From Planctomycetota bacterium (GTDB lineage: Bacteria > Planctomycetota > B15-G4 > SIAN01): a stretch of 64,000 bases of DNA. Positions within the stretch are counted from its first letter, which is position 1; each line of letters starts with the position of its first letter. Where the stretch lies: assembly GCA_036732755.1 (NCBI GenBank), contig DAINBU010000011.1:513-64512 (forward strand). The letters are read 5' to 3'. The notes beneath the pieces were generated by a model. That model ran no database searches, was not told the DNA's origin, and saw nothing but the letters and a program-made list of their open reading frames with translations. This document shows, in pieces, positions 1 through 64,000 of the stretch. A program made the translations under genes and the position numbers.

Positions 1-291
1 CGTGCTGCTGCCGACGTTGTTCGGGTCGGGCCGGTGGTCGAACGTGAAGACGACCTGCTGGAGCAGCGGCGCCGTGCCGGGCGGCGTGTCGGTCGGCTCC
101 GGATTCACGTCGGAGGGGTCGGGGAACTCGATGGAGAGCAGCTTGCCGTGCGAATCGTACGCGCCGCCCGACGAGCCGCCTCCGCCGCCGCATCCGGCGA
201 GACCTCCGAGCGCGAGCAGGGCGAGGAGCCTTCCACGCTTCCGGGCGTGCGCATCCGGACTGGAAGCGGAGGAGATGCAATGCGCTGGCAT
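1..291 (-). CDS. Lipoprotein, N-terminal 97 codons only; the rest lies beyond the left edge
   Basis: Minus-strand frame has ATG at 291 and no stop down to position 1. It translates to MPAHCISSASSPDAHARKRGRLLALLALGGLAGCGGGG..., a basic n-region, hydrophobic core and LAGC lipobox. GAGGAG lies about 8 nt upstream. The track omits it because its stop is outside the window. Confidence 0.5.
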   Translation of the reverse strand, partial: MPAHCISSASSPDAHARKRGRLLALLALGGLAGCGGGGGSSGGAYDSHGKLLSIEFPDPSDVNPEPTDTPPGTAPLLQQVVFTFDHRPDPNNVGSST

Positions 292-576
292 CGGTGGGGC
301 TCCTCGAAGTGAACCGTGTCGCACGAGGAGCGACGCTCCGCCATTACGCGGGAGTCGTGCTCCCCGAGCGTCCCGATTCCCGGACGGTGTCGGCGGCCGT
401 CCAGCCCGATCGCCCGTCTCGGGCGACCGATCCTTCGCGGCTGGAAAGGGTAGCGGCGCGGCCTCGAACGGCAATCGGACGCGGTCCGACTCCCGGGCGC
501 GGAGCGCCGTTCCGTGCACGCTTTTCGTGGCTTTTCCTGCAATCCGGCCGCGCGCCGCCGGCGCGGCCGCGCTGCA

Positions 577-2268
577 TCAGCCTCCCAGCGTGAGCTCGAG
601 CCCCGGCGTGAACGAGATGTTGCGCGACGCGCCGAAGTCCTGCTCGAGCACCTGCAGGTCGACCTTCAGTCCGCAGTAGCGCACGTCGGTCGGCACGATC
701 GCAGGGAACAGCAGCTGCCCGGCCGGCAGCGCCAGCGCGATCAGGATCCAGGGCGGCGAGACGAGGATCGTGCCCTGCGCCCGCGTCGGGATCGACGCCT
801 GCGCGAAGCCCGCGATCATGAGCGCGACGGTCGGGGCGCCCGCCGAGTTGTCGATCGTCAGGGTGATCGTGGTCTCGAACGCCGGGATCGCGCTCGCGAC
901 GAGGTTGGGGATCCCGTTCGTGCCCGGCCAGCCCGCTCCGTAGCCCTGCACCGACGCGGGGCTGTTGGTCGTCGAGTAGACGATGGTGAGCCCGCAGTCG
1001 GCGAGGCCGGGCTCGTCGTGGCCGGGAACGCCGACCGCGACGTAGTCGCCGGCGATCGGCCGCGGGCTGATCGGCAGCAACGCGAGCGAGCTGCCGAACA
1101 GGTCGCCGTCGACGTCGCCGACGATCACGCCCATGAAGGAGAACGCGCCGGGCGCGGTGAGCGACTCGACGACCATCGCGCCGCGGTCGGTGCCGGGACC
1201 GTTCACGCCCGGAGCGCCGACGTAGACGTCGGCCACGCCGTCGCCGTCTGCGTCGCCGATCTGGATCGCGACGCCGAAGCGGTCCGCGGGCGCGGGGCCG
1301 GCCACGCTCGTGATCTGGATTCCGGTCGCGCCCGAGAGCAGCGCCACGCGGCCGGGCAGCGCCGGATTGTGGATCGCCGGCGCTCCCACCAGCAGGTCGG
1401 CGATCGCGTCGCCGTCGATGTCGCTCACGATCTGGACCGTCTCGCCGAAGTCCTCGAGCGCATTGGCGCCGGCCGACTGCCACACCTGGACCGGCGGGAT
1501 CGTCTCGCTGTACGCGGTGAGCGTGCCCGCCCCTCCCTCCGAGGGAGCCGCGACCGCGAAGTCGGGCGTCGCGTCGCCGTCGACGTCGCCGAGCGTGAGC
1601 ACGTTCCAGCCGAAGCGCCCGCCCGCGGTGACGCCGTCGAGCGTCGTGATCTCGAGGTTGTTCACTCCGGAGATGACGTGGACGACGCCGGCGCCGACCA
1701 GCACGCCGACGTCCTCGTTGGGCGCGCCGACCAGGTAGTCGTTGACCGCGTCGCCGTCGAGATCGCGCACCACCGCCACGCTCGCGCCGAACTCCGCGTT
1801 GGGGACCGTCCCCGGCACCGACGCGAGCGCGAAGCCGGTCAGCGGATCGAAGAGCGAGAGGTAGCCGGGGCTCCCCGTGCCGCGCTGGTCGGCGCCCACC
1901 AGCAGGTAGTCGATGCGGCCGTCGCCGTTCAGGTCGGCCTGCGTGACGCGCGCGCCGAAGCGGTCGCCGGCGTTCGCGCCGTAGAGCGAGTAGAGCAGCG
2001 TCCCGTTCGTCGCGCTGCGCACGTCGACGCGCCCCGCGTCGGCGCCGTTGGTGTCGTCCTCCGGCACGCCGACCACGAGCTCGTAGTTGGGCGAGAAGAC
2101 GAAGCCGGCCGAGACCTCCTCGGAGATCGCGCCGTACATCTCGCCGGCCGCGGTCCCCTTCAGGTGGAGGAGCGCGGTCTGTCCCGACGCCGCGGCGCCG
2201 AGGACGGCGCCCGCCGCCAGGACCGCTGCAATGCGGACGACCCCTTCCGACTTCGAATGACGCTGCAT
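577..2268 (-). CDS. Secreted FG-GAP / integrin-alpha-like repeat protein with an unassigned conserved C-terminal domain of about 115 aa
   Basis: The 612-aa track ORF is trimmed to ATG at 2268 (MQRHSKSEGVVRIAAVLAAGAVLGAAASGQ, a signal peptide). GGAGAGGAAGG precedes the ATG. FG-GAP-like motifs recur (DLNGDGRIDYLLVGA, DLDGDAVNDYLVGAP, DVDGDATPDFAVAAP, DIDGDAIADLLVGAP, DADGDGVADVYVGAP). The C-terminus aligns with the C-terminus of the 29014..31257 protein. Confidence 0.8.
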   Translation of the reverse strand: MQRHSKSEGVVRIAAVLAAGAVLGAAASGQTALLHLKGTAAGEMYGAISEEVSAGFVFSPNYELVVGVPEDDTNGADAGRVDVRSATNGTLLYSLYGANAGDRFGARVTQADLNGDGRIDYLLVGADQRGTGSPGYLSLFDPLTGFALASVPGTVPNAEFGASVAVVRDLDGDAVNDYLVGAPNEDVGVLVGAGVVHVISGVNNLEITTLDGVTAGGRFGWNVLTLGDVDGDATPDFAVAAPSEGGAGTLTAYSETIPPVQVWQSAGANALEDFGETVQIVSDIDGDAIADLLVGAPAIHNPALPGRVALLSGATGIQITSVAGPAPADRFGVAIQIGDADGDGVADVYVGAPGVNGPGTDRGAMVVESLTAPGAFSFMGVIVGDVDGDLFGSSLALLPISPRPIAGDYVAVGVPGHDEPGLADCGLTIVYSTTNSPASVQGYGAGWPGTNGIPNLVASAIPAFETTITLTIDNSAGAPTVALMIAGFAQASIPTRAQGTILVSPPWILIALALPAGQLLFPAIVPTDVRYCGLKVDLQVLEQDFGASRNISFTPGLELTLGG

Positions 2269-2537
2269 GGCCTTCCTCTCCGTGGACTTCGCATTTCCCG
2301 GGTGCCCGACATTCAGTAGCGCGCGCCGCGAAGATGGGACCGGCCTGCCGGTCGAACGCACGGCTCTTCCAAGTCCGACCGGGCGAGCGTAGTGCGCCCC
2401 TCCGGATCCGTCCATAGGTTCGACCGTCCCGGTGAACGGGGAATCACCTCACGAAGCGGCGGCGGCCGGCCGACAAACGAGTGGCGCCGTCTCGACGGCG
2501 GGACGGCGTCGCCCCCTCCGTGCCACCGCGGATTCCC

Positions 2538-4232
2538 ATGCCAGTCACCGGCGACACCAAGAGCCTCGACCTCTCCGACCTGCTGCAGACCTTCGAGTCG
2601 CACCAGAAGAGCTGCACGCTCGACCTCGTGACCGAAACGGGGCCGGCGCGCCTGCGCATCCGCTCCGGCGCCTTCGCGGCGCTCGCGATCGGCGGGCGGC
2701 CGCGCCTCGTCGACCGCCTCGTGGCGTGGAAGCTCGTCACCGCGCGCCAGGTCGAGAACGCCCGCCGCCGGCGCGGCCGCTCGCGCCGCGCCGTGGGCAC
2801 GTTCCTCGTCGAGAGCGGCGCAATCACCGCCGAGCAGCTGCGCGAGGCGGGGCAGCAGTCGCTCGTCGAGGACCTGTGCGACCTGATCGCGAACGGCGCG
2901 AGCTCCTTCGAGCTGCGCGAGGACGGCGCCGACGCGCGCCCGGCCGACGCGGACGAGGTGCTCGAGGAAGAGGCCGAGGAGCGCTCCGACGCGGCGCCCA
3001 CCTTCGACCCCGACGAGCGTGCGCTCGCGCTGGCGGTCCCGATCGGCGCGACGCTGCTCGAGGCGGCCCGCCGCAGCGACCACTGGTCGCGCGTCCGCAA
3101 GTCGATCCCGTCCGACACCGCGACCTACGTCGCGCGCGAGAACGTCGCGCTGCCCGCCGATTTCGAGGACCCCGAGCTCGCCGCGCGCCTCTTCGCCTCG
3201 CTCGACGGCACGCGCACCGTGAAGGAGGCGACGCAGGACTGCGCGCGCGACCGCCTCGCCGCCTACGACTGCCTGCTGCGCTTCGTGCGCGACCGCCTGG
3301 TGCGCATCGCCTCGGCCGAGGACCTCTTCGCGCTCGCCTCCTCGCTCGAGAAGTCGTGGCCGCAGCGCGCGCGCCCGCTGGTCGAGCGCGGGCTCGAGGC
3401 GGAGCCCCACCACCTCGGCCTGCTCGCGCTCGGGGCGCGCCTCGCCAAGCGCAGCGGCGACCCCAAGGCGGCGGCCGCGACCTTCAAGCTGATGGCCCAC
3501 GTCTTCTCGGAGTCGGGCGACACCGAGCGGGCGCGCCGGGCGCTGGTGCAGGCGCGCACCCACGATCCGTCCGACGCCGCGACCGGCGAGCGCATCCTCG
3601 AGCTCGACCTCGAGGAGGGGCGCTTCCACGAGGCGGTCGAGGTCGGCATGCAGCTCGTCGCGCTCTACCGCAAGCCCGGCCTCCACTCCAAGGCACGCGA
3701 GGTCCTCGAGCGGCTCGTCGAGGCGGAGCCGCAGTCGCTCCCGCTGCGCCTCGAGTGGGCGCGCTCGGAGGTCGACAGCGGCGACCCCGACGAGGCGGTC
3801 GAGGGGCTCACCCGCCACGGCCGCAAGCTCGTCTCGCACGAGCGCTACGTCGAGGCGCGCCAGGCGTTCGAGGAGATCCTCGCGATCCGCCCGACGCAGA
3901 AGGACGCGCGCCGCGCGCTCGAGATGATCGACCAGCAGATCTACCAGCGCCGCCGCGCGCGCGCGCGCCGCGTGCGCCGCTTCGCGATCGGGACGCTGGT
4001 CGCGACCGCGCTCGCCGCGCTCCTGGTGCGTGAATTCGTGGCGCAGGCCGACCTGGCCGAGACGTCGAGCGCCGTCGCGCACGACGAACTGATCGAGCTC
4101 CATCTCTACGACCAGGCGCTCCGCGAATTCCGCGACGTCGCGACGCGCCACCCCTGGACGCTCACCTCCTTCCTCGGCGTGCAGCGCCGCATCGACGACC
4201 TGCAGGCGAAGCTCGGGCGGCGCGGCCGCTAG
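2538..4232 (+). CDS. DUF4388 (PATAN-like) domain protein with TPR repeats
   Basis: Real protein composition starts at MPVTGDTKSLDLSDLLQTFESHQKSCTLDL, an N-terminal motif like DUF4388. TPR-like helical repeats follow and the protein ends in a hydrophobic segment. ATG at 2538 is in frame within track ORF 2481..4232. The opposite-strand 612-aa ORF is low-complexity shadow. Confidence 0.75.
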   Translation: MPVTGDTKSLDLSDLLQTFESHQKSCTLDLVTETGPARLRIRSGAFAALAIGGRPRLVDRLVAWKLVTARQVENARRRRGRSRRAVGTFLVESGAITAEQLREAGQQSLVEDLCDLIANGASSFELREDGADARPADADEVLEEEAEERSDAAPTFDPDERALALAVPIGATLLEAARRSDHWSRVRKSIPSDTATYVARENVALPADFEDPELAARLFASLDGTRTVKEATQDCARDRLAAYDCLLRFVRDRLVRIASAEDLFALASSLEKSWPQRARPLVERGLEAEPHHLGLLALGARLAKRSGDPKAAAATFKLMAHVFSESGDTERARRALVQARTHDPSDAATGERILELDLEEGRFHEAVEVGMQLVALYRKPGLHSKAREVLERLVEAEPQSLPLRLEWARSEVDSGDPDEAVEGLTRHGRKLVSHERYVEARQAFEEILAIRPTQKDARRALEMIDQQIYQRRRARARRVRRFAIGTLVATALAALLVREFVAQADLAETSSAVAHDELIELHLYDQALREFRDVATRHPWTLTSFLGVQRRIDDLQAKLGRRGR

Positions 4233-4289
4233 CCCGGATCATTCACGAGCCCCTACTGCGGCCAGGTCGGTTCGCCCATGCCGACAGAC

Positions 4290-4319
4290 GCGGGCAGGCC
4301 CGCTTCGCAGCCTGCCCGA
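4290..4319. terminator. GC-rich hairpin between two convergent genes (9-bp stem, 10-nt loop)
   Basis: GCGGGCAGGC-ccgcttcgca-GCCTGCCCGa pairs as a hairpin. It lies in the gap between the 3' ends of the genes ending at 4232 (+) and 4495 (-). There is no U-tract, which is common in high-GC genomes. Confidence 0.35.
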
Positions 4320-4345
4320 CGTCGGAAACACGCGTTCCTTCCTCA

Positions 4346-4363
4346 GCGGGTCTTCAGACCCGC
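4346..4363. terminator. Second short hairpin in the same convergent gap (7-bp stem, TTCA loop)
   Basis: GCGGGTC-TTCA-GACCCGC pairs as a hairpin. Confidence 0.3.
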
Positions 4364-4494
4364 ATCGTCGGAGCCGCGCGTTCCCTCCTCGCCCTGGACG
4401 AACATCCCGTCGCCTCGCGACGGGGCTCGTGAACAACCCGGGCTGGTCGCGGGTCGAGCGCGCGACGGGCGAGAGCGGGTCGAGGGGCGGCGGA

Positions 4495-6993
4495 CTACGA
4501 GCCGGCCGGGGCGAAGCCGGAGCGGCGGACCACGCCGAGCTTGATCCCCGCGACGATCGCCGCGGCGATCGGGGTGAGGATGGCGACACCGGTGATCACG
4601 AGCGCCGGGACGTCGTGCTGGAGGCCGATCAGGCCGCGGCCGAACTCCGCCGCGCCGAACCCCTGGATCGCCAGCACCGGCAGCAGCGTCCCGATCACGC
4701 CCGGACGGAAGCCGGGGTCGACGCGCCGCTCGAGGCGCAGCGAGGCGAGCGCCATCCATAGGACGATCGGCAGCGCCGAGGCCGCGGCGAACGACTGGAG
4801 CGCGTGCGCGGTCGAGATCCCGGGCGCTCGAAGCGCGATCAGGGCGAGGCAGCTGCGCCCGAAGAGCGCCGCGGCGCCGAGCGTCAGCTCGCGCCGGCGC
4901 CACGCGGCGGCGAGCACGAAGACCAGCACGCCGAGCACGAGCTCGTTCGCGATCGCGAGCGGCTCCGTCGGCAGATGGAAGCGGTAGGGCATGAGCCCGA
5001 CCGGGATCGCGGTGAGCGCGAAGAGCGTGGCGGCGTCGACCCAGCGGCGCACCGCGGTCGCGACGGACGCCGACGCGGAGCGCGCGACGACGCCGAGCGC
5101 GACGAGCGCAACGACGACGGTGAGCGCGAGCGCGGCCTGGGCCGCGACGTAGGGCAGCCCGGCCGCGAGCACCGCGGCCCCGACGCCGTAGAGGAGGCCC
5201 GCCGAGCCGGCCGCGACGACGAGCAGGCGGCCCGTGAGGACGCCGCTCGCCCCGATCGCCGCGCCGACGACGGCGAGCGCCACCCCCATCGCCGGGTGGC
5301 GGTTCGCGCCGAGGATCAGCCCGGCGCAGGTCGCGCCGCTCGCGAGCGCCGCCCAGATCCCCGTGAAGAGCGCGTGCGTCGAGTGGCCGCGCCGCGCGAG
5401 CCACGTGTAGGCGCCGACCATCGCGATCGCCCACGGCGCGAAGTAGAGCGCGTAGGCGGACCACTGCGACGCGCCGGTCGCCGCCGCGATGCGCGTCGGG
5501 AGGACGCTGCGCAGCGTATGCGCGCCGACCGTGAACGGGTCGGGCAGCCACGAATAGATCGCGACGAAGACCGCGAGCGCGGGCAGGACGAGCAGCGGCT
5601 TCTGCCGCCGCAGCGAGCCGCGCAGCAGCGTCGCGCCGGACAGCGCGCCCGTCACGAGCATCCCGACCGGATCGCCGCAGGTGAGCGCGAAGCCGGCGAG
5701 CAGCCCGAGGTCGACCGAGAGGTCGAGGTAGCGCCGCACGCGGTCGGGCAGCACCGCCTCCTCGCTCGCGCACCAGCCCTTGCAGACCAGCACCAGCGAG
5801 GAGAGGAACATGCCCCAGACCGGGAGCGCCGCCGCACCGTAGTAGCGCGCACCGCGCGTGAGGCTGAGGGTGGCCGTGAAGGCGGCGAGCAGGAGCAGCG
5901 CGGAGATCTCGAGGACCATGCCGTTGCGCGACGACGCGTCCTCCTCCTCGCCGGCCGTCGCGTCGGCGCGCTTCGTGACGAAGACGCGGCCGGTCCAGAG
6001 CAGGACCGCGACGGCGCACGCGACCAGCGGCGGGAAGGCGCCGAGCAGCGGCGCGAGCCCCGTCGTCGCGAGGAGGCCGGTCGCCGCGACGAGCAGCGCC
6101 CGTCCCGGCCCGGGGCCGAGCTCGAGCGCGAGCTTGCGATGGAGCAGGAACCCGCTCGCCACCACGAACAGCGTCGCGACGACGCCGCCGACGGTCGTGT
6201 GCATCGTGACGACGCTGGCGTTGAAGGCGACGCAGGTGAGCAGCGGCGCCGCGATCCAGAGCAGCGCGCGCTCCGTCTCGGCGACCAGGCCGCGTCGATT
6301 CACGTAGTGCGCGGCGCCGACCAGCAGCGCCGCGAGACCCTGGAGCACGACGAAGGTCGAGATCGCCCACGCCTTCGGCCCCATCGGCCGATACCCGATG
6401 GCGAGGAACACCATCGAGAGGAGGACGTAGGCGCCGAGCACGAAGGCGCAGTGGGCGCCGTCGCGGCCGCTCAGGTGGAGGCTCTGCCAGAGCGAGCGCG
6501 TTCCGACGGAATGGCCGACGACGCGCGTGCGCGTGCCGTCGGCGGGCGCCGCGGGAGCGACGGGCGCCGCGACCGGCTCCTGCGGTGCCACCGGTGCGGC
6601 CGGTGCTGCGCGCACCGCCCGCTTCGCAGGTGCGACGGGAGCGGCTCGCCTCGCCGGAGCGACGGGAGCGGCCCGCGCCACCGGTGCCGCAGGTGCTGCC
6701 GGCGCCACCGGTGCGACCAGCGCAGCCGGCGCAGTCGGTGCGACCGGTGCGGCCGTTTCGCCGGCAGCGCGCTCGGCCTCCTCGACCTGCTTCGCGAAGG
6801 CCCAGCCGATCGGTTGCTCCGGTTCGCTCGCTTTCTCGGGAGCGGCGGCGGCGGCGGCAGGCGCCGCGGCGACCTCGGCCGCGGCAGCCTCCTGCGGCGG
6901 GAAGCGGGTGAATCCGCAGCGCACGCAAAGGGTCGGCTGTTCGACGGCGGGGCCGTCGCAATGGCAGATCGCGAAGGTGGCTGCGTCCATCAT
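4495..6993 (-). CDS. Polytopic membrane protein with an N-terminal zinc-ribbon and a Pro/Ala-rich linker
   Basis: ATG-ATG at 6993 (MMDAATFAICHCDGPAVEQPTLCVRCGF, two Cys pairs forming a zinc ribbon). GAGGAAA lies immediately upstream. A linker of repeated (A/P)-V-A-P units follows, then at least 12 hydrophobic helices. The 877-aa track ORF is trimmed to this start. Overlapping ORFs on both strands are Arg/Asp/Glu-rich shadow. Confidence 0.7.
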   Translation of the reverse strand: MMDAATFAICHCDGPAVEQPTLCVRCGFTRFPPQEAAAAEVAAAPAAAAAAPEKASEPEQPIGWAFAKQVEEAERAAGETAAPVAPTAPAALVAPVAPAAPAAPVARAAPVAPARRAAPVAPAKRAVRAAPAAPVAPQEPVAAPVAPAAPADGTRTRVVGHSVGTRSLWQSLHLSGRDGAHCAFVLGAYVLLSMVFLAIGYRPMGPKAWAISTFVVLQGLAALLVGAAHYVNRRGLVAETERALLWIAAPLLTCVAFNASVVTMHTTVGGVVATLFVVASGFLLHRKLALELGPGPGRALLVAATGLLATTGLAPLLGAFPPLVACAVAVLLWTGRVFVTKRADATAGEEEDASSRNGMVLEISALLLLAAFTATLSLTRGARYYGAAALPVWGMFLSSLVLVCKGWCASEEAVLPDRVRRYLDLSVDLGLLAGFALTCGDPVGMLVTGALSGATLLRGSLRRQKPLLVLPALAVFVAIYSWLPDPFTVGAHTLRSVLPTRIAAATGASQWSAYALYFAPWAIAMVGAYTWLARRGHSTHALFTGIWAALASGATCAGLILGANRHPAMGVALAVVGAAIGASGVLTGRLLVVAAGSAGLLYGVGAAVLAAGLPYVAAQAALALTVVVALVALGVVARSASASVATAVRRWVDAATLFALTAIPVGLMPYRFHLPTEPLAIANELVLGVLVFVLAAAWRRRELTLGAAALFGRSCLALIALRAPGISTAHALQSFAAASALPIVLWMALASLRLERRVDPGFRPGVIGTLLPVLAIQGFGAAEFGRGLIGLQHDVPALVITGVAILTPIAAAIVAGIKLGVVRRSGFAPAGS

Positions 6994-7124
6994 TTTCCTC
7001 GAGCGGTCTCTCCCCCCCTCTTCGCACGGCGACGCCGCCGACTTCGCAGCCGCTTCTCGGGTGGGAAAACCATTCGCACGCGCAGCGTGCGCCCGCGGCT
7101 CGACCCGGTTCCGGGGACCGCCGC

Positions 7125-8321
7125 TCACCGCTCGACGAGCGCGACCCTCTCGAGCGCGAAGACGATGTCGTGGCGCAGGTCGGGCGGCGCGTAGCAGAAG
7201 TCGTCCGCCTGGAAGCGGACGGCGACGAAGGGCCGCGCTGCGATCGCGTCGGGGAGGTCGAACGGGGTCGCGAAGCGGCCGTCGGCGGCGATGGTGAGCG
7301 TTCCGACGGTCGCCTCGTCGACGCTGACGGTCACGTGGACGCCGTCGATCTCGCCGCGGCCGAGGCCGTGGCCGGCGACCAGCAGGCGGCGGCGCCCCTC
7401 GCAGCGGAGCAGCAGCGACGCGTAGGGCGAGACGAAGCCGCCGCGCACCACGCCGCCCGTCACCTGCGCCGCCGCGTCGTCGTCGATGCGGTCGAAGCGC
7501 AGCTCCGGGTCGATCCGGCGCCGCTCGAACAGCTTCTTCAGGGAGGGTGGCCGGTCGATCTCCTCCTGGGCCTCGGGGAGGAGGCGCGCGGCGGCCTCCT
7601 TCGCCTCCGGGACCTCGTCGAGCGTCCGCCCCGGGAGGAGGCCGCGCGTGCGCACCGCCTCATAGATGTAGAGGGCCGCGAGCTCGTGGCCGGCCCGGTT
7701 CCAGTGGGCGTCGCGCTCGGAGTTGCGGTAGCGGTCGTCGCGCGAGATCGAGGTCGGGAGGGGCAGCGACTGCTCGGCGCGCAGGCCCGCCGCGTAGACG
7801 CGCTGCGACTCGGCGAGCATCCCGCAGCAGTGGTCGAGGAGGAGGTACCTCCCGCCGACCCCCTCGACCTTGCGCGCCAGCTCCGCGATCGCGCGCCCCC
7901 CCTCCTCCATGCGCGCGCGCCCCTCGCCGTCCAGCGCGAAGTGGAGCCAGCTGTTCTCGCGCGTGCCGAAGGCGATGCGCGGCCCCTCGACGAAGAGCAG
8001 CCCGTCGCCGCGCTCGGGCCAGCGCGGCCAGAAGCTCGCGAGCGACCCCATGCCACGCGCCCCCGGGTTGTCCTCGAGGTCGTTGCGCACGGCGACCTGC
8101 ACCACGAGGTCGGGCCGGACCAGCGAGAGCTGGCGGCGGAGGAAGGCGCACTCGGCGACGACGTTCCAGGTCATGACGCCGAAATGGAGGCACTCGATCG
8201 GCCCCTTCGCGCCGTGCGCGTGAGCTTGCAGCAACCGCTCGAGGTGGGCGCCGACGCGCTCGTCGGCGGCGACGCCGTACCCCATCACGTAGGAGTCGCC
8301 CAGGATCACGACGCGCGTCAC
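7125..8321 (-). CDS. SGNH/GDSL family hydrolase
   Basis: The N-terminus carries the block-I motif VVILGDSYVMGYG with the catalytic Ser. Later motifs fit SGNH esterases. The start is taken as GTG at 8321. The frame stays open for about 45 more codons upstream (to 8457) with no ATG/GTG/TTG, so the exact start is uncertain. Confidence 0.7.
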   Translation of the reverse strand: MTRVVILGDSYVMGYGVAADERVGAHLERLLQAHAHGAKGPIECLHFGVMTWNVVAECAFLRRQLSLVRPDLVVQVAVRNDLEDNPGARGMGSLASFWPRWPERGDGLLFVEGPRIAFGTRENSWLHFALDGEGRARMEEGGRAIAELARKVEGVGGRYLLLDHCCGMLAESQRVYAAGLRAEQSLPLPTSISRDDRYRNSERDAHWNRAGHELAALYIYEAVRTRGLLPGRTLDEVPEAKEAAARLLPEAQEEIDRPPSLKKLFERRRIDPELRFDRIDDDAAAQVTGGVVRGGFVSPYASLLLRCEGRRRLLVAGHGLGRGEIDGVHVTVSVDEATVGTLTIAADGRFATPFDLPDAIAARPFVAVRFQADDFCYAPPDLRHDIVFALERVALVER

Positions 8322-8862
8322 GCCGTCGGGCTTGCGCAGCTCGAAAAGGCGCTCGCGCAGACCGAGCTCGTTGCTGTCGACGGTGAAGGTGTCGAATGCA
8401 CGACCCTTGAGGTTGGGCTGTAGGACGCGTGTGATGGTTGTGTTGGGGAAGGTGTTTTAGATATTGTTGCCGTGCGCCACCAGTTCGTCGAGAGCCGCGC
8501 GCCGCACCGATTCGTCGAACAGCGCACCGTCGGCGCCGCCGCGGCCCCGCAAGAGGCTCCAGCCGGCGAGCGCGGCCGCCCCGGCCGTCGTCGCGGCGAG
8601 CACGAGGATCGCCCGGTGCGCCTGCGCGAGCCTGCGCGACGCGACCTTCGGCCCTTGGTCCACGGCGATCCCTCGCGACGAAGCGGCCCGAATGCGCACG
8701 GTCCGGCCGGATTTGGTCGGAACAAGGACGGCGAGTGTATCGGTGCGGGGAATGCGACGCCCCGGCGACAGGCGCGTTGGCTCCCGCCAATCTTCTCGCT
8801 ACATTCTCCGCACAGCTGGAACGGGCTCCCCCCCAACGCCTCTCCGCCCGGGCTCCAAGAAG

Positions 8863-9642
8863 ATGTTGAACAGCCAGAAGATCGTTGTCGTGCTCCCGGC
8901 GTACAACGCCGAGGCCACGCTCGAAGCGACCTATCGCGACCTGCCCTTCGGCATCGTCGACGACGTGATCCTCGTCGACGACGCCAGTGGCGACCGCACG
9001 GTCGAGACGGCTCGGCGCCTCGGCATCACGACGATCGTGCACGACCGCAACCGCGGCTATGGCGCCAACCAGAAGACGTGCTACCGCGAGGCGCTCGCGC
9101 GCGGCGCCGACGTCGTCGTGATGGTCCACCCCGACTACCAGTACGACCCGCGCCTCGTGACCGCGCTCTGCGCGATGATCGTGCACGGTCCCTACGACTA
9201 CGCGATCGCGTCGCGCATCCTCGGCGGGCGCGCGCTGCAGGGCGGGATGCCGCCGTGGAAGTACGTCTGCAACCGGTTGCTGACCTTCGTCCAGAACCTG
9301 CTGATGGGGCAGAAGGTCTCCGAGTACCACACCGGGTATCGCGCCTACTCGCGGCGCGTGCTCGACGCGGTCCCGTTCCACGCCAACTCCGACGGCTTCG
9401 TCTTCGACAACGAGATGCTGGCGCAGCTCGCCATGAAGGGCTTCCGGGTCGGCGAGATCTCCTGCCCCACGAGCTATTTCCCGGCGGCCTCTTCGATCGA
9501 TTTCCTGCGCAGCGTCGAATACGGGCTCGGCTGCCTCTCGATCGCGCTGCGCTACCGGCTCCACCGCTTCGGACTCGTGCGCTCGCGCCTGTTCGGGAGC
9601 GTAGAGTCGCCGGTGCATGAGCCGGCCTTCGCCAAGACCTGA
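8863..9642 (+). CDS. Glycosyltransferase family 2 (dolichyl-phosphate mannosyl/glucosyl-transferase-like)
   Basis: ATG at 8863 (MLNSQKIVVVLPAYNAEATLEATYRDLP...VDDASGDRT...HPDYQYDP) gives a GT2 A-fold with DXD-like motifs. The upstream part of track ORF 8464..9642 is Pro/Arg/Ala low-complexity and non-coding. Confidence 0.8.
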   Translation: MLNSQKIVVVLPAYNAEATLEATYRDLPFGIVDDVILVDDASGDRTVETARRLGITTIVHDRNRGYGANQKTCYREALARGADVVVMVHPDYQYDPRLVTALCAMIVHGPYDYAIASRILGGRALQGGMPPWKYVCNRLLTFVQNLLMGQKVSEYHTGYRAYSRRVLDAVPFHANSDGFVFDNEMLAQLAMKGFRVGEISCPTSYFPAASSIDFLRSVEYGLGCLSIALRYRLHRFGLVRSRLFGSVESPVHEPAFAKT

Positions 9643-11308
9643 CGCGCGCGCGCCGCGGCCGCGGCCGCCGTTCCGTCTCGGCTTTTCCGCCCGTCTCGTC
9701 CTCCCCGCCGGTCTCGCCGGCGCCCTGCTCCTGTTCGGCGTCTGCGGCCCGCGTCCCGAGTCGGCTTCAGGCGCCGCGGCGCCGCGCCAGGAGGCGCCGC
9801 CGCTGCGCCCCGCCGCGCTCACGATCGCGCCGGGGATCCACCTGCTCGGCGGCGTCTCGCCGGCGGCGGCCTATGTCGTCGAGACGCCGGAGGGGCCGAT
9901 CGCGATCGACTCGGGGCTCGCCGACGACGCCGCGACGGTGCTCGCGGAGATGGGAGAGCTCGGCCTCGACGGGTCGAAGCTGCGCGCAGTCTTGGTGACG
10001 CACGTGCACGGCGACCACTGCGGCGGCGCGGCGAAGCTGCGCGCGCTCACGGGCGCGAAGATCCACGCCGGCGAGGGCGATGCGGCGGTGCTCGAGGCGG
10101 GCCGGCCGCGCGAGGCGTTCACCAGCACGTTCTACATGCCCGACTACGTGCCCCACCCGACGCCGGTCGACGTCGTGTTGAAGGGCGACACGACGCTCGC
10201 GTTCGGCGACGTGACGGTGCGTGCGCTCGCGACGCCGGGACACACGCCGGGCAGCACCTGCTACCTCGTCGAGCGCGCCGGCCGGAGAGCGCTCTTCGCC
10301 GGCGACGTGATCATGATGCTGCACGGCGACGCGACGGCGAAGGACGACCGCGGGCGGCCGCTCGGCACCTACTCGGCCTATCTCTCGCCGCGCTACCGCG
10401 GCGACGCGAAGACATTCCTCGCGTCGCTACGCAAGCTGCGCGCGCTGCCGGTGCCCGACCTCGTGCTGCCGGGCCATCCCGGAATGGAGCCCGAGCCGCG
10501 GTCGCCGCGCCTCGCGCAGGCCGACTGGGAGAAGCTCCTCGACGGCGGCGTGCGCGAGATGGAGGCGCTCCTCGCCCGTTACGAGAAGGATGGCGCCGAC
10601 TTCCTCGACGGGAACGCGAAGACGCTGCTGCCCGGCCTGCACTACCTCGGCGATCGCGACGGGACCGCCTGCTACGCGCTGCGCCAGAAGGAGCGGCTCT
10701 TCGTCGTCGACGCGCCGGGCGGGAGCGGCTTCGCCGACTTCGTCGCGGAGCGGTCGAAGGCGCTCGGCGCGGGCGACGCCGCGCCGGTTGCGCTGCTGCT
10801 CACGTCGTGCGACCCGGAGGCGACGGCCGGCCTCGCCGAGGCGGTCGCGCGCTGGCATCCGAAGGTGGTCGCCGCGACCGAAGGGCTCGCGTTCCTGAAG
10901 ACGCTGCTGCCCGCCGGGACCGAGCTGCTCGACGCCGCCGACCTCGCGTCGAAGCTCGGGATCGAGGCGACGGCGATCGCGCTGCGCGGGCGCGGCCGCG
11001 CGCCGGTCGCGTACCGCCTCGCGTGGGAGGGGCGCACGGTCCTGATCTCGGGAAGGATCCCGGTCGCGATCACGCCCGACCGCGGCGCGCGCCTCTTCGA
11101 CGACCTGCGCGCGGCGCCGGCGAACGCGACCGACTACCTCGCGTCGCTCAGCGCGCTGCGCGGCGTGAAGCCCGACCTCTGGCTCCCCGCGCTGCCGACC
11201 GAGGACCAGAACGCCAACCTCTACGACGACCGCTGGGAGCAGGTGGTCCAGGACAACTGGAGCGCGCTGCAGAAGTTCCTCCAGCTCCCTGGCGGACGGC
11301 CGAAATGA
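9617..11308 (+). CDS. Secreted MBL-fold metallo-hydrolase, two-domain
   Basis: Zinc-binding motif HVHGDHCGG (HxHxDH) and later PGHTPGS. The N-terminus has a basic n-region plus a hydrophobic stretch (LVLPAGLAGALLLFGVCG), consistent with a signal peptide. ATG at 9617 is the only canonical start in frame. It overlaps the upstream GT2 by 26 nt. Confidence 0.8.
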   Translation: MSRPSPRPDARAPRPRPPFRLGFSARLVLPAGLAGALLLFGVCGPRPESASGAAAPRQEAPPLRPAALTIAPGIHLLGGVSPAAAYVVETPEGPIAIDSGLADDAATVLAEMGELGLDGSKLRAVLVTHVHGDHCGGAAKLRALTGAKIHAGEGDAAVLEAGRPREAFTSTFYMPDYVPHPTPVDVVLKGDTTLAFGDVTVRALATPGHTPGSTCYLVERAGRRALFAGDVIMMLHGDATAKDDRGRPLGTYSAYLSPRYRGDAKTFLASLRKLRALPVPDLVLPGHPGMEPEPRSPRLAQADWEKLLDGGVREMEALLARYEKDGADFLDGNAKTLLPGLHYLGDRDGTACYALRQKERLFVVDAPGGSGFADFVAERSKALGAGDAAPVALLLTSCDPEATAGLAEAVARWHPKVVAATEGLAFLKTLLPAGTELLDAADLASKLGIEATAIALRGRGRAPVAYRLAWEGRTVLISGRIPVAITPDRGARLFDDLRAAPANATDYLASLSALRGVKPDLWLPALPTEDQNANLYDDRWEQVVQDNWSALQKFLQLPGGRPK

Positions 11309-11465
11309 GGGGGACGGGGGGCGGGACTTGCAGCGGACGAGGTCGCCGGTACGGTGGCGGCGCACTCGAGAGGTGCGAGAAGGCGACCTCGCCGCTGAAG
11401 TCCATCGTGAATCATCGCGAGCGTTGACGCCGATCCTGGTCGATTCCTCCGCGCTGCGAGAAACG

Positions 11466-13295
11466 ATGAGCCACTCCGCGTCGGTCGCGCTCCCGTCGGT
11501 CGCCCTCCTCGCCGCAGTCGCCGCCGCCGCCGTCCCGCTCGGGGCGTGCGACCGGTCCGTCGCGGGGGCCGCGCGCGCGCAAGGCCGCGTGCCGGTCTTC
11601 ACCGACGTCCTCGACGCGTCGGGCATCACCTTCCGCCACCACTTCATCGACAGCGAGAGCGGCAGCGGGTACCAGATCAACCCCTACGACCACGGCAGCG
11701 GCATCTGCATCGCCGACGTCGACGGCGACGGAAAGGACGACCTCTACTTCCTCGACTTCCTCGGCTCCGCGCAGCTCTACCGCAACCTCGGCGGGATGAA
11801 GTTCGAGGACGTCACCGCGAAGTCGGGCCTCGGCATCGATCGGGCACTCAAGGTCGGCGCCGCGTTCGGCGACTACGACGGGGATGGCGACGCCGACCTC
11901 TACGTCACGACCTACCGCGGCGGCAACCACCTGTTCCAGAACGACGGCCACGGCGTCTTCGCCGACGTCACGGCCAAGGCGGGCGTGGGGTACAAGGGCC
12001 ACTCGAGCTCGACGACCTGGTTCGACGCCGACAACGACGGCGACCTCGACCTCTTCCTCTGCAACATCGGGAAGTTCACGACCGACACGGTGAGCCAGGA
12101 GGCCGACTGGTTCTACCGGGGCGTCGCGCTCCCCTTCGAGGAGGTGGTCAAGACTCCGGACGCGCGCAACGCCGGCGAGGGGTGCATCCTCTGGCGCAAC
12201 AACGGCGACGGCACCTTCACCGACGCGACGAAGGCGGCCGGCGTCGCGTCGGCCTCGGAGTGGAACGGCGACGCGGCGGTCGCCGACATCGACCTCGACG
12301 GCGACCTCGACCTCTACGTCTCCGACATGTTCGGCCCCAACCACCTGTTCAAGAACAAGGGCGACGGCACGTTCGAGGACGTGACCGACGCGGCGCTGAA
12401 GCGCACCAGCTGGGGCGGCATGGGGGCGCGCTTCTTCGACGCGAACGGCGACGAGTACCCCGACCTCTACGTCGTCGACATGCACTCCGACATGTGGGCG
12501 ACCACCACCGAGAAGCCCGAGTCGCACCAGCGCGTGAAGTACAACTCGCCGCTCGGGCTCGCGGTGCCGGGCGGGAAGGCGATCGCGTCGGCCGACGAGA
12601 CCAAGGCGAAGACCGTCCTGTTCGGGAACACGTTCTTCTTGAACAAGGGCGACGGGACGTTCGTCGAGAAGTCGGCCGAGGCGGGACTCGAGACGTGGTG
12701 GCCGTGGGGCATCGCCGCCGGCGACTTCAACGACGACGGCGCCGAGGACCTCTTCGTCACGGCCGGGATGGGCTTCCCCTACTACTACTGGCCCAACCAG
12801 TTCCTGCTGAACGACGGCGCCGGCAAGTTCGACGACTTCACGATCGGCGCGAAGCTGAACGTCCCGTCCAAGGGCGTGAAGATCGAGGGGCTCGAGATCA
12901 GCGGCCAGAAGGTCCACCGCAGCTCGCGCGCGGCGGCGGTGGGCGACCTCGACGGCGACGGCGACCTCGACCTCGTGGTCAACAACTTCAACCACGAGCC
13001 CTACCTCTACCGCAACGACGCGGCGAAGGGACGCTCGTTGCGCCTCGACGTCCGCGACGCGCGCAAGGGGCCGGCGTACGGCGCGCGCGTCAAGGTCACC
13101 GCCGGCGGGAAGACCTTCTCCCGCCAGGTCGTGAACGCGCAGGGCTACCTGACGCAGTCGTCGCCGGTCCTGCACATCGGGCTCGGCGCGCTCGAGAGCG
13201 TCGACAAGGTCGAGGTGTGGTGGCCGGGCAAGAAGGCGCCGCAGGTGGTCGAGCACCCGCCGCTCGACAAGGTCGTCCGGATCGACCCGAAGTAG
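11466..13295 (+). CDS. CRTAC1-family lipoprotein (FG-GAP/VCBS repeats plus ASPIC/UnbV C-terminal domain)
   Basis: ATG at 11466 gives MSHSASVALPSVALLAAVAAAAVPLGACDRS, with an L-G-A-C lipobox. Repeated DVDGDG/DYDGDGDADLYV/DADNDGDLDLFL motifs follow. The C-terminus has the GLGALESVDKVEVWWPGKK motif typical of the UnbV_ASPIC domain. Opposite-strand ORF 11412..13256 is shadow. Confidence 0.85.
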   Translation: MSHSASVALPSVALLAAVAAAAVPLGACDRSVAGAARAQGRVPVFTDVLDASGITFRHHFIDSESGSGYQINPYDHGSGICIADVDGDGKDDLYFLDFLGSAQLYRNLGGMKFEDVTAKSGLGIDRALKVGAAFGDYDGDGDADLYVTTYRGGNHLFQNDGHGVFADVTAKAGVGYKGHSSSTTWFDADNDGDLDLFLCNIGKFTTDTVSQEADWFYRGVALPFEEVVKTPDARNAGEGCILWRNNGDGTFTDATKAAGVASASEWNGDAAVADIDLDGDLDLYVSDMFGPNHLFKNKGDGTFEDVTDAALKRTSWGGMGARFFDANGDEYPDLYVVDMHSDMWATTTEKPESHQRVKYNSPLGLAVPGGKAIASADETKAKTVLFGNTFFLNKGDGTFVEKSAEAGLETWWPWGIAAGDFNDDGAEDLFVTAGMGFPYYYWPNQFLLNDGAGKFDDFTIGAKLNVPSKGVKIEGLEISGQKVHRSSRAAAVGDLDGDGDLDLVVNNFNHEPYLYRNDAAKGRSLRLDVRDARKGPAYGARVKVTAGGKTFSRQVVNAQGYLTQSSPVLHIGLGALESVDKVEVWWPGKKAPQVVEHPPLDKVVRIDPK

Positions 13296-13340
13296 CCCTC
13301 GGTCGCGGCGCTCCTTTCCGCGGCCGACGGGAACCGAGGC

Positions 13341-14843
13341 TCAGAGCGCGGACGCCGGCGCGAAGTCGACGAGGTAGCGCGTCCCCTCCGGCGACGGGAA
13401 GTCGATCTCGACCCAGAAGCGGCGGCCCGCGAGATCGCCGTCGAGCACCGGCCGGAAGATCAGCGCGTCGCCGTTCGAGCCGTGGTAGTCGAGCGGAAGC
13501 GGCGTCCGCGCCTGCACGAAGTTCTCATCCATCACGTAGACGCGCACGCCCTCCGCTCCGAGGTCGGACGGAACGTCGCCCTGGCTGAAGAAGGAGCAGT
13601 GCCAGGCCTCCTTCGCGTCGAAGTGGCGCGCCGACATCCATCCGGCCGCGGGCCACGGGACGATCGCCGGCATCGGTTCCAGCGCACGGCTGCGATCGAG
13701 CGACCACATCGCGGAGTAGTGCTCCGCCCGGCCGAAGCCGGTGAGCTGCAGCCCGGGGTGGATGCAGTTGCGGCGGTGGCCGACGCGATCGATGTTCGAG
13801 TCGTCGGAGTCGTTCATGTAGGAGTCGACCGACCGCGCCAGATCGGCGACCGCGGCCGGATCGGTCGACATGTGGAGGTTCGAGTGCGACGTGCTGGTGT
13901 ACCCGTCGCGGTATTCGTCGTCCGGCACGCCCGGATTCGGCGGCGTGTGCTCGAGATGGCCGACCCGTTCGAGCAGGCGGCCGGCGCAGTCGCAGTAGTA
14001 GTCGTAGGCGGGCGCGAGCTCGACGTCCCGCCATGCGACGTTGGCGAGGAGCCGGTACTCCTGCAGCCGCTTCAGCGCGGCGAACCGCTGGGCGTACTGC
14101 GTGTCGTCCGCGGGCGCATAGCCCGGGGGGACCGGCAGCGTCGGGCGGCCGCGCGCCCCCGCCTTCGCGCCCTTCCCCTTCTCCTTGCCGCTCTTCGGCG
14201 CCGGCTTGGGCGCAGGTTTCGTCCCCGCCTTCGGCTCCGGCTCCACGGATCTCGGGGCGACCGACGCCGGAGTCTGCCCGCGGATCGTCGCGAGCTCCGC
14301 CCTGATCTTCTCGAGGGTCTGCGGATACGGCGCGATGCCCATCAGGTCGATCAGCGCGCCCCGCTTCCAGACCTGCCGGCTCGCCGCCGCGCCGTCGCGC
14401 CAGAGCGTCCGCTTGCCGTCGAGCGCTCCGTCGGCGTAGTTCGCCTCGACGAGCGGCTTGCCGTCCGCGCCCGTCTCGACGAACGATCCCTGGAGCTTGC
14501 CGCGCGCGTAGCGCGTCACGACGTGCTTCGCGCCGCTCTCATGGAAGCTCGCGTACGAGCCGTCGATCGCGCCGTGCTCGTACCAGGTCCGGACGGCGGC
14601 CTTGCCGTTCTCCCACCACTCCTGGTAGTCGCCCTGCAGCTTGCCGTCGGGGTCGAGCTTGTAGCGCCGGCGCGGCGAGCCGTCGGGCCACGCCTCGATG
14701 ATCTCGTCGCCCGGCGCTTCGGCATGCACGGCGGGGCCAGCGACCGCGAACGGCTCCCGAGCGCGCGCCGCCGCCCCCGCGACGAGGGGGAGCAGCGCGA
14801 GGAACGATCGTGCGACCGCCGGCGTGCGGCGCCTCTCCTTCAA
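13341..14843 (-). CDS. Secreted protein with MORN-variant (YwqK-like) repeats, a Pro/Lys linker and a C-terminal CAP/SCP/PR-1-like domain (tentative)
   Basis: This is the C-terminal 500 aa of the 1169-aa track ORF. Start is proposed as TTG at 14843, preceded by GGAGGAAG 5 nt upstream, giving the signal peptide M-KERRRTPAVARSFLALLPLVAGAAARA. Repeats read YKLDPDGKLQGDYQEWWENGK..YEHGAIDGSYASFHESG..ARGKLQGSF. The C-terminal domain has blocks reminiscent of CAP motifs (EYR, CDCAG, HRRNCIHPG, HYSAMW). Confidence 0.6.
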   Translation of the reverse strand: MKERRRTPAVARSFLALLPLVAGAAARAREPFAVAGPAVHAEAPGDEIIEAWPDGSPRRRYKLDPDGKLQGDYQEWWENGKAAVRTWYEHGAIDGSYASFHESGAKHVVTRYARGKLQGSFVETGADGKPLVEANYADGALDGKRTLWRDGAAASRQVWKRGALIDLMGIAPYPQTLEKIRAELATIRGQTPASVAPRSVEPEPKAGTKPAPKPAPKSGKEKGKGAKAGARGRPTLPVPPGYAPADDTQYAQRFAALKRLQEYRLLANVAWRDVELAPAYDYYCDCAGRLLERVGHLEHTPPNPGVPDDEYRDGYTSTSHSNLHMSTDPAAVADLARSVDSYMNDSDDSNIDRVGHRRNCIHPGLQLTGFGRAEHYSAMWSLDRSRALEPMPAIVPWPAAGWMSARHFDAKEAWHCSFFSQGDVPSDLGAEGVRVYVMDENFVQARTPLPLDYHGSNGDALIFRPVLDGDLAGRRFWVEIDFPSPEGTRYLVDFAPASAL

Positions 14844-14869
14844 TCGGGCTTCCTCCGCGCCGGTCGATC

Positions 14870-16405
14870 CTACTTCACGCCGGACGCCGCGCTCTTCTTC
14901 CCGATCTCGAGGTCGAGCGCGTCGGTTTGCAGCGCGTCGAGCATCCGGACGATCACGCGCACGACACGGCGGATCTTGTCGCAGTCGATCTTCTCGGGCT
15001 TGTCGCTCGGCTTGTGGTAGTCGGCGTGCTCGCCGTTGAAGAGGAGGGTGATCGGGATGCCGAGGCGGGCGAACATCGCGTGGTCGGAGCGCTGGTAGTA
15101 CTCGTCGGCGCTCTTCACCTCGGTGAAGCCCTCCTCGGCGAAGAACGACTCGGCCAGCTTGGTGAGCCCGTTGTAGGCCGGGTGCTGCGCGGTCGGCGTG
15201 ATCAGGATCTGGTGCTTCGCGTTGCGGCCGATCATGTCGATGTTGATGTCGGCGACGGCGCGGCCGCCGTTGGGGAAGTAGGGGCGGTCCGACCAGGCGC
15301 GCGATCCGTAGAGCCCCTTCTCCTCGCCCGATACCCAGAGGATCATCACGGAGCGGCGCAGCGGCCCGTGCTCGACGAGCGCCTCCGCCAGCGCGAGCAG
15401 CCCGCACGTCCCCGACCCGTTGTCGTCGGCGCCGTTGTAGATCGTCCCGTCCTCGCTCGTGCCGAGGTGGTCTTAGTGGGCCGAGCAGAGGATCACCTCC
15501 TTCGACAGCTCCGGATCGCTGCCGGGCCAGAAGCCGCAGACGTCCTCGCACACGATCTCGGCGTCGGGCGCGATCTTGCGCGCGTCCTCGAGCACGACCT
15601 TCAGGTCGTCGCCGGCCTTGGGCTCGGACACGTCGGCGTACGCGAAGAGCTTGTCGCGCCCGGCCGCCGACAGCGAGACGCGCGGCCGCCCGCGCGCCGG
15701 CGCGGCCGCGTCCGCCGCGCCCTTCGCGGGCGGGTACTCGACGCTTCCCTTGCGCAGCCGCGGGACGATGCGCGCGAGCCGGCGCCAGTCGCCCTTGCTG
15801 CCGGGCGCCGGCGCCGTGACGAGGCCGATCGCCTTCGCCTCCTCGAGGCTGCGCTCGAGGTCGCGCGAGCGGTCGTTGGTCTCCCAGGCGAGCGCCCACT
15901 TGCCGGCGAGCTCGCTGCGCTTGAACTCCTCGGGCGTGCCGGCGCCGACGCAGACGATGCCGCCGGTCGTCGTCATTTCCTGGAGGTCGAAGAAGACGTA
16001 GTCGTCGCCGAGCGCGAGCGCGCGCGGCTCGTCTTCCGGCCGCGGGTCGGGGTAGCGCAACGTCGCATGGGTCCCGGGCTCCGCGACGCGCTTGCGCAGC
16101 AGCGGATAGGGATAGAGGAAGAGGTCGTTGGGGGCGCCGGGCTTGAAGCCGAGGCGCTGCAGCCGGTTCTGGATGAAGCGCGCGGCGACGCGCTGCCCGT
16201 TGCTCGGGGTGTCGCGCCCGCCGAGCTCGTCCGACGCGATGAAGAAGATGTCGTGGCGGATCTCGTCGGAGGTCACCGTGTCGAGCGCGCGCGTGAGCGG
16301 CGCCGGCGGCGGGACGACGGAGGCGGGCGCCTGCGCGAACGCGGCGGCACCGGCCGCAGCGAGGAGCACGAAGGCGGTCGCGGAACGACGCACGATCTGC
16401 GACAT
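14870..16405 (-). pseudogene. M28-family aminopeptidase (PA domain plus M28 catalytic domain) interrupted by one in-frame TAA at 15473-15475
   Basis: Two same-frame track ORFs (15473..16405 and 14870..15349) together give a full M28 peptidase. It has a signal peptide (MSQIVRRSATAFVLLAAAGAAAFAQA), an HLD motif, DDNGSGTCGLLALAE, the NIDMIG motif and a conserved SDH near the C-terminus. The TAA falls exactly where the conserved Leu of the AH-L-D zinc-ligand motif is expected (..LCSAH*DHLGT..). Confidence 0.6.
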
Positions 16406-16516
16406 GGGGTTCGACCTCGCGAGGAGCCGCCGCGGGAGCGGGCGAAGCGGACCATCCTACGCCCGTCCGGCCGCGCCGTTCCCCGCGCGCAGTTCCGGCT
16501 GCCGTTCCCGCGCGCG

Positions 16517-17434
16517 TCACTCCTGCTTCAGGACCTTGAGCTGCCCGGCGAGCTCCTTGTCGTCGGGGAAAATGGCGACCCCGTCGCGCAGCGTCTGCAG
16601 CGCCTTGTCGCGGTGGCCCACGCGCAGGTACATGCGCGAGAGGTGGGCGTAGGTTCGGGCGAAGCGCGGATTGGAGTTCGACCCGCCCTGGAGCGCGACC
16701 AGGCCCTCGAGCGAGGCGATCACCTCGGGCGTCTTCCCCTCCGACTCGGGGTAGTAGGTGAGGTACTCGGCGCGCTCGAAGCGCGGCTCCCAATACTGCG
16801 GGTCGAGGTCGGCCGCCTTCTGCCACGCGTCGAGCGCGAGGTCGCCCCACTTCTCGTATCCGGCCGGCGTCGACTCGCGCATGACGCGCGTGCAGTACGC
16901 CTTCGCCAGCGCGTAGCGGGCGTGCGCGTCGGCCGGGTCCTTTTCGACCAGCGCGAGCAGCGCCGCGATCGCCGCGTCGTCCTCGCCCGCGGCCGCCGCC
17001 TCCTTCAGCAGCTGCGCGAGCTCCTTCGCCGGCAGTCCGGCGCGCAGCAGCGCCTCGAACTTCGGCTCGAGGCGCGCCGTCGCCGCGGCGAGCGCCGAGG
17101 CGAGCGCCGCGCGCTTCTCCGCCTCGGGATCCTTCGCTTCCGGCGTCGGCGCGGAATGCGTCGCGGCCGCATCGCCGTCGCGCGCGCCTTCGCGCTGCTC
17201 GACGCGGTCGGGGAGGCGCGCCGCCCCCTCCGGCCGCTGCTCGAGCTGCAAAACGCGCTGCCGCATCGTGTCGAAGTCGGCGGCGAGCGCCTCGAGCGAG
17301 CGGGCGAGCCGGTGCTCGCCGTCGCCTCCCGGCGCGATCGGACCCGTCGCGGTGCGCGCGACGGCGAAGGCTCCGGCGAGACCGCCGAGCCCGAAGGTGC
17401 AGAGGACGAGGCTGCCGATGCGGGACGGGACCAT
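16517..17434 (-). CDS. Membrane-anchored TPR-like repeat protein
   Basis: ATG at 17434 with GCAGGAG upstream. An N-terminal hydrophobic helix (IGSLVLCTFGLGGLAGAFAVA) is followed by helical repeats of TPR character (YALAKAYCTRVM.., HLSRMYLRVGHRDKALQTL). It lies 14 nt downstream of the HTH gene, in the same operon. Confidence 0.7.
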   Translation of the reverse strand: MVPSRIGSLVLCTFGLGGLAGAFAVARTATGPIAPGGDGEHRLARSLEALAADFDTMRQRVLQLEQRPEGAARLPDRVEQREGARDGDAAATHSAPTPEAKDPEAEKRAALASALAAATARLEPKFEALLRAGLPAKELAQLLKEAAAAGEDDAAIAALLALVEKDPADAHARYALAKAYCTRVMRESTPAGYEKWGDLALDAWQKAADLDPQYWEPRFERAEYLTYYPESEGKTPEVIASLEGLVALQGGSNSNPRFARTYAHLSRMYLRVGHRDKALQTLRDGVAIFPDDKELAGQLKVLKQE

Positions 17435-17447
17435 GGCGAACTCCTGC

Positions 17448-17741
17448 TCACTCGCCGAGGAGCTGCTTCAGGCGGCGGACGTGGGCGACCAGCGCCGCGC
17501 GTCCCTCCTTGGTGAGCGAGAACGTGGTGACCGGCTTCTTGTCGACGAACCGCTTGTCGACCGCGACGTAGCCCGCCTCCTCGAGCTTGCGCGCGTGCAC
17601 GCCGAGGTTCCCCTGCGTGAGGCGCAGCAGCTCCTTCAGCTGCGTGAACTCGGCGTCGTGGTGCACCAGCGCCGACACGATCGCGAGCCGGACCCGCGAC
17701 GTGAGCACCGGATCGAAATCGAACGGGTCAGCCTTCGGCAT
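17448..17741 (-). CDS. Winged-helix transcriptional regulator (HTH_34 / PF13601-like)
   Basis: RLAIVSALVHHDAEFTQLKELLRLTQGNLGVHARKLEEAGYVAVDKRFVDKKPVTTFSLTKEGRAAL matches the winged-helix DNA-binding family that is usually paired with a small membrane protein. Confidence 0.8.
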   Translation of the reverse strand: MPKADPFDFDPVLTSRVRLAIVSALVHHDAEFTQLKELLRLTQGNLGVHARKLEEAGYVAVDKRFVDKKPVTTFSLTKEGRAALVAHVRRLKQLLGE

Positions 17742-18369
17742 GGAGCGGGTCGACGTCGGCCGCGTCCGCCGGCTCGCGGCGCAAGCGCGCGACGCGCCGC
17801 TCGGCGATCGTGCCGGCCACGATGCAGCCGAGCCCCATCGCCGGCCCGAGCAGGTAGCCCGACTGGTCGACCCAGTGCAGCGCGGCGAGCGTCGCGAGCA
17901 GGCTCGGCAGTCCGCAGAAGAAGAACTCGCGCGAGTAGATCACGCCGAGCGTCATCAGCATGAGCGCGTAGAGCAGCCCCCAGACGTGCGGGACGTAACG
18001 GCCTCCCCCGCTGGGCGAGAGCATCGGCACCGCGAACGACAGGACCACGCCGGTCACGATGAAGATCGCGGTCAGCTGCCCGAGCCGCCGCGCGAGCAGC
18101 GTGTTGGTCGCGGCGAGCCGCGGGTGCCGGCCGTGCCGCCACCCGAGGAACCCCGAGATCAGCACGCCGCCGCCGATGGCGACCAGGCTCACGGTGAGGC
18201 AGGCGCGTCCCCGCCCGGCCGCCTGGAGCCACGACATCAGCGGGTACCAGACGAGCACGATCGTCCCCCAGACGATCATGTGGAACATCTGCGGGTCGAC
18301 GCGCCGGCGCGTCTGCTCCAGCACGCGACCGATCAGCTCGAGATCCCGCGCGGCCTGCTCGCGATCCAT
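17728..18369 (-). CDS. Integral membrane protein (4-5 transmembrane helices), partner of the HTH_34 regulator
   Basis: ATG at 18369. Hydrophobic helices include IVWGTIVLVWYPLMSWL, LTVSLVAIGGGVLISGFLGW, LTAIFIVTGVVLSFAVPML, GLLYALMLMTLGVIY and LPSLLATLAALHWV. It overlaps the regulator gene by 14 nt. Confidence 0.7.
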   Translation of the reverse strand: MDREQAARDLELIGRVLEQTRRRVDPQMFHMIVWGTIVLVWYPLMSWLQAAGRGRACLTVSLVAIGGGVLISGFLGWRHGRHPRLAATNTLLARRLGQLTAIFIVTGVVLSFAVPMLSPSGGGRYVPHVWGLLYALMLMTLGVIYSREFFFCGLPSLLATLAALHWVDQSGYLLGPAMGLGCIVAGTIAERRVARLRREPADAADVDPLHAEG

Positions 18370-18411
18370 GCTTCGCTCCCGTTCCGCGCGGCCGCCCCTC
18401 CGGGCCGAGTG

Positions 18412-18433
18412 GTCTGAAAAACAGACTAGTCTG
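18412..18433. promoter_or_regulatory. Candidate operator: GTCTG-N5-CAGAC-N2-GTCTG palindromic triplet in an AT-rich patch
   Basis: GTCTGAAAAACAGACTAGTCTG lies 43-64 nt upstream of the membrane-protein / HTH_34 / TPR operon start (18369). It is the only low-GC patch in this intergenic region. CAGACTAGTCTG is a perfect palindrome. Confidence 0.4.
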
Positions 18434-18465
18434 CCAAGCGCGGATCCGCAAGGGGGGCGGGGCGG

Positions 18466-19416
18466 TCACTTCTTCACGGGAGCCGACGCGACGCGGATGT
18501 CGGCGCTGCGCTCGCCGAGCGACGCGACCACGTGGAGCGTGCCGTCCTTCTCGACCTCGGCGCTCTCGACGTGGAAGAGGGGCGACGGCTTCTTGCTCGC
18601 GCTCCAGATCACCTTGCCCTGGAACGTCCAGAGGCCGTCGGGCTTGGGGATCGCCCCGAAGCCGTTGTTCTCCGTCGGCGCGAGCATCGCCGGGATCAGC
18701 ACGACGTCGTCCTCCCCCAGCATCAGGTTGAGCCGGTCGGACTCGCCGTTCCCCACCTTGCCCGAGCGCACCAGCGTCGCGACCGGGGTGTGCTTCTTCA
18801 GATCCAGCCGCTTGGAGAGCCACGGCTCGGGCAGCTTGAAGACGTCGAGCGCGGCGAAGCCCTTCACCTTCATCGGCTGCGTCCCGACGATCGTCATCGG
18901 GACGGTGAGCTGCGGCGCGCCGTACTGGATCAGCAGCGCGAGCGCGCGCAGCTCCGGATCGGCCTGCTCTTTCACCGGCGCGAGCGAGATCTCGAGCTTC
19001 TCGTTCGGCGTCTTCGCCTGCGTCATCGTGGCCGGCGCGTGCACGTCGTCGCCGCCCGCTTCGACCGCGGTGCCGGCGCCCTCGATCAGGAGCTCGAACT
19101 TCTCCGCCCCCGTCCGCGCCACCTGCACGCGGAACGCGCCCGGGGCGACGACGGAGTCCCCCACGATCAGCGGCGCCGTCGTCACCAGGTTGGAGGCGTT
19201 GAACGCCCCCATCCGCCATGAATCCCCGACCTTGAGCTCGTCGAGCGTGTGCTTGCCGACGCGCGGCACGCCGTAGGTCACGCCGGCCTCGTGCTTCTGC
19301 CACTCGAAGCTCGCCGTCGGCCGCTGCGCCTGCGCCGGCGCGGCGGCGCACGCCAGGACGACCGCCGCCGACAGCGCGACGCCGAGGCTCCTCATCGCGT
19401 TCCACGAACGGTCCAT
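18466..19416 (-). CDS. Secreted hypothetical protein
   Basis: Track ORF 18466..19674 is trimmed to ATG at 19416, which has GGAAGGAG 7 nt upstream. The signal peptide reads MDRSWNAMRSLGVALSAAVVLACAAAPAQAQRP. The mature protein has ordinary composition. Upstream residues of the track ORF are Ser/Arg/Thr low-complexity. Confidence 0.6.
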   Translation of the reverse strand: MDRSWNAMRSLGVALSAAVVLACAAAPAQAQRPTASFEWQKHEAGVTYGVPRVGKHTLDELKVGDSWRMGAFNASNLVTTAPLIVGDSVVAPGAFRVQVARTGAEKFELLIEGAGTAVEAGGDDVHAPATMTQAKTPNEKLEISLAPVKEQADPELRALALLIQYGAPQLTVPMTIVGTQPMKVKGFAALDVFKLPEPWLSKRLDLKKHTPVATLVRSGKVGNGESDRLNLMLGEDDVVLIPAMLAPTENNGFGAIPKPDGLWTFQGKVIWSASKKPSPLFHVESAEVEKDGTLHVVASLGERSADIRVASAPVKK

Positions 19417-19504
19417 CGCCCACTCCTTCCAGGGTTCCGCGCGCGCGGGCTGGCGGCCCGGCGCGGCGCAGCTTGTACCTCGGCGCGCGTCCGGCGTTCC
19501 CGGA

Positions 19505-20722
19505 TCACCGCTGGCGCTCGACGATCCGCGCCAGCCGGTCGGCGATCTCCTCGGGATGGGTCTTGGGCTCGTACGAGCACGCCAGCGCGACGACGTAGTC
19601 CTGGTCGAGGTGGCGCAGATAGTGGGTCGCGACGCCCCGCACGCCGCCGCCGTGCTCGACGCGGACGCCGCCACCGACCTTCCTCACCTTCCAGCCGAGC
19701 GCGTAGTCCTGGAGCGCCGGCGTGTAGAGCTGCTCGAGCGACTCCTTCGAGAGGAGCTTCCCTCCGCGCAGCGCCTGGTCCCACTGGAACATGTCCCGGG
19801 TCGAGGCGACCACGCCGCCGCACCCGCGGTAGCCCCACGTGAGCTGGTTGCCGTACGCGAAGGCGTACTCCTTGGGGAGGTCGTCGAAGCCGGCCCCGCG
19901 CGCGATCCTCGGCACGCGCGTGAGGTCGAGGCCCTTCGTTCCGATCATCGTCGCCGACGTCATCCCGGCCGGCTTGAAGAGCAGCTCGTCGCAGAACTCC
20001 TCGAAGGTCATGCCCGACACCTTCTCGATCAGCGCCCCGACGAACGAGTAGGCCGAGTTGGAGTACTCCCACTTCCCGCCCGGCTTGGAGACCATCGGCA
20101 GGCCGAGGATGCAGGCGATGAGCGAGTCGCGGCTCGAAGCGTCGAACTTCCACTCCTGCTTGAAGCCCGATTGGATGCCGGAGGTGTGGTTCAGGAGCTG
20201 GCGCAGCGTGACCGCCGCCTTGTCCTTGGGGCACTCGGGGAAGAAGCGCGAGAGCGGGTCGTCGAGGCCGAGCTTCTTCCACTTCTTGTCCTTCAGCGCG
20301 TCGGCCAGCTTCTTCGCGCCGAGCTTGCGCAGCGCCGCGTCGTCCATGCGGCTCGCCTCGATCAGCTTCAGGAGCGCCGCCGCGGTGAACTGCTTGCTGA
20401 CGCTCGCCCAGTCGTAGAGGGCGTCGGGCGGCATCGCCCTCTTCGCGGCGGCGTCGGCGACGCCGTAGCCCTTCTCCAGCACGACCTTCCCCTGCGTCGC
20501 GACCAGGACGACGCCGCAGAAGCCGCCGTCGGCGGCGTCGATCTTCCCCACCGCCTCGTCGAGCGCCTTCCCGAGCTCGCCGTCGACGATCGCGGGCGCC
20601 GCCTTCGCCTTCCCCTTCGTCTCCTTCCCCTGGTGGGCAGGCCCGCGCGTGACCGCGCGCGGCGACGGCGGAAACAGGGCGAGCACGGCGAGCAGCGAGA
20701 GGACGAGTCCGACGTGCGGCAT
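19505..20722 (-). CDS. Serine hydrolase of the beta-lactamase / transpeptidase-like superfamily (class C / esterase-like)
   Basis: S-x-x-K motif (ASVSKQF), later YSNSAY (the Y-x-N equivalent) and an HGG-type motif. An N-terminal signal peptide is present (MPHVGLVLSLLAVLALFPPSPRA). Confidence 0.8.
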   Translation of the reverse strand: MPHVGLVLSLLAVLALFPPSPRAVTRGPAHQGKETKGKAKAAPAIVDGELGKALDEAVGKIDAADGGFCGVVLVATQGKVVLEKGYGVADAAAKRAMPPDALYDWASVSKQFTAAALLKLIEASRMDDAALRKLGAKKLADALKDKKWKKLGLDDPLSRFFPECPKDKAAVTLRQLLNHTSGIQSGFKQEWKFDASSRDSLIACILGLPMVSKPGGKWEYSNSAYSFVGALIEKVSGMTFEEFCDELLFKPAGMTSATMIGTKGLDLTRVPRIARGAGFDDLPKEYAFAYGNQLTWGYRGCGGVVASTRDMFQWDQALRGGKLLSKESLEQLYTPALQDYALGWKVRKVGGGVRVEHGGGVRGVATHYLRHLDQDYVVALACSYEPKTHPEEIADRLARIVERQR

Positions 20723-20847
20723 GGCAGGTTCTCGAGGAAGGGGCGGGAACGCCGGGCGCGGCGGAACGTACCGGCGGCTACGCTCACGCGCTTCCCGGCC
20801 GCGCGCCAGGACCTTGTAAACCGTCCGAGAAGGGAGAACCGTCGAGC

Positions 20848-22878
20848 ATGAGAAGGATCCCCGTCGCCGCCGCGCTCGCGCTCACGGGCCTCGCGCTCGG
20901 AGTCCCGCCGCCGGAGCCCGACGACATGATCGCGCAGAACCTCGACGCGGCGACGAAGCCGGGCGCCGACTTCTTCCAGTACGCCAACGGCGCCTGGCTC
21001 GCGAAGAACCCGATCCCGCCGAGCGAGTCGGCCTGGACGATCGGCCACCTCGTCATGGAGCAGCTCTACGCCATCAAGCGCGAGCTCGCCGAGGGCTCGG
21101 CCAAGGCGAACGCCCCCGCCGGGAGCGACCGCCAGAAGATCGGCGACTTCTGGGCGGTCGCCATGGACCAGGCGAAGGCCGACGCCGAGGGGGCGGCGCC
21201 GCTGAAGGAGCTGCTCGCGAAGGTCGACTCCGTCGCGAACGGCGCCGACGCGGCGCGCGTCGCCGCCGAGCTGCAGACGCTCGGCGTCGACGCCCTCTTC
21301 TCCTTCGGCGTGGGCCAGGACGAGAAGGCGAGCGACGTCATCTCGGCCAAGCTGAACCAGGGCGGGCTCGGTCTCCCCAACCGCGACTACTACTTCGACC
21401 CCGAGGAGGGGGTCGCGAAGGCGCGCGCCGAATACCCGCGGCACGTCGCCCGCATGCTGAAGCTGCTCGGCCAGGAGGAGGCGGCCGCGAACGCGGCGGG
21501 CGACGCCGTCATGAAGTTCGAGACGGCGCTCGCGACGGCGAGCCGCAAGCTCCAGGACCTGCGCGACCCGTACGCCAACTACAACAAGATGTCGGTCGCC
21601 GACCTCCAGGCGAAGCAGACCCCGCACGTCGACTGGCGGCCGCTGCTCGACGGCTACGGGCTGAAGGCCGCGGGCGAGGTGATCGTCGGGCAGCCCGAGT
21701 TCCTGGCGGCGCTCGACGGCCTGCTGCAGGCGACGCCGCCCGCCGTGCTGCGCGACTACCTGCGCTACCAGATCGTCACGTCGTTCGCGCCGTTCCTCGG
21801 CTCCGCCATCGACCAGGAGAACTTCGCCTTCTACGGGCGCGTGCTGAGCGGACAGAAGGAGCAGCGGCCGCGCTGGAAGCGCGTGCTCGACGCGCAGGAG
21901 CGCGCGCTCGGCATGGTGGTCGGCAAGGTCTTCGTCGCCGAGCACTTCTCGCCGCAGGCGAAGCAGCGCTACAGCGACCTCGTCGAGGCGATCCGCACGA
22001 CCTACCGCGAGCACATCCTGGCACTGCCGTGGATGAGCGAGGCGACCCAGAAGAAGGCGCTCGAGAAGCTCGACCGGATGGTCAAGAAGGTCGGCTACCC
22101 GGACCAGTGGAAGGACATGAGCTCGCTCGCGATCGACCGCTCGAGCTACGCGCAGAACATGATGCGCGCCGCGAAGTGGGAGTTCGACGACGACGTGCGC
22201 AAGTTCGGCAAGCCGGTCGACCGCACCGAGTGGGAGATGACGCCGCAGACCTACAACGCCTACTACAACCCGTCGAACAACGAGATCGTGCTGCCCGCGG
22301 CGATCTTCATCATCCCCGGACTGGCCGACGCCGACGCCGACGATGCCGTGGTCTACGGGTACGCGGCCGCGAGCACGATCGGCCACGAGATCACGCACGG
22401 CTTCGACGACGAGGGGCGCCAGTTCGACGTGAACGGCAACCTCGCCGACTGGTGGACCGAGGCGGACGCGGCGAAGTTCAAGGAGCGCGCCGAGGTGCTC
22501 GCCGCGCAGTTCGACGCCTACGAGCCGCTCCCCGGCCTCCACATCAACGGCCACGCGACGCTCGGCGAGAACATCGCCGACCTCGGCGGGGTGGTCCTCG
22601 GGCTCGACGCGTTCAAGAAGACCGAGCAGTGGAAGAAGGGCGAGAAGATCGGCGGGCTCACGCCGCTGCAGCGCTACTTCCTGGGCTACGCGCTGTCGTG
22701 GCTCGGGCACGAACGGGACGAGCGGCTGCGCCAGGCGCTGCTGAGCGACGTCCACTCGCCCGCCAAGTGGCGCGTGCTCGGGCCGGTCGTCAACGTGCCC
22801 GAGTTCTACGAGGCGTTCGGCGTGAAGAAGGGCGACGCGATGTGGCGCGACGAGGCGGCGCGCGCACGCATCTGGTGA
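20848..22878 (+). CDS. M13-family zinc metallopeptidase (neprilysin/PepO-like), secreted
   Basis: HEITH zinc-binding motif (AAASTIGHEITHGFDDEGRQFD) and a downstream ENIADLGG (E-x-x-x-D) motif. Signal peptide MRRIPVAAALALTGLALGVPPPEP. AGGGAG precedes the ATG. Confidence 0.9.
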   Translation: MRRIPVAAALALTGLALGVPPPEPDDMIAQNLDAATKPGADFFQYANGAWLAKNPIPPSESAWTIGHLVMEQLYAIKRELAEGSAKANAPAGSDRQKIGDFWAVAMDQAKADAEGAAPLKELLAKVDSVANGADAARVAAELQTLGVDALFSFGVGQDEKASDVISAKLNQGGLGLPNRDYYFDPEEGVAKARAEYPRHVARMLKLLGQEEAAANAAGDAVMKFETALATASRKLQDLRDPYANYNKMSVADLQAKQTPHVDWRPLLDGYGLKAAGEVIVGQPEFLAALDGLLQATPPAVLRDYLRYQIVTSFAPFLGSAIDQENFAFYGRVLSGQKEQRPRWKRVLDAQERALGMVVGKVFVAEHFSPQAKQRYSDLVEAIRTTYREHILALPWMSEATQKKALEKLDRMVKKVGYPDQWKDMSSLAIDRSSYAQNMMRAAKWEFDDDVRKFGKPVDRTEWEMTPQTYNAYYNPSNNEIVLPAAIFIIPGLADADADDAVVYGYAAASTIGHEITHGFDDEGRQFDVNGNLADWWTEADAAKFKERAEVLAAQFDAYEPLPGLHINGHATLGENIADLGGVVLGLDAFKKTEQWKKGEKIGGLTPLQRYFLGYALSWLGHERDERLRQALLSDVHSPAKWRVLGPVVNVPEFYEAFGVKKGDAMWRDEAARARIW

Positions 22879-22897
22879 GCGCGGCGCGAGTCCCGCG

Positions 22898-23374
22898 TCA
22901 CGCGCCCGCCGCGCGCCGCGCGCGGTTGCGCTCGAGGAAGAGCTCCGCCCAGCGGTAGTGGTCGAGCAGCCCGGCGGTCGGCCGCCCCGTCGCGAGGAAC
23001 GCGGCGTAGATCGCCTCGATCGTGGCGAGACCCTGCGCCGGATCGGGGAAGCTCTTCGACGCGCGCGGATAGGCCGTCACCCACTCCGGCAGCGAGCGCA
23101 CCGGCACGTCCTGGAAGAACGGCTCCATGCGCCGCGCGAGCCGCCACGTCCCGTCGAGCACGAGCAGCCCGGAACGAGCGTCGGCTTCACCGAGCAGCGG
23201 GCCGCCGATCGCGAGCCGGACGTAGCCGTCGAGCGGCTCGCCCCCCCGTTCCGGGAACGTCCAGAAGCGGAAGTCGGGACGGGCGCGCAGCGGCTCGACC
23301 GAGCACTTGCGCCGATTCTCGCGCGGATGGACCACGACGATCGTCGGCGGGGCGGCGGGACGCGGCAGGTGCAT
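22898..23374 (-). CDS. DTW-domain protein (TapT/TSR3-like aminocarboxypropyltransferase family), short form without N-terminal Cys cluster
   Basis: [14 protein letters not shown] (DTW motif) and the N-terminal [11 protein letters not shown] pattern. Start is taken as ATG at 23374 ([10 protein letters not shown]...). There is no clear SD, so the start is uncertain. Confidence 0.5.
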
Positions 23375-23573
23375 GGCCGCGACATTAAGGGGTCTGCCAT
23401 TCGGCGAAGTCGCAGCGGTTCTGCATTCACTTTCGGACGCCGCCCGCGGAAGGGAAGGAGTTTCCGACCGGGGGGCTTCGCGCTTGACCCCGACTCGGAT
23501 TCGAAGTCTTAGGGAAGGTGCCGCGCGATGAATCCGTCCCGCGGCGAGTTCTGAGGTGCACGGGAACTCCCTC

Positions 23574-24410
23574 ATGAAAAAGTGCGGCGTGGAACTCCGA
23601 TTCCGGCCAGACCTCGCGCCGATTCCCGTTCGGCGCCGGTCGACCGAGGCGGGCTTCGGGCTCATCGACTCGATGATCTCGATCGTCGTCATCTCGGTCT
23701 CCACGGTCGGCTTCCTCGCGGCGAGCGTCACCTCGATGTCGCTCGAGAAGGAGAGCCGGACCGTCGCGGCGGCGAACGAGATGTCGCGCGCCGTGGTCGA
23801 GCAGATGCTCGCGCTCCCGATCGAGCAGGTCCTCCCGACCTACAACGCCAACAAGGCCGACGACCCGAACGGCGCCGGCACGGCTTGCGGCTCGAGCTGG
23901 ACGATGGACACGACGACGGTGCTGCTCGCCACGGCCGACGACACGCTCGCCCTCAGTGCGTACCGGCTCGACAACAGCGGTCCGGGGAGCCTGAGCAGCG
24001 GGACCAGCGGCACCAGCGGCAGCGGCACCAGCGGCAGCGGCACCAGCGGCAGCGGCAGCCTCGTCGGCACCGTGGTCGGCACGACGCAGACCGTCCTGCA
24101 GACGGTCACCGGCACGACCACCGCCGTCGCCGACGCCGAGGCGTTCGAGGTCCCCAAGACCATGGACTGCAGCATCGGGCTGCCGACCACGCTCGACGCG
24201 GCCGGCAACGAGACGCTGCGCGAGGACATCGTCGCGCCCGAGTACGGGCTCCCGTGCGACCTGAACGGCGACGGCGTCATCGACAGCAAGAACCACGCGG
24301 CCGACTACAAGATCCTGCCCCTCGTGATCCGCCTCGACTGGCCGATCGCCGGCGGCGGCACGCGCACCGTGAGCTTCGCGGCCGTGCTCGGGGGAGGCAC
24401 GGCGCCATGA
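23574..24410 (+). CDS. Type IV pilus minor pilin, PilV-like, with prepilin-type N-terminal cleavage/methylation segment and Ser/Gly/Thr linker (set 1)
   Basis: Leader ...RRRSTEAG followed by [24 protein letters not shown], a G-F-x-L-I-[D/E] prepilin motif with D at +5. ATG at 23574 (MKKCG..). An alternative GTG lies at 23556. A tandem SGT repeat sits mid-protein. Confidence 0.65.
24003..24059 (+). repeat. In-frame tandem repeat, accagcggcagcggc x3 plus a partial unit
   Basis: Encodes [21 protein letters not shown] inside the PilV-like gene. It is a likely slippage-prone length-variable linker. Confidence 0.5.
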
Positions 24411-25042
24411 GTTCCCGACGCGGCGGCTTCATGCTCCACGAGCTCGCGGTCAACCTCGCGATGACGATGCTGCTGCTCGGCGGGCTCTTCCTCTTCCTGC
24501 GCTCCGGGATCGCGGGCAGCCAGATCACGACGGCGCGCGCGCTGCTCGAGCGCAACGCCAACTACGCGCTGCGCCAGATCACCGAGTCGCTGCTGCCGGC
24601 CGGCAAGGCGACCCTCGCGCCCGCCGCCGCGCCGCTCGGCAGCTCCTTCATGGACCTGCAGGTCCCGGTCGCGGTCGACCCCGAGGGCCCGACCTTCGGC
24701 CCGGTGACGCGCATCGAGTGGCGCCCCGATCCCAACGATCCGAATGACGGTGCCGACAACGACGGCGACGGGCTCACCGACGAGGGCGAGATCGTGATCT
24801 CGCGCAACTTCGGCTCGGCCGGCCAGCTGGACACGGTGATCGCGACGAGCGTCCCGCGCCTGCTGCTCGGCGAGGTGCAGAACGGCGCCGACGACAACGG
24901 CAACGGGCTGCAGGACGAGGCGGGGCTCTCCTTCGAGCGCCTCGCCGACGGATCGGTCCGCGTGCGCCTCACCGTGCAGGCGAGGAAGCAGAACACGACC
25001 TTCTCGCGCACGGTCGAAACCACGGTCCTCCCGCGGAACTGA
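24407..25042 (+). CDS. Type IV pilus minor pilin, PilW-like, with two DxDxDG calcium-binding-like loops (set 1)
   Basis: ATG overlaps the upstream stop (ATGA). GGGAGG lies 11 nt upstream. Short leader MSSRRG followed by GFMLHELAVNLAMTMLLLGG (classical prepilin site with Glu at +5). The C-terminal part contains DPNDGADNDGDGLTDEGE and NGADDNGNGLQDEAG. Confidence 0.7.
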   Translation: MSSRRGGFMLHELAVNLAMTMLLLGGLFLFLRSGIAGSQITTARALLERNANYALRQITESLLPAGKATLAPAAAPLGSSFMDLQVPVAVDPEGPTFGPVTRIEWRPDPNDPNDGADNDGDGLTDEGEIVISRNFGSAGQLDTVIATSVPRLLLGEVQNGADDNGNGLQDEAGLSFERLADGSVRVRLTVQARKQNTTFSRTVETTVLPRN

Positions 25043-25058
25043 ACGGAGCGACCCCTCC

Positions 25059-26462
25059 ATGCGACCCACCTCGAACGAAACGGGCAGCACGCTGGTCGCC
25101 TCGATCGCGACCGCCGTCGTCCTGGCCGGGCTCGGCGTCTCGCTGATCACCGTGGTCCGCTCCGGCAACCTCGACATCGCGCAGTCGCGCAACGACCTGC
25201 AGCGCCTCTACCTCGCCGAGTCGGCGGCGCGCCTGTCGCAGAACTCGCTGGCGGTCGGCGGCAGCGGCAACTTCGGCAGCGCCGCCAACCCGGTCCCGAT
25301 GGGCGCGGGCGCCTACTGGACGCGCGCCACCAAGAACGCCGACCAGACCATCGACATCGTCGCGAACGGCGTCTACGGCGGCGGCACGCGCGCGGTGCAC
25401 CTCACACTGCTCGACGCGCCGACCCTCTTCGACAACGCGATCTTCGCCGGCAACAGCGCGAAGGACCCCAACTACGCGATGCACTTCGGCGGCGTGGGCG
25501 CGCAGGGCGACCAGGTCAGCGGCGACATCTTCAGCGGGGGCGACATCGAGTTCGTCGACGACGCCAAGCTCGACGGCACGGCGCGCGCCTCGGGCAAGGT
25601 CACCGGCATCACCGGCGAAGGCGGCATCCAGGAGCCGGTCCCCGACCTCGCCGCGATGAACTACCCGACGATCGCCGACGTCGACGTCGCCATGCACCTC
25701 GCCGGCGCGACCGCGACCTACGCGTCGGGCACGCCGGGCGGCAAGGCGTGGCAGCTCCCCGAGTCCGACGCGGCCCACATCTTCCGCAAGAACCCGAGCG
25801 ACCGCGCCTCGATGACGTCGTCCACGTCCAAGGACGACTTCTTCCTCGAGGACCCGTACGAGACGATGCACACCGACCCGAAGTCGGACGGCAGCGACCC
25901 CTACATCGTCTCGCTCGCCGGCGTGGCGGGGAAACCGGGCAGCGACGGCAACCACAAGATCTACTACGTCGACGGCAACCTCTGGATCAACAACCCGTCG
26001 GCGATGTCGTTCCAGTTCGCGTCGAACGACGCGCTCGCCCTCACGATCGTGGTGAAGGGCAACATCTACATCGGCGACAACATCTTCTACAAGGACGCGC
26101 AGAACGACGGCCTCGTCCTGATCGCGATGAAGGACGGGGCGGTCAACGACAGTGGCAACATCTACTTCGGCGACCCGGCGTTCGGCACGCTCGAGAGCAT
26201 GAGCGCCTACATGTACGCCGAGAACAACTTCTACGACAGCAACCTGAACGCGACCGGCTCGGCGATCGTGAAGCTCCACGGGATGATGAGCGCCGGCAAC
26301 CAGGTCGCGATCAACCGCGACTACAACGGCCAGCACTCGCGGATGATGGTCACCTTCGATCCGCGCATCTCGACGGGCACGCTGGCGCTGCCGGGTCTTC
26401 CGAGGAGCGACCAGCAGGGTCTGACGTTCCTGGCGTGGGAGCCCGGCGCGTTGCAGCACTGA
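25059..26462 (+). CDS. PilX-like pilus assembly protein (PilX N-terminal domain plus large C-terminal region), set 1
   Basis: The N-terminus TGSTLVASIATAVVLAGLGVSLITVVRSGNLDIAQSRNDLQRLYLAESAARLSQ matches the PilX_N pattern. GGAG lies upstream. The protein is 467 aa. Confidence 0.7.
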   Translation: MRPTSNETGSTLVASIATAVVLAGLGVSLITVVRSGNLDIAQSRNDLQRLYLAESAARLSQNSLAVGGSGNFGSAANPVPMGAGAYWTRATKNADQTIDIVANGVYGGGTRAVHLTLLDAPTLFDNAIFAGNSAKDPNYAMHFGGVGAQGDQVSGDIFSGGDIEFVDDAKLDGTARASGKVTGITGEGGIQEPVPDLAAMNYPTIADVDVAMHLAGATATYASGTPGGKAWQLPESDAAHIFRKNPSDRASMTSSTSKDDFFLEDPYETMHTDPKSDGSDPYIVSLAGVAGKPGSDGNHKIYYVDGNLWINNPSAMSFQFASNDALALTIVVKGNIYIGDNIFYKDAQNDGLVLIAMKDGAVNDSGNIYFGDPAFGTLESMSAYMYAENNFYDSNLNATGSAIVKLHGMMSAGNQVAINRDYNGQHSRMMVTFDPRISTGTLALPGLPRSDQQGLTFLAWEPGALQH

Positions 26463-26516
26463 GCGAGGATCTTGGCGCGTCCCGCTGGCGGGGCGCATCC
26501 CTGGGGAGGGATCGAT

Positions 26517-27803
26517 GTGAGAGGGGTACTCACCATCCAGGCTTGGACGCTCCTGCTCGGGCTGTGCGGCCCGGCAGGACGCGCGCAGGCGCGCGATGGC
26601 GGCGACGCTACGGCGGCGGCGCGGCCGGCCGCGCTGCCCGCCGACGTCGCGCGCGCGGTCCGCGAGATCCTGCGCAACCGCGACGGCGCCGCCGACGAGG
26701 TGCAGGTCGCGCGGCTGGTCGCGCTCGGCGAGCCGGCGGTGGCGCCGCTCTTCGCGCTCGCCGTCAGCGCGCCGGCCGTCGAGGCGGAGACGGGCTCCGA
26801 CGGGCAGCGCCTCGCGCTCGCGGCCCTGAAGGCGCTCCCCCCCGTCGCGGTCGACTCCTTCGTCGCGGCCGCGGCGGCGCGCACCGCGGACCTCGAGATC
26901 TCGCTGCCGATCGTGACGCTGGCGGGCGACCTCGGCCGCGCCTCGTCGCTCGAGCTCATGCGGTGCACCGTCGCGGCGCTGCCGCCGCCGCTGCGCGACC
27001 ACCCGGTCCTCGGCGGCACGCTGCGCAGTTCGCTCGTGAAGGTGCTGCGCGCCGACGTCGCCGCGCCGCGCGCGCTGCCCGCCTTCGCCGCGGCGCTGCC
27101 GGCCGACCTCTCGCGCTTCGTCTTCGACGCGATCCACGAGGTGCGCGGCGCCGAACGCGTCGCGCTGCTGTCGGCGCTGCTCGGCCGGCGCGACGAGTGG
27201 GACGTCGCGATCGTCGCCGAGCTCGACGCCGTCCCGCCGCGCGACGAGGCGGGCTGCGCCGCCGTCGCCGAGCTGCTGCGCGCGCATGCCGGCGACCGCT
27301 CGTCCGAGATGCGCCGCCAGGTCGCCGAATCGCTGCGCCGCTACCCCTCGCCCGAGTCGGTGCAGGCGCTGATCGGGCTGCTCGACGACGGCGACGCGCG
27401 CGTGGAGCAGGTGGCGAAGCGCTCCCTCGCCACCGCGACCGGAGCGTGCGTCCCCGCCGCCGCCGACCGCTGGCGCGCCTGGCTCGAGTTCGAGGAGCGC
27501 TGGCTCGCCGACCAGTGGCCCGCCGTCGAGGCGTCGCTCGACTCCCGGAAGCCGCAGGAAGTCCTGAAGTCGCTCGCGCTCCTCGGGCGAAAGAGGGTGC
27601 ACGGAGCCGTCGTCGGGCGCGCCGTCGCGGCGGTGCTGCGCCATCCGCGGCCGGAGTTGCGCATGGCGGCGTGTGACGCGCTGGAGCGGCTGGGGAGCTC
27701 GATCGGCCAGGCCGACGCGCGCGAGCTCTTCGCCGACGACCCCGATCCGCGCGTCCGCGCCAGCGCCCGGCGCCTCCTCGCCCGGATGGGAGTCGAGCCG
27801 TGA
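26517..27803 (+). CDS. Secreted HEAT/PBS-lyase-like repeat protein
   Basis: Start is GTG at 26517 with GGGGAGGG 7 nt upstream, giving MRGVLTIQAWTLLLGLCGPAGRAQA-RDG, a signal peptide. Repeated HEAT-like units include ..LRHPRPELRMAACDALERLG.. and DDPDPRVRASARRLLARMG. The track start (TTG 26472) is less likely. Confidence 0.65.
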   Translation: MRGVLTIQAWTLLLGLCGPAGRAQARDGGDATAAARPAALPADVARAVREILRNRDGAADEVQVARLVALGEPAVAPLFALAVSAPAVEAETGSDGQRLALAALKALPPVAVDSFVAAAAARTADLEISLPIVTLAGDLGRASSLELMRCTVAALPPPLRDHPVLGGTLRSSLVKVLRADVAAPRALPAFAAALPADLSRFVFDAIHEVRGAERVALLSALLGRRDEWDVAIVAELDAVPPRDEAGCAAVAELLRAHAGDRSSEMRRQVAESLRRYPSPESVQALIGLLDDGDARVEQVAKRSLATATGACVPAAADRWRAWLEFEERWLADQWPAVEASLDSRKPQEVLKSLALLGRKRVHGAVVGRAVAAVLRHPRPELRMAACDALERLGSSIGQADARELFADDPDPRVRASARRLLARMGVEP

Positions 27804-28456
27804 AGCCCGTCGAGCCCGCGCCGCGCGACCCCGAGAACGACGACCGCCGGCGGCGATCCCTCGTCGACCACGAGATGCAGCTGCGCCTCGTCTCGCGCCT
27901 GATCGTCGTGCTGACCGCCAACCTCGCGCTCTTCGTCGCGCTGGCGATCGTGATGCCGGCCGCGGTCGGCTGGTTCGGCGGCGCGCCGCGCTGGGGCGTC
28001 TTCGAGTCGATGCGCCGCTTCGACGTGCTCGCGACCGCCGTCCTGCTGCCGCTCGCCTGCTCGTTCCTCTGCTTCTTCGGCCAGGGCGTGCGCGAGACGC
28101 AGAAGATCGCCGGGCCGAGCTACCGCTTCCGCGCCGTCTTCCGCGAGCTCGCCGCGCTCCGCATCCCGCGCGGCGTGAAGGTCCGCAAGGGCGACTACCT
28201 GCAGTCGACCGCGAGCGAGCTGAACGGCTCGCTCGAGCGGCTGCACGACGAAGTGGCGACGCTGCGGCGCATCGCGCGCGACGGCGCCGCGGCCGAGCCC
28301 GAGGACGCCCGGCGGGCGCTCGACGAGCTCGCGCGGCGGCTCGACGCGTTCACGCTGCTCTCGTGCGCGCCCGAGTGCCGCGTCCTCGCCGACGCGCCGG
28401 CCGCGCCGGCCGCGCCGGTCGCCGAGCTCGTCGAGGCGGAGGCCGTCGCGAGCTGA
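27800..28456 (+). CDS. Membrane protein (2 transmembrane helices) with a cytoplasmic coiled-coil-like tail
   Basis: GTG start overlaps the upstream stop (GTGA). GGGAG lies 10 nt upstream. Helices LIVVLTANLALFVALAIVMPAAVGWF and VLATAVLLPLACSFLCFF are followed by a charged helical region. Confidence 0.6.
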   Translation: MKPVEPAPRDPENDDRRRRSLVDHEMQLRLVSRLIVVLTANLALFVALAIVMPAAVGWFGGAPRWGVFESMRRFDVLATAVLLPLACSFLCFFGQGVRETQKIAGPSYRFRAVFRELAALRIPRGVKVRKGDYLQSTASELNGSLERLHDEVATLRRIARDGAAAEPEDARRALDELARRLDAFTLLSCAPECRVLADAPAAPAAPVAELVEAEAVAS

Positions 28457-28485
28457 CCCGGCCGCGTGCGCGGTGCCGCGCGCGG

Positions 28486-28970
28486 TTGCTCCGCGCCGCC
28501 GCCGCGGCGAGACTCGCGCGGAATGATTCCTCGCGCGAGCTCCCGTCGTTGAGCGCCTCCCTGCACGCCCTCGAGCCGCACGCGCTCTCCGCGACCTTCC
28601 TCGTCACGCTGCTCGCGCAGCTCGGGCTGCCGATCCCCGCCGAGCTCCTGCTCCTCGCGACGGGCGCGCTCTCGGCCGACGGGTCGCCGGCGCGCGCGCT
28701 CTCTCCTACGCCTGGAACGCGCTCGGCGCGCTGCGGATGCGGCCGGAGGAGCTCCCCGACCGCCACGGCGAGATCCCGCGCGATCGTGAAGTGGTTCTCT
28801 ACTGCAGCTGCCCCAACGAGGTGACGAGCGCTCAGGTGGCGCTCCGGCTCCAGCGGCACGGCATCGCGCGCGTCCGGCCGCTGCTCGGCGGTTTCACCGC
28901 CTGGCTCGAGCGCGGACTTCCCCTCGCGGCGGCGAGCGAGGGGATTCGCAGCGCCGTCCCGCTCAGGTAG
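28486..28970 (+). pseudogene. Degenerate remnant of a DedA-family (VTT domain) and rhodanese fusion gene: DedA N-terminus in one frame, rhodanese C-terminus in another
   Basis: From TTG at 28486 the frame encodes ...SLHALEPHALSATFLVTLLAQLGLPIPAELLLLATGALSADG, the conserved DedA N-terminal motif. It then degrades into Arg/Ser/Pro nonsense. From about 28690 a different frame encodes ..YAWNALGALRMRPEELPDRHGEIPRDREVVLYCSCPNEVTSAQVALRLQRHGIARVRPLLGGFTAWLERGLPL, the C-terminal half of a rhodanese fold with a non-canonical active-site loop. The junction sits on a (GC)n run. Confidence 0.35.
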
Positions 28971-29013
28971 GTTGCCCGCCCGGCCCGCGCCCAACCCCGC
29001 TGGAGTCGAGACG

Positions 29014-31257
29014 ATGAACCGTTCCGCGCATCTTCCGGCTCTCCTCGTCGTCCTGGCCGCGACCTCGCCCGCGGCCCTCGCGAACGGCTGGCAGCCGCTC
29101 ACGAATCAGCCGCCCGTCAACGCCAGCACGCTCTACCTCCTGATGGACGGGCGCGTGCTGATGAACGAGTACTTCAGCGAGCACTGGTGGGTGCTCACGC
29201 CCGACGCGAGCGGCAGCTACCTGAACGGGACCTGGTCGCAAGTCCAGGACGCTCACGACGACCGCCTCTACTACGCGTCGAGCGTGCTCGCCGACGGCCG
29301 CGTGCTGATCGCCGGCGGCGAATACAGCAACACGGGAGGCGGGAGCGCGGCGGAGATCTACAACCCGGTGACGGACACCTGGAAGGCGATCGGGCCGCCG
29401 ACCGGCTGGGGCTACATCGGTGACGCGCCCTCGACCCTGCTCGCCGACAAGCGCTTCTTCATCGGGAACATCCAGGACAACCGCACGGCGCTCTGGGATC
29501 CGGTGACGAAGGCGTGGTCGGCCGGCCCCGCGATCCTCGGCACGGCGAGCGCCGAGGAGACCTGGGTGCTGCTGCCCGACGACACCATCGTCACGCCCAA
29601 GTGCTTCGACCACCCCGATTCGGAGCTCTTCGACCCGGTGGCGAACGCGTGGGTCGACACCGGCAACCTCGCCGCCGACATCGTCGACGGCATCTTCGAG
29701 ATCGGACCCGGCATGGCGCTCAACGACGGCCGCGCCTTCATCCTCGGCGCCACGGCCCACACCGCGCTCTACACGATGAACGGCACGCCCGGAGGCGTCG
29801 GCACCTGGGCGGCCGGACCCGACATGCCCGTCCTCGGCGGCAGGCAGATGGTCGCGTCCGACGCGCCCGCCGCGATGCTGCCGAACGGAAACATGCTCTG
29901 CGCGCTGGCCGACTACTGGACGCCGCCGGTCCACTTCTACGCGTTCGACGGGACGAGCTTCACTCGCAGGCCGGATCCCGGCAACAACGGCGGGACGCCG
30001 TACGACGGCCGCATGCTCCTGCTGCCGACCGGCGAAATCCTCTACGCGAACGTCACGATCTACCTCTACTCGGGCAACGGCAGTCCCGACCCGTCGTGGA
30101 AGCCGACCATCACCGCGGTCGCCACCGACCTCCTGCCCGCCACCGATTACCTCCTCGAAGGCACGCAGCTGAACGGCCTCACCACCTCCAGCAGCTACGG
30201 CGACGAGTGCAACGTCTCGACCAACTATCCGCTGGTCCGCCTCACGTTCACGAACAGCGGCCACGTCGCCTACATGCGCGCCCACGATCCGAGCACGATG
30301 GGCATCGCGACCGGCGCGACGATCGTCTCGACCCATTTCGAGGTGCCGGCGACCGTCGAGAAGGGGCCGGCGAAGCTCGAGGTCGTCGCGAACGGCATCG
30401 TCTCCGACCCGGTCGACGTCGTCGTCCGCGACCCGATCACGATCGACTTCGACGCGCTGGCGACCCCAGTCGTGGTGACCACGCAGTTCGCCGAGGCGAC
30501 CTTCTCGGCGCCGGCCGGCTCGGACAACGTGACGGTCGCCCTCGCCGCCGGCAGCTCGCAGCCCAACGTGATCGAGACGGAACCGGTCGGCGGCCCGCCC
30601 GACGGGACGCGCGACACGTACGTCGACTTCCCCTGCCCGGTCGGCTCGCTCTCCTTCAGCGCGGTCGCGGTCGACAACGTCGGCCCGGTCGCGAACGTGA
30701 ACGTCTACGAGTCGGGCGTCCTCACCGCGACGCTCGCGGTCGAGGGGGCCGGCACGCCGACGGTGCCGGTGCGCGTCGACCTCACCTCCTACAACAACGT
30801 GACGCGCGTCGAGATGGTCGGCATCACCGACGCGAGCGGGCTCGGCTGGGACGACTTCGTCTTCTGCCTCGGCTCGTCGGCAGCGTGGGCGAACTACGGG
30901 AGCGGCTTCGCGGGCACGTTCGGCGTGCCGTCGCTCGTCGCGCAGAATCGTCCGATCCTGGGCGGCCCGCTCGTCCTGGACGTCGGCAACTCGCTCGGTG
31001 CGCCGACGACGGCGCTGCTCGTCCTCGGCCTGGCGCAGGCGTCGATCCCGACCAACAAGGGCGGGACGATCCTCGTCGCGCCGGCCCTCTGGATCCCGCT
31101 CGCGCTGCCGGCGGGCGGCCTCTCGGTCGCGGGTTCGGTGCCGAACGACCCGCAGCTCTGCGGCCTCGCCGCCGACTTCCAGGCGCTCGAGCTCGACGCC
31201 GGCGCCGCCTTCGGGATCTCGTTCACCGCCGGACTCGAACTGCACCTCGGATACTGA
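29014..31257 (+). CDS. Secreted kelch beta-propeller protein of the glyoxal-oxidase/galactose-oxidase-like family (propeller plus DUF1929-like Ig domain) carrying the same unassigned C-terminal domain as the FG-GAP protein
   Basis: ATG at 29014 gives MNRSAHLPALLVVLAATSPAALANG, a signal peptide. Kelch-like blades have W/Y-rich motifs (LYYASSVLADGRVLIAGGEY, ALWDPVTKAWSAG, ..). An Ig-like segment follows (PAKLEVVANGIVSDPVDVVV). The last ~115 aa align with the C-terminus of the 577..2268 protein. Confidence 0.8.
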   Translation: MNRSAHLPALLVVLAATSPAALANGWQPLTNQPPVNASTLYLLMDGRVLMNEYFSEHWWVLTPDASGSYLNGTWSQVQDAHDDRLYYASSVLADGRVLIAGGEYSNTGGGSAAEIYNPVTDTWKAIGPPTGWGYIGDAPSTLLADKRFFIGNIQDNRTALWDPVTKAWSAGPAILGTASAEETWVLLPDDTIVTPKCFDHPDSELFDPVANAWVDTGNLAADIVDGIFEIGPGMALNDGRAFILGATAHTALYTMNGTPGGVGTWAAGPDMPVLGGRQMVASDAPAAMLPNGNMLCALADYWTPPVHFYAFDGTSFTRRPDPGNNGGTPYDGRMLLLPTGEILYANVTIYLYSGNGSPDPSWKPTITAVATDLLPATDYLLEGTQLNGLTTSSSYGDECNVSTNYPLVRLTFTNSGHVAYMRAHDPSTMGIATGATIVSTHFEVPATVEKGPAKLEVVANGIVSDPVDVVVRDPITIDFDALATPVVVTTQFAEATFSAPAGSDNVTVALAAGSSQPNVIETEPVGGPPDGTRDTYVDFPCPVGSLSFSAVAVDNVGPVANVNVYESGVLTATLAVEGAGTPTVPVRVDLTSYNNVTRVEMVGITDASGLGWDDFVFCLGSSAAWANYGSGFAGTFGVPSLVAQNRPILGGPLVLDVGNSLGAPTTALLVLGLAQASIPTNKGGTILVAPALWIPLALPAGGLSVAGSVPNDPQLCGLAADFQALELDAGAAFGISFTAGLELHLGY

Positions 31258-31289
31258 CGAAACTTCCCGTCGGACGTCGGCCTCGATCC

Positions 31290-31326
31290 GCCGCCGGAGC
31301 GCGCCTCGCCGCCGCGCTCCGGCGGC
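31290..31326 (+). terminator. Strong GC hairpin (14-bp stem, 9-nt loop) 33 nt after the kelch gene stop, followed by TCCATTTCC
   Basis: GCCGCCGGAGCGCG-cctcgccgc-CGCGCTCCGGCGGC is a perfect 14-bp inverted repeat. It sits between the kelch gene and the downstream minor-pilin operon. Confidence 0.4.
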
Positions 31327-31497
31327 TCCATTTCCGGCGCCGCGCGCAAGGAAAGTGGAGACGTTTTCCGTCCGGCCTGCGGCCGGCTCAGTCGCTCATC
31401 GGCGCTTCCGAAGCTCCGGATGCCCCCCGACGGCCCGCGCGAGCCCACGGATCGGCTCGGACCGCGGCCCCCGGCCCGGGGAAACACGGAAAGCGCT

Positions 31498-31920
31498 GTG
31501 ACCCCCACCTCGGATGCACACCTTCGGACTGCCGGGCGACGGCGCGCGCGCGCCGGGCTCACCTTCGTCGAGATCATGATCGCCACGACCATCCTCGCCG
31601 TCGGCGCCCTGGTCGCGTTCCCGACCATGCTCTCCTTCGCCGACCTCTCCGACACGGCGCGCGAGGAGAACGTCGCGACGCACGACCTGATGACCGCCGT
31701 GGAGGACGTGATGAGCACGCCCTTCACGCAGATCACGTCGACCTACAAGGCGGGCGAGCCGATCCCCCGCTTCACCGCCCTCCACCTCAAGGAGGAGTCG
31801 ATCGTCGTCACCTACGACGATCCGGCCGCCGACCCGCTGGTCATCACGATCACGGCGACGTGGAGGGATCGCAAGGGCCACCCGATGCAGGAGACGTTCC
31901 GATGCGCTCGCACGCGCTGA
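31498..31920 (+). CDS. Type IV pilus minor pilin, PilV-like (set 2)
   Basis: Prepilin segment ...RRRARAG-LTFVEIMIATTILAVGALVAFPTML with Glu at +5. Start is proposed as GTG at 31498 (leader MTPTSDAHLRTAGRRRARAG). An alternative ATG at 31420 would give a 46-aa leader. Confidence 0.6.
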   Translation: MTPTSDAHLRTAGRRRARAGLTFVEIMIATTILAVGALVAFPTMLSFADLSDTAREENVATHDLMTAVEDVMSTPFTQITSTYKAGEPIPRFTALHLKEESIVVTYDDPAADPLVITITATWRDRKGHPMQETFRCARTR

Positions 31921-32660
31921 ACGCCCGCTGCCGCGGCCGCGCCACGCGCGGGCACACTTTCGTCGAGATGATGATCGTGCTCTGCACGATGACCATCGTG
32001 CTCGGCGGCGTGATGCAGATCATGAAGGGCGCGCGCGATTCCTGGCAGCTCACCGGCTCGAAGTCGCGGCTGCAGGAGTCGGGCCGGCGCATGCTCGAGA
32101 AGATCGCCGCCGATCTGCGCAAGAGCGGGCTCACCAACGTCGCCGGCCAGAACTACCCGGCGATCTGGGAGCGGCAGCTCGGTCCCGAGAACACGCCGCG
32201 CGGCCCGCTCGTCGCGACCATGAACTACTCCGACGAATCGCTCGTGAACGAGGTCTTCGCCTGGAACGGCGTCGGCGACCACATCACGCGCAACGCCAAC
32301 CGCGTGGCCGACGAGATCGTCTTCCAGCTCCCGCAGGACCTCGACGGCAACGGCACGCCGCTCGACGCCAACGGCGACCTCGAGTGGGGCGCGCAGCTCT
32401 TCTCCTACCGCGTCGTGCAGGACGCGGAGGGCCGCCCCTGGCTCTACCGCAACACCGACGTCGGCGGCGTGCTCACCGAGCAGCGGCCGATCGGCTCGTC
32501 GGTCCGGTCGATCACCTTCGACGTCGTGTTCAACGACCGCTCGCTGCGGTTCGGGAACGTCGACATCGTGATCTATCTCGAGGAGACGAACGCCAACGGC
32601 CAGCGCGTGACCGCGGAGGTCGAAGGCTCGGTCAACCTGCGCAACACGAAGGAACTGTGA
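31902..32660 (+). CDS. Type IV pilus minor pilin, PilW-like (set 2)
   Basis: ATG at 31902 with GCAGGAG 8 nt upstream. It overlaps the upstream gene by 19 nt. Leader MRSHALNARCRGRATRG is followed by HTFVEMMIVLCTMTIVLGGVMQIMKGARDSWQLTGSKSRLQESGRRMLEKIAADLRKSGL, which fits the PilW N-terminal pattern. Confidence 0.7.
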   Translation: MRSHALNARCRGRATRGHTFVEMMIVLCTMTIVLGGVMQIMKGARDSWQLTGSKSRLQESGRRMLEKIAADLRKSGLTNVAGQNYPAIWERQLGPENTPRGPLVATMNYSDESLVNEVFAWNGVGDHITRNANRVADEIVFQLPQDLDGNGTPLDANGDLEWGAQLFSYRVVQDAEGRPWLYRNTDVGGVLTEQRPIGSSVRSITFDVVFNDRSLRFGNVDIVIYLEETNANGQRVTAEVEGSVNLRNTKEL

Positions 32661-32674
32661 GCGGAGCCGTACCC

Positions 32675-34420
32675 ATGATGCACCCCCGGAACTCCCGACC
32701 CCCGAGGATCGCCGCGCGCAGGAACCAGCGCGGCACCGTGCTGCTGGTCGCGCTCACGGCCGTCGTGATCATCGCGGCGTTCGCCGCGGCCCTGCTCACC
32801 AGCTCCCAGGCGGAGCTGAGGCAGGCGAAGACGACGCGCGCCGTCTCCGACGTGCGCACGCTCGCCGAGGGCGCGACGGTCGCGGCAGAGCACGCCGTGC
32901 TGGTCGCGGTCGCGAACACGATCGCGCCGCCGGCCTCCGGCACGCTCCACCACGGCCCGCACGACGTCCCGTGGACGACGCAGCACATCGGCACCGACAC
33001 GGTCGAGACCGACGCCGTCGGGATCCAGACGATCCACCAGCACTGGCTGGTGCAGGCGACGGCCGACGCGACGCCCTTCAAGCACACGGTGAACCGCGTG
33101 CTCGACATCGGCCTCACGCCGATCTTCCAGTACGCGATCTTCTACAACGAGGACCTCGAGCTGCTGCCGGGCCCGTCGATGACGATCTCCGGCCGCGTGC
33201 ACACCAACAAGGACCTCTTCGTCGGCGTCGGCGCCGGCAACACGCTCACGATCAAGTCGGACTACTTCCGCTCGGTCGGCGACATGTTCCGCATGCGCAA
33301 GGACGACGGCTCGCTCACGTCGGGCAGCGTCAAGATCCAGAAGAGCGGCACGACGTCGCTCTACGACATGTGGAGCGAGAGTCAGTTCAAGTCGAAGGGC
33401 GTGCCGAGCACGAGCGGCTTCGACAGCCAGTTCAAGGGCTTCGACGCGAACGGCGACGGCGACCTCTCCGACCTCGGCGACTGGCCCGACTTCGCGGTCG
33501 GCGCGCTGTCGACCTGGGGCGGCACGGTGCAGTCGGCCGACCACGGCGTGAAGACGGTCGAGCCGCCGTCGATCGGCTCGATCAAGCGCTTCCAGAACGT
33601 CGGCGCCGGCAACGGCGACTACGCCTGGAACGCCACGCTCAAGGACTACGCCTACGTCGGCATGGGCAGCGGCGACTCGACCAAGGGGCGCTACCACGCC
33701 GCCGCCGACCTCGTGATCCGCGACCTCACCGCCTACGACGCCAAGGGCAACGTGGTCTCGATGCCGACGGGCGCGATCGCGCCGCGGAGCTTCTACGACG
33801 CGCGCGAGGGCAAGACCGTCACCGTCACGCAGATCGACATCAAGATCCTGCGCGAGAACGGCCTGCTGCCGGTGAACGGCGCGATCTACGCGTCGCGCTC
33901 CGACACGACCGTCTCGCAGCCCAACGGCATCCGTTTGGTGAACGGCTACGAGCTCGGCCAGCCGCTCACCGTCATCTCCGAGGACCCGGTCTACGTCCGC
34001 GGCGACTACAACACGACGAACAAGAAGCCGGCCGCCGTCATCGCCGACGCGGTGAACCTGCTCTCGAACTCCTGGGACGACAAGAAGACCAAGGGCACGC
34101 TGCCGACCGCCAAGGCGACCACCTTCGACTTCGCGATGATCACCGGCGGCGACGAGACCGGCGGCGCGGGCTACTCGAACGGCTTCGAGAACCTGCCGCG
34201 CTTCCACGAGAAGTGGGACGGGATCGCCTGCGCGATCCTCGGCTCGTTCGTGAAGATCTACGCCTCCGAGTTCGCCAAGGGCAAGTGGGTCTACGGAAGC
34301 GACCGCTACACGGCGCCCGTGCGCCTGTGGGACTACGACACCGCCTTCAACAAGATCGAGAACCTCCCGCCCTTCACGCCGAACGTCGCGCAAGTGCGCA
34401 ACTCCGGCTGGTGGGATTGA
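32675..34420 (+). CDS. PilX-N-domain large pilus-associated protein (set 2), 581 aa
   Basis: ATG at 32675 with GGAG 9 nt upstream. The N-terminus QRGTVLLVALTAVVIIAAFAAALLTSSQAELRQAKTTRAVSDVRTLAEGA matches the PilX N-terminal pattern. The rest is an ordinary-composition beta-rich domain. The first 97 codons of track ORF 32384..34420 are Arg-rich shadow. Confidence 0.7.
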   Translation: MMHPRNSRPPRIAARRNQRGTVLLVALTAVVIIAAFAAALLTSSQAELRQAKTTRAVSDVRTLAEGATVAAEHAVLVAVANTIAPPASGTLHHGPHDVPWTTQHIGTDTVETDAVGIQTIHQHWLVQATADATPFKHTVNRVLDIGLTPIFQYAIFYNEDLELLPGPSMTISGRVHTNKDLFVGVGAGNTLTIKSDYFRSVGDMFRMRKDDGSLTSGSVKIQKSGTTSLYDMWSESQFKSKGVPSTSGFDSQFKGFDANGDGDLSDLGDWPDFAVGALSTWGGTVQSADHGVKTVEPPSIGSIKRFQNVGAGNGDYAWNATLKDYAYVGMGSGDSTKGRYHAAADLVIRDLTAYDAKGNVVSMPTGAIAPRSFYDAREGKTVTVTQIDIKILRENGLLPVNGAIYASRSDTTVSQPNGIRLVNGYELGQPLTVISEDPVYVRGDYNTTNKKPAAVIADAVNLLSNSWDDKKTKGTLPTAKATTFDFAMITGGDETGGAGYSNGFENLPRFHEKWDGIACAILGSFVKIYASEFAKGKWVYGSDRYTAPVRLWDYDTAFNKIENLPPFTPNVAQVRNSGWWD

Positions 34421-34580
34421 GCGCCCGCGACCGGCAATCCGGACCGAAATCCTCCTGAGACGCGCTGCCGTCGGCCCCGCGGGCCGGCGGCGGTCGCGTT
34501 CCCGGGCCGCGCCACGCGGTAGATTCGCCGCCGCTCCGTGCCGCGCAGCCGCGCGGTGCGGGCCTGAGCGAGGGCGAGCG

Positions 34581-35291
34581 ATGGGACGGCAGTGGCTCCA
34601 GAAGAAGCGCGAGATCAACGGCGCCAAGCGCGGGAAGATGGCGACCAAGATCGTGCGCGAGATCACGGTGGCCGCCAAGGCGGGCGCCCCCGACCCCGCC
34701 ATGAACCCGCGCCTCGCGCTGGCGGTCGAGGCGGCGCACAAGCAGTCGATCTCGAACGAGACGATCACGCGCGCGATCAAGCGCGGCGCCGGGCTCACCG
34801 GCGAGAAGATCGACCTCGAGCTCGTCACGTACGAGGGCTTCACGCCCCACCAGGTGCCAGTGATCGTCGAGTGCATGACTGACAACCGCAACCGCACGGC
34901 GCCCGAGATCCGCGTCCTGTTCCGGGAGGGCCAGCTCGGCGCGAAGGTCGGCTTCCTCTTCGACCACGTCGGCATCGTCGAGGCGACGCGCGCGCCGGCC
35001 GGCCTCGATCTCGAGTCGGCGGCGATCGAGGCAGGCGCGCAGGACGTCGAGCCGCTCGAGGAGGTTGCGCCGGGCCATTCGGGCGGCCGCTTCATCACCG
35101 ACCGCACCGACCTCGACGTCGTGATGAAGGCGCTGCTGACCGCCGGCTGGAAGGTGAGCGTCTCCGAGCTCGGCTACGTCGCCAAGCAGGACGTCGACCT
35201 CCCGCCCGAGCAGCGCGTCGAGGTCGAGTCCTTCCTCGAGGCGCTCGACGACCACGACGACGTCCACCGCATCTACACGGCGCTGAGCTGA
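34581..35291 (+). CDS. yebC: YebC/PmpR-family DNA-binding regulatory protein
   Basis: Full-length similarity pattern to YebC (..AKRGKMATKIVREITVAAKAGAPDPAMNPRLALAVEAAHKQSISNETITRAIKRG.. ..FDHVGIVE..). GAGGG lies 8 nt upstream of the ATG. Confidence 0.85.
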   Translation: MGRQWLQKKREINGAKRGKMATKIVREITVAAKAGAPDPAMNPRLALAVEAAHKQSISNETITRAIKRGAGLTGEKIDLELVTYEGFTPHQVPVIVECMTDNRNRTAPEIRVLFREGQLGAKVGFLFDHVGIVEATRAPAGLDLESAAIEAGAQDVEPLEEVAPGHSGGRFITDRTDLDVVMKALLTAGWKVSVSELGYVAKQDVDLPPEQRVEVESFLEALDDHDDVHRIYTALS

Positions 35292-35345
35292 CGCCCGCCC
35301 GCGCTTCCCATCCCCGGGGGCGCCGACCCGAGCCTTCCTCATATA

Positions 35346-35374
35346 GGGCGTCCGGCCCCCGGGGGCGGACGCCC
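35346..35374 (+). terminator. 29-nt near-perfect GC palindrome (13 of 14 pairs) 55 nt after the yebC stop
   Basis: GGGCGTCCGGCCCCCGGGGGCGGACGCCC. It is preceded by an AT-rich CTCATATAG. No U-tract follows. It could be a terminator or a protein-binding palindrome. Confidence 0.35.
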
Positions 35375-35448
35375 GGCCGCTCAAGCCGCCGCGGGGAGGC
35401 GCCGAAGAGTGGGAAGTCCCTTCCCATCGACCTCGCCCCGGGGCCCGC

Positions 35449-36960
35449 ATGTCGTCCCGCTCGCTGCAACCGCTGCCGGTCGGCTTCCACGGCGATCGCC
35501 ACCTCCTGCGCCTGATCGACCTGCTTGCCGCGCGGGCGCACACGTTCCTCGAGACCGGGTCGAACGTCGGCTCGACGCTCGGCTACGTCGCGCGCCGCTT
35601 CCCCGCTCTCGACTGCATCTCGTGCGAGCCCGACCCCGCGGCGCACGCCGTCGCGGCGGAGCACGCGTGCGTGCGGCCGGGCGTCGCGCTCCATCGCGAG
35701 ACGTCGCAGGAGCTGCTGCGCCGCCTTGCCCGCGACCACGTGCCGTCGCTCGCGAAGCCGCTGCTCGCGTGGCTCGACGCGCACGACCACGGATTCGAGT
35801 GGCCGCTGCGCGACGAGGTCGCCTTCCTCACGGGCCGGTGTGCGCGCGGCTTCCTGTTGATCGACGACTTCCGCGTGCCGCACGATCCGCGCTTCGGGTG
35901 GGACAGCTACGACGGCCGCCACTGCAGCTTCGAGTACGTCCGCGACTCGATCGCGCCCGACGTCCACTGGCGCCTCTACTACCCGGCCTATTCCGAGCAC
36001 ACCTCGCCCCACCATCCGCTGCGCGGCTGGGGGCTCCTGCAGTTCGACCGGAACTCCGCGCAGCTCGAGCCCCTGGAAGACGAGCTCTCCGAGGTGTGCC
36101 GCTTCGCGTGCGAGGGCGGGCCGGCGCCGACGCCCGTCCCGTCGTCCGAGCTCCTGCAGGCCGCGCTCGCGACCTTCGCACGGGTCCTCGAAGTCGAGCC
36201 GCGCAACGCCGTCGCCCGGCAGAGCTGGAAGGCGCTTTTTCAGGCACTGCACCCCGCGCCGGCCGGCGACGCGCGGCCGCTCCCGATCGCCCCCGGCGCC
36301 TGGGGCCGCATGGCGCGGCGCGATCCCTACGACGACCTGCGCGACCTCGTCTCGATCGAGCGACCGACGATCGTCGACGGCGGCGCCAACCGCGGCGACA
36401 CGGTCGCGCGGCTGCGCGCGCTCTTCCCCGACGCGCCGATCCACGCCTTCGAGCCGATCGAGGAGCTCGCGCGGGCGATCCGGACGCGCTTCGCGGACGA
36501 CCGCGCGCTGGTGGTCCACGCCGCCGCGCTCGCCGCGGAGAGCGGCGCGGCGACCTTCCACCGCCTCCAGGCCGACGTCACCTCGTCGCTCCTGACGCCG
36601 AGCGCGCTCAAGCGCCGCTACCACGGCGAGCGCGTCGACGTCGCCGCGTCCGACGAGGTCCTGACGCTCGCCCTGGCCGACGTCCTCGACCGGCCGATCG
36701 ACGTCTTGAAGCTCGACCTCCAGGGCGCCGAGCTCGCGGCGCTGCGCGGCCTGCGCGAGCGGATCGCCGACGTGCGCGTGGTCCTGACCGAGGTCGAATT
36801 CGCGCCGCTCTACGACGGGCAGCCGCTCTTCGGCGACCTCGACGTCCATCTGCGCGGCGCGGGCTTTCGCCTGTTCCACCTCTACGACGTCTGGAGCCAC
36901 CCCGACGGCCAGATCACGTCGGGCGACGCGCTCTACGTGAACGGGCGGTTCTTCTCGTGA
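35449..36960 (+). CDS. FkbM-family methyltransferase (two-domain)
   Basis: The C-terminal half has the FkbM motif TIVDGGANRGDT and AFEP. The N-terminal half is a second methyltransferase-like fold (LETGSNVGST). Confidence 0.75.
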   Translation: MSSRSLQPLPVGFHGDRHLLRLIDLLAARAHTFLETGSNVGSTLGYVARRFPALDCISCEPDPAAHAVAAEHACVRPGVALHRETSQELLRRLARDHVPSLAKPLLAWLDAHDHGFEWPLRDEVAFLTGRCARGFLLIDDFRVPHDPRFGWDSYDGRHCSFEYVRDSIAPDVHWRLYYPAYSEHTSPHHPLRGWGLLQFDRNSAQLEPLEDELSEVCRFACEGGPAPTPVPSSELLQAALATFARVLEVEPRNAVARQSWKALFQALHPAPAGDARPLPIAPGAWGRMARRDPYDDLRDLVSIERPTIVDGGANRGDTVARLRALFPDAPIHAFEPIEELARAIRTRFADDRALVVHAAALAAESGAATFHRLQADVTSSLLTPSALKRRYHGERVDVAASDEVLTLALADVLDRPIDVLKLDLQGAELAALRGLRERIADVRVVLTEVEFAPLYDGQPLFGDLDVHLRGAGFRLFHLYDVWSHPDGQITSGDALYVNGRFFS

Positions 36961-37922
36961 GCGCGCCGCTGCGCGTCGCCTTCGTCGACTTCTGGCCCGG
37001 CTTCGCGCCGGCTGACTTCACGGTGCGCTTCGCCGAGTTCGGCGAGGCCGCGGGAGCCGGCGGCTGCGAGGTCGTCGCCGACGCGCGCGCCGCCGACCTC
37101 GTGGTCGCCTCCTGCTTTCCGGACGGGCAACGGACGACGCGACCCCGCGACCCGAGGACGACGGCCGGCGCCCGCGGCGTCCGCCTGTTCTGGACCGGCG
37201 AGAACGTCCGCCCCGACTTCTCGACCTGCGACTTCGCCCTCTCGTTCTGCCGCGACCTGGTCGATCCGCGCCACTTGCGCGTTCCGAACTACGTCGGCCT
37301 CCACCGTGTGCACGGGCTCGCCGCGGACCTCTACGCGCCCCCCGCCGATCCCGCGGCGCTGCTGCGCGGCAAGACGCGCTTCTGCGCCTACGTCCAGAAG
37401 AATCGCGTCGCGATGCGCGAGGAGTTCGTGCGCGCTCTCTCCCGCCGCCGCCGCGTCGACTGCGCCGGCCCGTCGCTCAACAACATGCCCTTTCCCGCCG
37501 AGCGCGGCGCCAAGTACTCCCTCTACCGCGAGAGCAAGTTCGCGATCGCCTTCGAGAACGAGGCGGCCGCCGGATACACGAGCGAGAAGCTGCCCGACGC
37601 GCTGCTCGGCGGCTGCGTCCCGGTCTACTGGGGCGACCCGACCGTCGCCCGCGACTTCCACCCGGGCTGCTTCCTCGACCGGCGCGACTTCGCGAGCGAC
37701 GCGGAGCTGATCGAACGGATCCTCGCGCTCGACCGCGACGACGCGGCCTACGTCGCGCTGCTGTCGGCGCCGCGCCGCCCCGCGCGGCCGCTGCGCGACG
37801 GCACCGACCCCTCGACGCTGCGTCGCTTCTTCGCAGAGGTCGTCGCGGCGGCGCGCGCCGCGACCGGACGCGGAACGTCGGCCGCGCCGCTCGCGCCGCT
37901 CACTCCGACCGGGAGTGCGTGA
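36957..37922 (+). CDS. Glycosyltransferase family 10 (alpha-1,3-fucosyltransferase-like)
   Basis: GTG start overlaps the upstream stop (GTGA). It carries the GT10 signature KFAIAFENEAAAGYTSEKLPDALLGGCVPVYWGD. Confidence 0.8.
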   Translation: MSAPLRVAFVDFWPGFAPADFTVRFAEFGEAAGAGGCEVVADARAADLVVASCFPDGQRTTRPRDPRTTAGARGVRLFWTGENVRPDFSTCDFALSFCRDLVDPRHLRVPNYVGLHRVHGLAADLYAPPADPAALLRGKTRFCAYVQKNRVAMREEFVRALSRRRRVDCAGPSLNNMPFPAERGAKYSLYRESKFAIAFENEAAAGYTSEKLPDALLGGCVPVYWGDPTVARDFHPGCFLDRRDFASDAELIERILALDRDDAAYVALLSAPRRPARPLRDGTDPSTLRRFFAEVVAAARAATGRGTSAAPLAPLTPTGSA

Positions 37923-40297
37923 TGCGCGACTGCATCGTCCTCGGCTCGGGGCGCAGCGGCACCAGCATGGTCGCCGGCGCGCTCGCCAAGGCCGGGTACT
38001 TCATGGGCGACCGCCTCTACCCCGCGCGCGACGCCAACCCGCTCGGCTTCTTCGAGGCGCCCGAGATCAACGCCATCAACGAGGAGCTGCTCGCGCCGCG
38101 CGTCCCCGCCGCGCAGCGCCTCGCCGCCCCGCAGCGCTGGCTCGCCCGCCTCGACGCGACCGTCGACGCGGCGCCCGAGCCGCTGCGCCGTCGCATGCGG
38201 GCGCTCGTCGCGCGCGCCCCGTTCTGCTTCAAGGACCCGCGCTTCTGTTACACGCTGCCGGCATGGCGCGGCGAGCTCGGCGACGCCTGTTTCGTCGTCG
38301 TCTTCCGCGACCCGGCCGTCACCGCTGCGAGCATCGTGCGCGAGTGCGCCGCCGCCGACTACCTCGCCGGCGTCGAGATGGACGCGGCGCGCGCGCTCGC
38401 GACGTGGTGCGCCATGTACCGCCAGGTGCTGCGCCAGTACCGCGAGGCGGCGCCGCACGAGCGCGCACGCTGGCTCTTCGTCCACTACGACCAGATGGTC
38501 GGCCGCGACGCGGACGGCGCGGCGCGCCTCGCCCGCCACCTCGACGCGCCGGTCGACGCCGCCTTCCCGGACGAACGGCTCCGCCGCTCGAAGCCGGCCG
38601 CCGTGACGAGCGACGAGGCGGCGCAGCTCTACCGGGAGCTGTGCGAACTCTCCGGTTTTTCGCCGGCGCACGGCGCCGTCCGATCCGCCGCGGCGGCGTG
38701 CCCCGCCCCCGCCGCGCCCGAGATCTCGGTCCTGATCTGCACCTGGAAGCGCCGGGAGACGCTCGTCGAGTGCCTGTTGAGCTTCGCGAACCAGACCCTC
38801 GCGCCCGAGCGCTTCGAGCTGGTCGTCGTCGTCGACGAGGCGGGAGACGGCAGCGCCGAGGCGGTCCGCTCGCTCGCGACGCGCCTGCCGCTGCGGCTGA
38901 TCCACCGCACGACCAACGGCGGGCTCGCGTCGGCGCGCAGCGCCGCCGTCGCCGCCGCGCGCGGCGAATGGATCCTCCTCGTCAACGACGACACGATCGC
39001 GTTCCCCGACCTGCTCGAACGCCACTTGGACGCCCACGCGCGGCGCGCGCCGGCGCCCGTCTCCGTGCTGGGCACCTTCGAGCAGCCGCCCGAGCAGCTC
39101 GCGACCGGACTGATGCGCGCGCTCGAGCGCTCCCACCTCGTCTTCGGCTACGCCGGGCTGCGGCCCGGCGTCGACCACGACTGGACGAAGTTCTGGGGCT
39201 GCAACGTGAGCGCGCCGCGCCGCGAGGTGATCGCCGCCGGCTCCTTCGACGCCTGCTTCCACCACTACGGCTGCGAGGACACCGACCTCGGCATCCGCCT
39301 CCACCAGCGCGGGCTGCCGGTCGTCTTCGAGCCGGCCGCGCGCGCGTGGCACCGCCACGTCCTCTCGCTCGACGACCTCTTGCGCCGCCAGGGGACGGTC
39401 GCGCGCGCCTACGTCCGCCTCTTCGCCAAGCACCCCGCCGCGCTCGCGCGCTCGCCGTTCGCGTCGATGCTGCACGCCTCGGTCGCGTCGCTCACCGAGG
39501 AGCGGCGCCGCATGGAGGGGACGGTCGAGCGCCTCCTTCCCGTGGTCCGACAGCTCGCCGAGCTCGACTGCGCCACGCTCGACGCGCTGGGTGGGCCGCT
39601 GCGCAGCGCTGCCGCGGACGCCGTCGAGGGGCTGAAGCAGATCCTGCAGAAGATCGACCCCCACCACTGGGCCGGCGGCTTCCTCGAAGGGCTCGCCGAC
39701 TTCGGCGTCGCGAGCTTCCGCGAGCTGGCGCAGTGGCGCGGCGCGGCGCCGGCCGACGCGACGATGCACGGCGCACCGCCATGGCCCCTCGCGTCGGACG
39801 CGCCGTTCAAAGTGCTTCTGTGGCCCGACTGGAGCGACGAGGGCGAGCTCTCCGCGATCGTCGCGCTCGCCGACGACGCGCGCCTCGCCGCGCCGCCCTG
39901 CCTCGTGCTGCGCTTCGAGCGCACCGACGGCGATCTCGCCGCGGCGATCGCCCGCTTCGAGCGCGTGTGCGCGCGCCGTGCCGCCGGCGCGCCCGAGCTC
40001 GACGTCGTGGTCGTCGACGAACCGCTCCCACCCGAGGCATTCCCGAGGCTCGGCCGTGCCGTCGCGTGCGCGCTGCTCCTGCCGTCGTCGTTCCGCGGCG
40101 AGCGCCACCGTTTCTTCGCCCGCGTCGGGAGCTCGGGCGTGCGCGGCGCCGAGGACCTGCTCGCCTTCGTGCCGGCGGCTCCGGACGGCGCACCGCGTCA
40201 GGTCGAAGCGACGGGATCCGGCGAAGAAGTCGGCGCGACACGCGTTGCGAGCCAGCGGCGCGCCGCCGACTTCTCGAGATCGCGCAGCCCCGCGTAG
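37922..40297 (+). CDS. Sulfotransferase-like N-terminal domain fused to a GT2 glycosyltransferase domain, with a C-terminal extension
   Basis: ATG overlaps the upstream stop. CIVLGSGRSGTSMVAGALAKAGY resembles a PAPS-binding sulfotransferase P-loop. ISVLICTWKRRETLVECLLSFANQT...VVVVDEAGDGS is a GT2 motif. The last ~100 nt overlap the convergent GT2 gene. Confidence 0.7.
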   Translation: MRDCIVLGSGRSGTSMVAGALAKAGYFMGDRLYPARDANPLGFFEAPEINAINEELLAPRVPAAQRLAAPQRWLARLDATVDAAPEPLRRRMRALVARAPFCFKDPRFCYTLPAWRGELGDACFVVVFRDPAVTAASIVRECAAADYLAGVEMDAARALATWCAMYRQVLRQYREAAPHERARWLFVHYDQMVGRDADGAARLARHLDAPVDAAFPDERLRRSKPAAVTSDEAAQLYRELCELSGFSPAHGAVRSAAAACPAPAAPEISVLICTWKRRETLVECLLSFANQTLAPERFELVVVVDEAGDGSAEAVRSLATRLPLRLIHRTTNGGLASARSAAVAAARGEWILLVNDDTIAFPDLLERHLDAHARRAPAPVSVLGTFEQPPEQLATGLMRALERSHLVFGYAGLRPGVDHDWTKFWGCNVSAPRREVIAAGSFDACFHHYGCEDTDLGIRLHQRGLPVVFEPAARAWHRHVLSLDDLLRRQGTVARAYVRLFAKHPAALARSPFASMLHASVASLTEERRRMEGTVERLLPVVRQLAELDCATLDALGGPLRSAAADAVEGLKQILQKIDPHHWAGGFLEGLADFGVASFRELAQWRGAAPADATMHGAPPWPLASDAPFKVLLWPDWSDEGELSAIVALADDARLAAPPCLVLRFERTDGDLAAAIARFERVCARRAAGAPELDVVVVDEPLPPEAFPRLGRAVACALLLPSSFRGERHRFFARVGSSGVRGAEDLLAFVPAAPDGAPRQVEATGSGEEVGATRVASQRRAADFSRSRSPA

Positions 40298-41289
40298 CAG
40301 CCGAGCCAGGTCGCCGTCTGGGAGAGCCAGCCGACGCGCTGCTCGATCTTCACCGCCGCTTCCACCAGCGCGGGAAGGGGGGTGGCGCCGGGCGCGCGGT
40401 CGAGCGCGGCGATCTCCGCCGCGAGCGGCTCGAAGCCGATCGCGCGCGCCGTGAGCTCGCACTCGAACGCCGCGGCCAGCGCCGCCTCGTCGCCCTGCGC
40501 GCGCGCCATCCCGGGCAGGAGCGCCGGGTCGCGGTGCTTGCGCCATAGGCGGACCATGCCGCGGCCGAGGTCGATCTGCCGGCGCACGAACGCCTCGGTG
40601 TCGAGGAGGTGGTGGTGCAGGCACGGCGCGCCCGGCAGGTACCAGACGCCGACGCCGCGCGCGGCGAGCCGCTGCCCGAGCTCGACGTCCTCGCAGATCG
40701 GGTCGCGGAAGCTCTCGTCGAAGCCGCCGGCGTCGAGGACGCTCTGGCGCGGGACGCTCAGGTTGCAGGTCCAGAAGAAGTTCCCGCCGTTCGGCGCGCC
40801 GTGCTGCAGCGCCGCGAACGGGAACAGGAGGCCGAGCTTCGTGGTCGCGCGCGCGAGCGCGCCGTCGGCCTCGGGCGCGTAGGGGAAGTCGCCCAGGAAG
40901 GCGCGCGGTGCGCCGTCGCCGTGCGCGGCGAGGTGCTTCGCGAGCAGGTCGTCGCACGGGCCGGCGTCGTCGTTCAGGATCACCAGGACACGGCCGCGCG
41001 CCTTCGCGATGGCGCGGTTGCGCGCCGCGCCCGGCCCGCCCTGCGGCTGCCACTCGCACTCGAGCGCGTAGGGGACCGCGAGCTGCCGCACGATCGGCAC
41101 GATCGACGGCCGCGAGCCGTCGTCGGTGACGAGCACCTCGAAGCGGTGCGCCGGCAGCGTCTGCCGCGCGAGCGCGCGCAGCAGCCGCACGATCGCGTCG
41201 GGCCGGCCGTGCGTCGGGACGATGACGGAGAGCTCGGGGACGGAAAGTCCCGACGCGTTGCCGCCGCGGCGTCGCAGATCGATCGGCAT
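40198..41289 (-). CDS. Glycosyltransferase family 2
   Basis: ATG at 41289 with GAGGGAG upstream. LSVIVPTHGRPDAIVRLLRALARQTLPAHRFEVLVTDDGS is a GT2 motif. Confidence 0.8.
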   Translation of the reverse strand: MPIDLRRRGGNASGLSVPELSVIVPTHGRPDAIVRLLRALARQTLPAHRFEVLVTDDGSRPSIVPIVRQLAVPYALECEWQPQGGPGAARNRAIAKARGRVLVILNDDAGPCDDLLAKHLAAHGDGAPRAFLGDFPYAPEADGALARATTKLGLLFPFAALQHGAPNGGNFFWTCNLSVPRQSVLDAGGFDESFRDPICEDVELGQRLAARGVGVWYLPGAPCLHHHLLDTEAFVRRQIDLGRGMVRLWRKHRDPALLPGMARAQGDEAALAAAFECELTARAIGFEPLAAEIAALDRAPGATPLPALVEAAVKIEQRVGWLSQTATWLGCYAGLRDLEKSAARRWLATRVAPTSSPDPVAST

Positions 41290-41395
41290 CGCGCGGACTC
41301 CCTCTTCCCGTCCGCTCCTATCGGCCGGAACGGACTTCCGACCGGAGCGCCGGCGTATACTCCCGCCCCCTTCACGGAGGATTCAGGAGAGAGCC

Positions 41396-42049
41396 ATGGC
41401 CATTCGCATCGGTGACGACGCGCCCGACTTCAAGGCGGAGACGACGGAAGGACCCATCTCCTTCCATCAGTGGATCGGCGACCAGTGGGCGATCCTCTTC
41501 TCCCACCCCAAGGACTTCACGCCCGTCTGCACGACCGAGCTCGGCTACATGGCCAAGCTCCAGCCCGAATTCAAGAAGCGCAACACCAAGGTGATCGGCC
41601 TCTCGATCGACCCGGTCGCGGACCACAAGAAGTGGTCGGCCGACATCCAAGAGACGCAGGGCACTGCGGTCAACTACCCGATGATCGGCGACGACGACCT
41701 CGTCGTTGCGAAGCTCTACGACATGATCCACCCCAACGCGACGGGCGGGAAGCGGACGGCGGCCGACAACGCGACGATCCGCTCCGTCTTCGTGGTCGGG
41801 CCCGACAAGAAGGTGAAGGCGATGCTCATCTACCCGATGAGCGCGGGCCGGAACTTCGACGAGGTGCTGCGCCTCCTCGACGCGCTGCAGCTCAACGCGA
41901 AGCACGCGGTCGCCACGCCGGTGAACTGGAAGCCGGGACAGGACGTGATCATCCCGACCTCGGTCTCGGACGACGACGCGAAGAAGAAGTACCCGCAGGG
42001 CTTCAAGACCCACAAGCCCTACCTGCGGACGGTCGCACAGCCGAAGTGA
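41396..42049 (+). CDS. 1-Cys peroxiredoxin (Prx6 subfamily)
   Basis: MAIRIGDDAPDFKAETTEGPISFHQWIG...FSHPKDFTPVCTTE carries the PVCTTE peroxidatic Cys motif. A strong SD (GGAGGATTCAGGAGAG) precedes it. Only the last 217 aa of track ORF 41126..42049 are real. Confidence 0.9.
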   Translation: MAIRIGDDAPDFKAETTEGPISFHQWIGDQWAILFSHPKDFTPVCTTELGYMAKLQPEFKKRNTKVIGLSIDPVADHKKWSADIQETQGTAVNYPMIGDDDLVVAKLYDMIHPNATGGKRTAADNATIRSVFVVGPDKKVKAMLIYPMSAGRNFDEVLRLLDALQLNAKHAVATPVNWKPGQDVIIPTSVSDDDAKKKYPQGFKTHKPYLRTVAQPK

Positions 42050-42062
42050 CGGGAGCGTCGCC

Positions 42063-43919
42063 TTGGGGCGCCGGGTCGCCGCGTCGCTCGTCGTCGCAGG
42101 CCTGCTCGCCGCGGCCTCGACCGCCGCAGTAGCGCCGCCGCGCGGCGACTCGTCGGTCGCGGGGCTCGAGCTGGTCGACCTCGACGGCCGCATCCACCGC
42201 CTCGGCGGCCGCTCCGGCGCCGAGCCCTTCGCGCTGGTCTTCCTCGGCGTCGACTGCCCGATCAGCCGCAAGTCGATCCCGAAGCTGAACGAGCTCGCGA
42301 AGGGCTTGGCGCAGGCGTCCGCGCCCGCCGGCGGCGCGCCCGTCGAGCTCCTGGGCGTGCTGGCCGACTCGTCGCTCCCGCGCGCGCGCGCCCTGGCGTT
42401 CCAGAAGGAGTTCGCCGTCGCGCTGCCGCTGCTGCTCGACACCTCGGGCGAGCTCGCGAGCGCGCTCCGTCCGACGCACGTGCCCGAGGCGTTCGTCTTC
42501 GCGCACGGCGCGCTCGCCTATCGCGGCGCCATCGACGACGCCTTCGCCGACGTCGGGCAGGAACGCGCGCAGGTGAAGAACCGCTGGCTCGCCGACGCCC
42601 TTGCGGCGGTCGCGCGTCATGAGGCGCCCGCCGTGAAGTCGACCGAGCCGGTCGGCTGCTTCGTCGAGACTCCGAGCGGCGCCGCGAAGGGCCCGGTGAC
42701 CTGGGCGCGCGAGATCGCGCCGATCCTCCACGCGCGCTGCGTCTCGTGCCATCGCACCGGCGAGGTCGCGCCGTTCTCCCTGACGAGCTTCGACGACGCT
42801 TCGCACCACGCCAAGCAGATCGCGAAGATGACGCAGAAGCGGCTCATGCCTCCGTGGAAGCCGGTCGCCGGCTTCGGCGAGTTCCTCGACGCGGCGCGCC
42901 TGAGCGAGCGCGAGCTCGCGCTGCTCGCCGCGTGGGCCGAGGCGGGCGCGCCGGAGGGCGACGCCGCCGAGACGCCGCCGCTGCCGGCGTTCCCGCGCGA
43001 CTGGCCGCTCGGGAAGCCCGACCTCGTGCTCGAGATGCCGGAGGAGTTCCAGGTCGAGGCGGCGGGGCGCGACCGCTTCCGCTGCTTCGTGCTGCCGACC
43101 GGCCTCACCGAGGACAAGGTGGTGGTCGGCGTCGACTACCGGCCGGGCGCGCCGTCGGTCGTGCACCACGCGATCTTTTTCCTCGACGACCAGCAGCGCG
43201 CGCGCAAGCTCGACGAGCGCGACGCCGGACCGGGCTACGAGACGTTCGGCGGCATCGGCTTCCTCCCGTCGGGCGGGCTCGGCGGCTGGGCGCCGGGCGC
43301 CTCGCCCCACTTCATGCCGGAGGGGACCGGCCGGCTCGTGCCGAAGGGCGCCGACGTCGTGCTGCAGGTCCACTACCACTCGAGCGGGAAGGTCGAGCGC
43401 GACCGCGACCGCCTCGCGCTCTACTTCGCGAAGGGGCCGGTGAAGAGCCTGATCTCGGGCGCGGCCGTGATCACGCGCGCCATCGACATCCCCGCCGGCG
43501 AGGCGGACTACACGCGAGATGCCTCGCTGACGCTCCCCTGCCCGATCACGCTCTACGGCATCACGCCGCACATGCACTACCTCGGCAAGGAGATGAGCGT
43601 CCAGGCGACCGCGCCCGACGGCACCGTCGTCCCGCTGATCCGGATCGACGACTGGGACTTCCGCTGGCAGAGCCAGTACCTCTACGCGCAGCCGATCCGC
43701 CTCGCGAAGGGGACGAAGATCGACCTGCACGCCCGCTACGACAACTCCGCCGCCAACGTCCGCAACCCGAGTGACCCGCCCAAGCGCGTCACCCACGGCG
43801 AGCAGACCACCGACGAGATGTGCATCGCCTTCCTGCAGATCGTGACCGATTCGCCGGAAGACCGCGCACTGCTGCGCCGCTCGATCTTCGGCGACCTGCG
43901 GAGAGGCGGCGCGAAGTAG
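42063..43919 (+). CDS. Secreted three-module protein: redoxin/AhpC-TSA-like thioredoxin fold, PSCyt1-like CxxCH cytochrome c segment and a copper type-II monooxygenase-like (PHM/DBH-like) domain
   Basis: TTG start with GGGAGCG upstream. Signal peptide MGRRVAASLVVAGLLAAASTAAVA. VFLGVDCPISRK is a thioredoxin-like CxxS/C motif. ILHARCVSCHRTGEVAPFSLTSF...MPPWKP is a PSCyt1-like CxxCH. The His clusters VVHHAIFF, VHYHSSG and HMHYLGKEM resemble CuH/CuM site patterns. Confidence 0.7.
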   Translation: MGRRVAASLVVAGLLAAASTAAVAPPRGDSSVAGLELVDLDGRIHRLGGRSGAEPFALVFLGVDCPISRKSIPKLNELAKGLAQASAPAGGAPVELLGVLADSSLPRARALAFQKEFAVALPLLLDTSGELASALRPTHVPEAFVFAHGALAYRGAIDDAFADVGQERAQVKNRWLADALAAVARHEAPAVKSTEPVGCFVETPSGAAKGPVTWAREIAPILHARCVSCHRTGEVAPFSLTSFDDASHHAKQIAKMTQKRLMPPWKPVAGFGEFLDAARLSERELALLAAWAEAGAPEGDAAETPPLPAFPRDWPLGKPDLVLEMPEEFQVEAAGRDRFRCFVLPTGLTEDKVVVGVDYRPGAPSVVHHAIFFLDDQQRARKLDERDAGPGYETFGGIGFLPSGGLGGWAPGASPHFMPEGTGRLVPKGADVVLQVHYHSSGKVERDRDRLALYFAKGPVKSLISGAAVITRAIDIPAGEADYTRDASLTLPCPITLYGITPHMHYLGKEMSVQATAPDGTVVPLIRIDDWDFRWQSQYLYAQPIRLAKGTKIDLHARYDNSAANVRNPSDPPKRVTHGEQTTDEMCIAFLQIVTDSPEDRALLRRSIFGDLRRGGAK

Positions 43920-43962
43920 CGCCGCGCCGCGCGACGCTCGCGAGCGACCGGAGCCGCCAACG

Positions 43963-44343
43963 ATGGGACTGCCGCGACAGGAGCCGCCGAAGATCGTCTT
44001 CACCGTCGGCCCCGACGGCCCGCGCGAGGTCGCGAAGCCCGCGGCGACGGAGAGCGCGACGAAAAAGCCTGCGACTCCCGCCGTGAAATCGGGCGCCCGC
44101 TCCGGCGACTTCGTGAAGATCCGCCGCGAGACGCAGGGCCGCCGCGGCAAGACGGTCACGACCGTGAGCGGCATCGCGGCGCGCCCCGCCGTCCTCGAAG
44201 ATCTCGCGAGCGCCCTCAAGCAGAAGTGCGGCGCCGGCGGCGCCGTGAAGGACGGCGTGATCGAGATCCAAGGCGACCACCGCGAGAAGGTGAAGGCGGA
44301 GCTCGAGGCGCGGGGGTACGTGGTGAAGTTCGCGGGCGGGTAA
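43963..44343 (+). CDS. yciH: SUI1/YciH-family translation initiation factor
   Basis: KIRRETQGRRGKTVTTVSGI...LKQKCGAGGAVKDGVIEIQGDHREKVKAELEARGYVVKFAGG matches the SUI1 domain along its full length. Confidence 0.85.
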   Translation: MGLPRQEPPKIVFTVGPDGPREVAKPAATESATKKPATPAVKSGARSGDFVKIRRETQGRRGKTVTTVSGIAARPAVLEDLASALKQKCGAGGAVKDGVIEIQGDHREKVKAELEARGYVVKFAGG

Positions 44344-44357
44344 GCGAGACGCCCGAC

Positions 44358-47300
44358 CTACTTGTTCCCCGCGTCCTGACTCTCCGACTCGGATGCGCTC
44401 GCCTTCTGGATCCGGATCGTGTCCGCCGCCGGCCCCTGCGACGTCCATTCAAACGGGACCGCGTCCTCCCCGCTCTGATTGGTGTCGTTGTCCCTCATCC
44501 GATACGAACCGGGCTGCAGGCGCAGGTGAATCCGGCCCGAAGCGTCCGACTGCACGTAGTACGGGAAGTCGTCGGCTGCACCGTCCCCGAATCCGATGTC
44601 GATGAAGTGCGACGGCATCGGCAGGTCGGTGGCGCGATCCTTGATCAGCAGGTCCCCCGCGACGAGCGCGATCACGAATTCCGCGCGACTCTCCACACCG
44701 GATGCGATTTCGAAGTCCTGGGGCGCACGCCAGTACCACGACTGATCGGCGCCGCGAACGATCACGCTCACCGAACCCGCCGGGATCGGCGAGAGGATCG
44801 CGCGGCCATCCGCACGGACCTGGCCTGCGGCCAGGCGATCGACCCCCAAGAGCTGGTCCTTCGTCATCTTCGTCGACTTTCCCGGTCGCACCTCGACGAT
44901 GGCGCCCGCGGCGGGAATGCCGTCGACCGTGACGGTGACACTCAAGCAGCCCGGAAACACGGCACGGGCGTCGAAGTCGGCGCGCGTCTCCGCTCCGTCG
45001 ACGATGGTGACCGGCTCGGACGTCGTGGTCGCCGGCTCTCCAACCTTCGTCACGATGCGAGCAGCCAGCGCGAACTCCACTGAAACACCGGTCGACATGG
45101 AGCCGCCCTCCCCAAGAGGGATCCGGACTGGAGGAAGCGCGAGGTGGACTTCGGTCGGACCCGGAGGCAACGGTCCGAGGCGGTACGTGCCATCGGGAGC
45201 GAGCGAGAGGGGCGCGGGCATGTCGAACGACCCGCGCATCCGTCGGAAATCCATGCGATGCTGGCGAACGATGCGGTCGTACTTCTGCTCGACGGTCTCG
45301 CCGGGTCTCGCGGCGATCACGTCGAGCCCCGCGCACGTCGCACCGTCGGGCACGATCAGACGCCCGACCAGGTACCCGCGCGGCGGCAGGACGAGCTCGA
45401 GGTCGGCGACTCTCGACGTGTCCTCGCGCACGTCGACGTCGTCGATGCGAGCCTCGAGCGGCGGGGCGTCTTCGTTGCAGATCGTGTAGTGGCCCGGAGG
45501 GACGCAGGCGAATTCGAATTGCCCGTCGGCGTCCGATTCCGCGTCGAATATTCCCGCCGGAGCTTCACCGTTGACGACGTGGAGCCCGGAGTTCGGGGAG
45601 TCGCTCTCCCGATTCGGTTCGAGGTGAACTCGGGTGTTCGCCACCGGAGTCGCACCGTCGGATCGAAGCACGACGCCGGAGATCGTGGCTCCTTTCGTGA
45701 GCCGTGCCGTGACTTCGGTGACCTGATTCGCCGGCAGGGGCGTTAGGGGCAGCGAACACGCTGCGCAGCCGGGCACTTCGACGATCAGCGTCTGCTCCAC
45801 CGGGATCATGCCGTCGAAGAGCCCGCCGTCCGGGGGCGGCTCCCCCGCCTTGACCAGTTCGAAGGTGTTCGGCCGAGTGTTTCCTGCGAACTGGACGCGC
45901 AACGAATAACGGGGAATCTCTGCTCCCGTCGCCGCGTAGACGACGTGCAGTCGAATCTGCGCGTTTCCTTTCAGCTTCGCGCTGATCGACGAGCCGACGG
46001 CGACGCCATCCTGCCGCCACGGCAGGAACTTGGGGTCACGGATCTCGACGGTGTATTGGCCGTCCGGAACGTCGTCGAACGAGTGCGACTGTGAGCTGAA
46101 CTGGATCTTCGTCGCGTGCCGCGGCTCGATCCCATTCCCGGTGAGGAGGATCTCGGCCGCGTCGCTCTCGAAGATGTAGAAGGGTCGCGCGAAGAGCACG
46201 ACCGTGATCCGATGCGCCACGTCGGAACCGGCGTAGATGATGTCCGCGTCGGTCGTCTCTCCCGATCGCACGTCGATCGCTGGGCCTTGGATCCAGTTCG
46301 TGAGCCGCGAATTGGCCTTGAGCTGGACCTTGCCTGGAGGAACGTTCTCGAGGAGGAATCTCGCGGTCGTCGCGTCGACCGCCGTGTAGACGCGCGTCGT
46401 ATCGGCGCCGTCGCCTTCGGCGCACTTCGGTCCGTCGGCATGGACCGTCCATCCCGCTCGAAGGATCGGTTCGCCCTTCATGTCGACGATTCGGCCGCGG
46501 ATCGTGCCCGCGCGACAGAGCGTGATGTCACCGAGGTTCTTCGTTGATCCCGGGTCGATCTGTGTCCATCGCCAAGCCGGCGCGGCGTAGCCGTCGAGCT
46601 TCGCGTCGAAGACGAATTGGAAGGCGCGCGGTGCCGTGAATTCGATCGCGAATGAGCCGTCGGGTTGGCTCACCACTTCGATCGGCTTCCAGTCCGTCGG
46701 CAGGCCGTACTTCAGTGCCCGCTCCTGATTGCTCTTCCACCCGTACAGCCGCAACGCAACGTTCGCGGCGCCGCTGCCGTCCGGGAGCAACAGCCTCCCG
46801 GTCATGTGCGCGGGCGCGTCGTCCGGGGGTGAATTCGGGACCGGTGCGCTCTCCTTCGTCCGAGCCGGCGCGCCCGATTCCTGGGGCGCCGGATCGCCGC
46901 TCGCCGCGATCGGACCTGCGGAAGCCGCCGGCAGTGCGACCGGACTCGCCAAGACCGCGGGAGCCGCGACGCTCGCTGCGCCCGTACGAGAGACGGCCGG
47001 GCGCCGATTCATCATCACGACGAGCGAGACTCCGATCACGATCGTCGCGGCCGACGCGATCAGCTTGGCACTTGCCGGGACCACGACGTGGGCGATCGGC
47101 CCGCACAACGGCATCAGCGCTGCCTCGAGCGTCGGCTCATTCCACTTCAACGAGTCGAGCCGCTCCCGCAACTGCGCCAGCCCTCGCTTCAACCGCGTCT
47201 TCACCGTCTCCACGCTCACGTCGAGCGTGCGAGCGATCTCGGTCGGCGGGAGCTCGTCGAAGTAGCGCGCGAGCAGCGTCGACTTGTAGGGCTCCTCGAG

Positions 47301-47669
47301 CGCGAGCACCGCAGCTGCGACGCGCTGCTGGATCTCGGCGCGCGCGACGATCTCGCCGGCGGCGGGTGCGGTGGCGGGCGAGGCGCGAGCGGTCCCTTGG
47401 ATCTGCGCCTGCGCCTGCTCATGGCGTGCGCGTGTCGCTTCACCCCGAAAGAGGTGGCGCGCGACGTTGCGCGTCACGGCGCCGAGCCAGCTCCGCTTGT
47501 CGCCTCCATGGCGCGGCGGACGGGAGAGCGCGGCGAGCCACGTTTCCTGCTCGAGGTCGTCGACGCGATCGGCTCCGCGGACGAGTGCGCGCGCGACGCG
47601 ACGCACCCACGCGGCATGGCGCAGTAGCTCGTCCGCCGATTGCGGGAAGGACATGGGGGGCAGACTCAC
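44358..47669 (-). CDS. ECF-family sigma-70 factor fused to a transmembrane helix and a ~880-aa extracytoplasmic domain with carboxypeptidase-regulatory-like (prealbumin-fold) repeats
   Basis: GTG at 47669 with AAGGAGGAG 5 nt upstream. Sigma region 2 (RHAAWVRRVARALVRGADRVDDLEQETWLAAL) and region 4 (LPPTEIARTLDVSVETVKTRLKRGLAQLRERL) are present. There is no stop or plausible restart before a transmembrane helix (LIASAATIVIGVSLVVMM). Repeated beta-sandwich-like units follow (..GRIVDMKGEPI.., ..GVVLRSDGATPVANTRVHLEP.., ..GRLIVPDGATCAGLDVIAARP..). Confidence 0.7.
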   Translation of the reverse strand: MSLPPMSFPQSADELLRHAAWVRRVARALVRGADRVDDLEQETWLAALSRPPRHGGDKRSWLGAVTRNVARHLFRGEATRARHEQAQAQIQGTARASPATAPAAGEIVARAEIQQRVAAAVLALEEPYKSTLLARYFDELPPTEIARTLDVSVETVKTRLKRGLAQLRERLDSLKWNEPTLEAALMPLCGPIAHVVVPASAKLIASAATIVIGVSLVVMMNRRPAVSRTGAASVAAPAVLASPVALPAASAGPIAASGDPAPQESGAPARTKESAPVPNSPPDDAPAHMTGRLLLPDGSGAANVALRLYGWKSNQERALKYGLPTDWKPIEVVSQPDGSFAIEFTAPRAFQFVFDAKLDGYAAPAWRWTQIDPGSTKNLGDITLCRAGTIRGRIVDMKGEPILRAGWTVHADGPKCAEGDGADTTRVYTAVDATTARFLLENVPPGKVQLKANSRLTNWIQGPAIDVRSGETTDADIIYAGSDVAHRITVVLFARPFYIFESDAAEILLTGNGIEPRHATKIQFSSQSHSFDDVPDGQYTVEIRDPKFLPWRQDGVAVGSSISAKLKGNAQIRLHVVYAATGAEIPRYSLRVQFAGNTRPNTFELVKAGEPPPDGGLFDGMIPVEQTLIVEVPGCAACSLPLTPLPANQVTEVTARLTKGATISGVVLRSDGATPVANTRVHLEPNRESDSPNSGLHVVNGEAPAGIFDAESDADGQFEFACVPPGHYTICNEDAPPLEARIDDVDVREDTSRVADLELVLPPRGYLVGRLIVPDGATCAGLDVIAARPGETVEQKYDRIVRQHRMDFRRMRGSFDMPAPLSLAPDGTYRLGPLPPGPTEVHLALPPVRIPLGEGGSMSTGVSVEFALAARIVTKVGEPATTTSEPVTIVDGAETRADFDARAVFPGCLSVTVTVDGIPAAGAIVEVRPGKSTKMTKDQLLGVDRLAAGQVRADGRAILSPIPAGSVSVIVRGADQSWYWRAPQDFEIASGVESRAEFVIALVAGDLLIKDRATDLPMPSHFIDIGFGDGAADDFPYYVQSDASGRIHLRLQPGSYRMRDNDTNQSGEDAVPFEWTSQGPAADTIRIQKASASESESQDAGNK

Positions 47670-47843
47670 GATCTCCTCCTTAACGCTGCGGCCGCGCGCC
47701 CGTCCAGGTTTCCGAACTTTGCACGGATGCCGCGCCGAGCGCGGGAGGGTTCACCGCTTCGCGAATCGACGACCCGGCCCCGGCCGGACCGACGGCGCTA
47801 ACCTGCCGCGCCGGTTCACCCCAATTCGGAACGGAGCGCGCAC

Positions 47844-49424
47844 TTGGCTCGACGACGGAGCGGGACCCTTCGGCGAGCGACGGCCCTCGCGGACGTCGCC
47901 GCGCTCGCGTCGGTTGCGCTCGCGCTCGCGAGCCCCATCGCCCTCGGGCAAGGCGTCGGCCTCGACGACGCCTTCGCCCCTTCCGCCTGGAGCGACCTCT
48001 TCGACCACCGCAGCCTGAAGGGCTGGGTGAAACGCGGTCCGGCCAAGTTCGAGGTCGTCGACGGCGTCCTGGTCGGCCACGCCGTCGCCGGCGAGACGAA
48101 CTCGTTCCTGTGCACGGAGGCGAGCTACGACGACTTCGTCCTCGAAGTCGAATTCCGCTGCGACGCGCCGCTCAATTCGGGCGTGCAGGTGCACAGCGAG
48201 TTCGTCGCCGGCCGCGTGCAGGGCCATCAGGTCGAGATCGACGTCGACGGCGCGCGTGGACGGCTCTGGTCGGGCGGGATCTACGACGAGGGCCGCAAGG
48301 GCTGGCTCGATCCGGCCGACGGCGAGCAGGGCGCGCGCGGCGTCGCGTTCAGCGAGCAGGGGCGGAAGATCGCGAACGCGCTCGCGAACGAACGGAATCG
48401 GGACGGCTGGAGCTGGCTGCACGTCGTCGCGCACGGCACCGAGCTCACCGCATGGCTCGACGGCGAGCTGCGCGGCCACGTCCGCGACGCGGCTCCGGAA
48501 CACGGCTTCCTCGCCCTGCAGGTGCACGCGATCGACGCAAAGGCGCTGAATGCCGCGCCCCGAGGCGAGCTCGCGGTCCGCTTCCGGAACGTCCGGATCC
48601 TTCCGCTCCCGAGCGGCGCGACGGGGATCGGCGACAGCGACGCGACCCAAGATGCGAGGGTCGCGATCGACGGTGCCGGCACGAACCGCCTCACCGACGA
48701 GGAGGCGCGCGCGGGCTGGCGTCTCCTGTGGGACGGCGCAGGCGACTCCGGCTGGCGCAGCGCGACGGGCGAGACCTTTCCGAAACGCGGTTGGACGATG
48801 CGCGACGGAGTGCTGACCGTCGGCGCACCGCCCGCTGCGCCCGCGAATCCATCCTCGACCAAGGCGGGAGCCAACTCCACCTCCGAGTCCGCCGCCGGCG
48901 GCGACCTCCTCACCCGCGAGCGCTTCTCCGACTTCGAGCTGCGCGTCGACTTCCGGCTCACGGCCGGCGCCAACAGCGGCATCAAGTACTTCGTGCAGCC
49001 CGACCTGCGCCCGATCACGGCGAGCGGCGCGCCGGCGGCGACCGGTTCCGCCATCGGCTGCGAGTTCCAGCTCCTCGACGACGCGCTCCACCCCGACGCG
49101 AAACTCGGCCGCGACGGCAACCGGACGCTCGCCGCGCTCTACGACCTGATCCCGCCCGCCGCCGAAAAGCCGGCGCGCCCGATCGGAGCCTGGAACACGG
49201 CGCGCATCGTCGCGCGCGGCACGCACGTCGAGCACTGGCTGAACGGCACCCGCGTCCTCGAATACGAGCGCGGCACCGACGCCTTCCGCGCGCTCGTGCA
49301 GCAGAGCAAGTACAAGAACCTCCCCCAATTCGGCGAGTGGCGCGACGGCCACGTCCTGCTGCAGGAGCACGGCAGCGAAGTCTCCTTCCGCAACGTCTTG
49401 ATCCGCCGCCTGCCGCCCGACTGA
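47844..49424 (+). CDS. Secreted protein with two DUF1080 (3-keto-disaccharide hydrolase-like, concanavalin-type) domains
   Basis: TTG start with GGAG 9 nt upstream. Signal peptide MARRRSGTLRRATALADVAALASVALALASPIALGQG. Each half has the DUF1080 pattern (W..LFDHRSLKGW........G..VGHA...NSFLCT...Y.DF.LE.EF. and NSGIKYF......HWLNG..V..Y.. at the C-terminal end). Confidence 0.75.
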   Translation: MARRRSGTLRRATALADVAALASVALALASPIALGQGVGLDDAFAPSAWSDLFDHRSLKGWVKRGPAKFEVVDGVLVGHAVAGETNSFLCTEASYDDFVLEVEFRCDAPLNSGVQVHSEFVAGRVQGHQVEIDVDGARGRLWSGGIYDEGRKGWLDPADGEQGARGVAFSEQGRKIANALANERNRDGWSWLHVVAHGTELTAWLDGELRGHVRDAAPEHGFLALQVHAIDAKALNAAPRGELAVRFRNVRILPLPSGATGIGDSDATQDARVAIDGAGTNRLTDEEARAGWRLLWDGAGDSGWRSATGETFPKRGWTMRDGVLTVGAPPAAPANPSSTKAGANSTSESAAGGDLLTRERFSDFELRVDFRLTAGANSGIKYFVQPDLRPITASGAPAATGSAIGCEFQLLDDALHPDAKLGRDGNRTLAALYDLIPPAAEKPARPIGAWNTARIVARGTHVEHWLNGTRVLEYERGTDAFRALVQQSKYKNLPQFGEWRDGHVLLQEHGSEVSFRNVLIRRLPPD

Positions 49425-49452
49425 ACGGCCCGACCTCAGCGAGGAGCCTTCG

Positions 49453-50874
49453 ATGCGTCGCCCGTCCCGCCGCGCCTTCCTCGTCGAATCGGGTTCGGCT
49501 GCCCTCGGCCTGGTGATCCTGCGCCGGCTGCCGGCGAGCGCGCGGCGCGGCGCGCCGTCCTCGCTCGAGAGAATCGAGGTCGCGCAGATCGGCTGCGGCC
49601 GCATGGGCCGCGGCGACGTGCTCGGCGTCCTCGCCTCCCCCCTCGCCCGGATCGTCGCCGTCTGCGACCTCGACAGCAAGCGCCTCGCGGCCGGGAAGCA
49701 GCTCGTCGAGGAGGCGTACCAGAAGCAGGGCGAATCGAAGATCGACGTCGCGACGTACGCCGACTACCGCGAGCTGCTCGCCCGCCCCGGCCTCGACGCC
49801 GTGATCGTGAGCGTCCCCGACCACTGGCACGCGCGCGTCGCCGTCGACGCGGCGCTCGCCGGCAAGCACGCCTACGTGCAGAAGCCCGTCACCTACGACG
49901 TCGCCGAGGCGCTCGCACTGCGCAAGGTCGTCCACGCGAAAGGGGTCGTCCTGCAGACCGGCTCGCAGCAGCGCAGCGACGAGCCGTGGTACGCCTTCCG
50001 GATCGCGAGCGAGCTCGCGCGCAACGGCGCGATCGGGAAGTTGAAGTCGATCCAGATCGGCCTCGGCAGCGATTCGCCGAGCGGCAAGCCGCCCGCGCCG
50101 ATGGCCGTCCCGGAGCACCTCGACTACGCGCGCTGGCTCGGCGCCGCCCCCGAGCAGCCCTACATGGAGGGCCGCGTCCATCCGCAGACGAGCCTGTCCG
50201 GCCGCCCCGGCTGGATCACGACCGAGGATTTCGGGCTCGGGATGATCACGAACTGGGGCGCGCACCACGTCGACATCGCGCAGTGGGCGCTCGGCCGGGA
50301 GCGCGGCGGGCCGCTCGCGATCGAGGGACGCGCGACCTTCATGCAGAACGACCTCTGGACCGTCCACCGCGACTACCACGTCGAGCTCGCCTACCCCGGC
50401 GACGTGCAGGTCGTGCTCGACCAGAAGTTCGAGGTCGGGCTGCGCTTCGAGGGCGACGGCGGCTGGCTCTTCTGCACGCGCAACGAGGAGCGCGCGACCG
50501 CGAGCGACCCGAAGGCGGCCGATCCCAAGAGCGCGCCGCTGCGCGCGAGCGACGCGCGGCTCCTCGCACCCGAAGCGCGTAATGGCCTCGGCGCGAAGGC
50601 GGTCCGCTGGCCCGCGAGCAAGAACCACTACTTCGACTGGCTCGAGGCGATCCGCGACCGCCGCGCACCGGTCGCCCCGATCGACGAGTCGGCGCGCAGC
50701 CTCACCGCCTGCTACCTCGCATGGCTCGCGATGAAGCTCGGGCGCAAGCTGAAATGGGACGCCGCCGCCGAGCGCATCGTGGACGACCCCGACGCCGGCG
50801 CTCGGCTCGGCCGCGCGCCGCGCTCGGGCGAGTACGACCTCGCCGCCGTGCTGAAGCGCGCCGGCATCGAGTGA
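49453..50874 (+). CDS. Gfo/Idh/MocA-family oxidoreductase with twin-arginine signal
   Basis: MRRPSRRAFLVESGSAALGL is a Tat motif (RRxFL). VAQIGCGRMGRG is a Rossmann NAD(P)-binding motif. EKP-like VQKP and the C-terminal alpha/beta domain are present. GAGGAG SD. Confidence 0.85.
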   Translation: MRRPSRRAFLVESGSAALGLVILRRLPASARRGAPSSLERIEVAQIGCGRMGRGDVLGVLASPLARIVAVCDLDSKRLAAGKQLVEEAYQKQGESKIDVATYADYRELLARPGLDAVIVSVPDHWHARVAVDAALAGKHAYVQKPVTYDVAEALALRKVVHAKGVVLQTGSQQRSDEPWYAFRIASELARNGAIGKLKSIQIGLGSDSPSGKPPAPMAVPEHLDYARWLGAAPEQPYMEGRVHPQTSLSGRPGWITTEDFGLGMITNWGAHHVDIAQWALGRERGGPLAIEGRATFMQNDLWTVHRDYHVELAYPGDVQVVLDQKFEVGLRFEGDGGWLFCTRNEERATASDPKAADPKSAPLRASDARLLAPEARNGLGAKAVRWPASKNHYFDWLEAIRDRRAPVAPIDESARSLTACYLAWLAMKLGRKLKWDAAAERIVDDPDAGARLGRAPRSGEYDLAAVLKRAGIE

Positions 50875-50879
50875 CCGCC

Positions 50880-51761
50880 ATGACCCCGACGCCCCCGTTC
50901 GATTCCGCCGATCCCTCCGCGAAGATCACGCGCTTCCGCGCGCTGCACGCCGCCGGCTGCTTCCTTCTCCCGAATCCTTGGGACGTCGGCAGCGCGATCG
51001 CGCTCGCGCGCCGCGGTTTCAAGGCGCTCGCCACGACGTCCGCCGGCTACTCGTTCACGCGCGGACTGCCCGACGCGACCGACGCGCTCTCACGCGCGGA
51101 CGTCCTCGCCCACGTGCGCGAGATCGTCACGGCGACGCCGCTCCCCGTGAACGTCGACTTCCAGTCGGGGTACGCGCCCACGCCCGAAGGCGTCGCGGAG
51201 AGCGTCACGCTCTGCGCCGCGACCGGCTGCGCCGGCCTCTCGCTCGAGGACGCGAGCGGCGAAAGGCACGCGCCGCTCTTCGAGCTCCCGCACGCCGTCG
51301 AACGCATCCGCGCCGCGCGCGCCGCGCGCGACGCAGCCCGCTCGGGCGTCGTCCTCACCGCGCGCTGCGAGGCGTGGCTGGTCGGGGCGGACGATCCCAA
51401 GAAGATCGCCCTCGAGCGTCTCGTCGCCTTCGCCGAAGCGGGCGCCGACTGCCTCTACGCGCCGGGCGTGCGCGACCCCGCGACGATCGCGGAGCTCGTG
51501 CGCGCCGTCGCGCCCAAGCCGGTGAACGTCCTCGTCTCGGCGCCGGCGCCGGGGCTCTCGCTGAAAAGCCTCGCCGACCTCGGCGTGCGCCGCGTCTCGC
51601 TCGGCTCCACGCTCGCACGCGTCGCGTGGGGCGCCTTCCTCGCCGCGGCCGACGCGCTGGTGGCGGCCGATTCGTTCGACGTGCTCGCCGGAGCCGCTCC
51701 GTTCCAGGACCTGAACGCACTGTTCGCTGCGGGCCGCTACGGCAGCGGGGCGATGCTGTAG
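50880..51761 (+). CDS. Isocitrate lyase / PEP mutase superfamily enzyme (2-methylisocitrate lyase or carboxyvinyl-carboxyphosphonate phosphorylmutase-like)
   Basis: MTPTPPFDSADPSAKITRFRALHAAGCFLLPNPWDVGSAIALARRGFKALATTSAGYS matches the ICL/PEPM N-terminal pattern, and a later EDA-like motif (GLSLEDASG) is present. Upstream residues of track ORF 50721.. are Arg-rich shadow. Confidence 0.8.
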   Translation: MTPTPPFDSADPSAKITRFRALHAAGCFLLPNPWDVGSAIALARRGFKALATTSAGYSFTRGLPDATDALSRADVLAHVREIVTATPLPVNVDFQSGYAPTPEGVAESVTLCAATGCAGLSLEDASGERHAPLFELPHAVERIRAARAARDAARSGVVLTARCEAWLVGADDPKKIALERLVAFAEAGADCLYAPGVRDPATIAELVRAVAPKPVNVLVSAPAPGLSLKSLADLGVRRVSLGSTLARVAWGAFLAAADALVAADSFDVLAGAAPFQDLNALFAAGRYGSGAML

Positions 51762-52948
51762 ACGACGCCGTGTTTGTCGTAGGCGACGACGTAGATCTCG
51801 CCGTCGCGCCCCTGACCGAACGCGACGATGTTGAGCGGGGCCTTGTGGATCTGCTTCGGGACGGGCGGCTGACCGTTCGGGTCGAAGCAGAAGAGTCGCC
51901 CCTGCTCGAAGTCGCCGTAGACGTAGCGCCCCTGCAGCTCCGGCACGCTCGTGCCGTGGTAGACGAAACCGCCGACGATCGCCTCGCACTGCGGATGGTT
52001 GTGCACCGCGATCGGCGCGACGAAGCCGGGCGGGTTCGACGGGACGCCCGACGGATAGGCGAGGTTTCCCTCCAGGACGTTCCAGCCGTAGTTGCCGCCG
52101 CGCACGATCTCGTCGATCTCCTCGGCGTTGTCCTGGCCGACGTCGCCGGCCCACAGCCTCCCGGTCGCCGGATCGAACCCCATCTTCCATGGGTTGCGCA
52201 TGCCGAGGGCCCAGATCTCGTCGGCGCCGCCGACGCCGACGAAGGGGTTGTCGGACGGCACGGCGTAGGGGCGCACGGAGACGTCGAGACGGAGGATCTT
52301 CCCGAACCAGGTGTTCACGTCCTGGCCGTTGTCGAACGGGTCGCCCGCGTCGCCGCCGTCGCCGAACGCGACGTAGAGGAAGCCGTCGGGCCCGAAGTCG
52401 ATGTCGCCGCCGTTGTGGTTGCTGAAGAGCTGGAGCAGCGAGAGCACCGTCGCGTCCGGGCCGGGATCGAGCGTGAAGGTGAGTCCGCCGTCGGCGCTGA
52501 CGTAGCGCGTCACCTTCGACGTGCCGGCGTTGCCGCCGACGTTCTCGACGTAGGAGAGGAAGACCAGGCCGTTCGTCCCGAAGGCGGGATCGAAGGCCAT
52601 CCCGAGCACGCCGTTCTCCCCGTTGGTCAGCAGGTTCGGGACGGTGACCGCGGTCGAGCGCGTCCCGGCCGGATCGGTGTCGAGAAAGGTCTCGATCGCG
52701 CCGAACTGCTCGACGACGTACCAGCGGTGGTCGTCGCTCGGGTGCTGCAGCAGGTCGACGGCGTAGGGGAAGGCCTGGCCGCCGAAAGCGGGCGTGAGGG
52801 CGACGACCGGCGGAGCGTGTGGGTGCGAGCCGCGCGAGCAGGCGCCCGCGCCGAGTACCCCCAGCGCCGCCAGCGCGGCGAGCCGCGCCGCTCTCAGGGT
52901 CGAGCGCAGGCTTGCGCGCGGGGTCGCGCCTCCTCGAGCGTGAGCCAT
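51737..52948 (-). CDS. PQQ-dependent sugar dehydrogenase (soluble glucose/sorbosone dehydrogenase family) lipoprotein
   Basis: ATG at 52948 with GGAGAG 7 nt upstream. Lipoprotein-type signal with Cys (..LAALAALGVLGAGACSRG). sGDH-family beta-propeller motifs follow (HNGGDIDFGPDGFLYVAFGDGGDAGDPFDNGQD, GMRNPWKMGFDPATGRLWAGDVGQD, EIDEIVRGGNYGW). It overlaps the convergent PEPM gene by 25 nt. Confidence 0.8.
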   Translation of the reverse strand: MAHARGGATPRASLRSTLRAARLAALAALGVLGAGACSRGSHPHAPPVVALTPAFGGQAFPYAVDLLQHPSDDHRWYVVEQFGAIETFLDTDPAGTRSTAVTVPNLLTNGENGVLGMAFDPAFGTNGLVFLSYVENVGGNAGTSKVTRYVSADGGLTFTLDPGPDATVLSLLQLFSNHNGGDIDFGPDGFLYVAFGDGGDAGDPFDNGQDVNTWFGKILRLDVSVRPYAVPSDNPFVGVGGADEIWALGMRNPWKMGFDPATGRLWAGDVGQDNAEEIDEIVRGGNYGWNVLEGNLAYPSGVPSNPPGFVAPIAVHNHPQCEAIVGGFVYHGTSVPELQGRYVYGDFEQGRLFCFDPNGQPPVPKQIHKAPLNIVAFGQGRDGEIYVVAYDKHGVVYSIAPLP

Positions 52949-53000
52949 CGTCGCTCTCCGATTCCGCCTCCGACGAGACGGAACGGTAGCGCCGCGCGGA

Positions 53001-54188
53001 TCAGCCCGACGTGCGCTCCACGGGGGCGCCGTCCGAGGCCGCAGTTCCGTTCACCGGCGCCCCCCCGGCGGCGGGCGCGACGATCAGCACGGTGAAGGTG
53101 CGCCCGATCGGGTCGCGGCCCCCCTGCGTCAGCTCGATGCGCACGCGGTCGGCCCCCTCGTCGTGCGGCAGCATGGCCGTGAAGGCGATGCGCGAACGCG
53201 GCGCGCGTTCGCTGCTCAGCACCGGGTCGGGCTGCGCCTCGGAGAGCGTCCCGTCGACGACGCGCTCGCCGCAGCGCACCACGCAGCCGCGCAGGTCGGC
53301 GGCGGAATCGCTGCGCACCTCGACGTGGCCGCTGACCACCACCTCGCCGCGGCGCGCGACCGCCTTCACGTCGCGCAGCAGGTAGAAGTCGGCGAGGTCC
53401 TCGGTCGCGAGGATCGTCCCCGACGACTCGTCGACGCGGCGCGCGAGCCCGGCCGCGAGCCCGCTCCCGACCGCCGCCGCGAAGTGCTCCTCGACGTGGC
53501 GGTTGTTGCGTTCGAGCAGGCCGGGCGGGACGACCAGCGAGAAGACGTAGCCGAGCGGCTCCGCGCGATCGAGGAAGTCGAGGCGCACCTCGTCGAGGCG
53601 CACCTCGAAGCGCGCCACCTCCGCGTCGCCGTCGGCGAACGTGGCGCGGCCGCCGGCGATCGGCAGCACCTGGTGCAGCACCGCCTGGAGGCGCGCCTCG
53701 CCGCGGTAGGTCGTGTCGTCGACGAACCAGCAGAAGGGCCCGCCGATCAGGAAGAGGGGCAGGTTGAGCCAGAACGTCTCGTTGTGCTCGTAGGAGGCGC
53801 GGCGCGGCACCTTGGCGTCGCACTCGAGGACGAGGTCGGCGTCGGCGTCGGCGCACGCCCGCCGCCACCACGCGTCCTGCTCGGAGCGCGGCAGGCGCTG
53901 GAACTCCTCGGGCGACGTGCCGGCCGGCCAAGGCAGCACGATCGCGTCGGCGAAGCGGCCGCGCAGCGCGTCGCGCACCGCGCCGGTGAGCTGCGTCGAA
54001 TCGAAGCGCGGCACGATCGAATTGCCCTCGGGCGCGCTTCCCTCCGACGCGAGGTCGGGGAGCGCCGCGGCGTCGAACGGGATCACCGCGACCTTGAAGG
54101 GCAGCGTGCCGCCCGAGACGCTGGTCGTCGCGGTGCAGCCGACCGGCGCGAGCAGTCCGGCGCAGAGGAGCAGCGCGCGCAGCTTCAC
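53001..54188 (-). CDS. Hypothetical lipoprotein, last gene of the FHA / kinase operon
   Basis: GTG at 54188 overlaps the kinase stop (GTGA). GAGGGGG lies about 9 nt upstream. VKLRALLLCAGLLAPVGCTATTS gives a signal with Cys. The mature protein has ordinary composition. Only the C-terminal 396 aa of track ORF 53001..55904 are real. Confidence 0.6.
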   Translation of the reverse strand: MKLRALLLCAGLLAPVGCTATTSVSGGTLPFKVAVIPFDAAALPDLASEGSAPEGNSIVPRFDSTQLTGAVRDALRGRFADAIVLPWPAGTSPEEFQRLPRSEQDAWWRRACADADADLVLECDAKVPRRASYEHNETFWLNLPLFLIGGPFCWFVDDTTYRGEARLQAVLHQVLPIAGGRATFADGDAEVARFEVRLDEVRLDFLDRAEPLGYVFSLVVPPGLLERNNRHVEEHFAAAVGSGLAAGLARRVDESSGTILATEDLADFYLLRDVKAVARRGEVVVSGHVEVRSDSAADLRGCVVRCGERVVDGTLSEAQPDPVLSSERAPRSRIAFTAMLPHDEGADRVRIELTQGGRDPIGRTFTVLIVAPAAGGAPVNGTAASDGAPVERTSG

Positions 54189-57100
54189 TTGCCGCCCCCC
54201 TCGCCGCTGCACTCGCTGAAGCGCGCCCGCTGCAGGTCGCCGCTCTCGAGCTGCCCGAGCACGTCGTCGAACGACGCCGCGCAGCGGAAGCCGCGGTCGG
54301 GCGCGCGCGCGTCGCGCCGCTGCCGGTCGGCGCAGGCGAAGTCGCCGTGCGCGCGCCGCGACGACGCCCCCACCACCCAGAACTCCGCCGCCTCGGCGGG
54401 CGACGCGCGCTCGCGCGGCCGGAGGAACCACGCGCGGTGGTCGTTCACCCAGCGGATCGGGTTGGCGCCGTCGAAGCCGTCGGCGACGGTGCCGCTCCAC
54501 TCGCTCACGCCGCCGGTCAGGTCGCGCAGCCTGGTGTCGGGGGTGACGTCGGCGCCGCCCGCCTCGACGCCGCGTCCCGACGCCGTCGCCCGATAGTTCG
54601 CGCCGCCGCGCAGCGCGTACTCCCACTCGACGAACGACGGCAGCCGCTTGCCGGCCCAGCTCGCGAAGGCCGCCGCCTCGTTCCAGGTGACGTCGGTGAC
54701 CGGCCGGCCTGGCGGGGCGTCGCGCAGCGTCGCCTGCAGCGCGGCGCGGCGCTGCGCGGCGGGCGCCGCTCCGGCCGGCCAGTGCGTCGCGTCGGCCCAG
54801 CCGCGCGGGTCTTCGAGGAAAGCGCGGAAGTCGGCGACCGTCGTCTCGCGCTCGTCGAGGTAGTAGTCGCCGATCTCGCCGGCGGGGAACTCGGCGGACC
54901 ACGAGCGGGAGATCTTCAGGCGATTGTAGGAGCCGAGCCCGACCGACGCGAAGAGGCGCTTCTCGTCCTCGTCGTTGCGGCCGCCGAAGCGGTAGGGCAC
55001 GTCGCGGTTGCCGCGGACGAGACGCAGCGTCGCGAGGGTCGCGTTGCCCTGCGTCACGCGGACCGCCGCCGGCGCCATGCGCGTGATCGTGTCGGCCTCG
55101 CGCTTGGTCGAGACGGTGGTCGACCGGCCGCGCCGGTCGCGCGCCGTGAACGTGATCGTCACCTCGCGCTGCGTCCACGACCGCGGGATGCGCGTGCGGC
55201 CCGACCACTCGCGCGCCGCCGCCTCCTGGTCGCGCCCCTCCGCCGCGAGCGCGACCTCGACCGGCGCGAGGCCGGCGACCTCGAGGCGCGCCGCCACGTC
55301 GGCGACGCCGTTTTGATCCTCGACGTCGGCGCGCAGTTCGTAGTTGCCCGCCGCGTCGGGGTCCCAGGCGTGGTCGGCGAGCGGCCGCTTGAGCTCGACG
55401 ACCGGGCCGCGCTGCGCGATCTCGAAGGGGAGCTCGACCGGCGCGGCGACGTTCCCCGCTTCGTCGGAGCCGACCAGGCGCAGGACGTAGCGCCCGTCGG
55501 GCCAGGCGGGCGGATCGGCGAGCGCGGCGGCGACGGGGAGCGGCAGCGCGAGCTCGCACGGCTCGCCCCCGACGGCGGCGGCGGGCAGCTCCCCTTCGGC
55601 GAGCGGCGCCGTCGCGCCCGCCCCGTTCGCGCGAACGGAGCGCACCACCTCGAAGCGCACGTGCGCCGGCGCGGCCATCCCGGTGCGCTCGGAGACGCCG
55701 GTGTCGACGGTCAGGAGCGCCGCCGCCGGCCAGGCGCCCGCGCTGCGCGACCGCTCCTCCGCCGCGAGCGCCCTGCATTCGAGCCGCGGCGGCGTCTCGT
55801 CGACGACGCAGCGCGCGCGCAGCTCGAGGTCGGGCGGCCGGCGGCGGTCGTCGGCGTCGATCTGGCGCCAGCAGCGCAGCAGGAGCTCGTGCGGGCCCGC
55901 GCACGGGAGCTCGACCTTGAACGTCCCCAGCACGTCGGAGGGGCCGCCGAGCGCGACCTCCTCGGCGTCCCCCGCGCCCGCATCGGCGCGCGGCGGCGTG
56001 ACGGCGCGGCCGTCGACGGCGAGCGTCACGCGCAGCGGCACGCTCCCCATGCGCGTCACGTGGACCTCGATCCGGCGCGACGCCGTGAACCAGGGCGCCC
56101 GCTCGTCATCGGGCGTGTCCGTCGCGAGCGGCACCGCGGGTGAAGCGCCGTCGGGGCCGGACAGCGCGACCGCCAGCTGCGGGCGCGCGTCGCTGCAGTC
56201 GAATTCGAGCCGCGCATGGGCGCGGCCGCGCCGCTCCGCGTCGTCGCGCAGCACGTAGGCGGCGTCGGAGGCGCGGACCTCGAGGGCCCCCTTGAACAGG
56301 CGGTCGCCCGGATCGAAGCCGAAGTCGGCGAGCGCGACGTCGACGCTCTTCGTGCACGCGAGCGCGCGCCGACCGAGCGAACGCCCGCCTGCCTCGAGCA
56401 ACTCGACCTCGACGTCGGCGACCGTCGAGAGCGCGAAGGAGAGGCGCGAGCGGCGGCGGTCGGCCACGAACCAGCGCTCGCCGTTGCGCAGCGCGGCCGA
56501 GAGCTCCGGCTCCCGCGCGAAGGCGAGCGGGTCGGTCACGATCTCGAGCGGGCAGGTCGCCAGCTCCTCGTTCCCGGCTCTGTCGACCAGGTGGATCTGC
56601 AGCGGCGGGCTCGCGCTCGTGAGCTCGAGCCCGCGCAGCGCAAGGCGCCAGACGCCGCGCGACTCGTCGCGGCGCGACTCGTCCTGCTGCGCCTGGAGCG
56701 GGCTGCCGCCGGCGCGCACCTCGATCTTCTCGACGTCCTCGGGCCGGCCGTCGACCACCACCTCGATCAGCTGCGCCTTCGGGTCGAGCCGGCGGCCGTC
56801 GCGGCGCGGCACGTCGACGCTCCCGAGGCGGATCGCGTCGGGGCCGAGCCATTCGAGCGCGAACGGCTGCGAGTAGCGCGCCGGCGCGTCGCGCGGCGCG
56901 AGCGAGAGGCGGCGCACCTCGACGTAGACGGCCTCGCGCACGCGGCCGCCCTGGCGCTCCGACGCGACGCTGCCGGCCACGCGCAGCGAGCCCGCGCCGA
57001 GCGACGTCGCCATCCAGTCGGCGAGCGTGCCCGCCTCGGGCTTGGGGTCGGCGACGAGGCGGACCACGTCGCCCTCGGCGAGGTCGACGCCGCTCGCGCG

Positions 57101-58339
57101 CAGCACGACCTCGGGGCGCTGCGGGCCGAGCGTCAGCACGTCGTCGGTCAGCAGCCGCTCGTGGTCGGACTCGCGCGCGAAGAGGTCGAAGTAGGGCGCC
57201 GCGTCGCGCGGGAGCATGAGCCAGCCGCTCGTCGCCGCCAGCGCGACCACGATCGACGCGAAGGCGAGCGCGCGCCGGCCGGTGCGCGGGTGGACGATCG
57301 CGTCGAGCGCGGCGTACGCCTCCTCGGCGTTCCGGAAGCGCCGCTCGCGGTCGCGCGCGAGGCAGCGGTCGATGAAGCGCGCGAGGCGGCGCGGCAGCCC
57401 CTTCGCCAGCGCCTCGACGGACGGCGGATCGCGCGCGAGCTTCTCGGTCAGGAGCGCGCGCGCGTCGCCGCGGTTCTCGAAGGGGAGGCGTCCGGTGACC
57501 ATCCGGAAGCCGATCGCGCCGACCGCGTAGAGGTCGGCGCGCTCGTCGAGCGCGACGACTTCCTCGCCGGTGAGGAGGTGGGCCCCCTGCTCGGGGGCGC
57601 AGTACTCGGGCGTGCAGGCGGCGCAGCGGACCGTGTCGGATCCCGCGGAGTCGCCGAGCTTCGCGCCGGAGGCGGAGCGGCGGCGGATGGTCTGTCCGGG
57701 GTCGTCGGGGAGCTCGTCGAAGTACTCCGCCGGCTCGACGATGTACGCGACGTCGGCGCCGAGGAACTGGCTCACGCCGAAGTCGATCACCTTGACCCAG
57801 TCGCTCCCGGCGCGGCCGCCCGGCTGCGGCTCGAGGAAGACGTTCGAGGGCTTGAGGTCGAGGTGGAGCAGGCACTCGCCGTCGGGCAGGCGGTGCGCGG
57901 CGCGCAGCGCGTCGACGATCTGCAGCAGGATGCGCGCGGCGCGGGCGGGCGCGAGCTTCTTCTCGCTCTCGAGCAGGTCGAGCAGGTCGCGCCCCTCGAG
58001 CAGCTCCATCACGAAGTAGGGCGTGCCGTCGGCCGTCTGCGCCAGCGCCTTCCAGTCGACGACGTTGGGGTGCTTGAGGCGCGTGAGGCGGCGCACCTCC
58101 TCGAGGAAGCCGGCGAGGCTCGCTTCGTCGGCGGCGACGTCGCGGTGGAGGATCTTGATCGCGACGCCGCAACCGAGCGAGAGGTCGCGCGCCGAGTAGA
58201 CCGCCCCGAAGCCGCCGACGCCGACCAGGCGAAGGATCAGGAACTTGCCGTCGAAGGTGCAGCCGACCAGCTCGCCTTCGCGGCCGCGCTCCGGCGCGCC
58301 GGCGTACGGCGCCTCGACGTCGCGATCGGGGGCGTCCAT
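54185..58339 (-). CDS. Transmembrane Ser/Thr protein kinase (non-RD, HLD catalytic loop) with a large extracytoplasmic region ending in an FGE-sulfatase (formylglycine-generating enzyme-like) domain
   Basis: ATG at 58339 overlaps the upstream gene stop (TGATG). Kinase subdomains: [40 protein letters not shown]. A transmembrane helix follows ([19 protein letters not shown]). A ~700-aa extracytoplasmic region ends in the FGE motif block ([33 protein letters not shown] ... HGDFAC..RGFRCA). The N-terminal 1400 aa of track ORF 54185..62539 are out-of-frame shadow of the giant gene. Confidence 0.85.
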   Translation of the reverse strand: [1384 protein letters not shown]

Positions 58340-61300
58340 CAATGGGCCCCGAAGAAGATCGGGACGTTGTCGAGGTCGGGCTGGGCGCTGACCAGGTCGG
58401 AGTCGCCGTCCCCGTCGACGTCGACCACGCGCAGCGACTGCGGCGAGCTCGTGAAGGCGGTCGCCCCCACCACCTCGACCGTCGTGAAGACGCCCGGATT
58501 CGACTGGAAGAACAGGACGAAGGCGTCGCTGCTCGAGCCGCCCGCGACGACGTCGGGCGAGCCGTCGCGGTCGACGTCCTCGAGGGAGAGGCAGGTGGGC
58601 GCCAGCAGCGAGGCGTGGGTGAGCGTGAGCGAGGGGGTGGTCGGGAAGACGCCCTGCGCGCTCGCGAGGAAGAGCGTCACGCTGTTCGAGTTCAGGTTGG
58701 CGCAGGCGAGGTCGACGTCGCCGTCGCCGTCGAGGTCGGCGGCCGCGACCACGACCGGCCCGTTGGTCGTGCCGTTCGAGCCGAGCGTCGCGTCGGGGAG
58801 CGCGTTGAACGTGCCGCCCGGCTGCTGGAAGAAGACCGTGACGTTGTTGCCGGCGGAGTTGGCGCAGGCGAGGTCGGACGCGCCGTCGCCGTCCAGGTCG
58901 GCCGCGAGCACGAAGACCGGCGACTTGGTGGTCGCGTTGCTCCCGAGCGTGGCGTCGGGCGCGGCGGGGTAGGCGCCGGCATTGCGATGGAACAGCTGGA
59001 CGCGGTTCGCCGACGCGTCGGCCACGGCGAGGTCGAGGTCGCCGTCGCCGTCGAGGTCGGCGCAGGCGAGGTGGAACGGGTCGCCGAGCGCGCCCGCGCC
59101 GAGCGTGAAGCTCGCCGCGGCCGCGAAGGTGCCGTCTCCTTGGTGCGCGAAGCCGGTCACCGTCTTGCCGGTGCGGTTCGCCGCGACGAGGTCGACGCGG
59201 CCGTCGCCGTTCCAGTCGGCCGCGACCACCGCGTTGGTCCCGGCGGTCGACGCGCCGCCGCCGAGGCGCTGACCCACCTGCGACCCGAAGACCGCCGGCG
59301 CGAGCTGCGGGAACAGCGAGATCGTCCCGTCGCCCGTGTTCGCGGTCGCGAGGTCGAGGTCGCCGTCGCCGTCGAGGTCGGCCACCGCGACGCCGTGCAC
59401 GTCGGGCGTGTCGATCGCGCTGCCGAGGACGAGGTCGGGCGACTGGCCGGTGAAGCTGCGGCCGCCGAGCTGGAAGAAGAGCGTCAGGTCGTTGCCGCCC
59501 TGGTTGGCCGAGGCGAGGTCGATCTGCCCGTCGGCGTCGAGGTCGTCGAGCACGACGTGGACCGGGCCGACGATCCCGCCGGCGCCGTGCACGACCAGCG
59601 GCTCGCTGTTGAAGGTGCCGGCGGCGGGGTCGCGCAGGAACGTGGCGAGCGAATCGTTGGCGCTCGGGGCGACGATGTCGATGCCGCCGTCGCCGTTCAC
59701 GTCGCCGACCGCGACGTGGCGCGGCGCGATCGGGCCGGCCGACGAGGCGAGCGTGAAGGTCGGGAAGACCCCCACGCCGCCCGCCGTCGCCTGCAGGAAG
59801 ACCGTCACGCAGTTGCCGGCCTGGTTGGCGTTGACGACGTCGAGGCGGCCGTCGCGGTCGACGTCGAAGAGGCGCACCGCCGCGGGCCCGTCGGTGAGGC
59901 CCGCCCCGCCGATCAATTGCGACGGCGCCGTCGGGAAGCTGCCGCCGCCCGCCTGCAGCCAGATGGCGATCTGGTTCTTGCCGCGCAGCGACGCGACCAG
60001 GTCGACGTCGCCGTCGCCGTCGAAGTCGCCGGCGTCGAGGCCGCTCGGCGCGAGCGTGTTGACGCTGCTCAGCAGCAGCGTCGGGTTGGTCGGGAAACTG
60101 CCCAGCATGCTCTGCACGTAGATCGCGACGTTGTTGCTGCCGTCGCAGGAGCAGGCCAGGTCGATGCGGCGGTCGCCGTTGAGGTCGGCGGCGACCACGC
60201 AGGTCGGCCCGGTGATGCCGCCGAGGCTGAACCCCTGCACGGTGAACGACCCGGGCGAGTTCTGCTTGGCGATCGTGAGGTTGTTGCTGGCGTGGCTGGC
60301 GGTCGCGAGGTCGGTGTCGCCGTCCTTGTCGAGGTCGGCGGCGACCACGGAGACGGGCTGCGTCATCCTCGCCAGCAGCGGGATGCCGATGAGCGTGACG
60401 CTGGGCGCGGTCGGGAACTTGTGGCTCTTGTCCTGGAAGAAGATCGTCACCGAGTCGGCGCCCTGGTTGGCGGAGACGACGTCGAGGTCGCCGTCGCCGT
60501 CGAGGTCGGCCGCCTCGAGCGAGGCGACGCTGGTCGTCGAGGCGACGCCGCCGATGTGGACCGGGAGGACGTCGAGTCCTGCGCGCACCGGACGCGGGAC
60601 GCCGGTGTCGGTGGCGAGCCCGGGCTCGGTGTCGTAGGCGGTGCCGCGCAGCACGACCGAGCCGCCGGCCGGGAGGTCGGAGGAGTCCCACACGAAGGTG
60701 TCGCCGCGCACGCTCGCGCCGGCCGGCCGCGGCGAGGAGTCGTCGCGGATGCGCCACGCCTGGCGCGCGTCGAGCGGCGGCACGAAGGGCGCCGCGACCG
60801 TCACGCGCCGCGTCGCCACGTCGACCGCCGAGATCGTCCGCACCTGCTGCACGCCGCCGCCGACCGCGACGTCGTTCGCCGCCGGGAGCGCGAGGAGGCG
60901 CTGGTCGTCGGAGCCGGTCGCGAGGCCGGCCACGTCGAGCGGCAGGCCGGCGACCACCTGGAAGGCGGGACCGCCGCCGCCCGTCCCGAGGTCGACGCAG
61001 CGCAGCTCCCGCGTCGAGTCGGCCGTGTTGGCGTCGACGACCGCGAGCAGCCGCGCGCCGCCGCGCTCGAGCGCGATCGCCTCGGGCCGCGCGAGCTTGA
61101 GCCCGGTGCTCACGAGGTCGCTGCGCGTCAGCGTGCCGAGGTCGACGATCGAGACGCGCCCCTCGACGGTCGACGTCGCCGGATCGACCCAGGTCGCCTC
61201 GGCGAGGTAGAGCTGCGAGGGGTGGCGCGGGTCGACGGCGATGCCCCACGGGCCGGCCAGTCCGTTCAGCACGGTGCGTCCCGTGGCGCCGCCGGGAAAC

Positions 61301-62898
61301 GCGCGGTCGACCGCGATCAGCGCGTCGCCGACCGTGAGCAGGAGCGTGTCTTTTCCGGTCGCGACCAGGCCGCGCACCGTGCCGGTCGCGAAGGCGCCCG
61401 TGCCGGCGAAGAACGGCGTGCGCGCGCCGTCGGCGAGCGCGATCTCGAAGACGGTCCAGGCGCCCGCGACGTCCGCCGCGACCAGCACCGACCGCTCCTC
61501 GCTCCCGTAGGCGAGCGCGCTCGGGTCGCCGTCGGCGCCGCTGGCGAGGTCGCGCACGACGACGCCGGTCGCGAGGTCGATTTCGCGCAGCCGCCACTGG
61601 CCGGACGACGGCCGGTCGAGCACGAGGCCGTCGTGGCCGTCCCCCACCGACAGCGCCGCGACCGGTCCGGCGAGCGGATCGCTGGCCCAGCCGGCGGCGC
61701 GGCCGGCCGGCGGCGACGGCACCGCGAGCAGCTCGAGCGAGCGGCCCGCGACGTACTCGGAGAGCAGCCCCGCCGCCGACGAGCCGAGCTCGTGGAGCTG
61801 CGCCGTCACGCCGTCGATCGGGAGCAGCCAGCCGTAGTGCAGGAGCGGCGCCTCGGTCGCGATGCGGTGCTGGTGGCGCAGGTCGGGGTCGGCGAGGATC
61901 GCGTCGAGCGCGGCCGGCGACGCCGGCAGAGCCGGGAAGGAGCTGGCGTCGGGCCCCCACTGGAAGACGACGCGCACCGCGTCGCCCTCCGCGTCGATCA
62001 GCTGGTAGCGCACCGGGATCGCGCGCCGCGAGTCGGGGTCGGCGAAGAAGCCGCTGCCGTCGACGAGCAGCGTGGGCGGCGCGTTGTTGTCGAGCTGGAG
62101 GTCGGGAGTCTCGACCACGACGCCGGCGTCGAACGCGTCGGACGGCGTGAAGCGCAGCCGCGCCCGGAACTCGCGCTGCGGTGCGTCGGCTTCCACGTCC
62201 CACAGGAAGAGGGCGTGCATGCCGGAGGGCGAGGTCGCCACCTGCTGCAGGTCGGAGCCCAGCGGGGTCGCCGGCTTCCAGTTCGACGGGTCGGCCTGGT
62301 CGGCGTACTCGACGACGACGTCGGCGAGGTCGGCCGAGGAGTCGGCGAGCGAGAGGTCGATCGCGACCGGCCCCTCGACCTCGTCCGACGGCGAGGACAG
62401 GACGGCCACGGTCGGCGGGTCGTTGCCGACGTCGAAGGGGCCGGTGGTCGGCCCGCTCGCGTCGCCGGCGCGGCGGACCATGATCCGGAGCCCGCTCGAG
62501 AGCGCCGTCCCCGACGGGAGCTGCGCCGCGAAGTCCCACTGGCGTTGGTGGTCGACGCCGGCCGGCGACGTCGCGAGCGCCGTCAGGTCGGTGTTCCCGA
62601 CGAGGAGCGCCGGCTCGGTCGCGCCGCCCGGATGGACCACCAGGATCTCGACGCTGAGCGGGCGCGCGGCGCCGTCGGTCAGGCGGAACGAGAGCGTCGC
62701 GGGCGACTGCTTGCGGTCGAGCGCGCTGCCGGCGTCGACGTCGCTGATGACGATCGCGCCGGGGCGCGCCGCGCTCGAGCCGCCGCTCTTCAGGAGCTTC
62801 GCGATCGCCGCGGTGCCGGCGCCGCAGGACGCGAGGACGAGCGACGCCGCGGCGGCGAGGCCGATCCCGGCTCTCTGGCGCGGCGTGCGTCGCGACAC
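58339..62898 (-). CDS. Giant (~1520 aa) secreted lipoprotein with a beta-propeller-like N-region and about 12 FG-GAP/VCBS-type repeats
   Basis: Start is proposed as GTG at 62898, giving MSRRTPRQRAGIGLAAAASLVLASCGAG with an L-A-S-C lipobox. Track TTG at 62979 adds a poly-Arg leader and is less likely. Repeats include DLDGDGDLDVVSAN, DLDKDGDTDLATAS, DFDGDGDVDLVAS, DVDRDGRLDVVNAN, DVNGDGGIDIVAPS, DLDADGQIDLASAN, DLDGDGDLDLATAN, DWNGDGRVDLVAAN and DVDGDGDSDLVSAQ. The stop overlaps the kinase ATG. Confidence 0.8.
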   Translation of the reverse strand: MSRRTPRQRAGIGLAAAASLVLASCGAGTAAIAKLLKSGGSSAARPGAIVISDVDAGSALDRKQSPATLSFRLTDGAARPLSVEILVVHPGGATEPALLVGNTDLTALATSPAGVDHQRQWDFAAQLPSGTALSSGLRIMVRRAGDASGPTTGPFDVGNDPPTVAVLSSPSDEVEGPVAIDLSLADSSADLADVVVEYADQADPSNWKPATPLGSDLQQVATSPSGMHALFLWDVEADAPQREFRARLRFTPSDAFDAGVVVETPDLQLDNNAPPTLLVDGSGFFADPDSRRAIPVRYQLIDAEGDAVRVVFQWGPDASSFPALPASPAALDAILADPDLRHQHRIATEAPLLHYGWLLPIDGVTAQLHELGSSAAGLLSEYVAGRSLELLAVPSPPAGRAAGWASDPLAGPVAALSVGDGHDGLVLDRPSSGQWRLREIDLATGVVVRDLASGADGDPSALAYGSEERSVLVAADVAGAWTVFEIALADGARTPFFAGTGAFATGTVRGLVATGKDTLLLTVGDALIAVDRAFPGGATGRTVLNGLAGPWGIAVDPRHPSQLYLAEATWVDPATSTVEGRVSIVDLGTLTRSDLVSTGLKLARPEAIALERGGARLLAVVDANTADSTRELRCVDLGTGGGGPAFQVVAGLPLDVAGLATGSDDQRLLALPAANDVAVGGGVQQVRTISAVDVATRRVTVAAPFVPPLDARQAWRIRDDSSPRPAGASVRGDTFVWDSSDLPAGGSVVLRGTAYDTEPGLATDTGVPRPVRAGLDVLPVHIGGVASTTSVASLEAADLDGDGDLDVVSANQGADSVTIFFQDKSHKFPTAPSVTLIGIPLLARMTQPVSVVAADLDKDGDTDLATASHASNNLTIAKQNSPGSFTVQGFSLGGITGPTCVVAADLNGDRRIDLACSCDGSNNVAIYVQSMLGSFPTNPTLLLSSVNTLAPSGLDAGDFDGDGDVDLVASLRGKNQIAIWLQAGGGSFPTAPSQLIGGAGLTDGPAAVRLFDVDRDGRLDVVNANQAGNCVTVFLQATAGGVGVFPTFTLASSAGPIAPRHVAVGDVNGDGGIDIVAPSANDSLATFLRDPAAGTFNSEPLVVHGAGGIVGPVHVVLDDLDADGQIDLASANQGGNDLTLFFQLGGRSFTGQSPDLVLGSAIDTPDVHGVAVADLDGDGDLDLATANTGDGTISLFPQLAPAVFGSQVGQRLGGGASTAGTNAVVAADWNGDGRVDLVAANRTGKTVTGFAHQGDGTFAAAASFTLGAGALGDPFHLACADLDGDGDLDLAVADASANRVQLFHRNAGAYPAAPDATLGSNATTKSPVFVLAADLDGDGASDLACANSAGNNVTVFFQQPGGTFNALPDATLGSNGTTNGPVVVAAADLDGDGDVDLACANLNSNSVTLFLASAQGVFPTTPSLTLTHASLLAPTCLSLEDVDRDGSPDVVAGGSSSDAFVLFFQSNPGVFTTVEVVGATAFTSSPQSLRVVDVDGDGDSDLVSAQPDLDNVPIFFGAH

Positions 62899-62908
62899 GA
62901 TGGGGATC

Positions 62909-63298
62909 TCAGCGCGTCGTGGGGAGCGCCGGCGGCGGCGTCGAGAGGGTCTGCTCCTCGCGCTGCTGCGCGCGCGCAAGGTCGTCGGCGCCCGTCGCGC
63001 CGAGGATGCCGACGTGGAGCGAGTAGTCGCCGATCTGGACGATGTCGCCGTTGCGCAGCTCGGCGTTCCGCACGGGCCGGCCGTTCAGCGACGTCCCGTT
63101 CGAGCTGCCGAGGTCCTCGAGGAAGTGGCGCCCCGACTTGGCGACGATCGCCGCGTGCATGCGCGACACGTCGGCGCTGTCGATGCGCAGGTCGCAGTCG
63201 GCGGAGCGCCCGATCAGGACGCGGTCCTTGACCGACTCGAGCCGGTGCGTCACGCGACCGTTCAGGATCGTCGTGAGGCTGATCTGCGTGGACGCCAT
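62909..63298 (-). CDS. FHA-domain protein (129 aa), first gene of the operon
   Basis: ATG at 63298 with GGGGGAG 7 nt upstream. RVLIGRSADCDLRIDSADVSRMHAAIVAKSGRHFLEDLGSSNGTSLNGRPV..GDIVQIG is the canonical FHA pattern (G-R...S.xH, SxNGT). Stop lies 10 nt before the GTG of the giant lipoprotein gene. Confidence 0.8.
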   Translation of the reverse strand: MASTQISLTTILNGRVTHRLESVKDRVLIGRSADCDLRIDSADVSRMHAAIVAKSGRHFLEDLGSSNGTSLNGRPVRNAELRNGDIVQIGDYSLHVGILGATGADDLARAQQREEQTLSTPPPALPTTR

Positions 63299-63436
63299 CG
63301 CGCCGCTCCCCCCCTCTTCCGTGGCGAGTCCCCTCCGTCGTTTTTTCGGTAGGGCTGCCCGGGGGGCTTGAGCCGATGACGGAAGGCGGAAGGCCCCGTG
63401 TTGCCCGGCGACCGCGGCCCGATCGGGAGAAACCCC

Positions 63437-64000
63437 ATGGCCAAGCCCAAGCCGCGCCGGGCGCGCAAGCCGTCGCCCCGTGCGCGCAAGCCCTCGCCCC
63501 GCGCGGAGCTCCTGCTCGCGCTCGAGGCGCAGAGCCGCATGACCGCCGACCTCGCGCGCCTCAAGGAGGAGGCCGAGGCCGCGAGCCGCGCCAAGAGCGC
63601 GTTCCTCGCCAACATGAGCCACGAGATCCGGACGCCGCTCAACGCGATCCTGGGGATGGCCGAGCTGCTCGACGCGTCGCAGCTCAACTCGAGCCAGCGG
63701 CGCCACGTCGCCGTGCTGCGCAACGCGGGCGACGCGCTGATCCGCCTGATCGGCGACATCCTCGACCTCGCGAAGGTCGAGGCGGCGAAGCTCGAGCTCG
63801 AGCGCGCCCCCTTCGACGTGCGCACGCTCTTCGAGGGCGCCGCCGACGTGGTCGCGGTCGGCGCCAGCCGCAAGGGGCTCTACGTCACGCTCGACGTCGA
63901 GCCGTCGGTGCCGCGCGCGCTGGTCGGCGACGCCCACCGGCTGCGCCAGGTGCTGCTCAACCTGCTCGGAAATGCGGTCAAGTTCACGGAGCGCGGCGGC
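63437..64000 (+). CDS. Histidine kinase (HisKA plus the start of HATPase_c), 5' part; continues beyond the right edge
   Basis: ATG at 63437 with GGGAGA 6 nt upstream. A coiled-coil precedes FLANMSHEIRTPLNAILGMAELL (H-box). The N-box region follows (LRQVLLNLLGNAVKFTERGG). No stop occurs before position 64000. The ORF is absent from the track because it lacks a stop. Confidence 0.8.
   Translation, partial: MAKPKPRRARKPSPRARKPSPRAELLLALEAQSRMTADLARLKEEAEAASRAKSAFLANMSHEIRTPLNAILGMAELLDASQLNSSQRRHVAVLRNAGDALIRLIGDILDLAKVEAAKLELERAPFDVRTLFEGAADVVAVGASRKGLYVTLDVEPSVPRALVGDAHRLRQVLLNLLGNAVKFTERGG

Follow-up and report, generated by a model that had tools for sequence, protein, structure and literature searches.

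Two diverged minor-pilin cassettes with ComZ-like large subunits as candidate type IV filament tip modules in Planctomycetota

Described minor-pilin sets and the planctomycete locus

Thermus thermophilus ComZ, a pilin resembling GspK, carries a solenoid inserted ahead of its last strand; a position at the pilus tip has been argued for it, and it is not a predicted prepilin peptidase substrate (PMC6561018). We compared it with two gene sets, set 1 and set 2, in a window of 64,000 nucleotides from an uncultured planctomycete (contig DAINBU010000011.1, assembly GCA_036732755.1). ComZ-PilA2 (PDB 6qvi; PMC6561018) resembles these sets in combining a hydrophobic N-terminal helix, a GspK-like pilin sheet and a β-solenoid of ~300-400 residues before the last strand, in its adjoining small minor-pilin genes, and in a tip that needs no PilY1. 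However, the Thermus locus comprises pilA1-4 and comZ, whereas each set here has three pilin-like genes, and the conserved HEAT-repeat partner of set 1 has no described counterpart at the Thermus locus. Cyanobacterial sets with a β-solenoid PilX (PilX_Com or PilX_EPS, the latter including HpsA-like proteins) likewise occur as two diverged sets per genome with PilV-class partners, their solenoid insert has been proposed to act in place of the PilY1 plug (bioRxiv 10.64898/2026.02.12.705559), and the HpsA C-terminal region recurs in the large subunit of set 2 (h3). These sets nonetheless contain four pilins (PilX-PilV-PilW-FimT), whereas neither cassette here has a FimT/GspH-class gene, and HpsA, at ~1500 aa, is longer than h3 (581 aa).

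Other known systems share some of these features. GspI-GspJ-GspK of type II secretion (T2SS), acting with GspH, share the small, medium, large gene order, the three-subunit core and a large subunit with an inserted domain and no Glu5; that insert, however, is α-helical and lies at another position in the fold (PMC6561018), the gspC-M operon context is missing here, and Gsp models score far under cut-off. The FimU-PilV-PilW-PilX-PilY1 sets of Pseudomonas and Myxococcus (PMC7541494) also occur in several alternative versions per genome and are presumed to act in priming or at the tip, but they comprise four minor pilins with a small PilX and a separate PilY1 β-propeller adhesin, whereas our sets lack PilY1 and FimU and have a large protein at the PilX position. 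An analogy to the alternative pilus tips of M. xanthus, drawn in an earlier, sequence-only reading of this DNA, is therefore loose, because each M. xanthus set joins PilY1 to four minor pilins (PMC7541494); closer parallels are Thermus ComZ and the sets of cyanobacteria. Verru_Chthon cassette proteins A-D (TIGR02596-TIGR02600), on which a literature search found no paper, are likewise multi-copy prepilin-type cassettes of PVC bacteria; protein B is weakly matched by both position-1 proteins and protein C by both position-2 proteins, although all scores are far under cut-off (e.g., 16.7 vs 256.5 bits).

Overall, we consider it probable that the two sets are separate tip (priming) modules, built of minor pilins, for a type IV filament machine whose genes lie elsewhere in the genome.

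Two trios of pilin-like genes

The genes of both sets, all on the plus strand, were recovered by third-position GC frame plots and by independent calls on near-identical public contigs. Set 1 begins with a pilin-like protein at position 1 (g1, 23574..24410, 278 aa; GC3 frame) and another at position 2 (g2, 24407..25042, 211 aa; motif scan and family alignment A4), followed by a large subunit (g3, 25059..26462, 467 aa). The corresponding genes of set 2 encode a position-1 pilin (h1, 31498..31920, 140 aa), a pilin-like position-2 protein (h2, 31902..32660, 252 aa; motif scan) and a large subunit (h3, 32675..34420, 581 aa). The g1/g2 junction is an ATGA overlap, h1 and h2 overlap by 19 nt, and g3 and h3 are each preceded by a 14-16 nt spacer with a GGAG-like site. 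The junctions of both sets thus look operon-like, bearing out the initial description of six genes in two operon-like trios with unusually large PilX-position genes. Set 1 also runs on, as described there, into an exported HEAT-repeat protein (g4, 26517..27803, 428 aa), which starts at a GTG with a GGAGG site, and through a GTGA overlap into a small membrane protein with two hydrophobic segments (g5, 27800..28456, 218 aa; GC3 frame). A rhodanese fragment (~28737-28970) separates set 1 from a kelch gene (29014-31257), which in turn precedes set 2; YebC follows set 2 from 34581. The kelch gene is lineage-specific and lies outside the pilin system.

A class III G...E signal had been ascribed to all six proteins. 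It is present in g2 (GFMLHE), h1 (GLTFVE) and h2 (GHTFVE); in g1 (GFGLID) Asp replaces Glu at +5, and in g3 (G-STLVA) and h3 (G-TVLLV) this position holds no acidic residue. GspK and PilX tip subunits normally lack Glu5. With a slash after the signature Gly, the leaders read ...RRRSTEAG/FGLIDSM (g1), MSSRRGG/FMLHELAV (g2), ...RRRARAG/LTFVEIM (h1) and ...RGRATRG/HTFVEMM (h2). A strict scan of the whole window for G-x4-[E/D/Q] with a hydrophobic segment after it yielded only four pilin-like ORFs, all inside the two cassettes. Two minus-strand matches of the scan were rejected; they sit inside long unrelated ORFs.

At position 1, g1, whose S/G/T linker is encoded by a 15-nt tandem repeat and which also has a DLNGDGVID loop, matches NCBIfam PilV under the cut-off (E=7e-6; 26.6 vs 52.2 bits), and its family matches PilV in 29/41, XpsI in 16/41 and GspI in 8/41 members. 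The shorter h1 passes Pfam N_methyl (1.8e-5; 24.6 bits vs a 21.2 cut-off) and TIGR02532 (17.0 bits, cut-off 16.3); 21 of its 39 family members match PilV (best 6.5e-12) and 17 match GspI. Common to most family members, these sub-threshold HMM matches suggest that position 1 of both trios belongs to the PilV/GspI class. At position 2, g2 has acidic DNDGDG and DDNGNG loops and ends in ...LPRN, h2 ends in ...NLRN, and the two families are homologous from end to end (hhalign 99.6%, E=4e-24). Verru_Chthon cassette protein C is matched weakly in 11/41 members of the g2 family; in the h2 family (39 members), weak matches are to Verru_Chthon C (6), GspJ (4) and HpsC (2), and the very weak profile matches make any class assignment at this position tentative.

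None of the six proteins passed the curated PilV, PilW, PilX_N, GspI/J/K or HpsA cut-offs, and a Pfam search at E≤1 returned no PilX_N, PilW or PilV match, with N_methyl passed by h1 only. What stands of the PilV-, PilW- and PilX-like identities first assigned is the pilin-like character and a gene order like that of pilV-pilW-pilX or gspI-J-K. Because the profile matches split between PilV and GspI/XpsI/GspJ/GspK, all under cut-off, the HMM check proposed for recognising T2SS pseudopilins does not decide between the two systems.

Large third subunits and the HEAT-repeat partner

Confident AF2 models were obtained for both large subunits (pLDDT 86.9 for g3 and 90.2 for h3). In each, a long pilin helix is predicted to be followed by a four-strand sheet, a large β-rich domain and a final strand. 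ComZ (6qvi) was the top Foldseek match of g3 (E=1.2e-10, prob 1.0) and of h3 (E=3e-7), and the only significant PDB match of either; TM-scores between the predicted models and ComZ are low (0.19-0.36) and sequence identity is 8-16%. Residues 472-561 of h3 match NCBIfam HpsA (E=2.8e-18) at 65 bits, far under the equivalog cut-off of 400. The HpsA C-terminal region is present in 36/36 members of the h3 family, nine of which also match the GspK N-terminus. The g3 family has at least 547 proteins at 45-60% identity and 3204 representatives at E≤1e-3; g3 itself had no HMM link with cyanobacterial families. No PilY1-type match was found among the window genes scanned, in line with the earlier statement that neither set is followed by one. 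The predicted ComZ-like fold and the role proposed for cyanobacterial PilX agree with the further suggestion that the large third gene takes the place of a tip protein, and replacement of PilY1 by the large subunit is plausible.

The HEAT-repeat protein g4 (Pfam HEAT_2 1.9e-10, HEAT 8e-6) has a signal peptide or anchor; N-termini across its family are a signal peptide or single anchor, unlike those of pilins. A HEAT homolog follows the g3 homolog in ~80/86 loci, making it a near-universal fourth gene of set-1-type cassettes, and it is absent as a partner from set 2. In g5, IAGPSYRF and then a coiled-coil-like tail come after the two hydrophobic segments, and Pfam/NCBIfam-type profile searches gave no family match. 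A comparable two-TM gene with IAGPxYRF comes after g4 in ~11/70 loci and lies divergently upstream in ~5 more; g5 is thus an occasional partner of set-1 cassettes.

Proposed tip modules and alternative readings

The tip-module explanation draws on gene structure and pilin signatures, on the predicted folds, and on the conservation and synteny of the families. Four class III motifs and two GspK/PilX-style N-termini without Glu5 stand in two ordered trios. The repeated PilV/GspI/XpsI matches at position 1, the full-length homology at position 2 and the ComZ-like models at position 3 all point the same way, as do the conservation of both trios as units and the type IV filament genes that adjoin cassettes in some relatives. 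Against it weigh the curated cut-offs that none of the six proteins passes, the very weak matches behind the class of position 2, the three pilin-like genes set against four (plus FimU/FimT/GspH) in characterised priming complexes, the low ComZ TM-scores of predicted models, and the status of ComZ itself, which is not a predicted peptidase substrate. The major pilin, ATPase, platform, secretin and prepilin peptidase were, moreover, all absent from the window, and assembly machinery was also absent near most related loci.

The two trios might instead be GspI-J-K-like pseudopilin tips of T2SS-like systems, in which a short pseudopilus in the periplasm would drive the export of protein or polysaccharide, with no surface pili. 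GspI/XpsI, GspJ and GspK N-terminal models are indeed matched by family members, and the ComZ pilin domain is itself closest to GspK (PMC6561018). HpsA-D were originally reported as a system for polysaccharide secretion (as cited in bioRxiv 10.64898/2026.02.12.705559), and set 2 has glycosyltransferase genes 1-7 kb downstream; this glycan neighbourhood, however, is not kept beside set-2 cassettes elsewhere. In a few relatives, cassettes adjoin MshE-type ATPase, GspF/PilC, PilT, secretin or prepilin peptidase genes. The platform protein at locus L011 scores higher with GspF (291 bits) than with PilC (231 bits) and is accompanied by a GspG-like pseudopilin, but PilT passes its cut-off (451 vs 319 bits) beside g3 homologs at loci L052 and L054, the sole cassette-adjacent secretin scores slightly higher with PilQ than with GspD, and 1.9 Mb of flanking DNA yielded no GspC, GspL or GspM. 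Moreover, position 1 is matched most often and best by PilV, and ComZ and HpsA/PilX_EPS, the structural and family relatives, work together with type IV pili. A type IV pilus is thus more likely than a type II secretion pseudopilus, and we regard the secretion reading as unlikely.

Considerably less probable is that g3 and h3 are β-solenoid adhesins or enzymes held in the membrane by a single N-terminal anchor and not built into a filament. Their lack of an acidic +5 residue and of a passed pilin HMM would fit such proteins, as would one homolog annotated "polymer-forming cytoskeletal protein" and the weak resemblance of the solenoid to adhesins, ice-binding proteins and tapirin. The missing Glu5, however, is the norm for tip subunits of this class, and the predicted helix and sheet are pilin-like, with ComZ alone as a significant match. 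In most loci the large genes also stay in strict linkage with a pair of prepilin genes upstream; both upstream pilin ORFs are present in 61/70 loci of the set-1 type and 39/52 of the set-2 type.

The two sets had been called paralogous. Profile-level homology was found between them at all three positions, but BLASTP detected no similarity outside the N-terminal helix, so the term does not extend to recent paralogy. Both families are kept as cassettes across many Planctomycetota MAGs, and at least 12 MAGs hold two or more set-1-type cassettes. Although the sets lie 5 kb apart on the same strand in the same gene order and share that profile homology, a recent local duplication around the kelch gene, leaving redundant copies of one tip complex, is highly improbable and already contradicted by similarity (g3 and h3 families alignable over ~190 N-terminal residues only, hhalign E=7e-13, 18% identity), synteny (each family has its own broad distribution, with a HEAT partner in set 1 only) and linkage (the families usually occupy separate loci, are co-located among ~160 loci only in this lineage and at two others, and in MAG GCA_028289345.1 set 2 is on one contig and two set-1 cassettes are on others). 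Set 1 and set 2 belong to two anciently diverged families.

Returning to the tip modules, we propose that each consists of a small PilV/GspI-class pilin, a mid-sized PilW/GspJ-position pilin and a large PilX/GspK-position subunit without Glu5, whose pilin fold would bear a big β-solenoid-type domain as in Thermus ComZ. Prepilin peptidase would cut the subunits, and in the inner membrane the three would form a heterotrimer like GspI-J-K, held together by their N-terminal helices. The trimer could nucleate major-pilin polymerisation and remain at the filament tip, where the non-Glu5 subunit would be the cap and its solenoid would serve as an adhesin, a ligand receptor or a plug. Since the bulky subunit would cap the tip with its solenoid, PilY1 would be unnecessary. 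The two modules may serve as primers of two tips or filaments that are alternatives to each other: set 2 would be HpsA-like, the "EPS type" in cyanobacterial terms, and set 1 a separate ComZ-like family working with an exported HEAT partner, possibly a periplasmic chaperone or adaptor. Such a tip-module design is already known, and its occurrence in a Planctomycetota lineage is new here; the modules most likely serve type IV pili of this uncultured planctomycete.

Gene organization and pilin signatures of the two sets

At ~72% G+C, the window gives raw ORF lists that are full of spurious frames. Genes were called by third-position GC, and gene calls made independently on near-identical public contigs, one from ENA and one from NCBI GCA_036786945.1 (where contig DAIQQF010000030.1 has this locus), served as a check. 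Set 1 comprises g1 (23574–24410; 278 aa, PilV/GspI-class by resemblance) at position 1, g2 (24407–25042; 211 aa) at position 2 and g3 (25059–26462; 467 aa), the large subunit, at position 3, and continues into g4 (26517–27803), which encodes a HEAT-repeat protein, and g5 (27800–28456), whose product has two hydrophobic segments. In set 2, h1 (31498–31920; 140 aa), h2 (31902–32660; 252 aa) and the large subunit h3 (32675–34420; 581 aa) occupy the same three positions, with YebC downstream from 34581. A secreted kelch-domain protein is encoded between the sets (29014–31257). Within these gene sets, or cassettes, the junctions resemble those of an operon: ATGA and GTGA overlaps, or spacers of 14–16 nt with GGAG-like sites. 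A consensus scan for promoters and terminators found no signal beyond that expected from shuffled sequence. All of the cassette genes are currently annotated as ‘hypothetical’.

The 747-aa kelch product has a galactose-oxidase-like β-propeller and extra C-terminal domains. The ~560-nt interval that separates its gene from g5 (28457–29013) contains a 77-aa rhodanese fragment at ~28737–28970, with a weak Pfam match on the identical public contig, and a DedA-like N-terminal peptide in another frame; both are probable gene remnants.

A class III prepilin signal was taken as Gly at −1, hydrophobic residues at +1 to +4, Glu at +5 and a further stretch of about 20 hydrophobic residues. In the 64 kb, a strict search for the pattern G-x4-[E/D/Q] with a hydrophobic segment after it gave four pilin-like ORFs and no others (g1, g2, h1 and h2); its two matches on the minus strand fall within long unrelated ORFs. 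The sequence-only reading had ascribed the same signal motif to all six proteins, which proved too broad: the motif is complete in g2, h1 and h2, the +5 residue of g1 is Asp, as in its closest relatives (G-x-G-L-[IV]-D), and an acidic +5 residue is missing from g3 (G|STLVA) and h3 (G|TVLLV), both of which retain the hydrophobic helix. GspK/PilX-type subunits typically lack this acidic residue. Against the score cut-offs of the generic type IV pilin-like models (Pfam N_methyl, PF07963, and TIGR02532), h1 alone among the six proteins passes, with 24.6 bits vs 21.2 and 17.0 bits vs 16.3, respectively. Type IV pilin-like membership is supported by motif for g2, h1 and h2, and by HMM for h1 only.

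The small pilins carry two further sequence features. A perfect 15-nt tandem repeat (CAGCGGCACCAGCGG, 3.5 copies; 24005–24057) encodes an S/G/T linker of the PilV-like g1 product, whose length of 273 or 278 aa among near-identical public contigs differs by exactly one repeat unit; this is the only indel across the ~19 kb compared, where the other differences are 12 SNPs, and suggests repeat-number polymorphism in a surface-exposed linker. In addition, DxDxDG loops, EF-hand or thrombospondin-like, are conserved in g1, g2 and h2: DLNGDGxID in the g1 family (near the C-terminus in g1 itself), DNDGDG..DEG and DDNGNGLxDExG, with invariant columns, in the g2 family (about residues 109–119 and 150–167 of g2), and PxDxDxDG in the h2 family (LPQDLDGNGTPLDANGD in h2 itself). 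By motif, these loops are possible Ca2+ sites and recall the Ca2+ dependence of PilY1 and GspG.

Family assignment and predicted fold of the large subunits

Family alignments were assembled from protein-search relatives (A1, A2) and, at 160 loci, from the ORFs that lie ahead of g3 or h3 homologs (A3–A6). None of the six proteins passed the curated thresholds for PilV, PilW, PilX_N, GspH–K or HpsA, so that the PilV, PilW and PilX_N identities assigned from sequence alone do not hold as curated memberships. At position 1, g1 (26.6 bits) and h1 (15.5 bits) fall below the whole-protein cut-off of 52.2 bits of the PilV equivalog TIGR02523. PilV was matched by 29 of 41 g1-family members (E ≤ 0.01, best 9.7e-8), with XpsI matched by 16 and GspI by 8, and by 21 of 39 h1-family members (E ≤ 0.01, best 6.5e-12), with GspI matched by 17. 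By these profile scores, position 1 of both sets resembles the PilV/GspI class without belonging to the PilV equivalog.

At position 2, neither g2 nor h2 matched PilW (PF16074) at E ≤ 1, and GspJ (TIGR01711) was matched by no g2-family member and by 4 of 39 h2-family members. An hhalign comparison of the h2 family with E. coli GspJ was not significant (75% probability, covering 44 C-terminal columns). Because the position 2 families match other profiles only weakly (Verru_Chthon cassette protein C, GspJ, GspH and HpsC), a PilW/GspJ label draws mainly on gene position. At position 3, PilX_N (PF14341) was matched by neither g3 nor h3 at E ≤ 1; among g3 homologs, P0175 has a precomputed PF14341 match and NCBI names P0150 ‘PilX N-terminal domain-containing’. 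The GspK model NF037980 requires at least 130 bits, and h3 scored 12 bits, at the N-terminus only; the GspK N-terminus was matched by 9 of 36 h3-family and 1 of 36 g3-family members. For HpsA (NF038301; at least 400 bits over a ~1500-position profile), h3 scored 65 bits, confined to profile positions 1327–1419, and all 36 h3-family members matched the C-terminal portion of the HpsA profile (best E = 6.5e-27); this is a common domain and not equivalog membership. The g3 family had no HpsA match, and nothing meaningful appeared in the profile scan of its members.

Two further comparisons did not classify the six families. Profile searches against PDB sequences returned only N-terminal-helix matches to assorted pilins, plus a non-significant ComZ match for g3 (E = 0.34), and hhalign against single E. 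coli GspG–K and PpdA/B/C/YgdB proteins detected α1 similarity only; both were set aside as classifiers.

AlphaFold2 models of the large subunits computed with the family alignments were confident, with pLDDT values of 86.9 (g3) and 90.2 (h3). Both models consist of a long N-terminal helix (residues 9–65 in g3, 19–80 in h3), a four-strand antiparallel sheet (79–119 and 88–149), a large domain of many short β-strands (128–433 in g3) and a final C-terminal strand (455–463 and 570–580). GspK has a characteristic α-helical insert, whereas the insert in these models is β-rich. With Foldseek, ComZ (6qvi) was the only significant PDB match for either model, at probability 1.0 and E-values of 1.2e-10 (g3) and 3e-7 (h3), with low TM-scores; the next matches, to β-solenoid adhesins, ice-binding proteins and tapirin, were non-significant. 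ComZ of Thermus thermophilus, a GspK-like pilin that carries an inserted β-solenoid between its last two strands, binds the adjoining pilin PilA2, and a role as pilus cap has been argued for it (PMC6561018). Taking an α1 helix and pilin sheet, with a big β-solenoid between the penultimate and last strands, as the ComZ-like architecture, the models of g3 and h3 are consistent with ComZ-like tip pilins, the insertion point being read from the DSSP strand order. Cyanobacterial PilX proteins share this architecture, their solenoid has been proposed to replace the PilY1 plug, and HpsA-like proteins are classed there as a ‘PilX_EPS’ lineage (2026 preprint, bioRxiv 10.64898/2026.02.12.705559). The earlier suggestion that the large PilX-position protein might substitute for PilY1 is borne out, as a possibility, by the ComZ-like models.

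Genomic context and relation between the sets

A search of the window for the major machinery found no type IV filament machinery, and phmmer with E. coli GspC, GspD–M and GspO as queries (not GspA/B) gave no match there. No PilY1-type Pfam match occurred in any scanned gene of the window, in agreement with the earlier observation that neither set is followed by a PilY1-like gene. Each set contains three pilin-like genes, unlike the PilY1-containing type IVa priming set, in which a PilY1/PilC β-propeller gene stands beside four minor pilins. As a PilY1 surrogate, the kelch gene was rejected: it is found only in the close relatives L006, L007 and L087, and the gene at its position in L005 is unrelated. 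The large genes at 54–63 kb were likewise discarded as pilus genes. Located on the minus strand (54185–63298), they encode a 1385-aa Ser/Thr protein kinase with a PknB-like N-terminus and a 1519-aa protein with no PDB relative; with a small FHA-domain gene, they form an apparent operon unrelated to the cassettes.

The main rival explanation is that the cassettes form the tip of a type II secretion or EPS-type pseudopilus. The surroundings of set 2 bring the latter to mind: after YebC, at 35449–41289, lie genes for an FkbM methyltransferase, a GT10 fucosyltransferase, a sulfotransferase–GT2 fusion and an opposite-strand GT2, paralleling the Nostoc hps locus with its pseudopilins and glycosyltransferases. 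However, glycosyltransferases were kept beside none of 80 related set-2 loci, and we therefore treat this cluster as coincidental. Across 166 related loci (22 kb or less each, 1.9 Mb in total), homologs of E, F, G, D and O were scattered over about 10 loci in phmmer searches, and GspC, GspL and GspM were never found; the gspC-D-E-F-L-M surroundings of pseudopilins in a T2SS operon were thus absent. In about ten of these loci, type IV filament genes lie no more than a few kb from a cassette, which ties the cassettes to type IV filament systems. They include GspE/PilB-family ATPases with an MshE-type c-di-GMP-binding N-terminus and nearly equal GspE and PilB scores (L011, L059, L077, L136 and L141), a GspF/PilC platform protein and GspG-like pilin (also L011), a PilQ/GspD secretin (L145), and, in L162, a prepilin peptidase together with three GspG-like pilins. 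Bona fide PilT ATPases, at 451 bits against a cut-off of 319, stand beside g3 homologs in L052 and L054. The link of these PilT, MshE-type ATPase, secretin and peptidase neighbors to a type IVa pilus machine is suggestive only; they lean toward retractile pili, a secretion pseudopilus being the less likely reading. It is unlikely that the cassettes encode filament-independent adhesins.

Recent duplication of one set, a further explanation for the matching gene order, is unlikely, as BLASTP between sets 1 and 2 found no similarity past the N-terminal helix. At the profile level, full-length homology links the g2 and h2 families (99.6%, E = 4e-24), the homology of the g3 and h3 families is limited to ~190 N-terminal residues (97.8%, E = 7e-13), and the g1 and h1 families share the α1 region only (E = 1e-19; cross-position controls were weaker, at 4e-13 and 4e-9). 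The sets thus have an ancestral three-gene design in common but are two old families. The nature and order of the genes noted from sequence alone are upheld; describing the sets as paralogs overstated their relation.

The homologs found all belong to MAGs of uncultured Planctomycetota, more distant ones occurring in Kiritimatiellia, and the g3 superfamily comprised 3204 representatives at 50% clustering. Upstream of g3 homologs, 61 of 70 loci have two pilin ORFs (mature lengths of about 172 and 205 aa), as do 39 of 52 loci upstream of h3 homologs (about 125 and 180–260 aa). In about 80 of 86 loci, a HEAT-repeat gene comes after the g3 homolog; set 2 has no conserved fourth gene, its commonest further neighbor occurring in 7 of 80 loci. 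Linkage of both cassette types was seen only in this lineage and at two other loci. At least 12 MAGs have two or more set-1-type cassettes per genome, and in one MAG a single set-2 cassette and two of set 1 occupy separate contigs. The g1-g2-g3-g4 order occurs twice in tandem in L065 (2365–10703), and L054 (7660–10907) is a further MAG locus with two set-1-type cassettes or two g3 homologs in tandem.

A small g5-like protein, in which a conserved and possibly HAMP-like IAGPxYRF motif comes after two TM segments, recurs beside set-1 cassettes, downstream or divergently upstream (L005, L008, L009, L012, L017, L029, L039, L046 and L077, the last with an MshE-type ATPase directly after it), and may be their regulatory membrane partner. 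A 9-nt repeat (CGCGCCGGC, 3.3 copies; 28393–28422) lies at the 3′ end of g5, in an Ala/Pro-rich tail; the g5 product has 215 aa in the near-identical contig L169 and 218 aa here, consistent with the loss of one unit.

Proposed role of the cassettes

We consider it probable that the two sets are alternative GspI-J-K-like minor-pilin modules for the tip and priming of a filament, in which a large subunit lacking Glu5 caps the filament by its β-solenoid and makes PilY1 unnecessary. The cassette pilins would be processed by a prepilin peptidase, the three subunits of each set would form a trimer, and the large subunit would be placed at the filament tip, where it may meet its ligand. Thermus ComZ and the PilX/HpsA sets of cyanobacteria already show this design. 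The novelty lies in the two widespread, unannotated cassette families of Planctomycetota, in their composition of three pilins and in the exported HEAT-repeat protein as a near-obligatory partner in the ComZ-like family.

More speculatively, the division of β-solenoid PilX tip modules into ComZ-like and HpsA-like forms, recently proposed for cyanobacteria, might be ancient and reach the PVC superphylum. Planctomycetota pili could then be PilY1-free, with minimal three-pilin priming complexes, and the ComZ-like lineage might have gained an obligatory exported HEAT-repeat protein (in some lineages also the two-TM IAGPxYRF protein) as an unrecognized fourth component of the tip module.

To our knowledge, Planctomycetota pili are poorly characterized genetically, and our literature searches returned nothing on them. 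The practical value of these results lies chiefly in improved annotation. Widespread, and present in several copies in many MAGs, the two cassette families provide concrete candidates for the occupant of the pilus tip and the starter of pilus assembly in Planctomycetota. The use of a β-solenoid pilin of the ComZ/HpsA type in place of PilY1 would extend past Deinococcota and cyanobacteria, with the conserved HEAT-repeat partner as a testable new accessory factor.

Follow-up and report, generated by a model that had tools for sequence, protein, structure and literature searches.

We describe a single continuous gene in the 64,000-nt window (the whole stretch of DNA that was analysed) that encodes an ECF sigma factor joined, through one transmembrane (TM) helix, to a long array of beta-sandwich domains. 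By sequence comparison this target protein is no one-off and is ordinary for its phylum, a member of a large planctomycetal sigma-TM-CarboxypepD_reg family. We infer that it may be a one-component, membrane-tethered sigma factor that is sequestered at the membrane, released by proteolysis and autoregulated from a TGAACC promoter, a reading that is the likeliest of those considered and that we hold to be evenly poised. ECF sigma factors are a major signalling route in bacteria, and Planctomycetota encode dozens of them per genome, many with huge C-terminal extensions. Earlier work has asked whether a sigma factor of this kind still functions while it carries its extension, and whether such extensions have any regulatory role (PMC7671368). 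The target and its family provide a concrete test case, with clean boundaries between sigma domain, juxtamembrane motif, TM helix, stalk and module, a candidate cognate promoter, and free-standing versions of the ectodomain as natural controls. Proof of proteolytic release or of activity at the membrane would settle the control of a large class of planctomycetal sigma factors.

Integrity of the gene

We could confirm that the gene (Table 1) is real and continuous. The third-codon-position G+C marks the same frame in all 100-codon windows across it, and the alignment with the ortholog L073 (82% identity) has one indel only. Sequences at 90% identity or more number 14 and come from NCBI, Logan, ENA and JGI, while in orthologs of 82%, 52% and 49% identity the frame is likewise undivided and the sigma-TM junction intact. 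Comparison with L073 gives dN/dS values of 0.33 for the whole gene, 0.29 for the sigma part, 0.21-0.43 for the ectodomain and 0.64 for the stalk, the part under least constraint; by this measure the sigma half and the ectodomain half are both shown to be under purifying selection. Because independent assemblies reproduce the reading frame and both halves are constrained, a frameshift artefact can be ruled out.

A false merger of two genes, an ordinary sigma gene and a separate one downstream, through an overlooked stop or frameshift might be suspected from one of the 14 cluster members, which is split into 112 + 972 aa on a JGI contig, and from P0257, a family sigma of 212 aa that stops before the TM helix. 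However, the lone split copy breaks inside the sigma domain and not between sigma and TM, the other thirteen sequences with at least 90% identity stem from four sources, and about 100 clusters have the same junction. Together with the continuous coding-frame signal and the orthologs, this effectively refutes the artefact, to which we assign a negligible probability. The earlier note had described a single reading frame with no stop or restart between the parts and had named a stop or frameshift between sigma domain and TM helix as the observation that would overturn its reading; the frame signal, the L073 alignment and the 14 sequences uphold the single frame.

Translation from the GTG start yields the 1103-aa product, whereas the JGI annotation picks the ATG at codon 6 and arrives at 1098 aa. 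The strong ribosome-binding site that had been placed 5 nt before the GTG is found as the GGAGG core of a Shine-Dalgarno-like element identical in the L073 locus, where the GGAGG core and the 9-mer, 3 nt from the GTG, are both kept. The gene is monocistronic, and its neighbours are a convergent SUI1 gene and a divergent gene with a 3-keto-disaccharide hydrolase domain.

Table 1. Coordinates of the target gene, its encoded domains and the upstream elements in the window
Feature	Position	Strand	Description
Whole gene	44358..47669	-	1103 codons + stop; GTG start at 47669, alternative ATG at codon 6 (47654)
Shine-Dalgarno-like AAGGAGGAG	47681..47673	-	GGAGG core 5 nt and 9-mer 3 nt upstream of GTG
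Sigma region 2 (aa 17-77)	47439..47621	-	PF04542 Sigma70_r2, 29.2 bits (cut-off 24)
Sigma region 4 (aa 115-172)	47154..47327	-	PF08281 Sigma70_r4_2, aa 115-167, 40.7 bits (cut-off 25.7)
Juxtamembrane segment (aa 176-194) KWNEPTLEAALMPLCGPIA	47088..47144	-	Target version of family motif GGRRAW-AALLPLA
Single TM helix (aa 203-221) LIASAATIVIGVSLVVMMN	47007..47063	-	Best 19-residue Kyte-Doolittle window, score 2.15
Disordered Pro/Ala-rich stalk (aa 222-289)	46803..47006	-	AF2 pLDDT <50
Ectodomain module (aa 290-1090)	44400..46802	-	About eight tandem CarboxypepD_reg / transthyretin / CnaB-type beta-sandwich domains
Candidate autoregulatory ECF-type promoter P2	47722..47754	-	-35 TGAACC(CTC) 47753..47745, 16-nt spacer after TGAACC, -10-like GGCATC 47731..47726
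Candidate promoter P1, weaker	47791..47818	-	TGAACC-N19-GTC

Sigma domain, membrane anchor and topology

The ECF core spans residues 11-172. Its regions 2 and 4 exceed the curated cut-offs, and the Pfam/NCBIfam profile search of the target returned no match to sigma region 3 or region 1, the combination that marks ECF (group 4) sigma factors. NCBIfam TIGR02937 (sigma70-ECF) matches residues 17-171 at 62 bits (cut-off 42.9), and region 4 also matches PF04545 at 32.1 bits (cut-off 24.1), so that the ECF assignment already made by the earlier note holds. The planctomycetal NCBIfam subfamilies stay far under cut-off (TIGR02984, 37 vs 184; TIGR02989, 39 vs 125), and the nearest solved structures are those of the ECF sigma factors SigH, SigW and SigE. 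Region 2 carries the family-conserved DDxxQETWL and WLxxVxRN and is modelled by AF2 as helices at pLDDT 85-96. The helix-turn-helix of region 4 is the reader of the -35 element, and T155, R159, R162 and R168 of this region are invariant in the family. A PhyR-like sigma mimic, binding another regulator without directing transcription, would be hinted at by a Pfam PhyR_sigma2 match, but this match is trivial (E 0.24; 11.9 bits, far under the cut-off of 27). Since a receiver domain is absent, the core- and DNA-contact residues of sigma2 and sigma4 are conserved across the family and a promoter-like motif tracks the sigma clade, we consider a mimic highly improbable.

Sigma region 4 ends at residue 172, and a 30-residue juxtamembrane segment leads to the single hydrophobic helix, at residues 203-221 in the Kyte-Doolittle profile and thus where it had been expected. 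In the alignment of 104 sequences the juxtamembrane columns are well kept: the W occurs in 81/104, L185 in 93/104, P187 in 64/104 and a K before the TM in 63/104. AF2 places juxtamembrane helices at residues 181-194, with pLDDT of about 83 up to residue 190. Residues 1-188 are free of cysteine; the stretch 170-205, LDSLKWNEPTLEAALMPLCGPIAHVVVPASAK, contains one (C189). No anti-sigma, FecR or zinc-finger Pfam family was detected in the target protein at E<=1, which agrees with the claim that the sigma domain is paired with something other than an anti-sigma factor. With sigma core and TM helix in one polypeptide, and neighbouring genes that encode no anti-sigma domain, the architecture is that of a one-component system.

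About 95 of the 104 homolog clusters, and most Planctomycetota MAG loci, have one TM helix in this position. The helix is Ala-rich across the family, with a conserved mid-helix Gly (61/104) and a conserved Trp at the TM end, and the sequence that follows contains 23% A and 13% P. The roughly 880 residues after the helix had all been taken for repeats; the beta-sandwich array at 290-1090 stands, but residues 222-289 form a disordered stalk. We infer that the sigma domain is cytoplasmic and the beta-sandwich module lies outside, because free-standing homologs of the module start with a signal peptide or a signal anchor. The net charge of the TM flanks favours N-in family-wide, acidic residues averaging 0.34 before and 1.71 after the helix; the target's own flanks (+1 before, +3 after), taken alone, run against the positive-inside rule.

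The family and its ectodomain module

The search for homologs of the sigma-TM-repeat layout that had been proposed as a check recovered more than 100 protein clusters of 700-1500 aa. The named ones are from Planctomycetota MAGs, which hold several copies each. The protein had been called exceptionally long and its pairing unusual, and these counts contradict both points; moreover, long membrane-spanning C-terminal extensions of planctomycetal ECF sigma factors, which can reach 10 times the sigma in size, have been treated in earlier work (PMC7671368). In nearly all cases members of the sigma family come with TM helix, CarboxypepD_reg arrays and their own juxtamembrane motif, while the genomic context of their genes is not conserved.

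Pfam CarboxypepD_reg (PF13620) matches the ectodomain in two stretches at 71 bits (cut-off 32.3), and a repeat HMM built in this analysis finds 7 repeats between residues 290 and 1065. AlphaFold2 predicts an all-beta structure for residues 287-1090, with pLDDT mostly at 85-97, and Foldseek returned only generic matches to this model, tandem Ig-like arrays such as the TIE protein 6fwv, pilins, alpha2-macroglobulin, CnaB and MG. Full-length alignments of the module (about 800 aa) were obtained with 303 representative proteins at E<1e-30. For its fusion state we surveyed 154 module-bearing proteins (150 best matches plus earlier homologs), among which 94 have an N-terminal signal anchor and 32 are fused to a sigma factor. 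Judged from these alignments, the ectodomain is a conserved module that mostly stands free behind an N-terminal signal anchor, and because most copies are unfused to any sigma it serves some independent purpose and is not necessarily a sensor. Its free-standing relatives include P0005, with a cleavable-looking signal peptide, and P0006-8, with an N-terminal signal anchor. In the ectodomain tree the sister group of the target clade consists of free-standing forms, and switches in fusion state number 14 or more. At least two unrelated ECF clades carry this module. In origin, the target looks like a signal-anchored exoprotein that already existed and received a sigma module at its cytoplasmic end.

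Such a fusion could also be a by-product with no signalling link, a duplicated sigma2-sigma4 unit having come to lie before the gene for a structural or adhesive surface protein, with the sigma idle or parked. An origin of this kind has been proposed by Pinto and da Fonseca for planctomycetal C-terminal extensions (PMC7671368), and the predominance of anchored over fused copies, the sister position of free-standing forms and the variable genomic context are in line with it. However, the sigma part is under purifying selection, it nearly always comes with TM helix, arrays and motif, and a clade-specific promoter motif is conserved (see below). The two or more unrelated clades on one module, with their repeated changes of fusion state, point to selection for coupling, and we regard a mere by-product as quite unlikely. 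The same two observations are the reason to consider a broader idea, that ECF sigma factors repeatedly captured a sentinel exoprotein of about 800 aa and thereby gave Planctomycetota a widespread form of envelope sensing that works without an anti-sigma factor; this is speculative and we think it unlikely. If it were true, the anchor-linked sigma might be released directly when a beta-sandwich array at the surface or in the periplasm is damaged or turned over, or the sigma might transcribe from its anchor in the invaginated planctomycetal membrane. Both would be forms of sigma control that lack an experimental precedent.

Candidate promoters

A look for an ECF-type promoter upstream of the gene had been proposed as a check, and a candidate is present: P2, TGAACCCTC-N13-GGCATC, lies 62-84 nt upstream of the target start. 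Close sigma relatives share the upstream motif TGAACC-N16-GGTCTC. In L074, L077, L078 and L079 it takes the form TGAACCCTC-N13-GG(G)TCTC, 59-134 nt upstream of the gene and in at least 4 different genomic contexts, and the upstream regions of L080 and L081 also have TGAACC. The window keeps the -35 exactly; the -10-like GGCATC departs from the clade consensus GGTCTC, with GCA where the others have GTC. The P2 9-mer was found in 5/5 independent upstream regions, the chance being about 2-3e-4 for each, and GAACCCTC occurs once in the whole 64-kb window, at P2. Because the motif of the close relatives has this counterpart upstream of the target start, P2 suggests autoregulation, as a candidate recognised by sequence. 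Support for the weaker P1 is low, its GTC being GCC in L073 and not conserved. A crude family-wide search for two-part promoters gave CpG noise only.

Proposed mode of action

How could such a protein transmit a signal? With no anti-sigma domain in the chain, the 30-residue tether itself would hold the sigma at the membrane in an inactive or poorly active state. A change at the envelope or cell surface would destabilise or expose the ectodomain or stalk and lead to trimming outside the membrane, after which a site-2 protease would cut within the membrane, in the Ala/Gly-rich helix. The freed sigma fragment of about 200 aa would take RNA polymerase to TGAACC-N16-GG(C/T)NTC promoters, one of which fronts the sigma's own gene and would provide positive feedback. 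Regulated proteolysis of the target is plausible by analogy with IutY, which is cut by Prc and RseP, and with SCO4117 (PMC8999054). No protease site and no site-1 or site-2 protease could be tied to the target gene. The 64-kb window holds no anti-sigma gene, no other ECF gene and no M50 or S41 protease gene; genes for site-1 and site-2 proteases usually lie elsewhere in the genome, and their absence from the window is thus uninformative.

The sigma might also work while tethered, as membrane-bound regulators of the ToxR and CadC type do. It would then bring RNA polymerase and promoter DNA to the membrane, and the ectodomain would tune its activity by binding a ligand, by oligomerising or by setting its location, without any cleavage. 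In the absence of an anti-sigma domain there is no obvious block to binding of core polymerase, and the 30-residue tether with its helices, conserved in length and motif, could be a spacer for holoenzyme at the membrane. The ECF sigma factors of Tuwongella immobilis are found in Triton- or SDS-soluble (membrane) fractions (PMC8567305), which fits tethering and is silent on release, and the question of sigma function with the extension attached has been raised explicitly (PMC7671368). However, IutY and SCO4117, the sole fused cases studied by experiment, speak for activation by truncation or proteolysis (PMC8999054). A sigma must moreover accompany polymerase through open-complex formation on the chromosome, which would be harder from an anchor, and the Ala/Gly-rich helix and disordered stalk faintly resemble a substrate of intramembrane proteolysis. 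Activity in the tethered state therefore seems to us possible but rather doubtful.

Comparison with known systems

The proposed release has a counterpart in the classical sigmaE/RseA system, where a separate membrane anti-sigma factor is degraded by site-1 and site-2 proteases. In both, the sigma would be kept at the membrane and freed by proteolysis, and the promoter shape of the target clade is similar, with an AAC-containing -35, a 16-17-nt spacer, a GTC-type -10 and likely autoregulation. The target differs in its covalent tether, with no anti-sigma gene or domain. The free-standing, signal-anchored CarboxypepD_reg array proteins of Planctomycetota (such as P0005-P0008 and P0110-P0123) align with the target over the whole module of about 800 aa at 31-47% identity, and a short stalk and a single N-terminal membrane helix or signal peptide come before it. 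Unlike the target they lack a sigma domain, and their cytoplasmic tail is 2-4 residues long; therefore they could not signal to transcription in the target's manner.

Among extended ECF sigma factors, ECF57 (formerly ECF01-Gob) resembles the target family in its planctomycetal host range, its ECF core with a very long C-terminal extension, the lack of a separate anti-sigma factor and several paralogs per genome, reported for ECF57 as 5.3 copies per planctomycetal genome (PMC7826278). Its extensions are rich in WD40-like repeats, and two conserved cysteines link sigma2 and sigma4 (PMC8999054). The published description sets the target apart, whose extension consists of a TM helix and CarboxypepD_reg beta-sandwiches: no WD40 or beta-propeller family was detected at E<=1 (Pfam), the AF2 model shows beta-sandwich domains, and the 104-sequence sigma alignment has no conserved Cys column.

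IutY of Pseudomonas putida (ECF243) likewise has an ECF sigma at the N-terminus of a single polypeptide that crosses the membrane and ends outside the cytoplasm, and this sigma/anti-sigma hybrid is proposed to be activated through release by Prc and RseP (PMC8999054). However, IutY carries a FecR-type anti-sigma domain between sigma and TM and works with a TonB-dependent receptor, whereas the target, with its short sigma-to-TM linker of about 30 residues, matches neither anti-sigma nor FecR families and has no receptor gene among its neighbours in the window. SCO4117 of Streptomyces coelicolor (ECF52; related to ECF48 and ECF53), for which proteolytic activation is proposed as well (PMC8999054), shares with the target the ECF core, the TM helix, a proline-rich outside segment and a folded binding-type ectodomain. 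ECF52, an actinobacterial group, combines a ZAS-like anti-sigma segment of the zinc-finger type with a carbohydrate-binding domain; in the target, HxxxCxxC is absent from residues 170-205 and there is no zf-HC2 match. The order seen in ECF52, ECF53 and ECF48, a proline-rich outside region and then a folded domain, recurs in the target (222-289, pLDDT <50, then beta-sandwiches), where it leads into an array of eight beta-sandwich domains in a protein whose named relatives are Planctomycetota.

Results

The earlier note described one uninterrupted gene, and this reading holds: no stop or frameshift separates the sigma domain from the transmembrane helix, as the frame signal, an ortholog, the protein cluster and more distant orthologs show. 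G+C at the third position tops that of the other two codon positions in each 100-codon window of the whole ORF, and the 82% identical ortholog in locus L073 aligns with one indel. The 90% cluster of the protein (P0001) comprises 14 sequences, drawn from NCBI, Logan, ENA and JGI, and in orthologs of 52% and 49% identity both the junction and the convergent SUI1 neighbour are preserved. A sequencing or gene-calling artefact is unlikely. Two interrupted copies are known: in one cluster member on a JGI contig the gene is split into 112 and 972 aa with the break inside the sigma domain, most simply an assembly error, and P0257 (locus L082, 5001-5639), a family sigma of 212 aa, retains the juxtamembrane motif, ends before the transmembrane helix, lies among very short ORFs and is probably degraded. 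Both appear to have been damaged or mis-assembled and not to be true two-gene versions. Comparison with L073 gives dN/dS values of 0.29 for the sigma domain, 0.21-0.43 for the four quarters of the ectodomain and 0.64 for the stalk. The strong ribosome binding site that had been noted 5 nt before the GTG is there, and the GTG and AAGGAGGAG with its GGAGG core are identical in L073. Some pipelines call an ATG at codon 6 instead, which yields the 1098-aa members of the cluster; this five-residue difference does not matter for the domain analysis. Third-position G+C of the gene is 0.83 (overall about 0.68), lower than the 0.91-0.98 of the flanking genes; its codon bias may be weaker, or its history may differ.

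The gene is monocistronic. Its surroundings (72% G+C, with FG-GAP arrays, the kinase-FGE-sulfatase fusion and a protein with an N-terminal methylation motif) have the look of a Planctomycetota genome, and neither an anti-sigma factor nor another ECF sigma nor an M50 site-2 protease is found anywhere in the 64-kb window. A second ORF of 1103 aa (37748..41059, minus strand) was considered as a paralog and rejected: rich in Arg, it is a shadow ORF on the other strand of the sulfotransferase-GT2 gene; the same length is a coincidence in a 72% G+C genome. As called, about 100 nt are shared by the sulfotransferase-GT2 gene and the GT2 gene of 363 aa, and the start or stop calls of these two and of the peroxiredoxin ORF probably need trimming. 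A long ORF listed at 54185..62539 overruns the true start of the kinase-FGE-sulfatase gene.

Features of the sigma-ectodomain gene, its product and its neighbourhood (window positions unless marked aa or assigned to another locus)
Feature	Position	Strand	Remarks
Sulfotransferase-GT2 fusion gene	37919..40297	+	792 aa
GT2 gene	40198..41289	-	363 aa; convergent to sulfotransferase-GT2 gene
Peroxiredoxin gene	41126..42049		about 94 residues precede the AhpC domain
SUI1-family gene	43963..44343	+	downstream of the sigma-ectodomain gene, convergent
Sigma-ectodomain gene	44358..47669	-	1103 codons, GTG start
Shine-Dalgarno-like AAGGAGGAG	47681..47673	-	GGAGG core 5 nt from GTG
P2, candidate promoter, GTGAACCCTCCCGCGCTCGGCGCGGCATCC	47754..47725	-	upstream of the sigma-ectodomain gene
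P1, weaker candidate, TGAACC-N19-GTC	47818..47791		not conserved in the ortholog
Gene with two 3-keto-disaccharide hydrolase domains	47844..49424	+	526 aa; upstream of the sigma-ectodomain gene, divergent
Ser/Thr kinase (N-terminal) and FGE-sulfatase-like domain (C-terminal)	54185..58300	-	about 1371 aa
FG-GAP repeat protein	58339..62979	-	1546 aa; adjoins kinase-FGE-sulfatase gene
Sigma70_r2	aa 17-77		Pfam, above gathering score
Sigma70_r4_2	aa 115-167		Pfam, above gathering score
ECF superfamily model	aa 17-171		NCBIfam, 62 bits, cut-off 42.9
Transmembrane helix	aa 203-221		strongest hydrophobic window, about 30 residues beyond sigma4 end
CarboxypepD_reg	ectodomain		Pfam, 71 bits
Seven repeats	aa 290-1065		repeat HMM iterated on the family
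Two sigma-CarboxypepD_reg fusions and one free-standing signal-anchored CarboxypepD_reg array (locus L077)	6001-8883; 8864-11704 (-); 12456 to locus end

The assignment as an ECF sigma factor with regions 2 and 4 is borne out by Pfam and NCBIfam models above their cut-offs, and the single hydrophobic helix shortly after it by the strongest hydrophobic window of the protein. None of the specific NCBIfam sigma subfamily models comes near its cut-off, and SigH, SigW and SigE, all ECF sigmas, are the nearest sequence matches among solved structures. An AlphaFold2 model built with 72 homologs (mean pLDDT 81.4) has a confident helical sigma domain, helices at 181-194, a low-confidence segment from 194 to 279 that comprises the transmembrane helix and a disordered stalk, and a confident all-beta part from 287 to 1090. 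Of the roughly 880 residues of repeats in the earlier description, the beta-sandwich array is present, while about 70 residues are a disordered Pro/Ala-rich stalk.

A whole-protein search returned 109 clusters, nearly all of which combine sigma regions 2 and 4 with CarboxypepD_reg at about 670-1500 aa; the exceptions include four sigma-less ectodomain proteins (P0005-P0008). The view of the protein as exceptionally long and unusual in its pairing has therefore to be given up: in layout, motif and length it is typical of its family. Named members are proteins of Planctomycetota MAGs annotated as 'sigma-70 family RNA polymerase sigma factor'. The layout recurs in most Planctomycetota MAG loci of the genome collection, with several copies per MAG (four loci in OFTM341, two less than 15 kb apart in L077). 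Among the 104 sigma-bearing clusters, about 95 show a single hydrophobic helix within aa 175-300, mostly at 185-235 and some 50 residues beyond the TVKTRL motif of region 4.2. In the N-terminal alignment of these 104 sequences the sigma core is tightly conserved and has no conserved cysteine; that it is a PhyR-like mimic of a sigma factor is unlikely. It is followed by a family motif, G-G-R-R-A-W-x-A-A-L-L-P-L-A (W in 81, L in 93 and P in 64 of 104), which reads KWNEPTLEAALMPLCG in our protein. A Lys immediately precedes the helix in 63 of 104 sequences, and the helix itself is Ala-rich, with a mid-helix Gly in 61 and a Trp at its end in 75. Used as a query, the sigma part (aa 1-201) mostly matched fragments on short contigs, and in a genome-contig scan with a single sigma2 pattern the best sigma identity among the matches listed was 50%. 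One 1116-aa protein with the sigma-helix-long extension layout (L035, 5974-9324) comes from a Kofleriaceae MAG, binned as myxobacterial; either horizontal transfer or mis-binning would account for it.

The ectodomain (query aa 291-1103) was searched against 1.84 billion representative proteins, with 1285 matches at E<1e-3 and 303 at E<1e-30, the latter aligned over the full 800 residues in one stretch. This marks it as a conserved multi-domain module and not a loose series of repeats. We classified 154 module-bearing proteins, namely the best matches of this search and the earlier homologs P0001-P0009. In 94 the module is free-standing behind an N-terminal signal anchor (MRKLLVLL...) and begins at about aa 90; 32 are fused to a sigma domain, with the module from about aa 270-330, and 28 are truncated or unclear, with varying module starts. 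The closest sigma-less relative, P0005 (about 46% identity), starts with what resembles a cleavable signal peptide. P0005-P0008 were considered as split sigma/anti-sigma relatives and rejected, since they open with a signal peptide or anchor and not with an anti-sigma domain. Fused forms are dispersed over a neighbour-joining tree of the modules, in which the clade of our protein is sister to free-standing forms; parsimony on this tree requires at least 14 changes between fused and free state, a crude estimate. Six proteins (P0178, P0179, P0199, P0216, P0233 and P0252) carry the module on a clearly different ECF clade of the LFxRFRxxGDxxAL type and P0210 on yet another; in all seven the linker to the helix is longer and the sigma clade is unrelated to ours. 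Since at least two unrelated ECF clades are fused and most module copies are sigma-less, the coupling seems to have been gained or lost on many occasions. In L077 two fusions and a free-standing array lie within 9 kb, so fused and unfused forms coexist in one genome; a 198-aa gene adjoining that array was rejected as a sigma, being a membrane protein. A Foldseek search against the PDB returned generic tandem Ig/CnaB/MG arrays at low TM-scores (the B. anthracis TIE protein, Gram-positive pilins, alpha2-macroglobulins), with no enzyme match or functional clue. Despite these pilin and alpha2-macroglobulin fold matches, reading the sequence revealed neither a thioester nor an isopeptide motif.

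A fusion without regulatory meaning would be compatible with the free-standing relatives, as in the origin proposed in PMC7671368. That the module has repeatedly been coupled to different sigma clades, and that the juxtamembrane motif is conserved, speaks for selection instead, and we consider a fusion without such meaning quite improbable.

Upstream of the gene there is no sigma70-type promoter, and around it no credible terminator. For the ECF-type promoter that was to be looked for upstream of 47669 there is a candidate, P2, which keeps the -35 of its clade with a variant -10. An enumeration of -35 5-mers and -10 4-mers over 39 family upstream regions (loci L001-L081) gave CpG-rich noise only; a signal emerged only with k-mer statistics against dinucleotide shuffles, which pick out CGGCAT (14 observed, 3.1 expected), AACCCT and TGAACC, and with the closest sigma relatives, whose sigma domains are 53-68% identical while ectodomains and neighbours differ. 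The loci L074, L077, L078 and L079 share TGAACCCTC-N13-GG(G)TCTC(TG), 59-134 nt upstream of the starts; L080 and L081 have TGAACC with GTCTAT or GGCCTC as -10. In P2, GAACCCTC is the sole occurrence in the window, the spacer after TGAACC is 16 nt as in the clade, and the -10 is GGCATC in place of GGTCTC. The 9-mer is present in all five independent upstream regions, where chance would give about 2-3e-4 per 150-nt region, and 7 of its 12 occurrences across 81 loci are directly upstream of family genes. This is good comparative evidence for a sigma clade that is functional and autoregulated, with P2 as candidate promoter. CGGCAT(C) often stands 20-60 nt in front of the start codon and also occurs in the window at 47732..47726. 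For part of the family it may serve as a -10 element, with non-uniform spacing to any -35. GGAAAC-N22-CGTTAA and GAAC-N23-CGT were rejected as promoters, their spacers (counted by eye) being too long.

Discussion

The observation of a sigma domain joined in one gene to a transmembrane helix and an ectodomain is confirmed and its interpretation partly supported. What we observe is a conserved architecture with both halves under selection, together with a promoter-like motif specific to the clade. A sigma factor needs a cytoplasmic location to act. The module is predicted by homology to be extracytoplasmic, because its free-standing relatives are exported. Across the family the flank that precedes the helix has a mean of 0.34 acidic residues and the flank that follows it 1.71, with similar basic residues on both sides, and this net flank charge favours an N-in orientation, with the caveat that in our own protein the flank charges are +1 ahead of the helix and +3 behind it.

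No anti-sigma domain or partner gene was found for the protein. The sigma domain might be parked at the membrane via a 30-residue tether and be released by cleavage, first outside the membrane and then within it. Parking and release would be analogous to IutY and SCO4117 (PMC8999054) and are consistent with the disordered stalk and the Ala/Gly-rich helix; we would give them an even chance. Alternatively, the sigma could act while still tethered; there is no obvious obstacle to core binding, and membrane fractionation of planctomycetal ECFs (PMC8567305) points the same way, yet we hold this to be somewhat unlikely.

The family is abundant in public data, where source-named members are annotated as sigma factors, and our protein is ordinary for its phylum; in the literature searched we found no paper on the pairing of an ECF sigma with a carboxypeptidase-regulatory-like domain. 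With a conserved juxtamembrane motif, a candidate cognate promoter and a mostly free-standing module repeatedly joined to sigmas, the long-standing open question on planctomycetal ECF extensions can be tested directly. ECF sigmas whose C-terminal extension is regulatory and spans the membrane are a known kind. Among the named groups the planctomycetal ECF57 comes closest; WD40-like repeats and two conserved cysteines are described for it (PMC8999054), and we looked for both in our protein and found neither. The IutY-type hybrids and the actinobacterial ECF52, ECF53 and ECF48 follow the same logic. However, these contain an anti-sigma domain, whereas our protein, as the earlier note had stated, carries a repeat ectodomain instead.

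Follow-up and report, generated by a model that had tools for sequence, protein, structure and literature searches.

Positions 53,001 to 63,298 of the analysed DNA, a stretch of 64,000 nucleotides (hereafter the window), hold a real, tightly packed operon of four genes from a soil planctomycete. The genes encode a small FHA-domain protein, a giant FG-GAP lipoprotein, a membrane-spanning Hanks-type Ser/Thr kinase and a small lipoprotein of a previously unnamed family. Co-inheritance was observed in related genomes. For what lies beyond it, we infer, with the balance tipped slightly in favour, that the region encodes a conserved envelope-signalling module of Planctomycetota centred on a receptor kinase. 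Most probably the operon encodes an envelope sensor as yet uncharacterised and does not embody a new principle.

All four genes lie on the minus strand: the FHA gene at 62,909–63,298 (ATG at 63,298; 129 aa), the giant gene at 58,339–62,898 (GTG at 62,898; 1519 aa), the kinase gene at 54,185–58,339 (ATG at 58,339; 1384 aa) and the small-lipoprotein gene at 53,001–54,188 (GTG at 54,188; 395 aa). In the proposed frames, the third-position GC is 0.94–1.00 and the second-position GC is the lowest, the pattern expected of minus-strand genes. Genes called independently on 13 metagenome contigs with the identical kinase have the same boundaries. The FHA stop codon is separated from the GTG of the giant gene by a 10-nt spacer (TGA GATCCCCATC GTG), the giant and kinase genes have one base in common (TGATG), and the kinase and lipoprotein genes overlap by 4 nt (GTGA). 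The gene placement and the three junctions given in a preliminary description of this DNA were thus exact. Its conclusion that the junctions imply fixed stoichiometry, however, was overstated, since the window holds at least four further 4-nt gene overlaps and such joining of stop and start codons is ordinary here. Of the junctions of the operon, the kinase/lipoprotein overlap is the only one conserved in evolution.

The preliminary description had also allowed for an error in which the giant gene starts at TTG 62,979 and overlaps the FHA gene. This start is unlikely because the third-position GC from 62,979 to 62,898 still tracks the FHA frame, because 27 Arg-rich residues would precede a normal signal peptide, and because the orthologues begin at the equivalent of 62,898.

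Upstream of the FHA gene, a divergent intergenic region of 99 nt (63,299–63,397) presumably contains the operon promoter. A plus-strand hybrid histidine-kinase ORF with a HisKA match begins at 63,398, on the other side of this region, and the third-position GC changes frame and strand within it. A consensus scan of the region, uninformative at 72% GC, gave no sigma-70-like site. At the other end of the operon, a fifth gene on the same strand (51,737–52,948) starts 52 nt downstream of the lipoprotein gene and is probably co-transcribed with the operon. It encodes a beta-propeller protein resembling GSDH/PQQ-type sugar dehydrogenases (GSDH, 154.8 bits), found beside the cassette only in the clade of the window and in locus L007. 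The protein is secreted or lipoprotein-like, and the earlier account did not include it.

The comparison took in about 45 related loci; those assigned to a genome all come from Planctomycetota, in uncultured metagenome-assembled genomes (MAGs). The synteny comparison spans protein identities of 28–50%. The kinase gene is followed by the small-lipoprotein gene in all loci with upstream sequence, L024 being the sole exception; these two genes are the core of the cassette. Of 31 distinct loci, 21 offer an NTGA start/stop overlap at the junction of this pair, mostly as ATGA, though A is rare at the third position in these genomes. The giant gene adjoins the cassette in most loci, either upstream (giant-kinase-lipoprotein in L007, L009, L010, L011, L013, L014, L015, L029, L031 and L035) or downstream (kinase-lipoprotein-giant in L018, L021, L022, L039 and L046). 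In L012 it is separated from the cassette by three genes. Since no giant gene was found in the available flanks of L019, L023 and L025, it is not obligatory. The permuted order together with the kept neighbourhood points to a functional linkage of the cassette genes, in agreement with the earlier proposal that they form a functional unit. It might be argued that four unrelated genes have come to lie side by side in a gene-dense, GC-rich genome in which FG-GAP proteins are abundant (two more are encoded in the window) and short overlaps are common. The synteny contradicts this reading, to which we give next to no credence: the core pair stays adjacent, its ATGA junction is conserved, and the adjacency of the giant gene survives permutation at identities down to about 28%.

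The kinase is a bitopic protein of the inner membrane. Its Pkinase match scores 119 bits against a cut-off of 31.7, the kinase domain lies at about aa 30–350 (57,290–58,252), and all Hanks-kinase motifs were found: the Gly-rich loop VGVGGFGAV, the Lys of VAIK, HLDLKPSN at aa 159–166, DFG at aa 186 and APE at aa 247. The catalytic loop of the window kinase, like that of all 28 family sequences examined, reads HLD, not the HRD of the RD class, which bears out the non-RD assignment made earlier. The long activation segment described earlier (about 60 aa) is indeed present, with 58 residues between DFG and APE, but it is not a conserved feature; across the family, the insert adds anywhere between 0 and about 65 residues to a normal loop, and L012/P0026 lacks it. 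A hydropathy scan located a single transmembrane helix at about aa 357–377 (57,209–57,271). Since basic residues precede this helix, the N-terminus is predicted to be cytoplasmic. The outer region of roughly 1000 aa consists of a beta-rich stalk (about aa 378–1120; 54,980–57,208), in which a Big_13 Ig-like match of 22 bits, below its cut-off, recurs in homologues, and a C-terminal FGE-sulfatase-fold domain (about aa 1121–1365; 54,245–54,979). The same architecture is found in 26 full-length homologues.

StkP, PknB and PknA are the solved kinases nearest in sequence to the kinase domain. The likeness to PknB and StkP extends to the bitopic arrangement with an extracytoplasmic sensor region and to an FHA partner encoded nearby. 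PknB and StkP are, however, RD kinases that are activated by loop phosphorylation and bind peptidoglycan fragments through PASTA domains, whereas the planctomycete kinase is non-RD and has an Ig-like stalk and an FGE-like head. Fusions of Pkinase and FGE-sulfatase have been noted for the "Proteo1" family in an atlas of bacterial Ser/Thr kinases, with these two Pfam domains likewise arranged in that order and a membrane span between them. The planctomycete kinases are much longer than many of these (1300–1700 aa versus about 960 aa) and differ in the long Ig-like stalk, the invariant non-RD HLD loop and the dedicated lipoprotein partner. None of these features was described in the literature found on such fusions.

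The outer domain matches FGE-sulfatase (PF03781) with 63.5 bits against a cut-off of 23.3, and the matches in homologues are full-length. The signature of the fold is kept (WNEA...AGKRLP..EWEY and GFRCA), and the GFRCAA and RxxC motifs are present in the alignment to human FGE. This likeness to SUMF1/FGE, at the level of the fold, does not extend to the catalytic residues. A functional FGE has a Cys pair, C336 and C341 in the human enzyme, 5 and 10 residues before a conserved structural Cys. In the window kinase, His and Ser stand at the offsets -5 and -10 relative to the aligned Cys, and the 50 residues before that Cys contain no other; the 26 aligned homologues have no conserved Cys column in the catalytic segment. 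Since the copper- and substrate-binding pair is lacking, the domain is not an FGE, and the name given to homologues by NCBI and JGI, bifunctional kinase/formylglycine-generating enzyme, is misleading for this family. The earlier suggestion that the domain may bind a ligand rather than act as an enzyme was supported as regards FGE activity, as both catalytic cysteines are missing in 26 of 26 family members compared.

The domain could nevertheless be considered an active enzyme whose targets are the lipoproteins of the operon or other substrates in the periplasm, on the basis of the above-threshold Pfam match, the database names and a weak resemblance to EgtB and SenA, in which this fold carries out other chemistry. 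The missing cysteines largely refute FGE chemistry itself. EgtB-type chemistry requires a separate DinB-like iron domain, which was not detected in a Pfam search of the kinase protein, and the main ORFs of the window include no sulfatase gene. An active enzyme is thus very improbable.

Both lipoproteins of the operon are predicted from a signal peptide and a lipobox Cys, and all orthologues have a hydrophobic leader and a Cys. In the giant protein, the lipobox LVLAS-C25 is followed by about 780 aa without a known domain. The remainder (about aa 785–1519; 58,342–60,546) matches FG-GAP_3 in 12 stretches with a total of 269 bits, and between aa 798 and 1519 the DxDxDG motif recurs 14 times, about every 53 aa. 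Tandem repeats with DxDxDG loops place the protein among the FG-GAP, integrin-alpha-like proteins, and 14 putative Ca-binding repeats would fit two seven-bladed propellers. A sequence search gave no PDB relative of the giant protein. Its orthologues in distant cassettes are full-length, with identities of 47–48% and 30%. As a surface adhesin, the role put forward for it earlier, it is a candidate at most. For the small lipoprotein, no Pfam family was found. Its lipobox Cys18 is invariant in 94 sequences, and it carries an LPF(K/H)VAV motif. The structural model (pLDDT 91) shows an alpha/beta domain like those of TolB-N, PelC, LpoB and FlgT, followed by a C-terminal Ig-like sandwich; the best structural matches are an FlgT-like H-ring protein, the PelC dodecamer, CsgG and LpoB.

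These matches are ring-forming or machine-docking envelope proteins, and between lineages the giant protein is more conserved than the kinase (47–48% versus 36%). Both observations would suit a structural role, in which the FGE-like head, the FlgT/PelC-like lipoprotein and the giant protein build a scaffold or ring, periplasmic or outer-membrane, with the kinase only regulating its assembly and no external sensing. There is precedent in PorK and GldK, FGE-fold lipoproteins that build the scaffold of the type IX secretion and gliding apparatus. We regard such a role as unlikely.

The FHA protein consists of a stand-alone domain (Pfam FHA, 79.4 bits, E = 2.8e-22) with the pThr-binding residues GR, SxxH and NG intact (IGRS, SRMH and SSNGT). 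Small FHA genes recur near cassettes in three independent arrangements. Locus L035 has three FHA genes, one of which, as in the window, lies upstream of the giant gene; L032 has one, convergent with the cassette. No FHA gene was found within about 10 kb of the cassettes L009–L013, L015, L018, L021 and L022. The FHA protein is an accessory part of the cassette, missing from many. The signalling pair of FHA protein and kinase described earlier is borne out in so far as small FHA genes recur beside distant cassettes, but it does not hold for the cassettes that lack them.

In the sensor reading, which we prefer, the FGE-like head would serve as a binding domain and would touch the small lipoprotein, the giant propeller protein or both, in the periplasm or at the outer membrane. 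Binding of a ligand by the propellers, or a change in the state of the envelope, might then alter the oligomerisation and activity of the kinase. Since the catalytic loop is non-RD, activation need not involve phosphorylation of the activation loop. The small FHA protein, product of the first gene of the operon, would either bind the resulting phospho-threonines or itself carry them, and may relay the signal to a cytoplasmic target.

A similar chain is known from the threonine phosphorylation pathway of the Pseudomonas aeruginosa H1-T6SS, TagQRST-PpkA-Fha1-PppA, which senses envelope insult through TagQRST-PpkA. TagQ is a lipoprotein, the periplasmic COG1262 protein TagR acts upstream of the membrane Hanks kinase PpkA, and Fha1 is an FHA protein that serves as reader or substrate. 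We take COG1262 to be the FGE COG and TagR, on that label, to be FGE-like; literature searches gave no confirmation of this. The two systems resemble each other in the kinds of their parts (membrane Hanks kinase, putative FGE-type component, lipoprotein and FHA protein) and in their apparent logic, in which an envelope event acts on a kinase and the kinase on an FHA protein. In the planctomycete cassette, however, kinase and FGE-like part form a single protein, the latter at the C-terminus behind a stalk of roughly 750 aa, the periplasmic domain differs from that of PpkA, and the giant FG-GAP lipoprotein and the new lipoprotein family have no shown relation to TagQ; the phylum here is Planctomycetota. 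The main ORFs of the window and the flanks of related loci yielded no PP2C/PppA-type phosphatase, no TagS/T ABC-like component and no T6SS gene, and no other obvious signalling output turned up in the window. On the best reading, the cassette would resemble the pathway in logic without being a member.

In locus L020, the same outer region and lipoprotein are joined to a non-kinase cytoplasmic head with a sub-threshold match to TIR_2 (E = 1.7e-5; 25.7 bits, the cut-off being 28) and an FxsC TIR-like match (E = 7.5e-4). Such a domain swap would be expected of an outer part that serves as an input module, and it counts in favour of the sensor reading. It is conceivable, though rather unlikely, that membrane span, Ig-like stalk, dead FGE-like head and FlgT/PelC-like lipoprotein form a hitherto unrecognised planctomycete envelope-sensing module for interchangeable effectors (non-RD Hanks kinases with FHA readers in most loci, the TIR-like head in L020), with FG-GAP or NHL propeller giants capturing ligands or surveying. 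If true, the module would be a bacterial counterpart of the non-RD pattern-recognition receptor kinases, reporting contact with or damage to the envelope.

The same swap could also indicate a sensor of envelope breach or phage attack, in which the outer region and lipoproteins detect damage to or contact with the envelope and fire interchangeable effectors in the manner of TagQRST-PpkA or of kinase-based defence. The presence of three paralogous cassettes in one MAG, together with the known envelope-stress sensing by TagQRST-PpkA, would be in line with this. The TIR assignment is, however, below threshold, and no PDB relative was found for the L020 head. Moreover, PADLOC gave only generic kinase-domain matches (PD-T4-6 and mad6) and none for the FHA, giant, small-lipoprotein or L020 proteins, and the window shows neither a mobile-element nor a defence-island context. 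We consider a breach sensor distinctly improbable.

The finding overturns nothing. It delineates a cassette that is compact and conserved, and a new family of lipoproteins whose fold was modelled with confidence. Given the parallel with TagR-PpkA-Fha1, the pairing of an FGE fold with a Hanks kinase may well be a recurrent route of envelope sensing. Planctomycetota have many Hanks kinases and huge FG-GAP/VCBS proteins, the roles of which are almost wholly obscure. The cassette names candidate partners among them and provides a defined, testable partner set for one class of receptor kinase.

The GC content of the window is 72%, and long open reading frames are therefore present in all frames. 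The coding frames of the operon were settled by codon-position GC. Across positions 53001-63298, the third-position GC was 0.94-1.00 in exactly the frames proposed in the preliminary description, and the second-position GC was the lowest, as expected of minus-strand genes. The four minus-strand genes are an FHA gene (63298-62909; 129 aa, ATG start), a giant lipoprotein gene (62898-58339; 1519 aa, GTG start, lipobox LVLAS-C25), a kinase gene (58339-54185; 1384 aa, ATG start) and a small lipoprotein gene (54188-53001; 395 aa, GTG start). They are joined by a 10-nt gap, a 1-nt overlap (TGATG) and a 4-nt overlap (GTGA), in this order. The same boundaries were called in 13 metagenome contigs encoding an identical kinase, and the coordinates and junctions originally proposed were thus reproduced. 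A start of the giant gene at TTG 62979, which would overlap the FHA gene, is unlikely in view of the third-position GC frame, the shape of the signal peptide and the N-termini of the orthologues. Long plus-strand frames across these genes (e.g. 58342-63231, 1629 aa) were rejected as antisense artefacts of the 72% GC, since both codon-position GC and Pfam favour the minus strand. A scan for promoters and terminators gave no match, and such a scan is uninformative at this GC content. A fifth gene on the same strand, GSDH-like (52948-51737), begins 52 nt downstream of the small lipoprotein gene; its 3' end overlaps that of a convergent plus-strand PEP_mutase-family gene by 25 nt (51737-51761).

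The overlapping junctions had been taken to imply a fixed stoichiometry of the products. This does not follow, because at least four other same-strand pairs in the window show 4-nt start/stop overlaps (24407-24410, 27800-27803, 32657-32660 and 50871-50874). Such junctions are therefore routine in this genome.

The Pfam matches (FHA, FG-GAP_3/FG-GAP, and Pkinase together with FGE-sulfatase) agreed with the domains assigned at the outset; NCBIfam added domain-level matches only, and the small lipoprotein had no Pfam match. The FHA protein retains the GR, SxxH and NG residues. In the C-terminal half of the giant protein, 14 FG-GAP repeats with a DxDxDG motif recur about every 53 aa, a number compatible with two seven-bladed propellers. 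The N-terminal region of this protein, of about 780 aa, showed no characterised domain in Pfam and no sequence relative in the PDB. Two further FG-GAP proteins are encoded in the window, at 577-2361 (minus strand) and 11373-13295 (plus strand), the second with an UnbV_ASPIC domain, and the genome is rich in such proteins.

The cytoplasmic part of the kinase, which among solved kinases is closest to StkP, PknB and PknA, has all catalytic motifs. Its catalytic loop reads HLD instead of HRD, and the HLDLKPxN loop is invariant across the family, in line with the non-RD assignment made earlier. The long activation segment is indeed present in the window kinase. Across the family, however, DFG and APE are separated by anything from about 20 to about 90 residues, and this segment is not conserved; it is a variable insert rather than a defined feature. 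In the more distant kinases P0008, P0010, P0017, P0026 and P0016 (loci L009, L010, L011, L012 and L013, respectively), an extra cytoplasmic N-terminal region of 185-265 aa precedes the kinase domain. This extension has no Pfam match and no counterpart in the window clade, and it contains some conserved helical motifs (e.g. ...RVERAL....). A fused FHA domain was rejected as its identity, since Pfam gave no support and the sequences are not FHA-like.

A single transmembrane helix (about aa 357-377) leads to the outer part of the kinase, which has a sub-threshold Pfam match to the Ig-like Big_13 domain in its middle and the FGE-sulfatase domain at its C-terminus. When the latter is aligned with human FGE, both sequences share the GFRCAA and structural-Cys motifs, and His and Ser are found at -5 and -10, the sites of human C341 and C336. 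No Cys was found in the 50 residues preceding the structural Cys in this alignment, nor was any Cys conserved in this segment in a family alignment of 26 sequences. Since both catalytic Cys residues are absent, the domain, as read from its sequence, is not an FGE enzyme, as had been suspected. The rival reading, that the domain is an active enzyme, is highly improbable with His and Ser at these sites.

Full-length homologues of the kinase (28-90% identity, 1300-1700 aa, same domains) were found only in metagenomes and metagenome-assembled genomes (MAGs). All 12 genome-assigned loci, found in a scan with a 5-sequence alignment, belong to Planctomycetota MAGs, the nearest being from soil with a lipoprotein identity of 92%. 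In a synteny comparison of about 45 loci, the small lipoprotein gene directly follows the sequence for the kinase outer region wherever upstream sequence is available. The sole exception is L024, which has a truncated lipoprotein gene with an oxidoreductase gene upstream. A start codon overlapping the TGA of the kinase is available in 21 of the 31 distinct loci, and the overlaps are mostly ATGA despite the rarity of A at third positions in these genomes. The junction appears to be under selection, as would be consistent with translational coupling of the pair.

Conservation of the four-gene order, in contrast, was found only in part. Orthologues of the giant protein align along their whole length (47-48% and about 30% identity). 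The giant gene precedes the kinase gene in at least 10 lineages, follows the lipoprotein gene in five and lies at a distance of three genes in L012; in a few loci it is missing from the flanks available. A permuted order within a retained neighbourhood is good evidence for a functional linkage of the giant gene to the cassette. The FHA gene is not universal. FHA genes adjoin the cassettes of the window clade (L001-L007, L014). A distant cassette, L035, has three small Pfam-confirmed ones, one 5' of the giant gene (70-429), the position seen in the window, and two in tandem 3' of the lipoprotein (10840-11235 and 11306-11686), and L032 has one in convergent orientation. Many cassettes have no FHA gene within 10 kb, and FHA is therefore a recurrent accessory. 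That the genes of the cassette adjoin one another by mere chance is scarcely credible beside this synteny. One Planctomycetota MAG (OFTM205, JAJDCM01) carries three paralogous kinase-lipoprotein cassettes (L013, L019 and L025), and a giant FG-GAP gene adjoins one of the three.

For the small lipoprotein, a profile search against 1.84 billion representatives gave a family of 249 clusters, nearly all of 350-420 aa. Its Cys18 is invariant in 94 sequences. The AlphaFold2 model from this 94-sequence alignment reached a pLDDT of 91 and a pTM of 0.87; that from 12 close sequences was poor (pLDDT 57).

In the window clade, two genes are oriented divergently to the operon, one for a hybrid histidine kinase (HisKA, receiver, Hpt; plus strand, 63398-64000 and beyond) and one for a receiver-EAL protein. 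These two genes and the GSDH gene are confined to the window lineage. The L010 cassette is flanked by genes for an HDOD-receiver-GGDEF protein and an Hpt protein (16372-18745). This hints, in two lineages only, at a link to c-di-GMP signalling. Elsewhere in the window, a minus-strand gene at 44358-47669 (1103 aa) encodes an N-terminus of ECF sigma-70 type (regions 2 and 4) followed by a large part containing CarboxypepD_reg-like domains. Such a sigma-factor fusion is unusual, and it is conserved in the sister contigs. Another minus-strand frame of 1103 aa (37748-41059) has no Pfam match and an Arg/Ala/Gly-rich translation, and is probably a spurious antisense frame over a plus-strand gene; the two share no sequence similarity and were rejected as paralogues.

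The nearest known logic is that of TagQ/TagR-PpkA-Fha1 of the Pseudomonas aeruginosa H1-T6SS, in which TagR is listed as COG1262. We take COG1262 to be the FGE COG; no description of TagR as an FGE-like protein was found in our literature searches. The operon does not belong to that system, as genes for a phosphatase, for TagS/T and for the T6SS were not found in the window. The fusion of a kinase with an FGE domain already has a name in databases and was noted in a kinome survey. Literature searches gave no description of the cassette, its lipoprotein family or the loss of the catalytic Cys residues.

We lean, somewhat, towards a receptor-kinase module that spans the envelope. Binding partners of the dead FGE-like head would be the small lipoprotein, the giant propeller protein or both, a change at this contact would alter the kinase activity, and the FHA protein, where present, would read the phospho-threonine. 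Of this reading, the joint inheritance of the genes, the conserved junction, the lost catalytic residues and the topology were seen in the data, while the contacts, the signal and its output are inferred. A structural scaffold would be a less likely role for the same proteins. A sensor of damage or phage seems more doubtful still, PADLOC having returned generic kinase matches only for the cassette proteins.

It is worth noting that one locus, L020, encodes a paralogue (4640-8116, plus strand) with the same Ig-like stalk and FGE-like domain and without the kinase domain, followed by the same partner lipoprotein gene (about 8100-9188). Two genes for NHL-repeat (propeller) proteins lie upstream, and NHL genes are adjacent in L012 too. 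The cytoplasmic head of the paralogue, of about 200 aa, shows sub-threshold similarity to TIR domains (Pfam TIR_2, E 1.7e-5 and under the cut-off; FxsC TIR-like, E 7.5e-4) and had no TIR relative in a PDB sequence search; the TIR assignment is thus weak. A homologue search with the outer region of the kinase alone returned four close relatives and no alternative heads. The architecture of the L020 paralogue suggests that the outer part of the kinase may be an input module with exchangeable outputs.
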